Shown piece after piece: positions 1-36,480 of a DNA stretch of 36,480 bases. Source of the DNA: a virus; IMG/VR virus record IMGVR_UViG_3300045988_009883, positions 1 to 36,480 of that record; one strand, written 5' to 3'. How positions within the stretch are numbered: position 1 is the first letter of the stretch; the number at the start of each line of letters is the position of its first letter. Under the pieces are notes generated by a model. It made no database searches, was not told the origin of the DNA, and was given only the letters and a program-made list of their open reading frames with translations. The position numbers and the translations under genes were made by a program.

Positions 1-55
1 TCGCAAACCATGTCGTCAAGCAGTACGTCGATGACAAGGTGGCTGCTGCTGGCAG
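1..55. repeat. Exact 55-nt terminal direct repeat, copy 1 (identical to 36426-36480). It marks a circular or circularly permuted genome of 36,425 bp.
   Basis: Read directly: tcgcaaaccatgtcgtcaagcagtacgtcgatgacaaggtggctgctgctggcag is present at both window ends. Confidence 0.95.
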
Positions 56-767
56 TAACATCACCGTGGATGCGGCGCTATCCAGCACCAGCACGAACCC
101 GGTGCAGAATAAAGCTGTCAAGGAAGCGATTGACGACAAGGCCGACAAGACCGCGTTGGATGCAAAGGCGGACAAAACCGAACTGGACGCCAAACTGGAC
201 AAGACCGGCGGCACGCTGACCGGCAACCTGACTGGCAAGTACATCACTGGTACATGGCTGCAATCCACTTCCGCTAGCGATCTAGGGCGTACACCGGGCA
301 AGATCGCGGTGCTGGACGACAGCGGCTGGGTGTACTATCGCACCCCGGCAGAGCTGCTTGCGGATATTGGAGCGGCGACTGTGAGCGCGATGCTGGACAA
401 GGCATACCCGGTCGGGTCGATCTACATGAGCGTAAACAGCATAAATCCAAAAACACTGTTCGGCGGTACGTGGGTACAGATCAAGGACAGATTTCTTCTC
501 GCTGCTGGCACGACCTATAAAGCCGGTGCGACCGGCGGCGAGGCAACACACACGCTTACCGAAAGCGAGATGCCTAGCCACAAACACGCGGTCTACTTCC
601 CTAATGATGCAGCTGCTGACCACTCCGCGCCAGGCAACTACCCGGATGGCCCGTCTGACAGCACGTATTATGCGGTTGGCAGCTACACGTCCAGCGCTGG
701 CGGCGGTGGAGCGCATAATAACATGCCGCCGTATCTTGCGGTTTACGTGTGGAAGCGGACGGCATGA
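3..767 (+). CDS. Tail fibre / receptor-binding protein, 3' part. It continues from 35366-36480 through the circular junction; the joined ORF is 608 aa.
   Basis: The frame is open from position 3. The joined reading frame is seamless across the 55-nt overlap (..NPVANHVVKQYVDDKVAAAGSNITVD..). The C-terminus has a tail-collar-type pattern: PVGSIYMS..LFGGTW..GGEATHTLTESEMPSHKH..HNNMPPYLAVYVWKRTA. Confidence 0.85.
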   Translation, partial: ANHVVKQYVDDKVAAAGSNITVDAALSSTSTNPVQNKAVKEAIDDKADKTALDAKADKTELDAKLDKTGGTLTGNLTGKYITGTWLQSTSASDLGRTPGKIAVLDDSGWVYYRTPAELLADIGAATVSAMLDKAYPVGSIYMSVNSINPKTLFGGTWVQIKDRFLLAAGTTYKAGATGGEATHTLTESEMPSHKHAVYFPNDAAADHSAPGNYPDGPSDSTYYAVGSYTSSAGGGGAHNNMPPYLAVYVWKRTA

Positions 768-817
768 TTTGAATGGGTTCCATAATATGAAAATCACATA
801 TCAAAAGAGGTTACATC

Positions 818-1582
818 ATGATTAACATCATCGAAGCGCTTGCCACAAACAACAAGTGCTATCAGGCGGCGATCCCGCTGTACCCGCAGGGTATCATGCT
901 GCATAGCATCGGCTGCCCGCAGCCTAACGCGGCGGTAATGGCGCGGTACTACAACCAGTACCAGCCTGGCGGACAGTCGGTCTGCGTGCACGGTTTTATC
1001 CAGCGTGACGGCACGTACTACCAGACGCTGCCGTACAACTTTCGTGCATGGCACTGCGGCGGCGCGGCTAACGCAACGCACATCGGCATCGAGATGACCG
1101 AGCCTGCATCTATCGTGTACACCGGCGGCGCAAGCTGGCGTGACCTTGACACGGATGCGACCGAGACGCACGTACGCGGGACGTATGCATCAGCGGTTGA
1201 GCTTTTTGCACAGCTTTGTGCCCAGTTTAACCTTGACCCATTGGCTGACGGCGTGATTATCAGCCACGCAGAGGGCGCGGAAAGAGGCATCGCCAGCGCG
1301 CACGCAGACCCCACGCACCTGTGGCGGGTGTTTGGGCTGACGATGGACGGCTTTCGGGCGGACGTCGCGGCCAAGATGGCCGATGGAAATACAGACGAGG
1401 AGGATGAAGACATGGCAACCAGATACAACACAGTGGCAGAACTGCCCACATGGGCGCAGGAAGAAACGCAGAAACTGATTGATCGCGGCGCGCTTCTGGG
1501 CGATGAACACGGAAACCTTGACGTGACGATGGACATGCTGCGCACGATGATCGTGTGCCAGCGCATGGTTGACGGAAAGTAA
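818..1582 (+). CDS. Endolysin: N-acetylmuramoyl-L-alanine amidase (Amidase_2/PGRP type) with a short C-terminal SLH-like putative wall-binding module.
   Basis: Motifs MLHSIGCPQPN, WHCGGAANATHIGIEM and SHAEG. An acidic linker (DGNTDEEDEDM) is followed by a ~55-aa tail (ELPTWAQEETQKLIDRGALLGDEHGNLD). RBS agagg lies 8 nt upstream. Confidence 0.85.
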   Translation: MINIIEALATNNKCYQAAIPLYPQGIMLHSIGCPQPNAAVMARYYNQYQPGGQSVCVHGFIQRDGTYYQTLPYNFRAWHCGGAANATHIGIEMTEPASIVYTGGASWRDLDTDATETHVRGTYASAVELFAQLCAQFNLDPLADGVIISHAEGAERGIASAHADPTHLWRVFGLTMDGFRADVAAKMADGNTDEEDEDMATRYNTVAELPTWAQEETQKLIDRGALLGDEHGNLDVTMDMLRTMIVCQRMVDGK

Positions 1583-1595
1583 CGGAGGGCTACAT

Positions 1596-1853
1596 ATGAA
1601 AATTAACTGGAAACTCAGATTGCAGAACAAGGCGACGTTGACCGCGCTCGTCATGGCGCTGGTGGCTCTTGTGTATCAGGTGCTAGGCGTTTGTGGCATC
1701 GTTCCGCGTGTGTCACAGGATCAGGTGACGACGATCATTAGCATGGTCATCAACATTTTGTGTCTGCTTGGCATCGTTGTCGACCCGACGACCGCTGGTG
1801 TTAGCGACAGCGTGCGGGCTATGAGCTATGACAAACCTAGGAAAGAGGGCTGA
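1596..1853 (+). CDS. Holin, phage phi-LC3 family type.
   Basis: INWKLRLQNKATL.. and LGIVVDPTTAGVSDS..YDKP match the phi-LC3 holin pattern. Two hydrophobic segments. GGAGGG RBS before the ATG at 1596 (the track start at 1569 lies inside the endolysin gene). Confidence 0.8.
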   Translation: MKINWKLRLQNKATLTALVMALVALVYQVLGVCGIVPRVSQDQVTTIISMVINILCLLGIVVDPTTAGVSDSVRAMSYDKPRKEG

Positions 1854-1855
1854 GG

Positions 1856-2101
1856 ATGGCGGTGTCGATTGCAAACATCATTTCGGCTGCGGCGTTTGTG
1901 CTGACGCTTATCGGCGCGTGCTGGCGTATGAGCACAATTATCCAGCGGAATACGGACGCAGTAGTGGCGCTGACGGCTCGCATTGACCGTATGGACGCTG
2001 GGAACACCAAGGAGCACAACGAGATGTGGGACAAGATTGAGAAGAGCGAGGACGCGATAAGCGACCACGAGACACGGCTGCAACTGCTGGAACATAAATA
2101 A
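1856..2101 (+). CDS. Small membrane protein of the lysis cassette (N-terminal TM helix plus coiled coil).
   Basis: 81 aa. The hydrophobic N-terminus AVSIANIISAAAFVLTLIGACW is followed by a charged helical region. The gene abuts the holin stop codon. Confidence 0.6.
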   Translation: MAVSIANIISAAAFVLTLIGACWRMSTIIQRNTDAVVALTARIDRMDAGNTKEHNEMWDKIEKSEDAISDHETRLQLLEHK

Positions 2102-2207
2102 GAATCGACACGGGGGGACGGCGATATATACGCCGTGCGGGAAGAAGCCTCCCTTCCCATCCCCCCCTGTCAAAAATTTGGGGGCGTAGATATAGAGAGG
2201 ATAAAAT

Positions 2208-2381
2208 ATGGCAAACCGCGAAACCTATAAGAAAGCGCAGAATGCACCCGAAAGCGTACCATATATCGTGCATGAAGCGTCTATGGCAAGGATGGAACGT
2301 CAGATTAAGCGGCTGTGGATTACCGTTCTTGTGCTGATTGTTATGTTGGTTGCAACAAACGGCGCATGGATTTGGTACTGA
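2208..2381 (+). CDS. 57-aa tail-anchored membrane protein (below the ORF-track size cut-off).
   Basis: My translation: MANRETYKKAQNAPESVPYIVHEASMARMERQIKRLWITVLVLIVMLVATNGAWIWY. RBS agagagga upstream. C-terminal TM helix. I recall similar peptides next to lysis genes in Clostridia prophages. Confidence 0.55.
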   Translation: MANRETYKKAQNAPESVPYIVHEASMARMERQIKRLWITVLVLIVMLVATNGAWIWY

Positions 2382-2443
2382 AATCAATGGGAGACTGATT
2401 GATACGGAGAGGCTGAGAAAACGAACTAAACGGAGGTAGTGCT

Positions 2444-3229
2444 TTGCTGAGTGATTTTGAAATCATAACGCGGCACTTTCCAGAAAATAACGATATAAAA
2501 ATTTATCCCATTTCGGATGTCCATCTCGGTGCTGCCGAGCATTTGGCGGCGGAGTGGGATAATTTTTGTAATCGGATTTTGGAAGAGCCGAACAGTTATT
2601 TGATTTTGGGAGGAGATTTGTTGAATAACTCCCTAAAATCAAGCGTCGCAAATATCTATGAAGAAACAATGCGCCCCCGTGAGCAAAAGCGGAGAATGGC
2701 CGAAATGCTAAAACCGATTAAACATAAAATCCTTTGTGCAGTCAACGGGAACCACGAACGGCGGAGCGGGAAAGACGCAGACGATGACCCAACCTATGAC
2801 ATTATGTGCAAGCTGGATTTGGAGCATCTATACCGGGAAAACATGGCCTTTCTTTGCTTGCGGTTCGGCAAAAAAGAAGGCGATGGAAGAAAGAACCCAA
2901 CATATACTTTTGTTGTTACACATGGCGCAGGTGGTGGCGGTTCTACTGGTTCTGCGGTAAATCGTGGTGAAAAATTCGGCTATGTCATAGACGGGATGGA
3001 CTGCCTTGTTTTGGGGCATACACACAAAGCATACACCACGCAACCTAGCAAGATATCCATTGACCTGCAAAACAACAAAGTCAGCTTAAAGCCGTTCAAG
3101 GTGGTTTCTATGACAAGCTGGCTTGCCTATGGAGGATATGCAGCACGCGCGATGCTCACTCCGTCCAGCTATGTCCCTCAAGAAATCATCTTGAGAGGCA
3201 ATCGGAAAGAAATGAGGGTGATTATGTAA
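2444..3229 (+). CDS. Calcineurin-like metallophosphoesterase.
   Basis: Canonical motifs DVHLG, GGDLLNN, GNHE, THGAGGGG and GHTH. TTG start preceded by a GGAGG RBS. Confidence 0.8.
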   Translation: MLSDFEIITRHFPENNDIKIYPISDVHLGAAEHLAAEWDNFCNRILEEPNSYLILGGDLLNNSLKSSVANIYEETMRPREQKRRMAEMLKPIKHKILCAVNGNHERRSGKDADDDPTYDIMCKLDLEHLYRENMAFLCLRFGKKEGDGRKNPTYTFVVTHGAGGGGSTGSAVNRGEKFGYVIDGMDCLVLGHTHKAYTTQPSKISIDLQNNKVSLKPFKVVSMTSWLAYGGYAARAMLTPSSYVPQEIILRGNRKEMRVIM

Positions 3230-3543
3230 TGGCTATGATTTATGTATCGCACAAATTCTGCGGTGATCCTGCTAACATGGAAAGAGCGAAGAAAATCACC
3301 CACGACTTGCAAGTGAACGACCCTGAAAACTGCTATATTTGCCCTCTGTTGGCTTTTTCCAACTTAGTGTATAATGAGATGGGATATGATGAGGAAATGG
3401 CGCTATGCATTGATCTGTTGAGCGTGAGCGATGTTTTGATTGTTGCAAGCGACATCAGCGAGGGCGTTCAGAAAGAAATTGACTTTGCCAGAATGGTTGG
3501 TATGGAGGTGATAGACCTTGCGGAAAAATACCGAGAGATATAA
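3229..3543 (+). CDS. DUF4406/DUF1937-like protein (nucleoside 2-deoxyribosyltransferase-like fold family).
   Basis: 104 aa. The pattern IYVSHKFCGDP..CYICPLLAFS..DLLSVSDVLIV..ISEGVQKEIDFA is recalled from that family. TAATG start/stop overlap with the upstream gene. Confidence 0.5.
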   Translation: MAMIYVSHKFCGDPANMERAKKITHDLQVNDPENCYICPLLAFSNLVYNEMGYDEEMALCIDLLSVSDVLIVASDISEGVQKEIDFARMVGMEVIDLAEKYREI

Positions 3544-3733
3544 TCTGTCAAGGGATGAACTACAATACCTCATCGACCAATGGATTTTCAACGAGCGTCA
3601 CCGGCTCATTTTGGCTGACAGGCTATTCAATGGAACGACTTATGAACGGCTTGCGGAAAAATATGGACTATCCACCCAGCAAGTGAAGAACATCGTTTAC
3701 AAGGCGATGGACAGGCTGGAAAAACACCTATAA
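3518..3733 (+). CDS. Small sigma-70 region-4-like helix-turn-helix transcriptional regulator.
   Basis: 71 aa. ..LIDQWIFNERHRLILADRLFNGTTYERLAEKYGLSTQQVKNIVYKAMDRLEKHL has the region-4/LuxR-like HTH layout. TTG start 7 nt after GGAGGTG. Confidence 0.55.
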   Translation: MRKNTERYNLSRDELQYLIDQWIFNERHRLILADRLFNGTTYERLAEKYGLSTQQVKNIVYKAMDRLEKHL

Positions 3734-3751
3734 TTTAACAAAACTTTATTG

Positions 3752-3795
3752 AAAGCTACTCTTGTAATTGATTTTACAAGGGTAGCTTTTTTGTT
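3752..3795 (+). terminator. Rho-independent terminator.
   Basis: The stem aaagctactcttgtaa / ttacaagggtagcttt is followed by TTTTTGTT. Confidence 0.8.
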
Positions 3796-3825
3796 ATGCT
3801 CATTGCAGAAAGTGAGGCGATTTTT

Positions 3826-4056
3826 ATGACCATCGATGAATACATCAAATCAAAAGAAAAATTCCATCTAATGCCGTTTGTGACGATTTACACTGCGATT
3901 ATGGAATTGATTGAAGATGGCTATATAGAGCAGACAGCATTTGAGAAAGCGGGTGGTCCCGATGTGGCAGTACATAAACTTGAACCCAAAAGGGAAAAGT
4001 GTGGGGGACTGCACTGTCAGGGCGATTGCCATTGCCACGGGAAGTGCGTGGATTGA
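3826..4056 (+). CDS. Hypothetical 76-aa protein with a Cys/His-rich tail. It overlaps the next gene by 95 nt.
   Basis: ATG at 3826 with RBS gtgagg 9 nt upstream. The track start at 3796 lies in a putative -10 box. The C-terminus CGGLHCQGDCHCHGKCVD is encoded in the alternative frame of the next gene. Confidence 0.35.
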   Translation: MTIDEYIKSKEKFHLMPFVTIYTAIMELIEDGYIEQTAFEKAGGPDVAVHKLEPKREKCGGLHCQGDCHCHGKCVD

Positions 4057-4342
4057 CACCTATCTTGATTTGTGCCTTTTCGGGATGATTATGGCAGATA
4101 TGCCGAGCGCTAACGCAATTACAACTGCTTATCTGAAAAAGAATGGTTTTCGCAGGCGCACAATTCCAGATGATTGCCCTGATTGTTACACAATATCCGA
4201 TTTTTGCAAAGACCACCCAAAAGGAACATACATAATCGGAACAGGAAGTCACCTAACAACCGTTATAGATGGCGATTTGTGGGATTCGTGGAACTCAGAA
4301 AACGAAACACCTGTTTACTATTTTGAAAAAATGGAGGATTGA
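3962..4342 (+). CDS. Conserved phage protein with a putative Cys-His (papain-like) motif.
   Basis: MWQYINLNPKGKSVGDCTVRAIA.. and ..GTGSHLTTVIDGDLWDSW match the N-terminus and core of a family I recall from gut Firmicutes phages. The start could instead be the TTG at 3941. Confidence 0.55.
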   Translation: MWQYINLNPKGKSVGDCTVRAIAIATGSAWIDTYLDLCLFGMIMADMPSANAITTAYLKKNGFRRRTIPDDCPDCYTISDFCKDHPKGTYIIGTGSHLTTVIDGDLWDSWNSENETPVYYFEKMED

Positions 4343-4344
4343 CC

Positions 4345-4830
4345 ATGGCATACTATGCACCTTTTTACAGGCCGACTTATTACGAATCCGCCCAGCAAAA
4401 TCCTATGGGGCAGTTTAACCAGCAGTTTCAGCAACCTATTACGCAGCCGATGCAGAACGCGCAAATGCCGATGCAAGGACAGCCAACAAATGACTTTCTG
4501 TGGGTGCTGAACGAAAACGAAGCGACTTCATACCCTGTTGCGCCGAATAACACGGTTACTCTGTGGGACAAAAACCTCCCTACCATCTACATCAAGTCCG
4601 TCAATGCGCAGGGCGTTCCGTCTATGCGTATTCTCGATTTTACGGAGCGCACCGCAATTCCCAATAAAACGCCCTCTGTGCCATCTTTTAATTCAACCAA
4701 TAACTTTGTCACCCTTGATAGTTTCAACGCATTAGAAGCGAAATTTGCCGCATTAGAGTGCAAGGTAGATGAATTGCGGCCAAAAGCAAGCGCAAAAGCA
4801 AAGAAAGTTGAGGTAGAAAACGATGCCTAA
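4345..4830 (+). CDS. Hypothetical protein with a Gln/Pro/Met-rich N-terminus, a conserved core and a C-terminal coiled coil.
   Basis: GGAGG lies 9 nt before the ATG at 4345. The N-terminal ~45 aa are QQNPMGQFNQQFQQPITQPMQNAQMPMQGQ. Core: FLWVLNENEATSYPVAPNNTVTLWDKNLPTIYIKSVNAQGVPSMRILDF. Confidence 0.65.
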   Translation: MAYYAPFYRPTYYESAQQNPMGQFNQQFQQPITQPMQNAQMPMQGQPTNDFLWVLNENEATSYPVAPNNTVTLWDKNLPTIYIKSVNAQGVPSMRILDFTERTAIPNKTPSVPSFNSTNNFVTLDSFNALEAKFAALECKVDELRPKASAKAKKVEVENDA

Positions 4831-5032
4831 TCCACTCTTCAGTCAGTTTGGAGGACAGCAGGTCAACCCTATGCAGAAGTTAGTCGAAGATGCAAGAAAG
4901 TTGAAACAGACAATGCAGAACCCTCGTGCTGAGGTAGAACGGCTCATACAAAGCGGCCAAATGTCGCAATCGCAGTTCAACCAATTTTCCCAGATCGCCC
5001 ATCAGATTGTTGGTAGCGGTGTTTTTAATTGA
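4823..5032 (+). CDS. Small Gln-rich hypothetical protein.
   Basis: 69 aa with RBS gaggt. Sequence ..QSGQMSQSQFNQFSQIAHQIV. Its start overlaps the stop of the upstream gene by 8 nt. Confidence 0.55.
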   Translation: MPNPLFSQFGGQQVNPMQKLVEDARKLKQTMQNPRAEVERLIQSGQMSQSQFNQFSQIAHQIVGSGVFN

Positions 5033-5092
5033 TGTTCGAGCCAGTCCGGAATGGCTTTGACATAAATATAATTTTGAAAGGAGACATGTAAA

Positions 5093-5884
5093 TTGTCTAT
5101 TGGAGTTTCCGAGCTTTCGGCTGCTGATGTGGCGGCAGTCGTAGGCAATAACAATGGCCGCAACAACGACGGTATGTTCGGCAATGATTGGGCGTGGATC
5201 GTGATTCTTTTGCTGTTTGGCTGGGGCCGTAATGGTTTTGGTGGCTATGGCGTCGGCTACGGCGCTGGTGCTTCTGTGCCTTGCGCCACTCAGGCCGATG
5301 TTCGAGCTGCTGTTGACCAGCAGACACTTATCAGCAAGATCGATCAGCAGACCTACGGCATTGCAGACACATTCACCGCGCTGAACAACACGCTGAACAA
5401 CAACTTCCGTGGCATTGATAACGCTATCTGCACTCTGGGCTATCAGGGCGCGCAGCATGCCAACAATCTGGCCGCGCAGATGGCTTCCTGCTGCTGCGAC
5501 ACCCGCGCGGCTATTAAGGACGTTGACGTTGGTATTGAGCGCGCTGGATGGAACCTGTCTAAGCAGATTTCCGATTGCTGCTGCAACCTTGAGAAGATGG
5601 ATATGCAGAACCGCTTCGATGCACAGGCGTACAACTGCAACACACTGCAAGCGATTGATAAAGTCGGCGACAGAATTATTGACTACCTTGCGAATGAAAA
5701 AACGCAGGCACTTCGTGACGAAAACTTTGCGCTTCGTCTTGCCGCTTCTCAGGCTAAGCAGAACGAAACACTTCTTAACAAGCTTTCGCCTTGCCCTTCG
5801 CCGGCATACTTTGTGCCTAACCCGAATTGTTGCTACAATGCAAATGTGACATATAGCAACGCTTGCGGTTGTGGCGGTTTCTAA
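5093..5884 (+). CDS. Cys-rich membrane-anchored protein with two CCC motifs and a Gly/Tyr-rich juxtamembrane segment.
   Basis: TTG start 8 nt after AAGGAGA. TM helix WAWIVILLLFGWG followed by NGFGGYGVGYGAG. 14 Cys in total, including SCCCD (aa 133-135), DCCCN (aa 162-164) and the C-terminal CCYNANVTYSNACGCGGF. Codon usage resembles that of the structural genes. Confidence 0.7.
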   Translation: MSIGVSELSAADVAAVVGNNNGRNNDGMFGNDWAWIVILLLFGWGRNGFGGYGVGYGAGASVPCATQADVRAAVDQQTLISKIDQQTYGIADTFTALNNTLNNNFRGIDNAICTLGYQGAQHANNLAAQMASCCCDTRAAIKDVDVGIERAGWNLSKQISDCCCNLEKMDMQNRFDAQAYNCNTLQAIDKVGDRIIDYLANEKTQALRDENFALRLAASQAKQNETLLNKLSPCPSPAYFVPNPNCCYNANVTYSNACGCGGF

Positions 5885-5951
5885 TCGAATAGTGAAACTT
5901 ACTTTTCCCATCGTGGAAATGGTTAGCCGTGTAGGCTGACACTGTTTACAG

Positions 5952-5990
5952 AGGCGGTGGGATGCCATATCCTGCCGCCTTATTTTATTT
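5952..5990 (+). terminator. Rho-independent terminator.
   Basis: A 12-bp stem aggcggtgggat / atcctgccgcct (two G-U pairs) with a 5-nt loop, then TATTTTATTT. Confidence 0.75.
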
Positions 5991-6009
5991 GAAAGGAATG
6001 ATTTAATTT

Positions 6010-6441
6010 ATGGCTGCTGAATACAGCGCAATCGCCGCCCAAAGCGTGGCGGTTGATGAAAATGTTCTCTTTAATAACGGATGTAGGGCTTGCCGGAAAG
6101 GGTTCATCCAGCATCGGGATGATAGCGGCATTTTCTTTCTGAAAGGATCTTCCAATGGTTGCCGTGCCGTGTACCATGTAACTTTCAACGGCAATATCGC
6201 TATTGCAACTGGCGGAACGGTTGAGCCTATTTCCGTGGCTCTGACCATCAACGGTGAGGCGCTGGGCAATGCAACGGCGACCGTCACCCCTGCCGCTGTT
6301 GGGAATTTCTTCAATGTGAGCGTTACCACTTTCATTGATATTCCTTGCGGTTGCTGTGTGACTGTTTCTGTTGAAAACGTAAGTGCGACCACGGCTATTG
6401 ACGTTACTAACGCCAATGTCGTGCTAGAGCGCGTGGCGTGA
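6010..6441 (+). CDS. Beta-rich 143-aa protein resembling BclA C-terminal / C1q-TNF-like exosporium domains.
   Basis: The pattern AAQSVAVDENVLFNN..GIFFLKG..YHVTFNGNIA..ISVALTINGEALGNA..FFNVSVTTFIDIP..VSVENVS..VTNANVVLERVA matches, from memory, the layout of Bacillus/Clostridium BclA-CTD-like proteins. Confidence 0.6.
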   Translation: MAAEYSAIAAQSVAVDENVLFNNGCRACRKGFIQHRDDSGIFFLKGSSNGCRAVYHVTFNGNIAIATGGTVEPISVALTINGEALGNATATVTPAAVGNFFNVSVTTFIDIPCGCCVTVSVENVSATTAIDVTNANVVLERVA

Positions 6442-6458
6442 AGAAAGGAGAATGAACT

Positions 6459-6932
6459 ATGCACTATATGCACGATTTGAAAGATCTGCTCTGCGCAGAA
6501 CTTGAGGATTACGCCGAAAAGGGCAAAAAGTCTGGCAAGATGTCGATGGGCGACCTTGACAGCATCCACAAGCTGACTGATACCGTAAAGAACATTCTCA
6601 AGATTGATATGCTTGAGGAAGAAAGCGGCTACTCCGAGGACGGTCACTATATGGGCGAGGGTCGGATTTATGGCACATCCTACGATGGTTATGACCGTGG
6701 AACCAGTTACGCCCGCGGCCGTGGACGCTATGCCAAGCGTGACAGCATGGGCAGATACAGCCGTGATGATGGCTATATGCGCAGTGATGGACGTGGTATG
6801 CGTGACGGTTACAGCCGGGACGAAGGCAAAGCGTACATGATGGAACAGCTTGAGGACATGATGGAAGATGCTGAAAAGCCCGCCGAAAAGGAAGCTCTGC
6901 GCCGTTGCATGGAAGCTCTGAAACGGGCATAA
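6459..6932 (+). CDS. Protein with helical ends and a central Arg/Gly/Tyr/Asp-rich low-complexity region.
   Basis: Centre: YGTSYDGYDRGTSYARGRGRYAKRDSMGRYSRDDGYMRSDGRGMRDGYSRDEG. Flanks: ..LCAELEDYAEKGKK..HKLTDTVKNILKI.. and ..MMEQLEDMMEDA..ALRRCMEALKRA. AAAGGAG RBS. I recall this as a family common in Clostridia. Confidence 0.65.
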   Translation: MHYMHDLKDLLCAELEDYAEKGKKSGKMSMGDLDSIHKLTDTVKNILKIDMLEEESGYSEDGHYMGEGRIYGTSYDGYDRGTSYARGRGRYAKRDSMGRYSRDDGYMRSDGRGMRDGYSRDEGKAYMMEQLEDMMEDAEKPAEKEALRRCMEALKRA

Positions 6933-6947
6933 CAAGGGGCTGATTGA

Positions 6948-7301
6948 ATGATAACCGAAAAGGAAATTGAGCAGGCAATCGAGGAATGTCTGCGTGAGCC
7001 TGTTACCGGCAATAAGAGGGCAGTTTTGGCTGACCTAATAATCATCCAAGATTACCTTTTCGGAGAGCCTATGCAAGCACATGAGGCACCACAACCGATG
7101 CCAATGCAATCCTATTCCGCTCCGCAAGCAGAACAGGCCGAAACCTATATCCAAACAGACGGCGGCAGCGAATTTCTGAAGGCGGTTGACGGCAGGAAGG
7201 CGGATAAAGTGTGGAAGCTGATGGACGAGCTTGTTGAGGCGGTCAAGATTCTGCATCCTCGGATGTACACGACTTTCATCGACAAGGTACAGGATTTGTA
7301 A
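6948..7301 (+). CDS. Hypothetical protein, usual partner of the preceding gene.
   Basis: 117 aa. The C-terminus SEFLKAVDGRKADKVWKLMDELVEAVKILHPRMYTTFIDKVQDL is recalled as co-occurring with the RGY-rich family. Confidence 0.55.
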   Translation: MITEKEIEQAIEECLREPVTGNKRAVLADLIIIQDYLFGEPMQAHEAPQPMPMQSYSAPQAEQAETYIQTDGGSEFLKAVDGRKADKVWKLMDELVEAVKILHPRMYTTFIDKVQDL

Positions 7302-7304
7302 ACG

Positions 7305-7347
7305 AAAAAGAGGGCAGCACCCGTTAAAAGGTGCTGTCCTTTTTATT
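7305..7347. terminator. Bidirectional rho-independent terminator between convergent genes.
   Basis: An 11-bp stem agggcagcacc / ggtgctgtcct is flanked by AAAAAG upstream and TTTTATTT downstream. Confidence 0.8.
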
Positions 7348-7895
7348 TATACCTCGTTTCCCCAACAATCCCAGCCGTCTGCATATTCCCTTGCAAACAA
7401 TTCAATCCTTGGCAAATCCCCAAAGCCTTTCACAATTCTTTCCCTTACCTCGCTCGGCTTTTGTGAGTGCCTTTTTCTTTCGGCAATGACAAGTTGCTTT
7501 ATGGATTTATCAATTCTAAATTTGTTTGGTTTTCCTTTTATCCCAAGCAAACATAATTCAACATTTCCCATCGTCCATTTTCCCAAATTGGAAATTGGCT
7601 TTCCGTTTTTTGAATATTTAGACCAACAGAAAGCAACTGTTTTAAATTTGAATCCCCAACTTTCCATTGTCTGTATTGCTTCTGGCAACTGTGGAGAAAC
7701 AGCCCACAAAAACAAAATGCAATCTTTTTCACAAATATTTTCAATCGGCAATTCTTTTATCCAATCCAACGGCATTGTTGGATATTCGTTTTCAAGACTA
7801 AAAGAATGCCCGTGCATCTTATCATTATAACTCCAAGGAGGGTCTGCATAGATAATATTGTATTTCTTATCTGTGTTAAAAATGTCTACTCTCAT
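7347..7895 (-). CDS. MT-A70 family N6-adenine DNA methyltransferase.
   Basis: DPPW catalytic motif (IIYADPPWSY), plus ..LFLWAV.., ..GFKFKT..FCW.K and ..HSQKP. RBS GAGGAGG 8 nt upstream. It is the only convincing minus-strand gene. Confidence 0.85.
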   Translation of the reverse strand: MRVDIFNTDKKYNIIYADPPWSYNDKMHGHSFSLENEYPTMPLDWIKELPIENICEKDCILFLWAVSPQLPEAIQTMESWGFKFKTVAFCWSKYSKNGKPISNLGKWTMGNVELCLLGIKGKPNKFRIDKSIKQLVIAERKRHSQKPSEVRERIVKGFGDLPRIELFAREYADGWDCWGNEV

Positions 7896-7936
7896 AAAAT
7901 TGCCTCCTCAATAATCTATCCATCCTGGACACCATT

Positions 7937-7965
7937 ATTCTACCACACCAACCACAAAAAGTAAA
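7937..7965 (-). promoter_or_regulatory. Putative promoter of the methyltransferase gene.
   Basis: On the minus strand: TTTACT - 17 nt - TAGAAT with an upstream TGg (extended -10). Confidence 0.35.
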
Positions 7966-8008
7966 GAAAAATATTTATAACTTTTTTAGAATTTTTGAGA
8001 AATAGTTG

Positions 8009-8037
8009 TTGACAAACATACGAGTCGGTGTTATAAT
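8009..8037 (+). promoter_or_regulatory. Consensus sigma-A/sigma-70 early promoter.
   Basis: TTGACA (8009-8014), a 17-nt spacer, then TATAAT (8032-8037) preceded by TGt. It shares AGTTGTTGACAAA and GGTGTTnTAAT with the promoter at 14988. Confidence 0.8.
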
Positions 8038-8080
8038 GATTACAGAAATTAAGGGTAGCGACCTACCGCTGGAGGCAAAT

Positions 8081-8599
8081 ATGATGTATCGGTGTTGCGA
8101 GTGTGGAAACCTGTTTGAAGAAGGCGAACAGGCTGTATGGTATGAAAACCAGGGAGAGTGCCACGGCGTAACTGCTATGGAACGGTTCAGCGGTTGCCCT
8201 ATTTGCCATGAAGATTATGAGGAAGTACACCAGTGCAAAGATTGCGGAGATTGGCATTCAGAGGACGAACTGTATGATGGCTGGTGCGAAAAATGCTTGC
8301 GTGAAACTATCAACTACGACACATTCTTTGAGTATTGCGAGGCGAACAAGGAAGAGAATTATCTTGACACGTTTGTTATGTGCTATCTGCTGAATTGCGA
8401 TGAAGTTCCGAAATATCCGTCTTGGGATTTCCATCAACTGATGGCTGAAACATACAAGCGGAGAGTTGCCAATGCAAAACCGCTTGGAGAAAAGTTCGGA
8501 TTCTTGGAAGATTGCATCCGCTTCGTCATGGATGACGATGGCTCCATTGGCAGAGAAAATTATGCTTATTGGCTGAATAATAGAAAGGAGGTGAAATAA
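8081..8599 (+). CDS. Zinc-ribbon-containing early protein of unknown function.
   Basis: ATG at 8081, 5 nt after GGAGG. The track start at 8006 lies inside the promoter. CxxC pairs: CCECG, CPICH, CKDCG and CEKC. Confidence 0.65.
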   Translation: MMYRCCECGNLFEEGEQAVWYENQGECHGVTAMERFSGCPICHEDYEEVHQCKDCGDWHSEDELYDGWCEKCLRETINYDTFFEYCEANKEENYLDTFVMCYLLNCDEVPKYPSWDFHQLMAETYKRRVANAKPLGEKFGFLEDCIRFVMDDDGSIGRENYAYWLNNRKEVK

Positions 8600-8772
8600 T
8601 GGCAGGAAGAAAGTACGAACCCGACAGGAAGCGAGTTAGAAAGGATACCCAGGTTGTGATTTCTGTTAGTCCTAACGAAAAGGAACAAATCGAACAGGAA
8701 GCAAAGAATCTCGGCCTGTCAAACAGCGCATATTTCCGTATGCTTTGGATGACAAACAGAAAGGAGAAATAA
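8599..8772 (+). CDS. Ribbon-helix-helix (CopG/MobC-like) DNA-binding protein, 57 aa (below the track cut-off).
   Basis: My translation: MAGRKYEPDRKRVRKDTQVVISVSPNEKEQIEQEAKNLGLSNSAYFRMLWMTNRKEK, a beta-strand/helix/helix pattern typical of RHH. TAATG overlap with the upstream gene. Confidence 0.55.
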   Translation: MAGRKYEPDRKRVRKDTQVVISVSPNEKEQIEQEAKNLGLSNSAYFRMLWMTNRKEK

Positions 8773-8865
8773 ATGTTTATCCCCGAATTTGTATGCGGCA
8801 TCTTGGCAACCATCGGCGCGGAAATTCTGTTGCTGATTGGATATGCCATTTTCCGCAAGAAGTAA
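8773..8865 (+). CDS. 30-aa hydrophobic peptide.
   Basis: MFIPEFVCGILATIGAEILLLIGYAIFRKK. The ATG directly follows the TAA of the RHH gene, with AAAGGAG 6 nt upstream. Confidence 0.4.
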   Translation: MFIPEFVCGILATIGAEILLLIGYAIFRKK

Positions 8866-8889
8866 AGTGATTTTTAGGAGGCAAAAAGT

Positions 8890-9516
8890 ATGAGTGTGTT
8901 GGTCATGATCTACGGACAGAGTGGCACGGGCAAGTCCACGAGCTTGCGCAATTTTAGCCGAGATGATGTGGCGATTGTCAACGTATCCGGCAAACCACTA
9001 CCGTTCCGAAACAATCTGAAAACATACAAGAGCGACAACTATCAGTCGATTATGAAAGCGATTCAGGCAGCCCCGCAGAAATCCATCGTTATTGACGATG
9101 CGACCTATTTGATGGTCAACGAGTTTATGCGGACGGCAAAGCAGACAGGATATCAAAAATATACGGACATGGCGTGTTCCTTTAACAGCCTGATTGAGTT
9201 TGCGGCAAGTTTGCCAGACGATAAGATCGTATATTTTATGGGCCACAGCGATCAGGCAGACGATGGCCGGGAACACTTCAAAACAATCGGCAAGATGCTT
9301 GACAACTACGTAACTGTGGAAGGGCGCTTCACAATCGTCATGAAAACCGTTGTGCAGGATGGGAGATATCTTTTCAGCACCCAGAACAACGGACAGGACA
9401 CGGTTAAGACCCCGATGGGGCTTTTCGACCAGACGCTGATTGACAATGACCTCAAGGCGGTTGACGATGCGATCCGTGAATACTGGGGCATTGATGGCGG
9501 TGAAGAAAGTGCCTGA
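8890..9516 (+). CDS. AAA_24 / Sak4-like RecA-fold ATPase (recombination).
   Basis: Walker A IYGQSGTGKST and Walker B SIVIDDATY. The size, and its position upstream of an SSB-like gene, fit Sak4-type modules. Confidence 0.7.
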   Translation: MSVLVMIYGQSGTGKSTSLRNFSRDDVAIVNVSGKPLPFRNNLKTYKSDNYQSIMKAIQAAPQKSIVIDDATYLMVNEFMRTAKQTGYQKYTDMACSFNSLIEFAASLPDDKIVYFMGHSDQADDGREHFKTIGKMLDNYVTVEGRFTIVMKTVVQDGRYLFSTQNNGQDTVKTPMGLFDQTLIDNDLKAVDDAIREYWGIDGGEESA

Positions 9517-9733
9517 TTTTGAAAGCGGCGTATCATGGTACACCGAAGCACAGGCAACCATCTATTTCCCGGAGGGGCAAGTTCAGTGCAAGCTATGCCC
9601 ATGCCTTGAAACATATTCACGAAACCAATGCAGACTGACGGGGGAATACCTCGCAGACACAAGAACCATCGGATATATGTGTCCGTTGAAATTTATTGAA
9701 AAACAGGAGGAAACAAACAATGAAAGCATTTAA
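9494..9733 (+). CDS. Small Cys-containing hypothetical protein.
   Basis: MAVKKVPDFESGVSWYTEAQATIYFPEGQVQCKLCPCLETY..CRLTGEY..MCPLKF. The ATG at 9494 was chosen over the track start at 9440, which is buried in the ATPase gene. Confidence 0.45.
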   Translation: MAVKKVPDFESGVSWYTEAQATIYFPEGQVQCKLCPCLETYSRNQCRLTGEYLADTRTIGYMCPLKFIEKQEETNNESI

Positions 9734-10295
9734 CGGTCTGGAAATCAAGAAGAGTGTTGGCGCAAGTGAACCTCTGCCCGCTGGCGGCTATGTGGCAAAA
9801 ATTCTTAATGCCAAGGTCGAGGAATATAGCTGGGGCGAAGTTCTGGTTATCTCATTCGACATTGCCGAGGGCGAATACAAAGACTTTTTCAGCAAGCAGT
9901 ACAAGGAAAACACCAGAGAGGATAAGAAGTGGAAGGGTAATTTCCGCTTGACCGTCCCGCAGGAGAGCAACCAGTATTTTGACAGCCAGAAGCGGACTTT
10001 CGGCAATGCGATCTGGGCGATTGAGGAAAGCAATCTGGGCTATCATTGGGACTGGAATGAAGATGCGCTCAAGGGCAAAATGGTTGGTGTTCTGTTCCGC
10101 AACTTCGAATGGGCTATGGAAGACCGCACTGGCTGGAGTACCGAGGCTTGCACTTTTGTTTCCGTGGAAGATGTGCGCAATGGGAACTACCGCCAGCCTA
10201 AAGACCGCCCGCTGAAGAATAAGCCAGTCAACAATGCTCCTGCATCCAACTTCACCGTTCTGGATGATGACTCACTGGGCGATCTTCCGTTCTGA
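9720..10295 (+). CDS. DUF669-type single-stranded DNA-binding protein.
   Basis: ATG at 9720 after CAGGAGG. The C-terminal acidic tip DDDSLGDLPF is typical of an SSB protein-interaction tail. Its position after a Sak4-like ATPase supports the call. Confidence 0.6.
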   Translation: MKAFNGLEIKKSVGASEPLPAGGYVAKILNAKVEEYSWGEVLVISFDIAEGEYKDFFSKQYKENTREDKKWKGNFRLTVPQESNQYFDSQKRTFGNAIWAIEESNLGYHWDWNEDALKGKMVGVLFRNFEWAMEDRTGWSTEACTFVSVEDVRNGNYRQPKDRPLKNKPVNNAPASNFTVLDDDSLGDLPF

Positions 10296-10307
10296 TTGAA
10301 AATATAA

Positions 10308-10340
10308 AACCGCCCTGCTCCATTGTGGGGTGGGGCGGTT
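10308..10340 (+). other. Strong RNA/DNA hairpin without a downstream U-tract.
   Basis: A 14-bp stem aaccgccctgctcc / ggggtggggcggtt (3 G-U pairs) with loop attgt. The A-rich run lies on the 5' side only. Confidence 0.6.
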
Positions 10341-10363
10341 AAATTATGAAATAGGAGGCAAAG

Positions 10364-10858
10364 ATGGCAAAAGAAAAGAATTATAGCAAACGATTGCAAG
10401 AAATCGAGCAAAGCAATCTTGCTACCCTGCCAAAGCGTTTTGTTGATATGGAAAGGCAAAGGGACAAGTTCAAAAAAGAAGCTGAACGGTATCTTGAAGA
10501 AAGAAACAGTGCAGAGAAAGAAAGAAATGAAGCAAGAAAGGAAATAAGCCGCCTTAAGTTGCAACTACAATATTACGGTCAAAAGCCTTTACAGCTTGAG
10601 GTTGCCCATTATGAGCGATATTGTGAGGGTTGCAAGCACTGTAATGACGGAGATTGCTATGCACAAGATAACTATTATGGTGAAGAGTGTAATTATAGAT
10701 ACAAGCAAGAAACCGTGTATTGCTTCAGCTATGAATTGCAGGAAGATGAATTGACTGTTTTGACAAGCGATTTTGAGTGGCAAACCTTTAGCGAGTGTGA
10801 AGAAATTGTAAGTCAAGGCAAAGTAATCTATGAAGATAAATCAAAGGGCGATGACTGA
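10364..10858 (+). CDS. Hypothetical protein: coiled-coil N-terminus, Cys-rich C-terminus.
   Basis: AGGAGG RBS. Sequence ..KFKKEAERYLEERNSAEKERNEARKEISRLKLQLQ.. then CEGCKHCNDGDC. Confidence 0.6.
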   Translation: MAKEKNYSKRLQEIEQSNLATLPKRFVDMERQRDKFKKEAERYLEERNSAEKERNEARKEISRLKLQLQYYGQKPLQLEVAHYERYCEGCKHCNDGDCYAQDNYYGEECNYRYKQETVYCFSYELQEDELTVLTSDFEWQTFSECEEIVSQGKVIYEDKSKGDD

Positions 10859-10907
10859 TGAACTACCGACAAATATACGCCCGAAAAGCGGAATGCGAGG
10901 TGATGTA

Positions 10908-11483
10908 ATGAATGACTATGTAAAAAAGTTAATCATTGCCAAAAAGAGCATTGCACCCATTATAACGGAAAACGCACAAACCAAACAGCCGGGAATTTAT
11001 CTGTTTGAACGGACAGACGAAAACGGCGTGACATTTTTCTACTGTGGCCAAGCAAAGAACATTTTTCAGCGGATCGTAAGCCATTGGAACGGCTACCAGC
11101 ACATCGACATTTCTCTGCGGAAGCGGAAATTCAAGAGTGACGAAAATCCGCATGGATGGGCGTTCTGCATCCTTGAATATTGCCCCGTGGAGAAACTTGA
11201 CGAACGGGAACAGTATTGGATTTTGGAGCAGATGCGACAAGGCAAACAGACCTACAATGTCACCTACGGAAGCCAAGCTGATGGCAAACATAATATCAAA
11301 GAGGGCAAAACTCCCCGCGGGTATTGGGATGGCGTGGAAGTCGGCAAAATGAAAGCAAGGCGTTTTGTGGCTGATCTGTTTAGCAAGCACCTCGATGTGT
11401 CAATGAAAAAGCCGACAAAGAACGCGGAGAAGGCTTTGGCGAAGTTTCAAGAGTTTATCAATCTTGAAGAAGAAAAACCATAA
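10908..11483 (+). CDS. GIY-YIG domain nuclease (homing-endonuclease-like).
   Basis: GIYLF..FFYCGQAKNIFQRIVSHW..EREQYWI matches the GIY-YIG layout. ATG at 10908, 5 nt after GAGGTG (the track start at 10830 overlaps the previous gene). Confidence 0.65.
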   Translation: MNDYVKKLIIAKKSIAPIITENAQTKQPGIYLFERTDENGVTFFYCGQAKNIFQRIVSHWNGYQHIDISLRKRKFKSDENPHGWAFCILEYCPVEKLDEREQYWILEQMRQGKQTYNVTYGSQADGKHNIKEGKTPRGYWDGVEVGKMKARRFVADLFSKHLDVSMKKPTKNAEKALAKFQEFINLEEEKP

Positions 11484-11490
11484 TTCCATC

Positions 11491-11519
11491 TTGATTTTTT
11501 AAAAGATATGGTTTATAAT
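11491..11519 (+). promoter_or_regulatory. Sigma-A-type promoter.
   Basis: TTGATT, a 17-nt spacer, then TATAAT (11514-11519). Confidence 0.6.
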
Positions 11520-11525
11520 ATCCTT

Positions 11526-11575
11526 GTTGATAGTTGTGACGGCGGCTATCAGCCATTAACTGAATAACTATCAAC
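11526..11575. repeat. Perfect 10-bp inverted repeat GTTGATAGTT / AACTATCAAC with a 30-nt spacer.
   Basis: Read directly. The spacer contains a small GGCT-atc-AGCC hairpin. Confidence 0.8.
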
Positions 11576-11581
11576 ACTATG

Positions 11582-11630
11582 CTCTGCGTGGAGGGTACCG
11601 TCATACCCGAAGCGCAGGGTATTTTATTTT
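11582..11630 (+). terminator. Terminator-like two-tier hairpin plus U-tract, ending 6 nt before the primase-like gene.
   Basis: The outer stem ctctgcg / cgcaggg encloses the inner stem gggta / taccc, followed by TATTTTATTTT. Confidence 0.6.
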
Positions 11631-11636
11631 ACAATT

Positions 11637-12209
11637 ATGAATTTTGCAGACGAAATTAAACAGCGCATTTCAATGATAGAAATGCTTCAATATTACGGAA
11701 TCGAAACAAATAGGTCAAATTTTTGCAGATGCCCTTTTCATCAGGAGAAAAGCGCAAGTTTCAAGGCATATCCGGGTTCACGCGGCTTTTATTGCTACGG
11801 TTGCCATGAAAGCGGCAGTGTTATAGACTTTGTTATGAAGTTTTTCGGCTTGTCTTTTGGAGATGCAATCAAGAAGATAAACGAGGATTTTTCTCTTGGC
11901 CTGCCAATAGGTGAAAAGCTGGACCGCCGGAAACAACTTGAAATGCAAAGACAGGCGTTTATGCGAAAGCGTGAAATGAACGCAAAGAAAGCCGAACAAG
12001 AAAGACTGGAAAACGCTTATTGGGAGGCTTTCGATAAATGGAAAAGGCTGGACGATAACAAGCGAAATTATGCCCCTAAAACGCCGACAGAGCCGTTACA
12101 TCCGATTTTTGTGGAGGCGTTGAAGAATATAGCCGGTGCAGAGTATAACCTATCCTGCACCGAGATAGCGAGGTATGAGTATGAAAAACGAGATATCCGT
12201 AATTCCTGA
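11637..12209 (+). CDS. CHC2 zinc-finger protein (DnaG-primase-type zinc-binding domain, no recognisable TOPRIM).
   Basis: ..MLQYYGIE..FCRCPFHQEKSASFKAYP..FYCYGCHESGSVIDFV is the CHC2 primase zinc-finger signature. The remainder is a charged coiled coil. No SD sequence before the ATG. Confidence 0.7.
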   Translation: MNFADEIKQRISMIEMLQYYGIETNRSNFCRCPFHQEKSASFKAYPGSRGFYCYGCHESGSVIDFVMKFFGLSFGDAIKKINEDFSLGLPIGEKLDRRKQLEMQRQAFMRKREMNAKKAEQERLENAYWEAFDKWKRLDDNKRNYAPKTPTEPLHPIFVEALKNIAGAEYNLSCTEIARYEYEKRDIRNS

Positions 12210-14034
12210 CTATACGGCTGAGCAATTCTATGACACGACAGAACCATACGAGTTTCTGTATCAGTTTCGGGATAATAAGTTTCTTCTCAAACAGATGGTG
12301 CAGAAAATGAAAGCAAAAGCCGGAGCGGTAGGAGTAAAATGCTTCATCGCATTATGGGATGCATATCAAGAAATGATGGCACAGAAAAACGGCGTAATGC
12401 TTGCCAATTCCACTCAGTTTGACGGGCAGGAAATGGAGCTTTTCAGCGGTGAGTACATCTGCGACGAAAACGGCGTGTTTTTGGTGGATAAGTACGGCTA
12501 TGAAAATACAATCTGCCGTCACCCGATAATGCCCGTTCAAAGGCTCTGCAACATTGATTCCGGAGAAGAACGGCTGAAAATTGCGTATAAAAAAGGCCGG
12601 TCGTGGAGGTCAATCATTGTCGAGAAGTCCGTGATTGCATCGTCAAGCAGTATCCTTCAGCTTGCGGCCAACGGAATTATGGTGAACAGTGAAAATGCAA
12701 AGGCACTGTCAACTTACATCCTTGAAATGGAACAGCTCAATTATGAACTGATACCCGAACAGAAATCCGTTGGTAGGCTCGGCTGGGTCGGCGAACACGG
12801 GTTCTCCCCATTCGTCGATGACCTTGTGTTTGACGGTGAAACAAATTTCAGGCACATTTTTAATGCCGTCAAACCGGAGGGGAGCCGCAATGCTTGGCTC
12901 TATGCTATGCAAGACCTGAGAAAAGAAAAAAGCCCCGGACGGTTGTTTCTTGCTGCGTCTTTTGCGAGTGCCATTCTTGAGCCGTGCGGCCTGTTGCCGT
13001 TTTTCCTCCATGCATGGGGTGGAACAGAGACCGGCAAAACAGTCGGATTGATGATTGCAGCGTCCGTGTGGGCGTGCCCTAAACTCGGGGAATATGTGAC
13101 CACCTTTAATAGCACGCTTGTCGGGCAAGAAATGACGGCTTCTTTCCTGAACAGCCTTCCGATGTGCATTGATGAGCTTCAAATCCAGTCAAGTTCCGGT
13201 GTCAGGGACTTTGACCGAATTATTTACCAGCTTACCGAAGGTGTAGGCCGTACCCGTGGTGCCAAAACAGGCGGATTGCAAAAGATGAATACCTGGAAGA
13301 ACTGCATAATCACGAACGGAGAACACCCGATTAGCAATGCGAACAGCGGCGGCGGCGCCGTCAACCGTGTTATTGAGTTTGAGTGTGACGAAAAGGTTTA
13401 TTCTGATCTTGTAGGAATCTGCGCAGTCATTCAGTCAAACTATGGCTTTGCTGGCCGTGAGTTCGTCGAATACCTCCAGACAGATGGAGCATTTGACCGT
13501 GTAAATGCGCTCCAGAAAGAATATTATCGGGAACTCCTGAAATCTGACAGCACGGACAAGCAGGCGGCGTCCGCATCCGCTATCCTTGCCGCTGACCATA
13601 TCGCAACGGAATTGATTTTCAAGGACGGGAACAACCTGACAGTTGCAGACCTTGAAAAGATTATGGCAAAGAAAAAGGAAGTCAACGTCAACAATCGTGC
13701 GCTTGAATTTATCTATGAGTTGGTGGAGCGCAACCCGAACAGGTTCAAGGCAAACGAATTTGGAGATTATCAAGGAGAAGTCTGGGGAAAGTCCGAAGAA
13801 ACCTGCATCTACATTATCAAATCAGTTTTTGATCGTGAGATGGGGAACGGAGGGTTTAACTCCACGGCTTTCCTCGCGTGGGCAAAGCGAAACGACATCA
13901 TAATTACAGACAACGGAAAACGTACAAAAAAGGCGAGAATTACTGGTTCTGCAACGAATTGCGTGTGTATTAAGAAGAATTTGAGCGAATTTGAGACGGA
14001 ACAAATTGAAGAAATGGACATGTTGCCGTTTTGA
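12181..14034 (+). CDS. DUF927-type replicative helicase (SF3-like P-loop NTPase).
   Basis: ..LGWVGEHGFSPF.. then Walker A WGGTETGKTVGLMIAASVWACP and Walker B MCIDELQ. ATG at 12181 is preferred (7 nt after GAGG); 12175 is also possible. Confidence 0.7.
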   Translation: MKNEISVIPDYTAEQFYDTTEPYEFLYQFRDNKFLLKQMVQKMKAKAGAVGVKCFIALWDAYQEMMAQKNGVMLANSTQFDGQEMELFSGEYICDENGVFLVDKYGYENTICRHPIMPVQRLCNIDSGEERLKIAYKKGRSWRSIIVEKSVIASSSSILQLAANGIMVNSENAKALSTYILEMEQLNYELIPEQKSVGRLGWVGEHGFSPFVDDLVFDGETNFRHIFNAVKPEGSRNAWLYAMQDLRKEKSPGRLFLAASFASAILEPCGLLPFFLHAWGGTETGKTVGLMIAASVWACPKLGEYVTTFNSTLVGQEMTASFLNSLPMCIDELQIQSSSGVRDFDRIIYQLTEGVGRTRGAKTGGLQKMNTWKNCIITNGEHPISNANSGGGAVNRVIEFECDEKVYSDLVGICAVIQSNYGFAGREFVEYLQTDGAFDRVNALQKEYYRELLKSDSTDKQAASASAILAADHIATELIFKDGNNLTVADLEKIMAKKKEVNVNNRALEFIYELVERNPNRFKANEFGDYQGEVWGKSEETCIYIIKSVFDREMGNGGFNSTAFLAWAKRNDIIITDNGKRTKKARITGSATNCVCIKKNLSEFETEQIEEMDMLPF

Positions 14035-14036
14035 GT

Positions 14037-14174
14037 GTTCCCCCGTTCCCCATCATTCCCCCTATTTTTGATATGCTTATATATAGAAAAAATATATGCA
14101 CATGAAAACGATATATATATTTTTCTCGCGTGTATATATTCAAAACATGGGGAACGGGAACGCTTTTAGGGAAC
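14037..14174. promoter_or_regulatory. Origin-like or operator region: inverted arrays of the GGGAAC hexamer flanking an AT-rich core.
   Basis: Left: GTTCCC at 14037 and 14045, ATTCCC at 14055. Right: GGGAAC at 14150, 14156 and 14169. Between them lie ~85 nt rich in (TA)n runs (tatatata, atatatatat, tgtatatatt). Confidence 0.5.
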
Positions 14175-14189
14175 AAAGGAGGATGATAT

Positions 14190-14912
14190 ATGCAATTTGC
14201 TATTGATGAAAATGGTGTTCGTACATCAATAAACAATTCAATCAGAGGAAAAACATATAAATGCCCTTGCTGCGGATCGGAAGTCATACAGAAAAAGGGC
14301 GATATTATGATTTGGCACTTTGCCCACAAGTCGCTTGCTGATTGCGTGGACTACTACGACCACAAGGGCGAATGGCACAGGGCGATGCAGGAACTATTCC
14401 CCGAAAAAAATAGGGAAGTTTACGAAAAGACAGCAACATACCGACACATATTTGATGTGCTGACGGATAAAGGACGGATTATCGAATTTCAGCACTCTCC
14501 CATAAACTACAAAGAATTTATTGGTAGATCGTGGGATTATAGCGTGCGGTCTGCATTCAATGGTACGCCAAGACCTATATGGGTGTTTGACTTTTCCGAA
14601 AGAGACTTTTCAATCGCACCGAAGAAATATGATGGAAAGCCGAGAATGATGCTGTTTTATTGGAAGCGTGCAACAAACCTGTTCAAAGGATATAACGATT
14701 TTGTCGGTGAAGCGCCTTATGAACTCTGGCTTTTTGTTAAACCATATCGTCGTGGCGATCAAACGGGGCAGCAATACGGCTATGCTATATATGAAAAGAA
14801 ATATGCCGGAACTGGTTTTGTTCGCGTTTTAGCAACATACAGAGAGTGCAAAACTATTGTTGGCGAAGTGTATACAGAGGAACAGTTTAAAAAGTACATT
14901 ACAAGTCTTTGA
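14190..14912 (+). CDS. CoiA-like family protein (putative nuclease).
   Basis: The N-terminal zinc-ribbon pattern A.DENG..YKCPCCGSEVIQKKGD...WHFAHK, then EWH..MQ and ..R.FDVL...G.IIEFQHSPI, matches the CoiA competence-protein family layout. Confidence 0.55.
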   Translation: MQFAIDENGVRTSINNSIRGKTYKCPCCGSEVIQKKGDIMIWHFAHKSLADCVDYYDHKGEWHRAMQELFPEKNREVYEKTATYRHIFDVLTDKGRIIEFQHSPINYKEFIGRSWDYSVRSAFNGTPRPIWVFDFSERDFSIAPKKYDGKPRMMLFYWKRATNLFKGYNDFVGEAPYELWLFVKPYRRGDQTGQQYGYAIYEKKYAGTGFVRVLATYRECKTIVGEVYTEEQFKKYITSL

Positions 14913-14987
14913 CGGATACAAACCAAACCTAAAAAATGAAATGGAGGCAAATGAAGAAAAAAGTTATAAGAAAATTATAAAAAGTTG

Positions 14988-15016
14988 TTGACAAATAAGC
15001 AGGGGTGTTGTAATAT
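14988..15016 (+). promoter_or_regulatory. Sigma-A-type promoter, homologous to the one at 8009.
   Basis: TTGACA, a 17-nt spacer, then TAATAT. The shared 13-mer AGTTGTTGACAAA is at 14983-14995 and 8004-8016. Confidence 0.65.
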
Positions 15017-15063
15017 ATACTCACAGGGTGAAACACCTGATATTGATTAGGAGGCAAACAAAA

Positions 15064-15219
15064 ATGAAACTGTTTGGTGACCCGAAATTAAAGAAAAAGG
15101 CGGACAAACTTGCAGCCGTGTCGGTTCTCACGCTTGTGGCCGCTTGCACAGCAATCGGCGCGATCTGGTTGCTCGGAGCGGCGTTTCACGTCGTGTTTTC
15201 GTGGATGGGGGTGGCGTGA
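15064..15219 (+). CDS. 51-aa membrane protein.
   Basis: AGGAGG RBS before the ATG at 15064. Hydrophobic segment AAVSVLTLVAACTAIGAIWLLGAAF. Confidence 0.5.
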   Translation: MKLFGDPKLKKKADKLAAVSVLTLVAACTAIGAIWLLGAAFHVVFSWMGVA

Positions 15220-15494
15220 TGAGCAATAATGTTGAAGCGCGCCGCGCGTATTCGCGCAAATACTACGCGGAGAACTACGAGAAGTTGTCAAAGTACAAAA
15301 GCGACAGACGGCGCAAAAAATCGCGTGACACAGCTTTCGGCGCGTTCCTGCGGGAAAACGGTATCACGCAGACAGCAGCGGCAAAAATGCTTGGCGTGTC
15401 CATATCAACAGTTAACTGCTGGGCGAACGGAATCACAAACGCGCGCGAAGATAGGATCCGCGCAGTGTGGCCGGAGTATGGGGGTGAGGGATAA
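15219..15494 (+). CDS. Helix-turn-helix DNA-binding protein.
   Basis: ITQTAAAKMLGVSISTVNCWANG is a classic HTH. TGATG overlap with the upstream gene. The track start at 15144 is an upstream extension. Confidence 0.6.
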   Translation: MSNNVEARRAYSRKYYAENYEKLSKYKSDRRRKKSRDTAFGAFLRENGITQTAAAKMLGVSISTVNCWANGITNAREDRIRAVWPEYGGEG

Positions 15495-16090
15495 TGTACG
15501 ATAAGACAGAGATGCTTGGCGTTAAAGGTAGTTGGCGCGAGGTGGTGGACGACTGCCGCGCAACCGTTGGCAAGGAGAGCCTAGGTCACGAGCCGAGCGA
15601 GCAATTCAAGCGCTCAATCTTGATAGCGGAGCACAGTCCAATCCGCGACATCCGAGTACGTTGGCGCTGGCGTGACATCCCGAGCTGGGTTGCCACACAC
15701 TGGTCACGGCACAAATGGGAGTGCTTCATCCGCACGCAGAGGAGCGACCGCACCGGCGTGCCGCGTGGAAAGCTGCCACAGGACGCGCCGGTCACGTTCA
15801 CAGGAGAGGCAAACGCGCAGAATCTGATCGACACGTGGCGAAAGCGCCTGTGCTATCAGGCATCACCGGAGACCCGGCATTACGCAGAGGACTTCAAGGT
15901 GGCGCTGCACGAGACTGAGCCGGAATTGAGCGACGTACTCGTGCCAAACTGTGTATACCGTGGTGGCTGCCCGGAGCTGGGGCCATGCGGATTCTGGGAT
16001 CGCTTTTGCCAGGCTGAAAGCACGATCCAAGACCGATACGACCAGTACAACGCGCTGTTTTATGAGCGCAGAAAGGGACGAGACGAATGA
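15494..16090 (+). CDS. Divergent ThyX-like (flavin-dependent thymidylate synthase family) protein.
   Basis: EHSPIRDIRVRWRWRDIPSWVATHWSRHKWECFIRTQRS parallels the ThyX core (HSP..F.F.I.....QL.RHR..S....SQRY), but the signature Ser/Tyr positions are changed. Confidence 0.45.
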   Translation: MYDKTEMLGVKGSWREVVDDCRATVGKESLGHEPSEQFKRSILIAEHSPIRDIRVRWRWRDIPSWVATHWSRHKWECFIRTQRSDRTGVPRGKLPQDAPVTFTGEANAQNLIDTWRKRLCYQASPETRHYAEDFKVALHETEPELSDVLVPNCVYRGGCPELGPCGFWDRFCQAESTIQDRYDQYNALFYERRKGRDE

Positions 16091-16359
16091 ACAGAATTTG
16101 CGAGCAAGTGCGTGACCTGCTGGCGCACGACCGTGGCAACCTGAATTTCTCACCGGCTTCACGCTACGCTGTCAGTAAGCTGTGCGACTACGCCGAGCAG
16201 GAGCACGAACAGCGGGAGAAAGCGGAAACTATGATCTGCGGCGAACGGCGCAAGGCGCTGGCGTTTTCAGCAGAAATGGCGCGGCAGGAGCGCACAATCG
16301 ACGACCTACGGCAGCAGTTATCGTTTATGCAGCAGGCGATGCAGGACACGGTTGGTTGA
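16087..16359 (+). CDS. Hypothetical protein.
   Basis: ATGA start/stop overlap. GC-rich codon usage matches its neighbours. Confidence 0.5.
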   Translation: MNRICEQVRDLLAHDRGNLNFSPASRYAVSKLCDYAEQEHEQREKAETMICGERRKALAFSAEMARQERTIDDLRQQLSFMQQAMQDTVG

Positions 16360-16446
16360 CAATGGAATACCGGGATCTATGCTTAGCGCGTGCTCCGTGT
16401 GCGGCTTTCCTTTTTAGGGAACAAATCAACACTAACACAATAAAAA

Positions 16447-16662
16447 ATGAAATGGATGCAAAGGAAGATGGCAATATCAAGTAAAAAGGCATTGGAAGCA
16501 GCAAAGGTAATTGTTGACTTTTGCAACGAACAGAAATGGTGCCAAAACTGTATTTTCAGGTTGTATGGCGCAGACCATTGGAAGTGCCATATGTATGCGT
16601 TTGATCTGCAAGATGTTTTGAGCAACATTGAAGCAAAAAAGAAAAATCACGGTTATCTGTAA
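16447..16662 (+). CDS. Small Cys-containing hypothetical protein.
   Basis: ..AAKVIVDFCNEQKWCQNCIF..HWKCH. The start is uncertain (16447, 16456 or 16468). Confidence 0.5.
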   Translation: MKWMQRKMAISSKKALEAAKVIVDFCNEQKWCQNCIFRLYGADHWKCHMYAFDLQDVLSNIEAKKKNHGYL

Positions 16663-16674
16663 GGAGGCATAACA

Positions 16675-16974
16675 ATGGATGTTATGGAAAAGTCGTCAAA
16701 TGGAAAGCGGCTGATTGATGCCGACAAGCTGCTGGAAATCTACAAAAAATGGATTCCGCAACTTTCGTCAAAAGAAGATGAAGGGGATAGACGTGGAGTA
16801 GAAACCTGCATTTCGGTTCTGGAGGATATGCAGACTGTGGACTCCGTTCCTGTGGTCAGATGCCGGGAGTGCAAGTACCATAACAAGCCGCCTTGCCCTA
16901 TGAGACTGTCATTTAACTGGACTGAGGACAACGATTTCTGCTCCTACGGAGAACGGAAAGAAGGTGCTGACTGA
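16675..16974 (+). CDS. Small zinc-ribbon phage protein.
   Basis: AGGAGG RBS. The pattern KRLIDADKLLE..VVRCRECKYH..CP..FCSYGERKEGAD is common in Clostridia prophages. Confidence 0.6.
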   Translation: MDVMEKSSNGKRLIDADKLLEIYKKWIPQLSSKEDEGDRRGVETCISVLEDMQTVDSVPVVRCRECKYHNKPPCPMRLSFNWTEDNDFCSYGERKEGAD

Positions 16975-17267
16975 TGGATGTTAGGGAAAAGCTGGTGGAG
17001 TTGTTTTATGAAAACAATGTGAGGTGTGATCAAAAAATTGAAGGTCTTGTGGACGATGTGATATATATTATCGACCACGGCGTAACGGTGCAGGAGTGCG
17101 CATATTGGCAATACATCGAGGATGATATTGACGAAGATAACAATATACAAGCATATTGTAGTGTTTGCGGCGCTGGCGATAAGCACGCTACAAGCATGAT
17201 TGGGAAAGTGCCTTATTGTTGGAAGTGCGGAAGAAAGATGATGCCACATCCGCCGAAAGGAGAATGA
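16974..17267 (+). CDS. Small zinc-ribbon phage protein.
   Basis: CSVCGAGD...YCWKCGRKMM. TGATG overlap with the upstream gene. Confidence 0.55.
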   Translation: MDVREKLVELFYENNVRCDQKIEGLVDDVIYIIDHGVTVQECAYWQYIEDDIDEDNNIQAYCSVCGAGDKHATSMIGKVPYCWKCGRKMMPHPPKGE

Positions 17268-17473
17268 TTATGGTATTACCGTTTGAATGTCCTGTGTGTG
17301 GACACAAAACCAATATGCCACAGACCAACGCCGACCGTATCCGGTCGATGAGCGATGAGGAACTGGCCGACTTCCTCGCTTATACCTGGGCAACATCCTC
17401 CAGAGCATGGCAGAAAGACACCGGAGAGACATTGCATTGGCTCAAACAGCATGTGGAAGGAGAATGATTATGG
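17257..17473. repeat. 17-bp direct repeat AAGGAGAATGATTATGG at 17257-17273 and 17457-17473, exactly 200 bp apart.
   Basis: Read directly. Each copy carries an RBS, a stop codon and a start codon, i.e. a gene junction. Confidence 0.9.
17270..17467 (+). CDS. Small zinc-ribbon phage protein.
   Basis: MVLPFECPVCGHKT... ATG 7 nt after AAAGGAG. Confidence 0.55.
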   Translation: MVLPFECPVCGHKTNMPQTNADRIRSMSDEELADFLAYTWATSSRAWQKDTGETLHWLKQHVEGE

Positions 17474-17527
17474 CTAAGTGTATAGGCAGGAGATGCCCGA
17501 TGCAAGAGGAATTTGGAGAGGATGAAA

Positions 17528-18157
17528 ATGGCTGAATACATCGAGCGAGAAACGTTTTTGAAAGACATCGAAGAGCGATATTGTTTACCGTGCAAAGAGG
17601 AAGGGAAAGACTACAACGGCTGTATGTGCCGCGCTTGCTGGGTGGACGATATGTGCGGTGATGTAATAGGCGCGCCTGCCGCCGACGTTGAAAAAATGTC
17701 AGACGGATACCACACTTTCGCTGACTTGTATGAACAAAGGCTCATTTTGTCTGCCGCTCTTGCCAAAAATAATCCGCATGCATGGAAAAGCAAGCGGCAT
17801 GAGGACGGCAGCGTTCCTTTCGGCGGGGGATGGTTCATCATGGGTTTTGACACCGACGAAGGATGTTACACATACCACTATGAGTTAAAAGACTGGAATC
17901 TGTTTCAGTGCGAGGAATTGGACAAAGGAAAGCCGTGGGACGGTCACACGTCAAAAGATGTCCGGAGATTGCTTTCAATTCCTGCCGCCGACGTTGCGCC
18001 GGTGGTGCATGGGCGGTGGATTGATAAAGGGGAGTATGCAGTCTGCATGGAATGCGGCGGACGGAGTGGTACACAATATGACGGTGTAGAGCCGATACCT
18101 TTGATGACGCAATTTTGCCCCAACTGCGGTGCGAAGATGGATGAGGTGAGCGAATGA
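17528..18157 (+). CDS. Hypothetical protein with a conserved central domain and a C-terminal zinc ribbon.
   Basis: GYHTFADLYEQRLILSAAL..AWKSKRHEDGS..GGWFIMG..GCYTYHY..WDGHTSKDV..RL, then CMECG...FCPNCGAKMDE. RBS GGAGAGG before the ATG at 17528. Confidence 0.6.
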   Translation: MAEYIERETFLKDIEERYCLPCKEEGKDYNGCMCRACWVDDMCGDVIGAPAADVEKMSDGYHTFADLYEQRLILSAALAKNNPHAWKSKRHEDGSVPFGGGWFIMGFDTDEGCYTYHYELKDWNLFQCEELDKGKPWDGHTSKDVRRLLSIPAADVAPVVHGRWIDKGEYAVCMECGGRSGTQYDGVEPIPLMTQFCPNCGAKMDEVSE

Positions 18158-18462
18158 AAGTTGGTTATATATCTCGCAGAAGAGATGAAAACGGGAAGGA
18201 AACATTTAAATACAGAGAAGGTAATGCCACACGCAGAATTGGGGCTCGTTCAGATACTATCAAAGTTAACTTTCTGTATGGAACAACTCCTTATGAAGAA
18301 GTCAAAAGTAATACTGACTTTATGGCAGACGGAAAACTCATAGTTGTACAAGAACCGTTCTTTACCAATGACGCATTAAAAGAGCGATTAGAAAAATGGT
18401 GCGAATGGGCGAACAGTTGCGAACATCGAGAATATTCGCTCTTTGGTGAGGTGGGCGAATGA
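18154..18462 (+). CDS. Hypothetical protein.
   Basis: ATGA overlaps at both ends. 102 aa. Confidence 0.5.
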   Translation: MKVGYISRRRDENGKETFKYREGNATRRIGARSDTIKVNFLYGTTPYEEVKSNTDFMADGKLIVVQEPFFTNDALKERLEKWCEWANSCEHREYSLFGEVGE

Positions 18463-18737
18463 CATACGAAGAGGCGATTAAAAACATAAATGCACTTAAT
18501 GCTGTGTGCGGTCAAAAAGACTTTTATGACGCTGAATTTGAAAGTGCTTTAGCACTTGCAATCGACGCCCTTGAAAAGCAGATACCGAAGAAGCCGGCAA
18601 TGGGGAAATACGGACATACAGAATGTGCCTGTTGCGGCTGGGTTGTAGAAAGCTTTTGTGGCGATTTGGAACAGTATCCATTTTGCCCAAACTGCGGTGC
18701 GAGGATGGACGGTGGTAGCTATGCCAAAGAGAATTAA
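18459..18737 (+). CDS. Small zinc-ribbon phage protein.
   Basis: ..HTECACCGW..FCPNCGARMDGG. This tail is near-identical, at the DNA level too, to the tail of 17528-18157. Confidence 0.55.
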   Translation: MTYEEAIKNINALNAVCGQKDFYDAEFESALALAIDALEKQIPKKPAMGKYGHTECACCGWVVESFCGDLEQYPFCPNCGARMDGGSYAKEN

Positions 18738-18990
18738 CCCGCGCCGGAGACCGGCGACACAAGCGGACGTGCAGCGCGCAAAGGACACGGCGACGGCGGA
18801 TGCCTGCCGCGTGACGCTGGCGATCTTTTTCACGGCCTTGCTGGACAAGGAGGGAATGGACGCGGAGCAGCTCAAGCGCATCTGGCGCGAGGTCGAGGCG
18901 CTGAGCGAGAGCGTGCGCGACGGGTATGTCTCCGCGACCGACCTGATCCGCGTGCTGCGCGAGGAATATGAGATTGACATCATAGGGTGA
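18721..18990 (+). CDS. Conserved hypothetical phage protein.
   Basis: MPKRINPRRRPATQADVQRAKDTA..LLDKEGMDAEQLKRIWREVEALSESVRDGYVSATDLIRVLREEYEIDI. GC-rich. Confidence 0.55.
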   Translation: MPKRINPRRRPATQADVQRAKDTATADACRVTLAIFFTALLDKEGMDAEQLKRIWREVEALSESVRDGYVSATDLIRVLREEYEIDIIG

Positions 18991-18997
18991 TAAAGCA

Positions 18998-19456
18998 ATG
19001 AACAGACTGGAAACACTGAAGGCTGCCGCCGAATGCGTGTGCGGCAGCCGTGAAGAAGACTACGGAAGACCGGAGGATAACTTCGCTGTGATCGCGGCGC
19101 TGTGGACGGCATACACAGGCACGGACGTCACGCCGAAGGACGTGGCCATGATGATGGCGCTGCTGAAGATCGCCCGCGCGAAAGCAGGCAGCAAGCCTGA
19201 CACCTACGTCGACCTGGCTGGCTACGCAGCGTGCGGGGCGGAAATTTCGGCGCGTGAGCAGATGCGGGGCACGAAGCGCGCAGCGAGTATAACTGACGCG
19301 TCCGGAGGCGCAGAGGCCGGAAAAACTGCATCATGCGTGAAGATGCAGCGGATGGACGGCTACTATCTGGTGGACGTGGACGGGAATTCGCATCGCTTTA
19401 CGCTGTGGGAAACCGCGATGCAGTTTATCCGCGAGCACGCCGGTGAGCTGACGTGA
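18998..19456 (+). CDS. Conserved phage protein (DUF6378-like N-terminal domain).
   Basis: ..REEDYGRPEDNFAVIAALWTAY.G..VTPKDVAMMMALLKIARA....PDTYVDLAGYAACGAE fits my memory of that family. Confidence 0.45.
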   Translation: MNRLETLKAAAECVCGSREEDYGRPEDNFAVIAALWTAYTGTDVTPKDVAMMMALLKIARAKAGSKPDTYVDLAGYAACGAEISAREQMRGTKRAASITDASGGAEAGKTASCVKMQRMDGYYLVDVDGNSHRFTLWETAMQFIREHAGELT

Positions 19457-19524
19457 CGGCGGAGTTTGTGATCCCGACGATGCTTCCGGTAATGAACGAA
19501 TACACGGACGCCGTAGGAGGATGA
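19453..19524 (+). pseudogene. 23-codon ORF resembling the N-terminus of RusA-type Holliday-junction resolvases; possible gene remnant.
   Basis: VTAEFVIPTMLPVMNEYTDAVGG*. GTGA and ATGA overlaps with both neighbours. It sits exactly where GC-rich sequence changes to AT-rich. Confidence 0.3.
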
Positions 19525-19529
19525 GCACA

Positions 19530-19889
19530 ATGCCGGATGAATTCCCGTTTGAACGCGCTGCAATTAATGATGAAGATATGCCGCGCGACCTTGACATCGC
19601 AGACGCTTGTTTTTACACCGCTCTGCGGATTATTTACAAGGCGTATCATAATGGCGTTATCGACCGAAAAACCGGTACAGAGCTAAAAAAGCAGCTTACA
19701 CGCGCTCATGTGAGCGATAAGAGCAAAGTTGAGTTTTTGAAGCGAAGCGCGATTGACCTTAACGACCGAATCAAAAAAGCGTCGGATGCATATAAATCCA
19801 ACCGAACGATTGAAAACGCCGACGAACTTTACGCTGCATTTTACAATTTACCAGACGATTGGAGAAATAAAAAAAATGATCAAAGATAG
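19530..19889 (+). CDS. Hypothetical protein.
   Basis: AGGAGG 9 nt before the ATG at 19530; the track start at 19521 abuts the RBS. Confidence 0.5.
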   Translation: MPDEFPFERAAINDEDMPRDLDIADACFYTALRIIYKAYHNGVIDRKTGTELKKQLTRAHVSDKSKVEFLKRSAIDLNDRIKKASDAYKSNRTIENADELYAAFYNLPDDWRNKKNDQR

Positions 19890-20256
19890 TGGAGAAAGAA
19901 CCGAATTCGAAAGCGGGGCTGTCAGGGATATGCACGAAGGTAAAGGCGATATGGTCTCTATTCCGTGGGAATCAGTTTTGAGATTGTCACGGCACTACGA
20001 ATCTGGTGCAAAAAAGTATCAGCGATGGAATTTTAGAAAAGGAATCCCGGTTTCAAGTTTTATCGATTCCGCTTGCAGGCACCTTGCAAAGTACCAATGC
20101 GGAATGGACGATGAAGATCATTTGGCGGCCGCAGCATTTAATATTCTGGGCGCGATGCTGATGGAAAATACAATGCCGGAAATGCAGGATTTGCCGCTTC
20201 GCAAAGGTAAAAACACATTTGATTATTTTGAAAGTAAGGTAAAAAGAAATGATTAG
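19876..20256 (+). CDS. dATP/dGTP diphosphohydrolase N-terminal-like (DUF5664) domain protein.
   Basis: DSGERTEF..IPWESVLRLSRHYESGAKKYQRWNFRKGIPVSSFIDSACRHLAKY..GMDDEDHLAAAAFNILGAM matches the family layout from memory. ATG at 19876. Confidence 0.55.
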   Translation: MIKDSGERTEFESGAVRDMHEGKGDMVSIPWESVLRLSRHYESGAKKYQRWNFRKGIPVSSFIDSACRHLAKYQCGMDDEDHLAAAAFNILGAMLMENTMPEMQDLPLRKGKNTFDYFESKVKRND

Positions 20257-20434
20257 AACTTACCAGCTTAAAAGAGAGATTGCCCCATGCAAAAATTGCG
20301 CCGATCGACACGAGGCTTGCTGGGGCGAATGCGAGAAATACAAGCAATGGAAGATGATGCTTGACGAAGCGAACAGGAGACGCAGAGAATACAGAGAAAA
20401 ATCACTCGCATATTACAACCCACGCATTTATTGA
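20249..20434 (+). CDS. Small Cys-rich hypothetical protein.
   Basis: CKNCADRHEACWGECEKY. It is the last gene before the packaging module. Confidence 0.5.
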   Translation: MIRTYQLKREIAPCKNCADRHEACWGECEKYKQWKMMLDEANRRRREYREKSLAYYNPRIY

Positions 20435-20459
20435 CAAACCGAATAATAATTGCTAAAAT
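20431..20459 (+). promoter_or_regulatory. Sigma-A-type promoter reading into the tRNA and the late operon.
   Basis: TTGACA (20431-20436), a 17-nt spacer, then TAAAAT (20454-20459). Confidence 0.55.
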
Positions 20460-20492
20460 AGTGTATACGGGAAACTGTATGCACTATTTTTC
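20458..20492 (+). terminator. Rho-independent terminator of the early/middle region. Its left arm overlaps the -10 box.
   Basis: A 12-bp stem atagtgtatacg / tgtatgcactat with loop ggaaac, followed by TTTTT. Confidence 0.7.
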
Positions 20493-20580
20493 TATGTTCC
20501 GTTAGTTTAAGGGAAGAACGGGTGACCTATAATCGCTTAATGGATGGTTCAAATCCACCACGGAACACCACTATTTTTCT
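20482..20580. repeat. 12-nt direct repeat CACTATTTTTCT at 20482-20493 and 20569-20580, bracketing the tRNA.
   Basis: Read directly. Copy 1 is the terminator tail. Copy 2 begins in the CCA end of the tRNA. Confidence 0.9.
20496..20570 (+). tRNA. tRNA with encoded CCA. The anticodon by position is TAT (Ile, reads AUA), but the anticodon loop is atypical (CCTATAA, C at position 33).
   Basis: Manual cloverleaf: acceptor GTTCCGT/ACGGAAC; D-arm GTTT-AAGGGAA-GAAC; anticodon stem GGTGA/TCGCT (two G-U pairs); variable loop TAATG; T-arm GATGG-TTCAAAT-CCACC (one A-C mismatch); discriminator A; CCA. Confidence 0.65.
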
Positions 20581-20597
20581 GTTGGAGGTGAGGTTGA

Positions 20598-20939
20598 ATG
20601 GCTAATGAAAAAAATTTGATACCGTTTAACGAGCTAACAGAGAGCCAACAGAGAGAAATAGCCTCCAAAGGTGGAAAAGCAAGCGCAGAGGCAAAACGAA
20701 AGCGGAAAACGCTCAAAGAGGAACTCTTGCTGATGCTTGAAGATGAAGAAGTGCAGAAGTCTGTTGCTGTTGCGCTTATTCAAGAGGCACAAAACGGAAA
20801 TGTAAAGGCTTTTGGAATGCTTCGGGACACCATCGGAGAGGCACCTGTTGAAAAGGTACAAACTACGCAAACAGTTGTTGATATGAGTGCTTTTAGCACA
20901 GAAGAAATAAAGGCGATGCTTGACGATGACTTACCGTGA
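20598..20939 (+). CDS. terS: Terminase small subunit (putative).
   Basis: 113 aa immediately upstream of and overlapping the large terminase gene. Basic N-terminal pattern ..SQQREIASKGGKASAEAKRKRK... Strong RBS GGAGGTGAGG. Confidence 0.6.
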   Translation: MANEKNLIPFNELTESQQREIASKGGKASAEAKRKRKTLKEELLLMLEDEEVQKSVAVALIQEAQNGNVKAFGMLRDTIGEAPVEKVQTTQTVVDMSAFSTEEIKAMLDDDLP

Positions 20940-22317
20940 TGCGCTACGCTGCGAATTGGCAAGGCGTGACTTTTGGGAATACTGCAAGCTGTTAGCACCT
21001 GACTTTTACAAAGAAGATCGCAAGTTCTTGAAAGACAAATGCCGTGAGTACCAGGATTTTTATGAAAGCCAAGACGAATACTTGATTGACAACGAACCAC
21101 CGCGACATGGCAAGTCCAGAACGGCGACTTTGTTCGTCCAATGGGTTATTGGAAAGTGTCCGAAAGATAAAATAATTACTGGTTCATACAACGAAACGCT
21201 GTCCACCGTCTTTTCAAAGGGCGTTAGAAACAAGATACAAGAAACCTCTGCTGATGGTCGAATTGTTTACAATGACATTTTCCCCAATGTTAGAGTAAAG
21301 CGTGGCGACGCTGCAGCTAACCTATGGGGCATTGAGGGAAACGACACAAACACATACCTTGCGACATCTCCAACTGGCACAGCTACCGGCTTCGGTGCTG
21401 ACTTGATGCTGATTGATGACCTTATCAAAAACGAGTACGAAGCGAGAAACGATAATGTCAAAGAACAGCATTGGAAGTGGTTCACAGACACTATGTTGTC
21501 CCGCCGTGAGGGTAAACGCAAGGTTATTGTGGTTATGACCAGATGGGCATCGGACGACCTCGCAGGGCGGCTTATAGAGGCACTTAACCGGCAAGGGAAA
21601 AAGTATCGTCTGATCTGTTATAAAGCGTTTGACGGTCACTCAATGCTCTGTGAGGACATTTTGAGCCGCGCCCAGTATGAAGATATACTGCAAGGCGACA
21701 CGGGCAAGGATATTGTGGAGGCGAACTACAATCAGTCGCCCATTGACATTACTGGCAGACTTTACAGCCAGTTGCAGACCTATGACGAACTGCCGAAGAA
21801 CATCGAAAGCATTGACAGCTACACCGACACGGCTGATGAAGGTGCCGACTTCCTATGCTCTATTATCTATGCTGTCAAAGATTGCAAGGCTTATGTGCTG
21901 GAAGTGATCTACACGCAAGATGGAATGGAAGTCACGGAAGATTTGGTTGCAAAGGCACACACAGACTATTCCGTGAACCGCGCAAAAATCGAGAGCAACA
22001 ACGGCGGTAAAGGATTTGCACGAAATGTCAAGCGGATTGCGCAGGAGAAGTACGGCAACAATATCACGCACTTTTTCACATTCACGCAGACAAAGAACAA
22101 GATCAGCCGTATCTTGACAGGCTCAACAGGTGTTATGAACAATGTACTGTTTCCTGTTGGATGGGAAAACCGCTGGCGTGAGTATTGGCGTGATATGACA
22201 AAGTATCAGCGGATTGGGAAAAACGCTCACGATGACGCGCAGGACGCCACAACAGGCGTTTATGAAAATCTGCCTAAGAAAAAGGCAACAAGCAATTACA
22301 CGCCGATTTTTATGTAG
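20926..22317 (+). CDS. terL: Terminase large subunit.
   Basis: Walker A-like PPRHGKSRT and Walker B LMLIDDLIK. Nuclease-half pattern ..DTADEGADF..ESNNGG... Position is upstream of the portal gene. The start may be the TTG at 20920. Confidence 0.85.
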   Translation: MTYRDALRCELARRDFWEYCKLLAPDFYKEDRKFLKDKCREYQDFYESQDEYLIDNEPPRHGKSRTATLFVQWVIGKCPKDKIITGSYNETLSTVFSKGVRNKIQETSADGRIVYNDIFPNVRVKRGDAAANLWGIEGNDTNTYLATSPTGTATGFGADLMLIDDLIKNEYEARNDNVKEQHWKWFTDTMLSRREGKRKVIVVMTRWASDDLAGRLIEALNRQGKKYRLICYKAFDGHSMLCEDILSRAQYEDILQGDTGKDIVEANYNQSPIDITGRLYSQLQTYDELPKNIESIDSYTDTADEGADFLCSIIYAVKDCKAYVLEVIYTQDGMEVTEDLVAKAHTDYSVNRAKIESNNGGKGFARNVKRIAQEKYGNNITHFFTFTQTKNKISRILTGSTGVMNNVLFPVGWENRWREYWRDMTKYQRIGKNAHDDAQDATTGVYENLPKKKATSNYTPIFM

Positions 22318-22327
22318 GTTGGAATCT

Positions 22328-22654
22328 ATGGAAATAAGAAATGCGTATCCGAATACAGGCGATTGCTTCACAAGGGATGGAAGTGCTAATTGCCAAAAAT
22401 GCAAGCATATTGCAACGTTCGGTAAAATAAAATATTGTGCATATTGCCCAGGCCGTTGCGCTCCACATCAAATCATAAAAAGTTCATTTGACCCAAATGA
22501 CAGAAGTCGACGATGTATATTTTGCAAGTATTATACATTTAGTTTGAAATCTGATAAATGTGTGGAGTGCTTATCCACAATTCATTTGGACAATTTCAAG
22601 TTGCAAGAAGACTTAGAAAACGCTGATTGGTATAAAAATATGTCAGAAAAATAA
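22328..22654 (+). CDS. Cys-rich (multi-CxxC) 108-aa protein inserted between terminase and portal.
   Basis: ATG at 22328. CQKCKH, CAYCPGRC, CIFCKY and CVEC. AT-rich relative to its flanks. The track start at 22214 lies inside terL. Confidence 0.55.
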   Translation: MEIRNAYPNTGDCFTRDGSANCQKCKHIATFGKIKYCAYCPGRCAPHQIIKSSFDPNDRSRRCIFCKYYTFSLKSDKCVECLSTIHLDNFKLQEDLENADWYKNMSEK

Positions 22655-22664
22655 TCGAGGGAGC

Positions 22665-24068
22665 GTGATTGAAATACTCACTTTTAACGACTTGGTAGAA
22701 ATCGGCGAAAATGAACGCGACCGGATGGAGTTTGTGCTTGATGCGATTAAGGAGCATAAGGGGAGCGAACTATATAAAACTGCTTATGATGCGGAATTGT
22801 ACTACAAGCACCAAAATCCAACGATCATGCGGTTCCAGAAATTCGTATATAATCAATTTGGCCAGAAAGTCCCGGACATTTGGTCTCCAAACAACAAAAT
22901 CGCGTCGAACTGGTACAACTACTTCACAACTCAGGCCGTTTCGTATCTGCTTGGCAATGGCGTGACATTCAAAAAAGAATCCAACAAGGATAAACTGGGC
23001 AAGGATTTTGACAAAAAGGTACAGGACATTGCCACTCACGCAAAGAATGGCGGTGTTGCCTTTGGCTTCTGGAATCTTGACCACCTTGAATGTTTCGACC
23101 TGACCGAATTTGTACCGATTTATGACGAGGACGATGGTGGTTTGAAGGCCGGAATCCGTTTCTGGCAGATTGATGACAGCAAGCCGCTACGTGCTACCTT
23201 GTACGAGATGGACGGTTACACGGACTATATCAAGCGCAAGGGCGAAGATGTGGCTATCCTGCATGAAAAGCGGGCATACACGCAGATTATCAGGAAGAAC
23301 GACATTGAGGGCGAGACGATCCTTGATGGTGCGCCTCCTGCTGGATTCCCCATTGTGCCACTGTGGAATGTCAACCGGCAGAGTGACCTTGTTGGCAACC
23401 GTGGAACGATTGACGCCTATGATTTGATGGTGTCCGGTCTGATTAACAATGTCAGTGACGGTGAGTTCATTTACTGGATTCTCAAAAACTGCGGCGGCAT
23501 GAATGAGGCTGATGATGCAAAATTCATTGAACAGTTGAAACTGACCCGCGTTGCCCATGCTGACGGTGACGATGGGGCAAGTGTTGAAGCCCACAATGTA
23601 AATGTTGAGTTTGAAGCTACCTCAGAAGCCCTTGACAGGCTCACAAATCAGTTGTACACGGACTTTATGGCGCTAAAGGTGCAAGATGTGTCTGCCGGTT
23701 CCGTGACCGCTACGCAGATTCAGGCGGCTTATGAGCCTATCAATCAAAAGACAGACCAGTTTGAGTATCAAGTCACGGAGTTTATCAACGGCATTCTCGC
23801 TCTGGCTGGTATTGATGATGAGCCGACATACACCCGTTCGCAGATGAGCAATCAGTCTGAGACGCTGGAAATGGTCTTGCAAGCCGCTGAATATCTTGAT
23901 GATGAATATGTCACCACTAAGATTCTGACGCTTCTGGGCGACGCTGACAAGGCGCAGGAAGTGCTTAAACGAAAGGACGCGGAAGCGTCTGACAGATATA
24001 AACAGATGGAAACGGAACTGGAAGATTTGAAGAGTCAAAATGAAAACAATGAAAGTGAGGAAGAGTAA
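22665..24068 (+). CDS. Portal protein (SPP1 gp6-like).
   Basis: 467 aa directly after the terminase region. N-terminal pattern ..ELYKTAYDAELYYKHQNPTI. Acidic C-terminus. GTG start after GAGGGAG. Confidence 0.8.
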   Translation: MIEILTFNDLVEIGENERDRMEFVLDAIKEHKGSELYKTAYDAELYYKHQNPTIMRFQKFVYNQFGQKVPDIWSPNNKIASNWYNYFTTQAVSYLLGNGVTFKKESNKDKLGKDFDKKVQDIATHAKNGGVAFGFWNLDHLECFDLTEFVPIYDEDDGGLKAGIRFWQIDDSKPLRATLYEMDGYTDYIKRKGEDVAILHEKRAYTQIIRKNDIEGETILDGAPPAGFPIVPLWNVNRQSDLVGNRGTIDAYDLMVSGLINNVSDGEFIYWILKNCGGMNEADDAKFIEQLKLTRVAHADGDDGASVEAHNVNVEFEATSEALDRLTNQLYTDFMALKVQDVSAGSVTATQIQAAYEPINQKTDQFEYQVTEFINGILALAGIDDEPTYTRSQMSNQSETLEMVLQAAEYLDDEYVTTKILTLLGDADKAQEVLKRKDAEASDRYKQMETELEDLKSQNENNESEEE

Positions 24069-24529
24069 TGGCACTTGAACCGATTACGCGGCAAGAAAAG
24101 ATTATTGCTGGGCAGGATTTGACACCAATCACAAGAATGGAGATGTTTCTTAAGGAATACGGCGGTTCTGGCGGCTCTGGCGGCGGCGGAGGTGGCGGCG
24201 CAGTTACCACACTGCACATCAACATCACAGCCGTAAACATGGAAACGATGGAGGCGACATTTACCGCTGATAAAACACCCGCGGAAATGCAGCAGGCATC
24301 AGTTAATGGCCCTATTTGGTGCGTCGTAACATTCGCAGCAGGTATTTTGTCAGAAGAAGCCTTGTCACTTGGAATTCCCCCAGCATGGGATAGCATTAAT
24401 GCAGTGGCGTTTGGAAGAGTGACACGTCCAGCTCACAATGAAAACGGCGATAATGATATTACTTTCGCTGTCATTGGAGGGCCTGATTATGGGTGGGATA
24501 TAGACTTAACAGCATTTTCTGGTAGTTAA
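24068..24529 (+). CDS. Hypothetical protein with a duplicated PITRxE motif and a poly-Gly linker.
   Basis: MALEPITRQEKIIAGQDLTPITRMEMFLKEYGGSGGSGGGGGGG followed by a ~105-aa domain. TAATG overlap with the portal gene. Confidence 0.6.
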   Translation: MALEPITRQEKIIAGQDLTPITRMEMFLKEYGGSGGSGGGGGGGAVTTLHINITAVNMETMEATFTADKTPAEMQQASVNGPIWCVVTFAAGILSEEALSLGIPPAWDSINAVAFGRVTRPAHNENGDNDITFAVIGGPDYGWDIDLTAFSGS

Positions 24530-24640
24530 TTACCCCGTTACAACCGAGGCAGTACAATATATGAAAAAGACGATTCTGGCACTATCTCCGCAACAGAGGT
24601 AACTCAATTAAACACCGCAAATTAGTTAAGGAGTGAAATA

Positions 24641-25522
24641 ATGGCAGACAAAGCGCATCGCCTGACAGACGAAAAACTGGAAGAAATGGAGAAGCGGCTG
24701 TCTGCCATTTATTCCAGGGCGGAAAAGGAAATTCAAAAGACAGCTGACGAATACTTTTCCAAATTTGCCAAGCATGACGAAGCCAAGCGGAAACTTTTAG
24801 AGCAGGGAAAAATCACAGAGGACGAATACACCAAATGGCGCAAGGGAAAGGTGATGTATGGCAAGCGGTTTACCGAAATGAAAGAGCAATGCGCTCAACA
24901 GCTTTTGAATGTTAACAAAACCGCCATTGCCTATATCAACGGTGAATTGCCGGAAGTGTATGCGATGAACTACAATGCCCTTGAAAGCACCGTAGATGGC
25001 GTTGGAGGCTATTCTTTCACTTTGGTGGATGCTGATACCGTCAGAAATTTGGCGGTCACAGACACGAGCCTGTTGCCTTACAAGAAGATTGACCCGGAAA
25101 AGGATATTCCATGGAACATGAAGAAAATCAATGCTGAAACCTTGCAAGGCATCTTACAAGGCGAGAGCATGGATAAAATCGCAAAGCGGATTATGAATGT
25201 TCAAGAGATGAACAAGACGCAAGCGATTAGGTCGGCACGGACTATTGTCACTGGCGCGGAAAACAAGGGGCGGCAGGACAGTTACAAACGAGCCGAAGAA
25301 GATGGAATTGTTATGAAGCGCGAATGGATTGCAACGAATGACAGCCGTACTCGACATTGGCACGCTGAACTTGACGGAGTTGAAGTTGATATTGATGAGC
25401 CGTGGGTGAATGAGTTTGGCGAAATTATGTTTCCGGGTGACCCGTCCGCCGATCCGGCCAATACCTACAACTGCCGATGCTCTATGTCTGCAAAAGTTAT
25501 CGGGTTTAAGAAGGTGCGCTAA
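24641..25522 (+). CDS. Minor head / head-morphogenesis protein (SPP1 gp7 / Mu F family).
   Basis: ..WIATNDSRTRHWHAELDGVEV...FPGDPSADPANTYNCRCS is the gp7/MuF C-terminal signature. Confidence 0.8.
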   Translation: MADKAHRLTDEKLEEMEKRLSAIYSRAEKEIQKTADEYFSKFAKHDEAKRKLLEQGKITEDEYTKWRKGKVMYGKRFTEMKEQCAQQLLNVNKTAIAYINGELPEVYAMNYNALESTVDGVGGYSFTLVDADTVRNLAVTDTSLLPYKKIDPEKDIPWNMKKINAETLQGILQGESMDKIAKRIMNVQEMNKTQAIRSARTIVTGAENKGRQDSYKRAEEDGIVMKREWIATNDSRTRHWHAELDGVEVDIDEPWVNEFGEIMFPGDPSADPANTYNCRCSMSAKVIGFKKVR

Positions 25523-25842
25523 TGAGTTACACATACAAAGACAACACGGATGAGGTACTTTCCGCTTTGAAAATGGCGAAAAAGCGGGGGCTGGAAGCTA
25601 TCGGATTGACCGCTGAAGGACACGCAAAAAAAGAAACACCTGTTGACACTGGTAGACTGCGAAATTCCATCAGCCATGCAACGGATGACGAAGCGGCCTA
25701 TATCGGGACAAATGTTGAGTATGCTCCTTATGTTGAACTCGGTGCTCGTAGCCGAAAAGGCGTACATATGCTCCAAAGATCCGCAACGGAACACACCGAC
25801 GAATATAAGCGTATCATGGAAGATGCAATGAAAAACGCATAG
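25522..25842 (+). CDS. HK97 gp10-family protein (head-tail joining/completion).
   Basis: ..AKKETPVDTGRLRNSISH....IGTNVEYAPYVELG matches the gp10 family pattern. Confidence 0.6.
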   Translation: MSYTYKDNTDEVLSALKMAKKRGLEAIGLTAEGHAKKETPVDTGRLRNSISHATDDEAAYIGTNVEYAPYVELGARSRKGVHMLQRSATEHTDEYKRIMEDAMKNA

Positions 25843-25844
25843 CA

Positions 25845-25885
25845 TTGACAAAACACCAATTTAGTGTATAATATTAGTGTATAAT
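25845..25885 (+). promoter_or_regulatory. Promoter with a tandemly duplicated -10 region upstream of the HNH gene.
   Basis: TTGACA (25845-25850), a 16-nt spacer, then TATAAT (25867-25872). The 13-nt unit TTAGTGTATAATr occurs twice in tandem (25861-25873 and 25874-25886), giving a second TATAAT at 25880. Confidence 0.6.
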
Positions 25886-25970
25886 GCAAGGACAGCGGGT
25901 TGCAAACCGTTTCAATGCCTAACCATTGATTACTTGCCTTATATTAAAAATATCTGTTAGGAGATAAAAT

Positions 25971-26471
25971 ATGGAAATTTGGAAAAACATCGAGGAAACG
26001 GGCAATTTATATTCTGTCAGCAACAAAGGCGTTGTTAAACGAAACAAAGATGGAAAGATAATGAAGCAGAATGTTCACCCGAATAAGTATATGAATGTTT
26101 TGCTTACATCTGGCGGCAAACAGAGAAATTACAAAGTCCACAGACTTGTTGCAAAAGCGTTTATCCCAAATCCCGAAAACCTACCTCAAGTAAACCATAA
26201 AGATGAGGACAGAACGAATAATTGCGTTGAAAATCTTGAATGGTGTACATCTTCCTATAATTGTTCATACGGAACGAGAACGGAAAGAATTAAAGAACAA
26301 ATCAGCCTCCCAGTTATTCAATGCGATTTGAATGGAAAGCAGCTGAAAACATATCCTAGCATCATTGAAGCATCAAGGCAAGTAGGATGCTCCGATAGCG
26401 GAATATCAAAGGCTTGCAGAGGCATTTACAGACAGTATAAAGGTTATAAATGGCGATATGCCGATTTATAA
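25971..26471 (+). CDS. HNH homing endonuclease (NUMOD4 + HNH_3 + C-terminal HTH-like module).
   Basis: EIWKNI..YSVSNKGVV (NUMOD4), VHRLVAKAFIPNPENLPQVNHKDEDRTNNCVENLEW (HNH_3) and ..YPSIIEASRQVG...ISKAC. AT-rich insert between head genes. Confidence 0.85.
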   Translation: MEIWKNIEETGNLYSVSNKGVVKRNKDGKIMKQNVHPNKYMNVLLTSGGKQRNYKVHRLVAKAFIPNPENLPQVNHKDEDRTNNCVENLEWCTSSYNCSYGTRTERIKEQISLPVIQCDLNGKQLKTYPSIIEASRQVGCSDSGISKACRGIYRQYKGYKWRYADL

Positions 26472-26522
26472 TAAAAATTACGAAGTGGAATGAAGCCCAC
26501 CCGGTGAAAAGGAGTAATTTAT

Positions 26523-27113
26523 ATGGCACTTACTCGTGAATTTATCCGCAAACTCGCAAAGGAAAGCGACGTTGAGCTGCCGAAAGAATTTATTGACGGT
26601 ATCATTGCGGAACACACTAATGCAAGGGATGCTTACGCCGAGGAACAGGTGAAAGCGGAACTTGAAAAGCAGCCTGCTGCAAAGGCTGAAAATGTCAAGG
26701 AAAGCGAGGAATATAAAGCCCTAAAAGCTGACTTTGACAAGTACAAGGCGGAGGTTGCCGAAAAGGAAACCAAAGCTGCGAAAGAAGCTGCATATAGAGC
26801 CATTCTGAAAGACGCCAACCTGAGTGAAAAAGGCATTGAAAAAGCCGTTAAGTATGCCGATTGGGACAAGATTGAACTTGGCGAAGACGGCAAGCTGAAA
26901 GGCGCAAATGACCATATCAAGGCTGTGCGTGAGGAATGGGCTGAATATGTGACGACCACCACCACGACCGGGGCAAAAACTTCTACGCCCCCGGCAAACA
27001 ATGGTGGAAAGACGGGCAAAACCAAAGAAGAAATTATGGCAATTCGTGATCCTGCCGTCCGTCAGGCTGAGATTGCCAAAAACCCCGAAGCATTCGGGTT
27101 GAAATTCGATTAA
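26523..27113 (+). CDS. Scaffolding protein (GP20-like).
   Basis: An Ala/Glu/Lys-rich helical protein directly upstream of the major capsid gene. ..FIDGIIAEHTNARDAYAEEQVKAELEK. Confidence 0.75.
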   Translation: MALTREFIRKLAKESDVELPKEFIDGIIAEHTNARDAYAEEQVKAELEKQPAAKAENVKESEEYKALKADFDKYKAEVAEKETKAAKEAAYRAILKDANLSEKGIEKAVKYADWDKIELGEDGKLKGANDHIKAVREEWAEYVTTTTTTGAKTSTPPANNGGKTGKTKEEIMAIRDPAVRQAEIAKNPEAFGLKFD

Positions 27114-27128
27114 AGGAGTTATTAAAGT

Positions 27129-28046
27129 ATGGCTAATGAAGTATATACCACTTCCGAAACTAACCTGATTAAGGCTGCGCAGATGGCGCGTGTCCGTGAG
27201 GTTGATTTTGTTTCCCAGTTCGCCCACAACTCTCTTGCCAAGTTTCTTGAGGTGCTGGGCGTAACCCGTAAGATTCCAATGATGGAAGGCACCACCATGT
27301 ATGTGTATTCCACCACTGGCACGCTTCAGAGTGGCGCTGTGGCTGAAGGTGCGGTCATTCCTCTGTCCCAGTATACGACTACCAAGACCGCTGTTGGCGA
27401 AATCACCCTGAATAAGTGGCGCAAGGCCGCCTCTGCTGAGGCTATCAAGAAGTCCGGCTACGATGCTGCTGTCCGTGATACCGATACCGCTCTGCTGAAG
27501 GATGTGCAGAAGGGTGTTCGCACGAATCTGTTTAACTTCCTTAACGGCACTATCACCAATTCTGTCACCGCTTCCGGTGCTGACCTTCAGTCCGCTCTTG
27601 CCGATGCGTGGGGCCAGCTTCAGATTAAGTTTGAGGACGATACCGCCGAGGCCGTTTACTTTGTGAACCCGCGCGACATTGCCTCTTATCTTGGCGCTGC
27701 AAATATCACCACTCAGAACGCGTTCGGCATGAACTATGTTGAGGATTTCCTCGGCCTTGGTACCGTGATTATTTCCTCTCAGATTACGCAGGGCACTTTT
27801 GTGGCAACCGCAAAGGAAAACCTGGTTGTTTACTACCTGACCATGAATGGCGATATCGCCAATGCGTTCAACCTGACCGCAGACGAGACCGGCTTCATCG
27901 GCATCAAGTCTGGTTACCAGAACGAGGAGCGCGCACAGATTGAGTCCCTTGTTATGTCCGGCGTTCAGATTCTTGTTGAGTACGCCGCAGGCGTTGTCAA
28001 GGGCACTATTGGTGCAGAAGGCGCAACTGGAGCAACTGGAGCATAA
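27129..28046 (+). CDS. Major capsid protein.
   Basis: 305 aa, biased codon usage, positioned after the scaffold gene. The protein ends in the Gly/Ala/Thr tail GAEGATGATGA, encoded partly by a 9-bp tandem repeat (28023-28040). Confidence 0.8.
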   Translation: MANEVYTTSETNLIKAAQMARVREVDFVSQFAHNSLAKFLEVLGVTRKIPMMEGTTMYVYSTTGTLQSGAVAEGAVIPLSQYTTTKTAVGEITLNKWRKAASAEAIKKSGYDAAVRDTDTALLKDVQKGVRTNLFNFLNGTITNSVTASGADLQSALADAWGQLQIKFEDDTAEAVYFVNPRDIASYLGAANITTQNAFGMNYVEDFLGLGTVIISSQITQGTFVATAKENLVVYYLTMNGDIANAFNLTADETGFIGIKSGYQNEERAQIESLVMSGVQILVEYAAGVVKGTIGAEGATGATGA

Positions 28047-28049
28047 TGA

Positions 28050-28688
28050 ATGAAAATTCTGATCGCTGTCCCGACATTCGAGAATATTTATCCCGATACA
28101 TTCAAGTCAATTTATGACTTGGATGTGTCGGGGCACGATGCAGAGTTTGATTTTGTTCGTGGGTATGACTGTGCAACCGCAAGAAACCGTATTGCGCAGA
28201 TGGCTCTTGATAAACGAGTTGATTATGTGCTGATGGTAGACAATGATGTGGTTCTTCCGCAGAAAACGATTCAGTATATGCTCGAAGATGTAAAAGATGT
28301 TTGCCTTGGATATTATGCACATCGTGATTCTGACAATTTGTATCGTGGTTGGGTATCCATATGTAAATTATATGATGAGAATGGTAAAAAACATTTCAAC
28401 TATCCGCTGGAATCCGAATACATGGCAGAAGAACTTAAAAATCTTCATGATAACGGAACGACCAAGATACAGATTCATGGTGGCGGTATGGGATGCGCCT
28501 TCATAAAAACAGATGTGTTCAGAAGGATTGAGTACCCGTGGTATGATTGGGTAAACTACAAGCATCGTGGAGTGCTGTCAGAGGATTTGTATTTTTGTGA
28601 GGAATGCAGAAAGAATGGCATACCGATTTACACAGATACAAGAGCAAATTGCGGTCATATGTTACGACACATTCAGTTTGCAGATTAA
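28050..28688 (+). CDS. GT-A fold (family-2-like) glycosyltransferase.
   Basis: ILIAVPTFEN, ARNRIAQMALDKRVDYVLMVDNDVVL (DxD = DND), GGGMGCAFIK and SEDLYFCEECRKNGIPIY follow the GT2 motif order. AT-rich relative to the flanking capsid gene. Confidence 0.65.
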   Translation: MKILIAVPTFENIYPDTFKSIYDLDVSGHDAEFDFVRGYDCATARNRIAQMALDKRVDYVLMVDNDVVLPQKTIQYMLEDVKDVCLGYYAHRDSDNLYRGWVSICKLYDENGKKHFNYPLESEYMAEELKNLHDNGTTKIQIHGGGMGCAFIKTDVFRRIEYPWYDWVNYKHRGVLSEDLYFCEECRKNGIPIYTDTRANCGHMLRHIQFAD

Positions 28689-28697
28689 GGATATTAT

Positions 28698-28901
28698 ATG
28701 TATAAGGTAATCGAAAGGTTCATGGATTTGCAGGACGATAATTACATCTATGAAGTCGGGGATGCGTATCCAAGAGAAGGAGCTGACCCGACACTTGAGC
28801 GGATTCGTGAACTTGCAAGTAATAGCAACAAGATTGGTAAACCGCTGATTGAAGAAGTCGCGGAAAAGCCGAAACGGACGCGGAAAAAGAAAGACGAATA
28901 A
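28698..28901 (+). CDS. Small conserved structural-module protein.
   Basis: FMDLQDDNYIYEVGDAYPREGADPTLERIRELASNSNKIGKPLIEE plus a basic tail. I recall this family downstream of capsid genes in Firmicutes phages. Confidence 0.55.
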   Translation: MYKVIERFMDLQDDNYIYEVGDAYPREGADPTLERIRELASNSNKIGKPLIEEVAEKPKRTRKKKDE

Positions 28902-28920
28902 CTACAAGGAGGGCGGCGTG

Positions 28921-29337
28921 ATGCTCACCGAAATCTGCGCAGAATTGCGAAATTGGTTTGTTGTGCCTGATGGGGTACATATTGGAACCTATACTATCAG
29001 CGGTGGAAGCATTGCGCCGCTTGACTTTTTGCAGGAAGGACAATATTTCCGCATTATTGGCTCCGTGTTCAACGATGGAGTTCATCAATACCCTGCGACC
29101 GACCTTACGGATGAGGTTTTCCATGGTGCGGTCTGGGCGATGGCTGTGCCTCCTAGCCTAATCGCCCTCTCCGAAGAAATTGAGGAATACAACAAGAGCG
29201 ATGAAGGAAAAGCATCACCATTCACAAGTGAGTCATTCGGTGGATATGCTTACACAAAAGCAACTGATGCAAATGGATCGCCTATTGGCTGGAAGAAAGC
29301 ATTTGCAAGCCGTCTGAATAAGTACAGAAAGTTATAA
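28921..29337 (+). CDS. Head-tail connector/adaptor protein (putative).
   Basis: ATG at 28921, 7 nt after AGGAGGG. The position and ..SESFGGYAYTK.. pattern are typical of connector-module proteins. Confidence 0.5.
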   Translation: MLTEICAELRNWFVVPDGVHIGTYTISGGSIAPLDFLQEGQYFRIIGSVFNDGVHQYPATDLTDEVFHGAVWAMAVPPSLIALSEEIEEYNKSDEGKASPFTSESFGGYAYTKATDANGSPIGWKKAFASRLNKYRKL

Positions 29338-29450
29338 GCGCATAGTGCAGTTTTTTTACATAACTGTCAAATGACCAGTAAGGGCAAGGTGTTTATCGTC
29401 TGCCAGATAAACTGATGATGTGATGCGCAACACCGAAAGAGGTAACAGCT

Positions 29451-29798
29451 ATGAGTTTATTGACACAAGCAATGGAAGATGTGGTAATGCTTGAAAAGAA
29501 GCGTGTACCAGATGGCGAGGGTGGCTTTACTACCAGTTGGGCGGACGGCGTACAGTTTAAGGCGGCAATCAACTTTGACAGTTCTATGGAGGCACGCACC
29601 GCAGAAAAAGCGGGTGTGACCAGCCTATATACTGTCACAGTTCCGTTGAACTGCAAGCTGGAATACCATGATACGCTCAAAAGATTGCGTGACGGAAAGG
29701 TGTTCCGGGTGACTTCTGACGGTGATGATAAAATCACGCCTCCGTCTGCATCGTTCCAGTTCGCCCAAGTAACCGCAGAGGAGTGGATTCCTGAATGA
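29451..29798 (+). CDS. Head-closure / head-tail joining protein (SPP1 gp16-like).
   Basis: 115 aa. ..DGEGGFTTSW.....F.A........E........T.LYTVT.. is the typical layout and size. Confidence 0.6.
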   Translation: MSLLTQAMEDVVMLEKKRVPDGEGGFTTSWADGVQFKAAINFDSSMEARTAEKAGVTSLYTVTVPLNCKLEYHDTLKRLRDGKVFRVTSDGDDKITPPSASFQFAQVTAEEWIPE

Positions 29799-30163
29799 CA
29801 AAAGCGGCTGCAATCTATCAATTTTGGAACAGTTTCGGCTTGACAGCATACGAGGAAAACTCGGTGCCTGATGATGCAGCGTTCCCGTATATCACCTATC
29901 AGCTTGTAACGGACAGTTTTGACCGTGAAATTCCGCTTACTGCGTCCCTTTGGTATCGAAGCGAAAGATGGTCTGGCATCAATGCCAAAACGGATGAAAT
30001 CAGCCAGAAAATCAGCCGTGGTGGGAAGATTATTCCTTGCGATAGCGGCGCAATTTGGCTGAAACGAGGTCAGCCGTTCGCTCAGAGTATGGGCGATGAA
30101 AGTGATGACCTAATCAAACGTAAATATCTAAACATTACAGCGGAGTTTATGACCGCTGACTGA
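29795..30163 (+). CDS. Tail-completion protein (putative).
   Basis: ATGA overlap. 122 aa. Positioned before the major tail gene. Confidence 0.5.
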   Translation: MTKAAAIYQFWNSFGLTAYEENSVPDDAAFPYITYQLVTDSFDREIPLTASLWYRSERWSGINAKTDEISQKISRGGKIIPCDSGAIWLKRGQPFAQSMGDESDDLIKRKYLNITAEFMTAD

Positions 30164-30177
30164 ACGGAGGGAAAAAT

Positions 30178-30765
30178 TTGAAATACACGAAAATCCCCGA
30201 AAATACATTTCAGAACATCCAGTTGAATGCCGGTGTTCTTCTTAGCTCATTTACCCCTTCGAGTGCAACTGTTTCGGACGAAGCTATTATCGGCGCTACG
30301 ACTGGCGGCATCAATTTTACTGCGACACCGACTTATATCGATTTCGGAGAAGATATCGATAATTGCCCGAAAAACATGAAGGAGCTTAAAAAGCTCGACA
30401 GTTGGGAAGCGAAGTGCTCCGGAACTTTTGTCACCGTTGACACCGCAGTCGCTAAATCTCTTATCGGTGCTGCGGACATCGGTTCCTCTGATACCACTAA
30501 GGTCACTCCGAGGAACGATCTTGCTCAGGCTGACTTCAGCGATATCTGGATTGTGGGCGACTATTCCGATAAAAACGGAGATACGAACGGTGGTTTCATT
30601 GCCATCCACATGATGAACGCTCTGTCTACGGGCGGGTTCCAGATTAAGACCGCCGACAAGGCGAAAGGCCAGTTTGCGTTCGAGTACACTGCTCATTATT
30701 CTATGAGCGCTCAGGACACCGTGCCTTTTGAGGTGTACGTAAAGGCAGGAACCGCAGAATCTTGA
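30178..30765 (+). CDS. Major tail (tube) protein.
   Basis: 195 aa. TTG start after GGAGGG. Positioned upstream of the chaperone pair and tape measure gene, with biased codon usage. Confidence 0.7.
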   Translation: MKYTKIPENTFQNIQLNAGVLLSSFTPSSATVSDEAIIGATTGGINFTATPTYIDFGEDIDNCPKNMKELKKLDSWEAKCSGTFVTVDTAVAKSLIGAADIGSSDTTKVTPRNDLAQADFSDIWIVGDYSDKNGDTNGGFIAIHMMNALSTGGFQIKTADKAKGQFAFEYTAHYSMSAQDTVPFEVYVKAGTAES

Positions 30766-30790
30766 TTAACAAGCAAATGGAGGTAAAAAG

Positions 30791-31135
30791 ATGAAACTAT
30801 CCGAATATCAGGGTGAAGCCGCCCTTGATATTTTGGCAGACCTGATTGAACCCGTTGGCGAGATTATGTCTGACAAGGAAATTGGCGAGGTATTCAAGAA
30901 AAACCGATTCAAGGCGATTGGGTTGGCTATTAAAAATCATAAAAAGGCCGTGATGCAGATTATGGCCACTATGGACGGAGTTCCGGTTGAGGAATACAAG
31001 TGCAACGTGTTCACTTTGCCTGTTAAAATTCTGGAACTCTTGAACGACCCGGATATTGTTCAGCTTTTTACCTATCAGGGTCAGACGGGGGATGCGAATT
31101 CCTCTGGCTCTGTCTCGGAGAATACCGAGGAATAA
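30791..31135 (+). CDS. Tail assembly chaperone (gpG-like).
   Basis: 114 aa, acidic. Positioned between the tail tube and tape measure genes. Confidence 0.7.
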   Translation: MKLSEYQGEAALDILADLIEPVGEIMSDKEIGEVFKKNRFKAIGLAIKNHKKAVMQIMATMDGVPVEEYKCNVFTLPVKILELLNDPDIVQLFTYQGQTGDANSSGSVSENTEE

Positions 31136-31152
31136 AAACAATCAAAGCATTT

Positions 31153-31380
31153 ATGCGGTATGCTATGGCACGCTATCAATCACAACAGCGTGATTTGGCG
31201 TACCGCATTTATGTTTCTGACTGTTTACGCATTATCAGTGAAAACACAGCCAAAATTGGCGGCGGCTCTTATATCACCGCAAAATTTTCCGATATTATCA
31301 ATCCTAAGCCCGTTGACAATCGAACTGGCGAGGAAATAGCCGCAGATATTATAAAACGGGCTGGAATTGAGGTGGTTTAG
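31153..31380 (+). CDS. gpT-like chaperone extension, probably made as a -1 frameshift fusion with 30791-31135.
   Basis: The gene is in the -1 frame relative to the gpG-like gene. That frame is open from 31027. There is no RBS before the ATG at 31153. Confidence 0.6.
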   Translation: MRYAMARYQSQQRDLAYRIYVSDCLRIISENTAKIGGGSYITAKFSDIINPKPVDNRTGEEIAADIIKRAGIEVV

Positions 31381-32981
31381 TGAATCTGTTTGAACTTTTT
31401 GTCAAAATCGGCGTTGACGATCAGGCAAGCGATAAGATTTCCAGCATGTCAAGCAAGCTCGGAAGCGGACTTGCAACGGCGGCAAAAGTTGGCGCTGCGG
31501 CTGTTGCCGCTGCTGGAACTGCTATTGTAGCAATCGGCAAACAAGCGATTGAGCAGTACGCAGAGTATGAACAGCTTGTAGGCGGCGTTGAAACGCTGTT
31601 TAAGCAATCGTCAGATGTTGTGCAGCAGTATGCCGCAAACGCTTATAAAACCGCTGGTATGTCCGCAAACGAGTATATGAACACGGTTACAAGCTTCTCC
31701 GCGTCTCTGTTGCAGTCTCTTGGCGGTGATACAGAAGCGGCTGCAAAATACGCTGATATGGCCGTCACGGACATGTCCGACAACGCAAACAAAATGGGCA
31801 CAAGCATGGAGAGCATCCAGAACGCCTATCAAGGTTTTGCCAAGCAGAACTACACGATGCTGGATAACCTGAAGCTTGGCTACGGCGGCACAAAAGAAGA
31901 AATGGAACGGCTTCTTTCTGACGCTCAGAATCTTTCCGGCGTTGAATACGACATCTCCAGTTACGCGGATATTGTGGATGCAATCCATGTTGTGCAGACC
32001 GAGATGGGCATAACTGGCACTACCGCAAAGGAAGCAAGTGAAACTATCAGCGGCTCAACGGCGGCAATGAAATCCGCATGGCAAAACATGCTTGTAGGCA
32101 TGGCGGACGATAACGCAGACTTTGGTCAGTTGGTTAACAACCTCGTTGATAGTGCTGTCACTGTGGGAGAAAACATTATCCCCCGTGTAGAGCAGACAAT
32201 ACAAGGCTTGGCAACATTTATCAGCAGCGCATCTGATACTATAATACCGCTTGTAGTTGACACTATTGTTAATAATCTGCCTATGATTATATCGGCGGGT
32301 GTTGACCTCGTTGTTTCCCTTGCTGGTGCTTTGATTGACGCTATACCCGAATTGTTAAAAGCTGTACCACAAATAATACTTGCTATTGTTAACGGGTTTA
32401 AGTCGCTTATGCCTCAAATCACAGGCATTGGTAAAAGTATTGTCACCGCTATTGGTGACGGCATAAAGAGCCTTGCTTCTGATGCTGTACAGTGGGGCAA
32501 AGATTTAATCCAGAATTTTATCAACGGACTCCTGGCAAAATGGAACGCATTAAAACAAACAGTTTCTAATGTCGCCCAAACGGTTAAGGATTTTCTGGGA
32601 TTCTCGGAACCAAAGAAAGGCCCTCTGTCCAACTTCCACACTTATGCCCCTGACATGATGAATTTGTTCATTCAGGGCATCAGGGACAACGAGAAGAAAC
32701 TGACAGACCAAATTGAAAAAACTTTTGATTTTGGAGAACGAACCATTACCGCTGGGATTTCCTATGGAAGCTATGGCGATGGTGTATTTTCTAGTGGTGG
32801 TGGATATGGTGCCGGGCAAATGTCAGTTGTGCAAAACAGCGTCCGCTCGGCTATCCGAGACGAGATTGGGAAGATTGGCATCTATCTTGATGGCAACACG
32901 CTCGTTGGGGGCATCTCTGACCGTATGAATCAGGGCCTTGGCAGCATTTACGCCGGTAACGAAAGGAGGGCGATGGCCTGA
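31380..32981 (+). CDS. Tape measure protein.
   Basis: 533 aa, Ala/Gly-rich and helical. ..ANKMGTSMESIQNAYQGFAKQNYTMLDNLKLGYGGTKEEMERLL is the common TMP core motif. GTG start overlaps the TAG. Confidence 0.85.
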   Translation: MNLFELFVKIGVDDQASDKISSMSSKLGSGLATAAKVGAAAVAAAGTAIVAIGKQAIEQYAEYEQLVGGVETLFKQSSDVVQQYAANAYKTAGMSANEYMNTVTSFSASLLQSLGGDTEAAAKYADMAVTDMSDNANKMGTSMESIQNAYQGFAKQNYTMLDNLKLGYGGTKEEMERLLSDAQNLSGVEYDISSYADIVDAIHVVQTEMGITGTTAKEASETISGSTAAMKSAWQNMLVGMADDNADFGQLVNNLVDSAVTVGENIIPRVEQTIQGLATFISSASDTIIPLVVDTIVNNLPMIISAGVDLVVSLAGALIDAIPELLKAVPQIILAIVNGFKSLMPQITGIGKSIVTAIGDGIKSLASDAVQWGKDLIQNFINGLLAKWNALKQTVSNVAQTVKDFLGFSEPKKGPLSNFHTYAPDMMNLFIQGIRDNEKKLTDQIEKTFDFGERTITAGISYGSYGDGVFSSGGGYGAGQMSVVQNSVRSAIRDEIGKIGIYLDGNTLVGGISDRMNQGLGSIYAGNERRAMA

Positions 32982-34039
32982 TGGGTAAACTTTTGACGTT
33001 TAGAATGCGCTTGCACGGCGCGAGCACGTGGGATGAGATTGTACCAGAAACCGGAAAGCAAGTAGTGATTGTGTCCGCGACTATTGACAACCCCGCAACC
33101 AAAACGGACACGGTGGACATTAACACCAATGACGGCGTGCTTGACTTTTCGGAGGCACAGGGCATCCATTACGGCAACCGCAACATTGAAGTCACCTTGC
33201 GTGAGATCGCTGGTTCCACCTATGATTTCGACGCGTTCCGCAGAAAGTACCTCGGCCAGATGGTTGACTGCCGGTTTGAGGTGACTAGCGGTTATTACTA
33301 CTATGGACGCCTGACTGACATTGTAGATAACTATCAGCAGGACTTCCGTACAATCACGCTTACGATTGACGCGTATCCTTTTAGGCGTCCAGCTGGAGGA
33401 AAAACAAAAGCAAACGTTACCGTCAACGCAGCCGGAAACCTTATGCCCGTGACATCTTCCGCTGTAATTACAACCGAAACAACAAACGGTGCGATGCAGT
33501 ATAGTTACGTGGATGATGCGTATCTCGGTAAAGACGTAGTAATTTATTTGCCAGGAAGTGTCTTTAATCCTACAAATGGTACTTTATATCTAACTGTAAC
33601 CGGGCTTGCCGCAAACAAAAAGTACAAACTTTTGTTCGCGGCTCCGACAAATGTCGGGAACATCACGATTAGAGATGCAAGTAAAACTGGCACGATTCTA
33701 AAGGGCGCTCTCAAGGATTCGGCTGAATTTACCACAATGTCAAGCACCATCGTGCTTTGCTTTAACGTGACCTTCGGAAATACGCAGTTTAATAACATCA
33801 GCCTGCTTCTTTCTGATTTCACATCCGCGCACCTTGATAACGGCGATAAGGTGGAGACGCCGACTTACGAAGCGATGACACAGGATGTTATTGTAAACGT
33901 TGGTGGAAAGCAAACCACGCTTTACGCTGGCAGCACATCGAACCCTTACTTCACAATCCCGCGTGGCGGGTGTGACATCACAGCAACGGGAGAAACTGCC
34001 GGAATCCTAAAATTGTCGTATGAACAGGAGATGCTCTGA
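32981..34039 (+). CDS. Distal tail protein (Dit-like).
   Basis: 352 aa directly after the TMP gene, with a TGATG overlap. Confidence 0.6.
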   Translation: MGKLLTFRMRLHGASTWDEIVPETGKQVVIVSATIDNPATKTDTVDINTNDGVLDFSEAQGIHYGNRNIEVTLREIAGSTYDFDAFRRKYLGQMVDCRFEVTSGYYYYGRLTDIVDNYQQDFRTITLTIDAYPFRRPAGGKTKANVTVNAAGNLMPVTSSAVITTETTNGAMQYSYVDDAYLGKDVVIYLPGSVFNPTNGTLYLTVTGLAANKKYKLLFAAPTNVGNITIRDASKTGTILKGALKDSAEFTTMSSTIVLCFNVTFGNTQFNNISLLLSDFTSAHLDNGDKVETPTYEAMTQDVIVNVGGKQTTLYAGSTSNPYFTIPRGGCDITATGETAGILKLSYEQEML

Positions 34040-35352
34040 TGTTTGTTGGATATGTAGACAACCAGCTCTTGTTTGCAACATCGCAGCCGAAAGGCAAAGA
34101 AATTATCTCTGGCACGCTGACGGACGAAATTAACTCCGTCAGCGCGCTGGAATTTACACTCCCTCCGTCAAACGACATGGCCGGGCAGATTACCCCGCAC
34201 GCGTCCGTTATCAAGCTCGAATCCGATGGCGCGGAGATCTTTCGCGGCACGGCAAACAGTGTGAGCAAAAATTTTCGTGGTGATACCGTTGTAAGCTGCG
34301 ACGGTATGATTGCTTTGATGGCAGATGTTATTCGCGCGCCTGATTCGGTATCCGGGATCAATACAAAGTATTATGTGAATTCGTTGATTACCAACTATAA
34401 CAATGGCGTTTCTGACAATCGGCATATTTCAGCTGGCATCATCGACGAATTCGGCACGTTCACGGCCGACCACAGCCAAGAGTGCAAAAATATTTTTGAA
34501 CTTTTGAAAGAGGTGCTATCTAAAAAAGGCGGCTATATCTGGGCGTCTTATGTTGGCGGGGATGTGCGCATCAATTACACCAGCACAATCGGCCGAAGAA
34601 ACAACCAGCAGATTGCTTTCGGATCAAACCTCGTGAACATTGAAGACCAGCTTGAAGTGGGAACGCTTGTCACACGTGTCTGGCCGCTCGGCAAAGAAGG
34701 TCTCACAATCGCTAGCGTAAACAACGGAATCATCTATTTGCAAAACGAAGAAGTTGAACTGCGCTATGGCCGTGTTGATAAAACAATACATGTTGACAGT
34801 GATGACCCGTCTGTTGTAAAATCGTATGGGCAGGCGTATCTAACACGGTACGCTGCAATGAACAACACAATCACTTTGACCGCGATTGACCTGCACAACC
34901 TCGACAAAACAATCTCGTCGTTTGAGGTTGGCGATTCCGTTCGAGTGCTTTCTCCTCCGCACGGAATTGACGCGGATATGGTTGTTAATAGCGTCTCTAC
35001 GGACTTGGTTAAGATTTCTAATTCGAGAATCACGCTCGGAGGGAAAAAGGGAAGCATTACAAGCGTTATTTCTTCTGGCGTCGGTTCTGGCGGTTCTGTT
35101 GGGTTTATTGGTGGAGGCGGTGGCAGCGGAAGTGGTGGCGGAGCATCTATCGTTGTTGATAGCGCGCTTTCGCTCACGTCCACAAATCCGGTTGAAAACA
35201 AGGTTATCACTGCCGCACTGGCCGGAAAAGCCAGCACAGCTACGGCAACGCAGTCAGCGGCTGGCCTGATGTCTGCTGCGGACAAGACCAAGCTGGACGG
35301 CCTGACTGCCATGACGGCCGACGAGATGCGCGCAATCTGGAACGCGAATTGA
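34039..35352 (+). CDS. Tail-associated (Tal-like) minor structural protein with a Gly-rich linker and a fibre-type C-terminal repeat.
   Basis: 437 aa after Dit. GVGSGGSVGFIGGGGGSGSGGG, then SALSLTSTNPVENKVITAAL and AAGLMSAADKTKLDGL. The same motifs recur in the next gene. Confidence 0.6.
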   Translation: MFVGYVDNQLLFATSQPKGKEIISGTLTDEINSVSALEFTLPPSNDMAGQITPHASVIKLESDGAEIFRGTANSVSKNFRGDTVVSCDGMIALMADVIRAPDSVSGINTKYYVNSLITNYNNGVSDNRHISAGIIDEFGTFTADHSQECKNIFELLKEVLSKKGGYIWASYVGGDVRINYTSTIGRRNNQQIAFGSNLVNIEDQLEVGTLVTRVWPLGKEGLTIASVNNGIIYLQNEEVELRYGRVDKTIHVDSDDPSVVKSYGQAYLTRYAAMNNTITLTAIDLHNLDKTISSFEVGDSVRVLSPPHGIDADMVVNSVSTDLVKISNSRITLGGKKGSITSVISSGVGSGGSVGFIGGGGGSGSGGGASIVVDSALSLTSTNPVENKVITAALAGKASTATATQSAAGLMSAADKTKLDGLTAMTADEMRAIWNAN

Positions 35353-35365
35353 AAGGACTGATAGT

Positions 35366-36480
35366 ATGGACGAATCCACATACGTAGGGCCGACCGCGGC
35401 CGCGAAACTTGCTGCGCTGGCAAAGGCGGAGCTGGGCAAAAAGGCTGGAAAAGACGTCGCCACGTCCGAAGCTGACGGCCTTATGTCTGCATCTGACAAG
35501 AGCAAACTTGATGGTATCGAGTCCGGGGCAAACAAAACCATCGTGGACGCGGCGCTGGATGCGTCCAGCACGAATTCAGTGCAGAACAAGGCCGTCAAGG
35601 CGGCGCTGGATGGCAAGCTGTCAACGCGGGGTGGCGAAATTTCTGGCTATCTGGAGGTCGGTCAGACAGTCAGCGCCGAGGGATCTGTATCTGTTGGCAG
35701 GACGAGCTCCGATAGCGGCATCCACTTTGAGAAAGCGGCTTCTGACGCTGGGCGCATTTCGCATGGCATGGCTGGCGTCGACGATACGGTTCCGCTTGCC
35801 CGACTGAAAGTGGCTGCCCCGACCGAGGATGACGACGCGGCGACTAAGGCGTATGTAGATAACAACGCTGCCGGGACTGGCGCGGTTAGATACGATGCTA
35901 CGCAGACGCTGACTTTTGAGCAGAAACAACAGGCGCGCAAAAATATTGAGGCGGCGGATAGCGTAATGCCTACCATTACTGGCGGTGTGTCACTGTGCCC
36001 GGCAAACGTTACGGATAGCAACACGGCAGTTCATACTACGACCACAACTGCCGGAGGCGATGATTTCACTCTCACGCTTGACGGCGGACCGGAAAATTCG
36101 CTTGTGCGTGTGAAAGGAATCAGAACGCCAACTGATGCAGACACCGACGCGGCCGCGACCGTCAAATACGTTAAGGAAAAAATCGCAGAAGTCGCTGCGA
36201 GCGGCGGAGTGGACGTGGATAATGCGTTGTCGGCTACATCTACCAACCCCGTCCAAAACAAAGTTGTGACTTCCGCCTTGAACGGCAAAGCCGGTACCGC
36301 AGTGGCTACACAGTCAATCAACGGCCTGATGTCCGCTGCCGATAAGAAAAAATTGGACGGGATCGCGTCTGGCGCGACCAAAGTCACTATTGACAGCACT
36401 ATGTCCGGGTCATCAAACAACCCAGTCGCAAACCATGTCGTCAAGCAGTACGTCGATGACAAGGTGGCTGCTGCTGGCAG
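35366..36480 (+). CDS. Tail fibre / receptor-binding protein, 5' part (no stop in the window; continues at 56-767).
   Basis: ATG at 35366. My translation: MDESTYVGPTAAAKLAALAKAELGKKAG... with repeated STN(P/S)VQNK.V and GLMSA.DK.KLDGI motifs. The frame is open to the window end, so the gene is absent from the ORF track. Confidence 0.8.
   Translation, partial: MDESTYVGPTAAAKLAALAKAELGKKAGKDVATSEADGLMSASDKSKLDGIESGANKTIVDAALDASSTNSVQNKAVKAALDGKLSTRGGEISGYLEVGQTVSAEGSVSVGRTSSDSGIHFEKAASDAGRISHGMAGVDDTVPLARLKVAAPTEDDDAATKAYVDNNAAGTGAVRYDATQTLTFEQKQQARKNIEAADSVMPTITGGVSLCPANVTDSNTAVHTTTTTAGGDDFTLTLDGGPENSLVRVKGIRTPTDADTDAAATVKYVKEKIAEVAASGGVDVDNALSATSTNPVQNKVVTSALNGKAGTAVATQSINGLMSAADKKKLDGIASGATKVTIDSTMSGSSNNPVANHVVKQYVDDKVAAAG
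36426..36480. repeat. Exact 55-nt terminal direct repeat, copy 2.
   Basis: Identical to positions 1-55. Confidence 0.95.

Follow-up and report, generated by a model that had tools for sequence, protein, structure and literature searches.

A conserved accessory gene cassette around a predicted TNF/C1q-type jelly-roll protein in phages of gut and rumen Clostridia

Six co-oriented genes of a phage genome, lying between lysis and replication genes, encode proteins whose composition had led a preliminary description to propose a spore-surface or self-assembling module. Do these genes belong together, and does their role concern spores? All six open reading frames (P1 to P6) were found in the ORF listing of the window analysed here, that is, the whole stretch of 36,480 nucleotides (Table 1). 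We found that they form the central part of a larger accessory cassette that is self-contained, and that hundreds of phages from gut and rumen Clostridia carry this tightly conserved operon. In the window, the module is preceded by genes for a tail fibre, an Amidase_2 endolysin, a holin, a metallophosphatase and a Sigma70_r4 protein, and is followed by a convergent MT-A70 methylase gene (7347-7895, minus strand) and then the replication genes.

Table 1. Features of the cassette and its borders in the window.
Feature	Position	Strand	Basis
Sigma-70 region-4 / Mor-like HTH protein, 71 aa, candidate cassette regulator	3518..3733	+	Pfam
Intrinsic terminator closing the late (structural and lysis) unit	3751..3790	+	17-pair stem and T tract
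Promoter-like site before the cassette, TTTACA-16-TATGCT with TG	3773..3800	+	Consensus scan only
86-aa ORF, Cys/His-rich C-terminus, overlaps P0 start; uncertain	3796..4056	+	ORF listing
P0, predicted papain-like cysteine peptidase, 126 aa, phrog_3754	3962..4342	+	Conserved triad, AF2, Foldseek
P1, phrog_21718	4345..4830	+	PHROG match, alignment
P2, Gln-rich helical protein, 69 aa, phrog_22984	4823..5032	+	ORF listing, PHROG match, composition
P3, single-pass membrane protein, phrog_16490	5093..5884	+	Alignment, composition
GC-rich hairpin and T tract in the P3-P4 gap	5951..5981	+	Terminator scan
P4, stand-alone TNF/C1q-type jelly roll, 143 aa, phrog_20016	6010..6441	+	AF2, Foldseek
P5, phrog_28802	6459..6932	+	PHROG match, alignment, composition
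P6, helical protein	6948..7301	+	Alignment
Bidirectional terminator, common to the cassette and the convergent MT-A70 methylase gene	7315..7336	both	Scan

The order of the cassette is small sigma-region-4/Mor-like regulator, terminator, P0, P1, P2, P3, hairpin, P4, P5, P6, terminator. The six genes had been recognized correctly but not the extent of the unit, which starts one gene earlier, with P0, and is usually preceded by the gene for a small HTH regulator that had been left out. Co-occurrence was counted over 98 related loci with enough flanking sequence; all were retrieved via P4 and close relatives are included, so the counts are not independent events. Gene order was colinear in 97 loci, the full P0-P6 set was present in 55, and P3 and P4 occurred together in 97. 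Individual products were found in 97 (P3), 86 (P1), 85 (P5), 82 (P0, in each case immediately upstream of P1), 82 (P2) and 58 loci (P6, always after P5), and co-inheritance was also seen by single-query tblastn. Five of the six products matched PHROG families (E 5e-5 to 7e-45), all annotated as 'unknown function'. These matches, together with the conserved order, show that the conservation of the module is more than chance, and the earlier view of accessory genes that lie outside the virion clusters and travel together was borne out, the proposed co-occurrence strongly so. The genes are tightly packed (P0-P1 gap 2 nt; P1-P2 overlap 8 nt, by which P2 is translationally coupled to P1; P4-P5 gap 17 nt; P5-P6 gap 15 nt).

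It is very improbable that unrelated small genes with no joint function are merely neighbours by accident. P0 does occur without the rest of the cassette in Tsamsa-like Bacillus phages, GBK2 and Lak phages, and may have an independent job since these phages are unrelated; some loci lack P6, P2 or P0, and in one (L132) P0 and a holin lie downstream of P4. However, colinearity persists at protein identities of only 30-55%, reading frames overlap or abut, and an internal hairpin is conserved. Nor does a single recent clone account for the pattern, because the loci include phages from rumen, lemur, mouse and human, 28-139 kb in size.

The cassette appears to be transcribed on its own. The 71-aa protein upstream matches Pfam Sigma70_r4 (36.5 bits; cut-off 24.1) and Mor (E=1e-4), and a homologous small HTH ORF lies on the same strand within 6 kb upstream of P4 in 73 of the 98 loci; such an ORF is also present in Butyrivibrio phage Ceridwen and in an Acutalibacter muris prophage. 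A tandem TTCGTTT(G/A)AC repeat found upstream of P0 in some loci is a candidate target of this regulator. Three terminators noted earlier were recovered by the scan, at 3751-3790 (+), 5951-5981 (+) and 7336-7315 (-), and the annotated Ceridwen terminator occupies a position equivalent to the first. The last is bidirectional, as an A-tract precedes it and a T-tract follows. In three relatives (L171, L172 and L174), opposite-strand genes lie between the lysis genes and the cassette, which must therefore have its own promoter there. The 86-aa ORF that overlaps the start of P0 has weak winged-helix-like Pfam matches only, and the short ORF preceding P0 in other loci is unrelated to it.

An equivalent of the P3-P4 hairpin (dG <= -12 kcal/mol) was found in 46 of 53 distinct P3-P4 intergenic regions, and base changes on both arms preserve pairing. 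It is a candidate internal terminator, attenuator or RNA-stabilising element. Because the hairpin leaves P4 no space for a promoter of its own in the window, expression of P4-P6 depends on read-through. Such dependence is odd for a major structural hub.

In siphophages the cassette occupies the far end of the late region, with lysis genes on one side and integrase or early genes on the other, outside the head and tail clusters; in temperate relatives it adjoins the integrase or lies at the prophage end beside host genes. Lysins differ by phage (Amidase_2 in the window; Peptidase_M15_3, GH25, glucosaminidase or PGRP elsewhere), and the recombinases are of both tyrosine and serine types. The cassette has moved among phages with differing lysins, holins and recombinases. 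The window genome is a complete 36,425-bp circle without a recombinase or integrase, yet it retains the cassette, and the full cassette is also retained in Ceridwen, reported to be virulent (PMC7372960).

P4 was predicted (AF2 pLDDT 90.7, pTM 0.85) as a jelly roll of 11 strands. The top Foldseek matches in the PDB were ExsF, ExsFA/BxpB and the C-terminal domain (CTD) of BclA (E 6e-8 to 4e-7, TM 0.65-0.74) together with the CTD of F-BclA, followed by EDA, 4-1BBL and C1q, and the predicted fold is thus nearest to BxpB/ExsFA and the BclA CTD. The proposed BclA-CTD/C1q-TNF layout accordingly holds at the level of fold but not of sequence family. The P4 family comprises at least 8000 90%-identity clusters; C115 is invariant, and C51 and C116 nearly so.

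Since the TNF/C1q fold is common at the fibre tips of phages and giant viruses, P4 could be an adhesin. We regard it as unlikely that the products are virion accessory proteins whose genes follow the lysis genes by happenstance. On that alternative P4 would be a trimeric decoration protein or an auxiliary receptor-binding protein, and the other products would attach or assemble it or be ejected. P4 matches the cyanophage A-1(L) fibre domain 8ke9, the A4 tail complex 9k09 and many BFVD fibre proteins, P4 and P0 are the most conserved members (∼50% identity versus 29-40% for the others), and virulent phages retain the cassette. Codon adaptation to the capsid gene set is high for P3 (CAI 0.78) and P5 (0.73), followed by P1 (0.69), P4 (0.68), P6 (0.64) and P2 (0.56); the remaining non-reference genes lie between 0.55 and 0.76, so that the claimed resemblance to highly expressed structural genes is weakly supported. 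In contrast, the cassette lies behind a terminator, lysis genes and regulators, in some relatives is cut off from the head and tail clusters by genes on the opposite strand, and travels with differing tail and lysis modules. Moreover, P4 lacks a shaft or anchor domain at its N-terminus, and P3 is a membrane protein.

P3, which starts with TTG, has one hydrophobic segment (residues ∼28-45), the only predicted membrane-spanning segment of the cassette, as no other product has a comparably hydrophobic one. This Gly/Trp-flanked segment is followed by a helical, Q/N-rich region that contains an invariant CCC, and by a Cys/Gly tail; the motif PxPVPAYxVPNP is conserved. Its 14 Cys and two CCC triplets (133-135 and 162-164) were as first read, whereas the label Gly/Tyr-rich applies to the stretch adjoining the membrane segment and not to the remainder. 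The compositional readings of P1, P2 and P5 also stood. P1 has a Y/P/Q-rich N-terminus (Q12, P7, M5 and Y5 in the first 50 residues), a ∼55-aa beta-type core with the motif WVxGExxAxxYxVAPxxxVxLWD...YxK, a short helix and a K/E tail, and its family of 1092 representative clusters consists entirely of stand-alone proteins of 68-236 aa. P2 contains 19% Gln. In P5, helical N- and C-terminal segments surround an Arg/Gly/Tyr/Asp low-complexity core (G15, R12, Y10 and D9 within 70 residues), and P6 ends in the conserved motif SEF..AV.G....W.vMDELm.tl..vNprvY..v..K.

Could such proteins build a spore surface? In that case they would be made in the mother cell of sporulating lysogens and built into the coat or exosporium. 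P4 would be the BxpB/BclA-type unit, P3 would form a Cys-rich cross-linked layer, and the Gln/Tyr-rich P1, P2 and P5 would supply components that can be cross-linked. Structurally, P4 matches Bacillus exosporium proteins best, with TNF and C1q coming after them, a Cys-rich gene adjoins a BclA-type gene, as in exosporium loci (PMC7333573), and gut phages carry sporulation genes, though not coat genes (PMC10294663). As with coat proteins, no product has a signal peptide on reading of the sequence, and the cassette occupies the classical position of lysogenic conversion. The hosts belong to the Oscillospiraceae, Lachnospiraceae and other Clostridia, many of which sporulate. However, none of the six products had a Pfam or NCBIfam match, to GerQ, CotY/CdeC, CotY/Z, CotG, BclA_C or otherwise; the same was true of 28 P1 and 31 P3 relatives, and a sequence search of the PDB gave no match. 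The full cassette is kept in Ceridwen, whose host Butyrivibrio fibrisolvens is a textbook non-spore-former, and in the integrase-less genome of the window. Other matches were binned with Subdoligranulum, Butyricicoccus, Pseudobutyrivibrio and Faecalibacterium, described as asporogenous, although the bins are uncertain. Every inspected locus was phage or prophage rather than a sporulation locus, many genome loci being unclassifiable by a crude marker panel. In addition, P3 has a membrane anchor, unlike ExsY, CotY and CsxA, and a sporulation promoter was not found. The evidence thus speaks against a role specific to spores, and a spore-surface module seems to us quite improbable.

P0 raises a different possibility. 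Its Cys17, His97 and Asp108 are invariant across 121 sequences, and its AF2 model (pLDDT 94.8) gave weak best matches, all of papain fold: Josephin-2 (probability 0.85, TM 0.48), the PCAT1 C39 domain, Tae4 and staphopain, with a best E of 0.05. Membrane-anchored P3 and its partners might block DNA entry or adsorption of competing phages, as membrane-anchored moron proteins are well known to block DNA entry, or P0, as a Josephin/C39-like peptidase, and its partners might neutralise host defence. An accessory region with the cassette also holds an AcrIC5-like gene in L171, P0 homologues adjoin an Ocr-like gene in Bacillus phage Izhevsk, and both temperate and virulent phages retain the cassette. 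We nevertheless doubt that this is a superinfection-exclusion, receptor-masking or anti-defence cassette: there was no PADLOC or other defence-related match, known genes of this kind are single and shuffle freely whereas the cassette is a rigid unit of 6-8 genes, and low-complexity, Cys-rich and jelly-roll proteins are atypical for such functions.

The explanation that we tentatively prefer is a non-virion cassette, transcribed autonomously, whose products form an assembly anchored in the membrane and centred on P3 and P4. The upstream HTH protein would switch the cassette on late in infection, and it may be expressed in lysogens as well; the products would act jointly within the host cell. 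P3 would span the cytoplasmic membrane and expose its long C-terminal part to the cytoplasm, a topology guessed from a weak positive-inside signal. Trimeric P4 might dock on a short Pro-rich or Cys-rich peptide of P3 or a partner, by analogy with BxpB clamping the N-terminal peptide of BclA. The low-complexity proteins P1, P2, P5 and P6 would be recruited to this core, and P0 may trim or cross-link them. The outcome could be a membrane-associated layer or scaffold by which the cell envelope is altered during infection or lysogeny; candidate benefits to the phage are that other phages are excluded, that lysis or release is controlled, or that the host surface is changed.

A literature search found no paper studying this operon, in keeping with the earlier statement that nothing like it had been described in phages; the families themselves, however, are in PHROGs, and BFVD holds stand-alone metagenomic phage proteins of ∼135-145 aa (TM 0.8-0.9 to P4), two of them auto-labelled 'BclA protein'. 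The closest known system is the BxpB/ExsFA-BclA-ExsY/CotY exosporium assembly of the Bacillus cereus group, with the ExsF / F-Anchor complex of F-type endospore appendages. BxpB, a stand-alone protein of 167 aa with 11 strands, is a trimer that gains great stability on binding BclA residues 20-38 and contacts Cys-rich basal-layer proteins (PMC10470788). P4 is likewise a stand-alone protein of ∼140 aa with the same predicted 11-strand TNF-like jelly roll as BxpB and the BclA CTD, its gene adjoins a Cys-rich gene, and signal peptides are absent in both systems. In contrast, P4 is only 12-16% identical and has no profile-level sequence match, the cassette has neither a collagen-like partner nor a BclA-type N-terminal targeting sequence, its Cys-rich partner carries a membrane anchor, and its genes are phage-borne and present in phages of non-sporulating hosts.

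The C1q/TNF-like domains at the C-termini of phage tail fibres and of collagen-like fibres in giant viruses have the P4 fold and are viral too, but P4 lacks a shaft, collagen repeat and baseplate-attachment domain and lies outside the tail cluster. P0 shares the invariant Cys, His and Asp of papain-fold peptidases (Josephin deubiquitinases, C39 bacteriocin-processing domains, Tae4/NlpC-P60 amidases), and its alpha+beta fold matches only such enzymes in Foldseek, but weakly and without sequence-family membership. The 71-aa protein resembles Mor/C-type and stand-alone sigma-region-4 activators of phage middle and late promoters in its domain matches and in its place just before the cassette in most loci, the tandem repeat upstream of P0 being only a candidate target site. 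Finally, the cassette shares with prophage morons and lysogenic-conversion cassettes (such as streptococcal and staphylococcal phage genes for toxins or immune evasion) the junction between lysin and attachment site, its own terminators and mosaic transfer between phages; it differs in being a rigid multi-gene operon rather than a single gene, conserved in hundreds of lineages and retained in integrase-less phages.

The cassette, comprising P0 and the six downstream genes P1 to P6, was colinear in 97 of the 98 related loci with enough flank, as scored with profile HMMs built from the retrieved loci, all of which were found via P4 and many of which are mutually related. P4 was accompanied by P3 in 97 of these loci, by P1 in 86, P5 in 85, P0 and P2 in 82 each and P6 in 58, and a small sigma-region-4 HTH gene lay upstream of the cassette in 73. 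The cassette reading frames abut or overlap. This survey effectively excludes the explanation that the locus is a chance neighbourhood of unrelated genes, and it establishes the co-occurrence of the families outside the window genome on which the preliminary description depended. We conclude that the cassette is a rigid, co-inherited operon, that it forms an accessory block apart from the virion gene clusters, and that its most constant core is the pair of P3, a Cys-rich protein with a predicted TM segment, and P4, a predicted TNF/C1q jelly roll.

The loci scored as P3-P4 only number ten and come from 57-62 kb phages; one of them (L081), inspected by eye, carries divergent P1, P2 and P5 after all. 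The sole non-colinear locus (L132, a Lachnospiraceae MAG contig, 8500-13900) has P1-P3-P4, then P0 ∼2.5 kb downstream and then the holin, with the cassette upstream of the lysis genes. Two otherwise different loci contain an opposite-strand HNH/NUMOD4 homing-endonuclease gene precisely at the P2-P3 junction (L164:8300-8851, minus; Dulem virus 33, L002:6410-6961, minus), whereas the P2-P3 gap in the window is only 60 nt; this junction looks like a recurrent homing site within the operon.

In the window, the six co-oriented ORFs of the preliminary description were all found where it had placed them, and its three terminators were recovered. The terminator after P6 is bidirectional, because an A tract and a T tract flank its stem.

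Features of the cassette region (window coordinates unless a locus is named)
Feature	Coordinates	Strand	Remarks
Metallophosphoesterase, calcineurin-like (261 aa), and DUF7768/DUF4406-like protein (104 aa)	2444-3543		
Sigma70_r4/Mor-like protein, 71 aa	3518-3733		just before cassette terminator
Terminator upstream of cassette	3751-3790		consensus scan
86-aa ORF	3796-4056		95-nt overlap with P0 start; weak winged-helix-like matches only
P0	3962-4342	+	ORF upstream of P1; PHROG match
P1	4345-4830	+	ORF present; PHROG match
P2	4823-5032	+	ORF present; PHROG match
P3	5093-5884	+	ORF present, TTG start; PHROG match
Terminator between P3 and P4	5951-5981		consensus scan
P4	6010-6441	+	ORF present; PHROG match
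P5	6459-6932	+	ORF present; PHROG match
P6	6948-7301	+	ORF present
Terminator after P6	7315-7336		consensus scan; A tract on one side, T tract on the other
Sigma-70 consensus promoter, perfect	8009-8037		TTGACA-17-TATAAT with TG
NikA/MobC-like ribbon-helix-helix protein, small	8599-8772; L081:9151-9411		

The identical first and last 55 bases (1-55 and 36426-36480) show the window to be a complete circular genome of 36,425 bp; a tail-fibre gene crosses the circle junction (about 35366 to 767). From the consensus promoter the circle runs through replication genes, terminase, portal, capsid, tape measure, Dit and Tal, and then through tail fibre, Amidase_2 endolysin, holin, metallophosphatase, DUF7768 protein, Sigma70_r4/Mor-like protein, terminator and cassette to a convergent MT-A70 methylase. 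The cassette is therefore the final unit of a one-directional genome and lies outside the head and tail clusters. No integrase, recombinase or repressor was found in the complete genome, which suggests a virulent or non-integrating phage.

Several features flank the cassette. The metallophosphoesterase and DUF7768/DUF4406-like pair, between the lysis genes and the regulator, is kept in the closest relatives (L163-L165). The consensus promoter, directly past the convergent methylase gene at the start of the replication region, is probably the early promoter, and because it falls within the ORF at 8006-8599 the true start of that ORF is likely further downstream. A NikA/MobC-like gene closely follows the cassette in the window as well as in the distant 62-kb relative L081. 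The 86-aa ORF before P0 ends in a Cys/His cluster (CGGLHCQGDCHCHGKCVD), and in other loci this position is taken by a different short ORF, about 45-50 aa long (e.g. MTLIERMVAAGMSRD...). An Rfam scan of 3500-8100 gave a single sub-threshold match (sbrA, on a terminator), and a nucleotide search of a phage collection gave two short 72% matches and nothing more.

Among relatives, Dulem virus 33 has a PGRP lysin on one side of the cassette and the integrase on the other, and in three further loci (L171, L172, L174) the cassette is flanked by holin plus GH25 lysin and a serine or tyrosine recombinase. It must have its own promoter in these three, because genes on the opposite strand, one of them AcrIC5-like, intervene between it and the lysis genes. 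In an Acutalibacter muris MAG the cassette is the final phage block, with host genes beyond. Among 82 viral loci, a recombinase lies ≤4.5 kb downstream on the opposite strand in 28 and upstream in 9, and the contig ends right after the cassette in 21. The neighbouring lysins vary among relatives (Amidase_2, M15, GH25, glucosaminidase, PGRP), so the cassette is a mobile accessory block that occupies the classical moron position. Two phages that lack an integrase nonetheless carry the full cassette: the window phage and Butyrivibrio phage Ceridwen, which was isolated on B. fibrisolvens DSM 3071 and is considered virulent by its authors.

These locations bear on two other roles. That the products are virion accessories or adhesins is unlikely, given that the cassette is placed beyond the lysis genes and a terminator, away from the head and tail genes, and is paired with different lysis and tail-end genes in relatives. 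The neighbourhood does fit exclusion or anti-defence, but such a role is unlikely given so rigid a multi-gene architecture, and no PADLOC model matched above threshold; the one match was a sub-threshold Cas5e for P6 (E 0.002, 16 bits). In one locus (L171:3480-3677, minus) the stretch from lysin to cassette contains an AcrIC5-family anti-CRISPR gene and an HTH gene, both on the opposite strand, and hence the region also gathers anti-defence genes.

The preliminary description held that nothing like the module had been described in phages. This stands insofar as we found no paper on the operon, but the families themselves are already catalogued: the PHROG families matched by P0 and P1-P5 are all of unknown function. 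No cassette product matched Pfam, NCBIfam or PADLOC above threshold. In a metagenome protein set, P4 comprises at least 8000 clusters at 90% identity and P0 at least about 7800, and P4 is encoded on >580 IMG/VR contigs. Among 185,579 species genomes P4 occurs at only 144 places, nearly all in Oscillospiraceae, Lachnospiraceae, Ruminococcus, Acutalibacteraceae and other Clostridia MAGs, and several of these contigs are phage-genome-like at about 40 kb.

A layout like the BclA CTD or C1q-TNF domains had been proposed for P4, and at the level of the predicted fold this guess was right, as the best structural matches are exosporium proteins. The AlphaFold2 model from a 145-sequence alignment (pLDDT 90.7, pTM 0.85) is an 11-strand all-beta domain, and its top Foldseek matches in the PDB (9h3d, 3tyj, 7r1m, 8d02, 9h38, 1wck) are ExsF, ExsFA/BxpB, BclA CTD and F-BclA CTD, with E of 6e-8 to 4e-7, TM of 0.65-0.74 and 12-16% identity. 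EDA, 4-1BBL, C1q-family domains and a cyanophage fibre domain rank next; the TNF/C1q jelly-roll fold is not spore-specific. Among viral models, the closest are 130-145-aa stand-alone proteins from metagenomic phages, two of them auto-labelled 'BclA protein', and many fibre C-termini rank after these. Membership of P4 in the BclA family found no support, with no Pfam or NCBIfam match at E≤1 and no BclA or BxpB chain among PDB sequences searched with the 145-sequence profile. The many 85-94% variants of P4 had raised the possibility of a diversity-generating or hypervariable hotspot, which was rejected since per-column entropy showed ordinary scattered variation.

The compositions of the remaining proteins were as first described: the first 50 residues of P1 are rich in Gln/Pro/Met/Tyr, P2 (69 aa) is 19% Gln, P3 contains 14 Cys, two CCC triplets and a single hydrophobic segment near residues 30-45, and P5 has a Gly/Arg/Tyr/Asp core. 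Codon usage resembling that of highly expressed structural genes held for P3 and P5 (CAI-type scores of 0.78 and 0.73 against capsid and tail genes) but not for P1 and P4, which are average, or P2 and P6, which are low, so this claim is weakly supported. The proposed spore-coat classes were not recovered. P3 and 30 relatives had no Pfam match, and P3 had no PDB sequence match, so placement in ExsY/CotY-, CsxA- or CdeC-type families finds no support; none of P1 and its 27 aligned relatives matched Spore_GerQ at E≤1, and the resemblance of P1 to GerQ is compositional only, limited to a Gln-rich N-terminus. More broadly, relatives of P0, P1 and P3 (27 to 31 each) gave no consistent Pfam family and no spore family, those of P1 and P3 in particular no GerQ, CotY/Z or further spore family, and profile searches of PDB sequences with P0, P1, P3 and P4 gave no match.

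P3 relatives have in common a TM segment flanked by Gly/Trp, an invariant CCC within a Q/N-rich helical region, a coiled 'ASQ..Q' stretch, the motif PxPVPAYxVPNP and a tail of Cys/Gly. In P1, a Tyr/Pro/Gln-rich head precedes a conserved beta-type core and a short helix; a search of 1.84 billion representatives for domain fusions of this core gave 1092 clusters, and all 150 of the matches listed were stand-alone proteins of 68-236 aa. Both P5 and P6 are helical, contain low-complexity linkers and carry conserved motifs at the C-terminus.

We consider it quite improbable that the cassette products form a spore layer. There is no sequence membership in any spore family, P3 carries a TM anchor, and the cassette persists both in virulent phages and in those that infect asporogenous hosts; Butyrivibrio fibrisolvens, the host of Ceridwen, is non-sporulating. 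Ceridwen also has a PF07486 (SleB/CwlJ-type) cell-wall hydrolase gene a few kb past its cassette (L001:12407-12982), a reminder that 'sporulation-like' phage genes need not act in sporulation. On the other side are the P4 fold match, the host clade, the moron position and the pairing of Cys-rich and BclA-type genes as in exosporium loci (PMC7333573). The sporulation genes listed in a survey of gut phages are regulators and cortex hydrolases, with no coat or exosporium genes among them (PMC10294663), so that a phage coat or exosporium role, though not indicated here, would be new.

P0 is likely a cysteine peptidase, judging from its confident model (pLDDT 94.8) and from Cys17, His97 and Asp108, which are invariant in 121 sequences. 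Its Foldseek matches were weak (best E 0.05, TM 0.48) and exclusively papain-type enzymes (Josephin-2, a C39 domain, Tae4, staphopain, UfSP2), and there was no sequence-family match in Pfam/NCBIfam, among relatives or by PDB profile. The P0 family (phrog_3754) is spread far more widely than the cassette. Lone P0 genes occur in Tsamsa-like Bacillus jumbo siphophages, where they are annotated 'putative peptidase' and lie near an Ocr-like gene (Izhevsk, L170), in Geobacillus phage GBK2 (L169), before recombinase genes, and in Prevotella Lak megaphages, which rules out P0 as a part dedicated to the cassette only.

Candidate regulatory sequences were found at two places. The P3-P4 spacer (5885-6009) is ∼125 nt, a length conserved in the intergenic regions of L003-L082, and 46 of 53 distinct P3-P4 intergenic regions have a GC hairpin (e.g. 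GCGGCGGGGCAATCGTCCCGCCGC) with a T tract, the stem being kept by paired base changes. A short CTGATAnTG-like motif is often present just upstream. Because the interval from hairpin to P4 RBS leaves no space for a promoter in the window, the hairpin may serve as an attenuator, processing site or stabiliser instead of simply terminating transcription. A group of loci (L039, L038, L045, L047, L049, L070 and related loci) has, some 60-100 nt ahead of P0, a tandem direct repeat, TTCGTTTGAC/GTTCGTTTAAC, and then TAnACT, the latter about 8 nt before a GCGCAAAGGGAGG leader and RBS. The repeat and TAnACT together are a possible candidate for an activator-dependent cassette promoter. The repeat is absent from the window, where the 86-aa ORF fills that space. 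Sporulation-type promoters upstream of P0 were dropped from consideration, as the upstream regions are too diverse: the only elements are the TAnACT-like one near the RBS and tandem TTCGTTT(G/A)AC in one subgroup, and no sigma factor is assignable.

Our working proposal, which we regard as possible rather than probable, is that the cassette is a late unit whose products would assemble around P3 and P4 at the host membrane. It would be transcribed separately, probably under control of the upstream sigma-region-4/Mor-like protein. Assembly would take place on the cytoplasmic face, because only P3 has a hydrophobic or signal segment. P4 trimers might dock on a peptide of P3 or a partner, as BxpB clamps the BclA N-terminus, the low-complexity proteins would be recruited to the P3-P4 core, and P0 may trim or cross-link them. 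BxpB is a stand-alone 167-aa, 11-strand trimer that holds BclA residues 20-38 very stably and touches Cys-rich basal-layer proteins (PMC10470788); a 2011 report of BclA-BxpB isopeptide bonding is marked retracted and was not relied on. It would be something of a long shot to read the cassette as an exosporium-style kit laying a protein layer on a host membrane, with P4 as trimeric hub, P3 as anchor, Gln/Tyr/Arg-rich cross-linkable partners and P0 for processing or cross-linking. In sporulating lysogens such a kit might act on the forespore surface and so change the properties of the spore coat or exosporium; otherwise its target might be the cell membrane of infected vegetative cells. A phage-built envelope layer would have no described precedent.

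Few unannotated gene sets of gut and rumen Clostridia phages are as widespread as this cassette. Now that it is described as one co-inherited unit whose core is modelled with confidence, its seven 'hypothetical proteins' become a system open to testing, for which a cultured phage-host pair exists (Ceridwen and DSM 3071). If the cassette does build a protein layer in or on the host, this would be a new phage route for remodelling Gram-positive cells and would suggest that an exosporium-type fold is used outside sporulation. If the function is instead in the virion or in exclusion, thousands of genes still gain an annotation.

An accessory cassette at the lysis-integrase junction is a known category, whereas the content and rigidity of this one are without described counterpart. 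P4 shares with BclA CTD and BxpB/ExsFA a predicted all-beta TNF/C1q jelly roll of about 135-150 residues, but the seven cassette products have no Gly-X-Y repeats and no Collagen Pfam match, and the cassette lacks a peptide like the BclA N-terminal targeting peptide, to which the Pro-rich motif of P3 is only loosely similar. ExsY/CotY, CsxA and CdeC are soluble, Cys-rich proteins that self-assemble into disulfide-stabilised 2-D lattices and have no TM segment; P3 has 14 Cys and an invariant CCC, and it also has an N-terminal TM segment. Like moron and lysogenic-conversion cassettes, the cassette has its own terminator(s) and is sited with the lysis genes on one side and the attachment site or integrase on the other; it differs from these in not being confined to temperate phages, as its presence in the window phage and Ceridwen shows.

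What the first reader, a model, noticed from the sequence alone, without database searches (positions are those of the whole stretch)
28003..28688. GT-A glycosyltransferase fused into the late operon 4 nt after the major capsid gene, whose product ends in a GATGATGA tail
ORF 28050-28688 carries the GT2 motif order: ILIAVPT, ARN..., DND and SEDLYFC. It is visibly more AT-rich than the capsid gene it follows, which suggests a moron-like acquisition. It has no promoter or terminator of its own, so it should be made with the virion proteins.

The capsid protein ends in a flexible Gly/Ala/Thr extension (GTIGAEGATGATGA) encoded by a 9-bp tandem duplication (gcaactgga x2, 28023-28040). The tail tube protein ends in KAGTAES.

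To my recollection, phage-encoded glycosyltransferases that O-glycosylate C-terminal extensions of capsid and tail-tube subunits have been reported only for some mycobacteriophages. A Firmicutes-type phage doing this would be new. The alternative is modification of host wall polymers for superinfection exclusion.
Basis: partly seen in the sequence, partly recalled or inferred. Interest (0 to 1): 0.65.

Follow-up and report, generated by a model that had tools for sequence, protein, structure and literature searches.

The report
Capsid sugar-tag and its glycosyltransferase
A human-gut phage encodes a small sugar-adding enzyme right after its capsid gene, and comparison with about 170 related loci shows this enzyme almost always travels with short Gly-X-Thr repeat tails on virion proteins, which points to an undescribed way for gut phages to coat their particles with sugars.

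Summary
The major capsid gene (27129-28046) ends in ...GAEGATGATGA, encoded by a perfect 9-bp tandem repeat. A 212-aa soluble GT-A glycosyltransferase gene (28050-28688) starts 3 nt after the capsid stop codon and is AT-rich.

The new result is comparative.
- Of 93 distinct loci carrying a homolog of this enzyme (49-97% identity), 91 also encode a protein with Gly-X-Thr/Ser triplet repeats.
- These repeats sit at the C-termini of at least five head-protein families and two major-tail-protein families, or form long collagen-like arrays in tail fibres.
- Only 4 of 77 enzyme-less relatives have even a loose match, and none has a (GAT)n tail.
- The tag is kept at the peptide level, because all synonymous codons are used.

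The closest solved structures are the STIV capsid-associated enzyme A197 and collagen glycosyltransferases. A proven bacterial analogue is C. difficile SgtA, which O-GlcNAcylates Gly-Pro-Thr repeats of the adjacent BclA3.

The most likely function is O-glycosylation of the capsid's C-terminal tag. In this phage the tail tube is not tagged. There is no sequence similarity to the mycobacteriophage virion glycosyltransferases. No biochemistry exists yet.

The parts
27129..28046 (+). Major capsid protein gene (305 aa), the proposed acceptor protein
   Evidence: PHROG 544 major head protein, E 7e-52. Translation. It is 63-83% identical to 80 IMG/VR relatives and Butyrivibrio phage Ceridwen.
28020..28043 (+). 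C-terminal tag G-A-T-G-A-T-G-A (two Gly-Ala-Thr triplets plus Gly-Ala), the proposed O-glycosylation site (Thr300, Thr303). It overlaps the perfect 9-bp tandem repeat GCAACTGGA x2.3 at 28023-28043.
   Evidence: this is the only ORF in the window that ends in such a repeat. The tag is identical in near-identical phages from other samples. Among close capsid relatives it is present only where the enzyme gene is present.
28005..28027 (+). Left edge of the DNA block shared with phages whose capsid proteins are otherwise only about 35% identical. A 23-nt stretch, actattggtgcagaaggcgcaac, is identical in L090.
   Evidence: blastn alignments to loci with dissimilar capsid genes start at 28004-28020 and run through the enzyme gene.
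28038..28041 (+). GGAG, a Shine-Dalgarno-like sequence for the enzyme gene, formed by the last Gly-Ala codons of the tag, 8 nt before the ATG. The spacer 28047-28049 (TGA) separates the two genes.
   Evidence: Read directly from the sequence. Its role in translational coupling is inferred.
28050..28688 (+). Soluble 212-aa GT-A glycosyltransferase. DxD motif D64-N-D66 at 28239-28247, E178-D179 at 28581-28586, H203 at 28656-28658.
   Evidence: Invariant residues. AlphaFold2 pLDDT 95.7. Foldseek top hits are A197, COLGALT1, LH3 and R699. No hydrophobic segment: maximum Kyte-Doolittle(19) 0.65. GC 0.402.
28698..28901 (+). Small conserved 67-aa gene (PHROG 3673/390). In relatives without the enzyme it follows the capsid gene directly, so it marks the right border of the insertion.
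   Evidence: Ceridwen and L007, L014, L018 and others have the small gene 2-5 nt after the capsid gene.
30178..30765 (+). Major tail (tube) protein gene. It was examined and is NOT tagged in this phage (ends ...FEVYVKAGTAES).
   Evidence: PHROG 885. Among homologous tube proteins, 0 of 54 in enzyme-less loci and 22 of 26 in enzyme-bearing loci carry a C-terminal GxT/S repeat. The window's ending matches the untagged type.

Best explanation
The 212-aa protein is a soluble, metal-dependent GT-A glycosyltransferase made in the cytoplasm together with the head proteins. It probably uses a host nucleotide-sugar to O-glycosylate the threonines of the short collagen-like Gly-Ala-Thr repeat at the end of the major capsid protein. 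Each capsid subunit would then carry one or two sugars on a flexible C-terminal tail.

The tag and the enzyme form a portable two-part module. In related gut and rumen phages the same enzyme is paired with the same kind of tag on other head proteins, on major tail proteins and on collagen-like tail fibres. In some phages further enzymes (GT8 and TagF-like) could extend the glycan.

Shown here:
- the fold and catalytic motifs of the enzyme;
- its position in the late operon;
- the near-perfect co-occurrence of enzyme and tag across unrelated carrier proteins;
- peptide-level conservation of the tag.

Inferred:
- that Thr is the acceptor;
- that the tail is exposed on the virion;
- the identity of the sugar;
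- the benefit to the phage (shielding from proteases or antibodies, mucus or surface interactions, or particle stability).
For: 1. Close capsid relatives. Among 80 relatives (71-83% identity), only the 3 with the enzyme gene have (GAT)n or GET-GAT tails. About 76 without it end in KGTITAS, KGTITGA, EIDDSF or other tails.

2. Enzyme-bearing loci. In 83 such IMG/VR loci, 116 ORFs end in (GxT)>=2, against 0 of 3856 open frames in 77 enzyme-less loci. With Ser allowed and internal arrays counted, the split is 91/93 against 4/77 loose matches. Fisher p is 2e-40, but the loci are not phylogenetically independent.

3. Unrelated carriers. Tagged proteins are head proteins of PHROGs 544, 29, 10, 3270 and 909, and major tail proteins of PHROGs 885 and 117. 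Tube tags lie 2-3 kb from the enzyme gene, so physical linkage alone does not explain them.

4. Tail fibres. In three loci without a C-terminal tag, the enzyme gene directly follows a tail-fibre-like protein with long (GAT)n/(GxT)n arrays.

5. Peptide-level selection. All four Gly, Ala and Thr codons are used, and 20 different DNA strings encode GATGAT. The Y position is Thr 403 times and Ser 22 times. One locus uses (GAS)n.

6. Structure. The high-confidence GT-A model has invariant D64, D66, E178, D179 and H203. The nearest solved structures are STIV A197, which is proposed to glycosylate that virus's capsid protein (PMC10551542), followed by the collagen glycosyltransferases COLGALT1, LH3 and Mimivirus R699 (PMC9546862).

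7. Precedent. C. difficile SgtA, a Mn-dependent GT-A enzyme encoded next to bclA3, adds beta-O-GlcNAc to Thr in Gly-Pro-Thr repeats and also accepts Ser (PMC7157674).

8. Cellular location and expression. The protein has no membrane segment. The gene has a 3-nt gap and a GGAG site within the tag codons, and no promoter of its own.
Against: - There is no biochemical or mass-spectrometric evidence for any member of this family.
- No cultured phage in GenBank has a close homolog. The best match is 38% identical, in a Methanobacteriales virus that has no tag.
- The window's tag is minimal, with two Thr.
- Exposure of the capsid C-terminus was not tested, because no related solved capsid was found.
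- Foldseek TM-scores of about 0.6 are typical of generic GT-A similarity, so the ranking of collagen enzymes is suggestive only.
- The co-occurrence counts include related loci and cannot be read as independent trials.
- Two enzyme-bearing loci show no tag. One is cut at the contig end, and in the other the tag may lie outside the fetched DNA.
Confidence: 0.7

Rival explanations
1. The enzyme modifies a host envelope polymer (teichoic acid, capsule or S-layer glycan) to block superinfection or change serotype, as prophage Gtr-type glycosyltransferases do. Its position after the capsid gene would then be incidental.
For: Many phage glycosyltransferases act on host surfaces (general knowledge). 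Related cassettes contain a TagF-like CDP-glycerol glycerophosphotransferase and a GT8 enzyme, families that are typical of wall-polymer synthesis.
Against: The protein is soluble with no membrane segment. No flippase or GtrA/GtrB-like partners were found among the ORFs scanned. The gene lies in the late structural operon without its own promoter. This reading does not explain the near-obligate pairing with GxT tags on seven virion protein families.
Confidence: 0.07
2. The GxT repeat is a structural or adhesive collagen-like motif that works without modification. The enzyme has another substrate and co-occurs only because tag and gene move together as one DNA cassette.
For: The DNA block shared between phages with dissimilar capsid genes starts at the tag and includes the enzyme gene. 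Unglycosylated collagen-like repeats are common in phage fibres (PMC8968730).
Against: Tail-tube tags 2-3 kb away from the enzyme gene show the same dependence on its presence: 22 of 26 against 0 of 54. Two to four triplets are too short for a stable collagen helix (general knowledge). The interchange of Thr and Ser at the Y position fits a hydroxyl acceptor.
Confidence: 0.1
3. The enzyme glycosylates phage DNA (hypermodified bases) to evade restriction.
For: Phage glycosyltransferases of the GT-A and GT-B folds glycosylate hydroxymethylated bases (papers listed). The window carries nucleotide-metabolism genes: a ThyX-like gene and a gene with a dATP/dGTP diphosphohydrolase domain.
Against: No hydroxymethylase-type (ThyA-like) or other base-hypermodification gene was found among the ORFs scanned. 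The gene lies in the head module, not the replication module. The tag association is left unexplained.
Confidence: 0.02
4. The gene is an inactive, recently acquired passenger with no present function in this phage.
For: Low GC (0.402 against 0.475 for the genome) suggests recent acquisition. The tube is untagged and the capsid tag is minimal.
Against: All catalytic residues are intact. The model is confidently folded. The 90%-identity cluster has 547 member sequences. Gene and tag are identical in independent samples.
Confidence: 0.03

Closest known systems
Mycobacteriophage virion glycosylation (Che8 gp108-110, Corndog, Myrna; Freeman et al. 2023, cited in PMC11600133, PMC12363180 and PMC12619734)
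   Same: Phage-encoded glycosyltransferases modify the C-termini of capsid and tail-tube subunits. In relatives of this window both the capsid and the tube are tagged.
   Different: No detectable sequence similarity: hhalign probability is about 1% against Che8 gp109 and gp110, and gp110 is Pfam GT25. The Che8 tails are short (...NKTGS...YSDGS) and are not Gly-X-Thr repeats. The Che8 enzyme genes lie about 50 kb from the capsid gene, whereas here the enzyme gene abuts it. The hosts here are gut Firmicutes-type bacteria, not Actinobacteria. The primary paper could not be read here.
Clostridioides difficile SgtA / BclA3 (PMC7157674)
   Same: A Mn-dependent GT-A enzyme is encoded next to its substrate gene. 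It O-glycosylates Thr (Ser is accepted) in Gly-X-Thr collagen-like triplets. The host phylum is the same as that of the likely hosts here.
   Different: SgtA is 358 aa with C-terminal TPR repeats, whereas this enzyme is 212 aa with no extra domain. The BclA3 substrate is a long collagen-like region of a spore protein, not a 2-5 triplet tail on a virion protein.
STIV A197, a minimal viral GT-A glycosyltransferase (PDB 2c0n)
   Same: It is the best solved relative by profile (E 2.8e-7) and by fold (E 3.9e-11, TM 0.59-0.65). It is of similar size (203 aa) and is a single GT-A domain. It is proposed to glycosylate the virus's own major capsid protein (PMC10551542).
   Different: It comes from an archaeal virus with a double-jelly-roll capsid. 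Identity is 18%. Its acceptor and donor are unknown, and no GxT tag is known.
Collagen glycosyltransferases: human COLGALT1 (GT25), LH3 GT domain, Mimivirus R699 (PMC9546862, PMC12279948)
   Same: They are the next-best structural matches (E 2.5e-9 to 1e-7). Their acceptors lie at the Y position of Gly-X-Y triplets.
   Different: Their acceptor is hydroxylysine or galactosyl-hydroxylysine, not Thr. They are multidomain enzymes. No lysyl hydroxylase is present in the window. TM-scores of about 0.6 indicate a shared GT-A fold, not membership.
Bacillus BclA exosporium glycoprotein (PMC8968730)
   Same: It is a collagen-like, glycosylated surface protein of a Gram-positive bacterium, a group whose collagen-like triplets mostly carry Thr at the Y position.
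   Different: It is a bacterial spore protein with long arrays, and its enzymes are different or unidentified.

Membership tests
GT-A fold nucleotide-sugar glycosyltransferases | Single Rossmann-like alpha/beta/alpha GT-A domain | tested here: met
   AlphaFold2 model has pLDDT 95.7 and pTM 0.91. 165 PDB matches at E<=1e-3; all but three of the 50 listed are glycosyltransferases.
GT-A fold nucleotide-sugar glycosyltransferases | DxD metal/nucleotide-binding motif, plus a downstream acidic catalytic pair and a His | tested here: met
   D64-N-D66, E178-D179 and H203 are invariant in 57 homologs with 30-83% identity to the window protein. Their roles are inferred by analogy.
Pfam GT2 (PF00535) / CAZy GT2 | Score above the Pfam gathering threshold | tested here: not met
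   20.3 bits against a cut-off of 23.3. No NCBIfam model matches.
Pfam Anp1 (PF03452) / CAZy GT62 mannosyltransferases | Full-length match above threshold | tested here: inconclusive
   29.3 bits against a cut-off of 28.8, but only residues 29-87 match profile positions 109-168 of 263. Profile against Mnn9 gives E 1.4e-4.
Mycobacteriophage virion glycosylation system | Enzyme homologous to Che8 gp110 / Corndog gp38 (GT25-like) | tested here: not met
   hhalign probability is 1.2% against gp110 and 0.9% against gp109. gp110 is PF01755.
Mycobacteriophage virion glycosylation system | C-terminal acceptor tails on both capsid and tail-tube subunits | tested here: inconclusive
   In the window the capsid is tagged and the tube is not. 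In 22 of 26 enzyme-bearing loci with a homologous tube protein, that tube carries a C-terminal tag, and many loci carry both a tagged head protein and a tagged tail protein.
Mycobacteriophage virion glycosylation system | Glycans shown on virion proteins by mass spectrometry | not testable with these tools
   Needs virions or recombinant proteins.
SgtA/BclA3-type O-glycosylation of Gly-X-Thr repeats | GT-A enzyme gene adjacent to a gene encoding Gly-X-Thr repeats | tested here: met
   In the window the gap is 3 nt. In 52 of 93 loci the tag lies within 40 nt upstream, and in 32 more one enzyme gene lies between them.
SgtA/BclA3-type O-glycosylation of Gly-X-Thr repeats | TPR substrate-binding domain on the enzyme | tested here: not met
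   The 212-aa protein is a single domain with no extra segment.
SgtA/BclA3-type O-glycosylation of Gly-X-Thr repeats | Sequence homology to SgtA | not tested
Collagen hydroxylysine glycosyltransferases (GT25 / LH3) | Hydroxylysine acceptor and an associated lysyl hydroxylase | tested here: not met
   The tag contains no Lys. No hydroxylase was found in the window ORFs scanned. Similarity is at fold level only.

The most novel reading that the evidence does not exclude
A widespread, so far undescribed virion-glycosylation module exists in human-gut and rumen phages. It consists of a minimal 212-aa GT-A enzyme and a portable, genetically encoded acceptor tag, (Gly-Ala/Glu-Thr)2-5. The tag has been grafted repeatedly onto unrelated capsid, decoration, tail-tube and collagen-like fibre proteins. 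In some phages GT8 and TagF-like enzymes may extend the glycan into a teichoic-acid-like coat. If so, much of the gut virome would circulate as glycoprotein particles, and the pair would be a ready-made short O-glycosylation tag for bacterial glyco-engineering.
Probability: 0.55. Interest if true: 0.85.

Novelty: new variant of a known kind. Interest (0 to 1): 0.78.

Why it matters
In the literature searched here, glycosylation of tailed-phage particles by phage-encoded enzymes is reported only for mycobacteriophages, where it alters antibody recognition.

This finding would extend it in three ways:
- to abundant phages of the human gut and the rumen;
- to a different enzyme family;
- to a sequence-defined acceptor tag that can be recognised in any genome.

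It turns an unannotated family (PHROG 1574 'unknown function'; 2801 clusters at 90% identity and 3762 at 50% identity in metagenomes) into a testable enzyme-substrate pair. It gives a simple rule for predicting which virion proteins are glycosylated. It bears on phage-mucus and phage-immune interactions in the gut. A tag of about 10 residues with a 212-aa soluble enzyme could also be a useful tool for O-glycosylating recombinant proteins in bacteria.

Tried and rejected
- The Freeman et al. 2023 primary paper (PMC10527164) is not held. I relied on papers that cite it and on the Che8 record itself.
The association is therefore shown only down to 49-53% identity (L176-L178). It is absent at 38% (Methanobacteriales virus vir323) and at 25% (MW202496).
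- Single-sequence PDB search with the enzyme gave only noise. The profile search was needed.
- Capsid C-terminus exposure could not be addressed.
- NCBIfam gave no match for the enzyme, the capsid protein or the small downstream protein.
- The idea that the tail tube's KAGTAES is a glycosylation tail was rejected.
- The idea that the repeat is merely a DNA-level scar of insertion was rejected, because the tag is encoded by many synonymous variants and also occurs on distant tube genes.
- Tag-length polymorphism among near-identical phages was looked for and not found.
Full report
**1. What is in the window**

The window is essentially a whole siphovirus genome of about 36.5 kb, circularly permuted.
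- It begins with the end of a tail fibre gene and an amidase endolysin.
- A replication module follows (Sak4-like annealing protein, primase-helicase).
- The late genes come next: large terminase 20920-22317, portal 22665-24068, head morphogenesis 24641-25522, an HNH homing endonuclease 25971-26471, scaffold 26523-27113, major capsid protein 27129-28046, the glycosyltransferase ORF 28050-28688, a small conserved gene 28698-28901, head-tail connector genes, major tail protein 30178-30765 and tape measure 31380-32981.

An identical copy of the enzyme gene lies on a 36,550-bp contig from a human gut metagenome (ERR414264). Near-identical phages occur in other samples. The closest cultured phage by capsid DNA is Butyrivibrio phage Ceridwen.

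**2. Check of the observation**

- The capsid protein ends ...VVKGTIGAEGATGATGA.
- The last residues are encoded by a perfect tandem repeat GCAACTGGA x2.3 at 28023-28043.
- The next ORF starts 3 nt after the stop codon and encodes 212 aa.
D64, D66, E178, D179 and H203 are invariant; P8 and R45 are nearly invariant.
- The gene has GC 0.402 (GC3 0.39), against 0.524 for the capsid gene and 0.475 for the genome. This is the second-lowest value among the late genes, after the homing endonuclease.
- Promoter and terminator scans give nothing above shuffled sequence.
- A GGAG formed by the last tag codons lies 8 nt before the ATG. Co-translation with the capsid protein is therefore plausible, but it is inferred.

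**3. What the enzyme is**

Curated family models barely see it.
- Pfam Anp1 scores just above threshold on a partial match, and GT2 scores below threshold.
- There is no NCBIfam match.
- The best PHROG match is family 1574, 'unknown function'.

The family is nevertheless large: 2801 clusters at 90% identity and 3762 clusters at 50% identity with E<=1e-3. None of the 40 members read from the closest cluster, which holds 547 sequences, carries a name.

An AlphaFold2 model built on 57 homologs is very confident (pLDDT 95.7). It has the GT-A fold.
- The best solved match, by profile (E 2.8e-7) and by fold (E 3.9e-11), is A197 of the archaeal virus STIV. A197 is a minimal GT-A enzyme that is essential and is proposed to glycosylate that virus's major capsid protein (PMC10551542).
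- The next matches are all collagen glycosyltransferases: human COLGALT1, the GT domain of LH3, and Mimivirus R699 (PMC9546862).
- TM-scores near 0.6 mean this ranking is a hint, not a family assignment.

The protein has no hydrophobic segment. It is therefore a soluble cytoplasmic enzyme, unlike membrane-bound enzymes that modify the envelope.

**4. The decisive evidence: enzyme and tag travel together**

*4a. Within the capsid family.* I fetched 80 IMG/VR loci whose capsid proteins are 71-83% identical to the window's.
- Only three carry a homolog of the enzyme, and exactly these three capsid proteins end in ...EGATGATGATGA, ...EGATGATGATS and ...GETGATGA.
- The others end in KGTITAS, KGTITGA, EIDDSF, or longer Ala/Ser-rich or Ig-like extensions.
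- The closest capsid relatives of the window (82-83%) have neither the enzyme nor the tag, so the pair is not simply a clade marker.

*4b. From the enzyme side.* I fetched 80 IMG/VR loci with enzyme homologs of 61-78% identity and 14 loci from metagenome-assembled genomes of 49-72% identity.
- In 52 of 93 non-redundant loci, an ORF ending in (G-x-T/S)2-11 stops within 40 nt of the enzyme's start.
- In 32 more, one further enzyme gene lies between them.
- In 77 enzyme-less loci (557 kb, 3856 open frames), no ORF ends in (GxT)>=2, against 116 such ORFs in the 83 enzyme-bearing IMG/VR loci.
- With the looser definition (Ser allowed, internal arrays counted), the split is 91/93 against 4/77. The four control matches are not (GAT)n-like.
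- The nominal Fisher p of 2e-40 overstates the case, because the loci are related.

*4c. Independence.* The more telling fact is that the carriers are unrelated.
- Tagged proteins are head proteins of five PHROG families (544, 29, 10, the protease-capsid fusion 3270, and the 125-aa family 909) and major tail proteins of two families (885, 117).
- Many loci have two tagged proteins: the head protein next to the enzyme gene and the tail-tube protein 2-3 kb downstream.
- Among homologs of the window's own tube protein, 22 of 26 in enzyme-bearing loci are tagged, against 0 of 54 in enzyme-less loci.
- In three loci that lack a C-terminal tag, the enzyme gene directly follows a tail-fibre-like protein with long internal collagen-like arrays of GAT, GPT, GDT and GET triplets.

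*4d. Selection acts on the peptide.*
- All four codons of Gly, Ala and Thr are used, and 20 different DNA strings encode GATGAT.
- The X position is mostly Ala (306) or Glu (62). The Y position is Thr (403) or Ser (22).
- One locus uses (GAS)4 on its capsid and GATGAS on its tube.
- The interchange of Thr and Ser, with Gly spacing strictly kept, is what an O-glycosylation acceptor would show.

*4e. A shared unit.* DNA similarity between the window and loci whose capsid proteins are only about 35% identical begins at 28004-28020, where the tag begins. It continues through the enzyme gene. A 23-nt identical stretch (28005-28027) is shared with L090. The tag and the enzyme gene therefore appear to be exchanged as one unit.

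**5. What does not hold**

- The tail tube of this phage ends ...FEVYVKAGTAES. Enzyme-less relatives end in ...KAGTAEQ...KAGTTSS or ...KAGTV, whereas genuinely tagged tubes read ...AGAEGATGSTS or ...EGATGATGV. The window is thus a capsid-only variant, as are four other enzyme-bearing loci.
- The enzyme shows no detectable similarity to the Che8 virion glycosyltransferases. Che8 gp110 belongs to Pfam GT25. The Che8 capsid and tube end in ...NKTGS and ...YSDGS, not in triplet repeats. The resemblance to the mycobacteriophage system is one of logic, not of descent.

**6. Most likely mechanism**

The most likely mechanism has the following steps.
1. Late in infection the enzyme is made with the head proteins.
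2. It uses a host nucleotide-sugar and a divalent metal (DxD motif, His203).
3. It transfers a sugar to Thr300 and/or Thr303 of the capsid tail.

The best biochemical precedent is C. difficile SgtA. It is a Mn-dependent GT-A enzyme encoded next to bclA3. It adds beta-O-GlcNAc to Thr in Gly-Pro-Thr triplets and also accepts Ser (PMC7157674). Thr is the predominant Y-position residue of collagen-like triplets in Gram-positive bacteria (PMC8968730).

The window carries no further glycosyltransferase among the ORFs scanned, so a monosaccharide per site is the simplest expectation. Related cassettes add a GT8 enzyme and/or a TagF-like CDP-glycerol glycerophosphotransferase, sometimes fused, which suggests longer and possibly glycerol-phosphate-containing glycans there.

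The following remain inferred: that Thr is the acceptor, the identity of the sugar, exposure of the tail on the capsid, and the benefit to the phage.

**7. Rivals**

- Host-envelope modification is unlikely for a soluble enzyme in the late operon, and it does not explain the tags.
- Pure hitch-hiking of an unmodified structural motif fails on the distant tube tags.
- DNA glycosylation lacks the required base-modifying genes among the ORFs scanned, and the gene lies in the wrong module.
- A dead passenger gene is contradicted by intact catalytic residues and wide conservation.

**8. Novelty**

In the held literature, natural glycosylation of tailed-phage particles is documented only for mycobacteriophages. 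No paper found links Gly-X-Thr tails on capsid or tube proteins with a phage glycosyltransferase.

No GenBank phage has a close homolog of the enzyme. The best is 38% identical, in an uncultured Methanobacteriales virus.

I rate this a new variant of a known kind. The principle is the same as in mycobacteriophages. The enzyme family, the host range and the gene arrangement differ, and there is a sequence-defined acceptor tag.

The literature check is limited to the held library and to my own knowledge.

Noticed in passing
window 25845-26471: An AT-rich (GC 0.379) HNH/NUMOD homing endonuclease gene (25971-26471) sits between the head-morphogenesis genes and the scaffold gene. It is preceded by a perfect sigma-70 consensus, TTGACA-16-TATAAT (25845-25872). 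A near-identical phage (L182) lacks it at this site. In L182 an HNH/NUMOD gene lies after a 152-aa ORF at the position where the tape-measure gene starts, so the endonuclease appears to be mobile.
   Followed up: partly
window 15494-16090, 18998-19456, 19753-20256: Nucleotide-metabolism genes: a ThyX-like protein (PF02511, partial match, 27.8 bits), DUF6378, and a protein with the N-terminal domain of dATP/dGTP diphosphohydrolases (PF18909). From memory, this domain occurs in enzymes of the 2-aminoadenine 'Z-genome' pathway. No PurZ-sized ORF was seen.
   Followed up: no
L086, L099, L104, L107, L113, L131, L133 (genes between the tagged head gene and the enzyme gene): Many related cassettes carry a GT8 glycosyltransferase (PF01501, about 230 aa) and/or a TagF-like CDP-glycerol glycerophosphotransferase (PF04464, about 300 aa), fused in L107 (531 aa). 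This suggests that the virion glycan is extended in those phages, possibly with glycerol phosphate as in teichoic acids.
   Followed up: partly
L170 3272-4993, L174 3600-4985, L177 2-739: Tail-fibre-like proteins with long internal collagen-like (GAT)n/(GxT)n arrays lie immediately upstream of homologs of the enzyme. The same enzyme family may therefore also serve true collagen-like fibres.
   Followed up: partly
L172 3128-4072 and 7142-7699: One locus from a Solobacterium-binned genome uses Ser instead of Thr in the tags. Its capsid ends ...GATGASGASGASGASN and its tube ends ...SGATGASS.
   Followed up: yes
L004-L083 (capsid C-termini): In enzyme-less relatives the C-terminus of this capsid family is highly variable. 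Endings include short forms (KGTITAS, EIDDSF), Ala/Ser/Thr-rich tails of 10-25 residues (e.g. ...TEAAAASNPSQGTGG, ...GAAAGASAASLSAPAPASAKSAAK) and whole extra domains (L023, L075, L078). This end is a hot spot for add-ons. Some tails might be substrates of other, unlinked enzymes.
   Followed up: no
L001 (BK063679.1, Methanobacteriales virus vir323) 5992-6591: A 38%-identical homolog of the enzyme sits in the head-tail module of an archaeal tailed virus. No GxT tag occurs on any neighbouring ORF. The enzyme family is therefore older and broader than the tag association.
   Followed up: partly
window 1-1582 and 34039-36480: The window is circularly permuted. It starts with the C-terminal part of a tail-fibre-like protein (39-767) and an amidase endolysin (818-1582), and it ends within the tail genes. 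It probably represents the complete phage genome.
   Followed up: no
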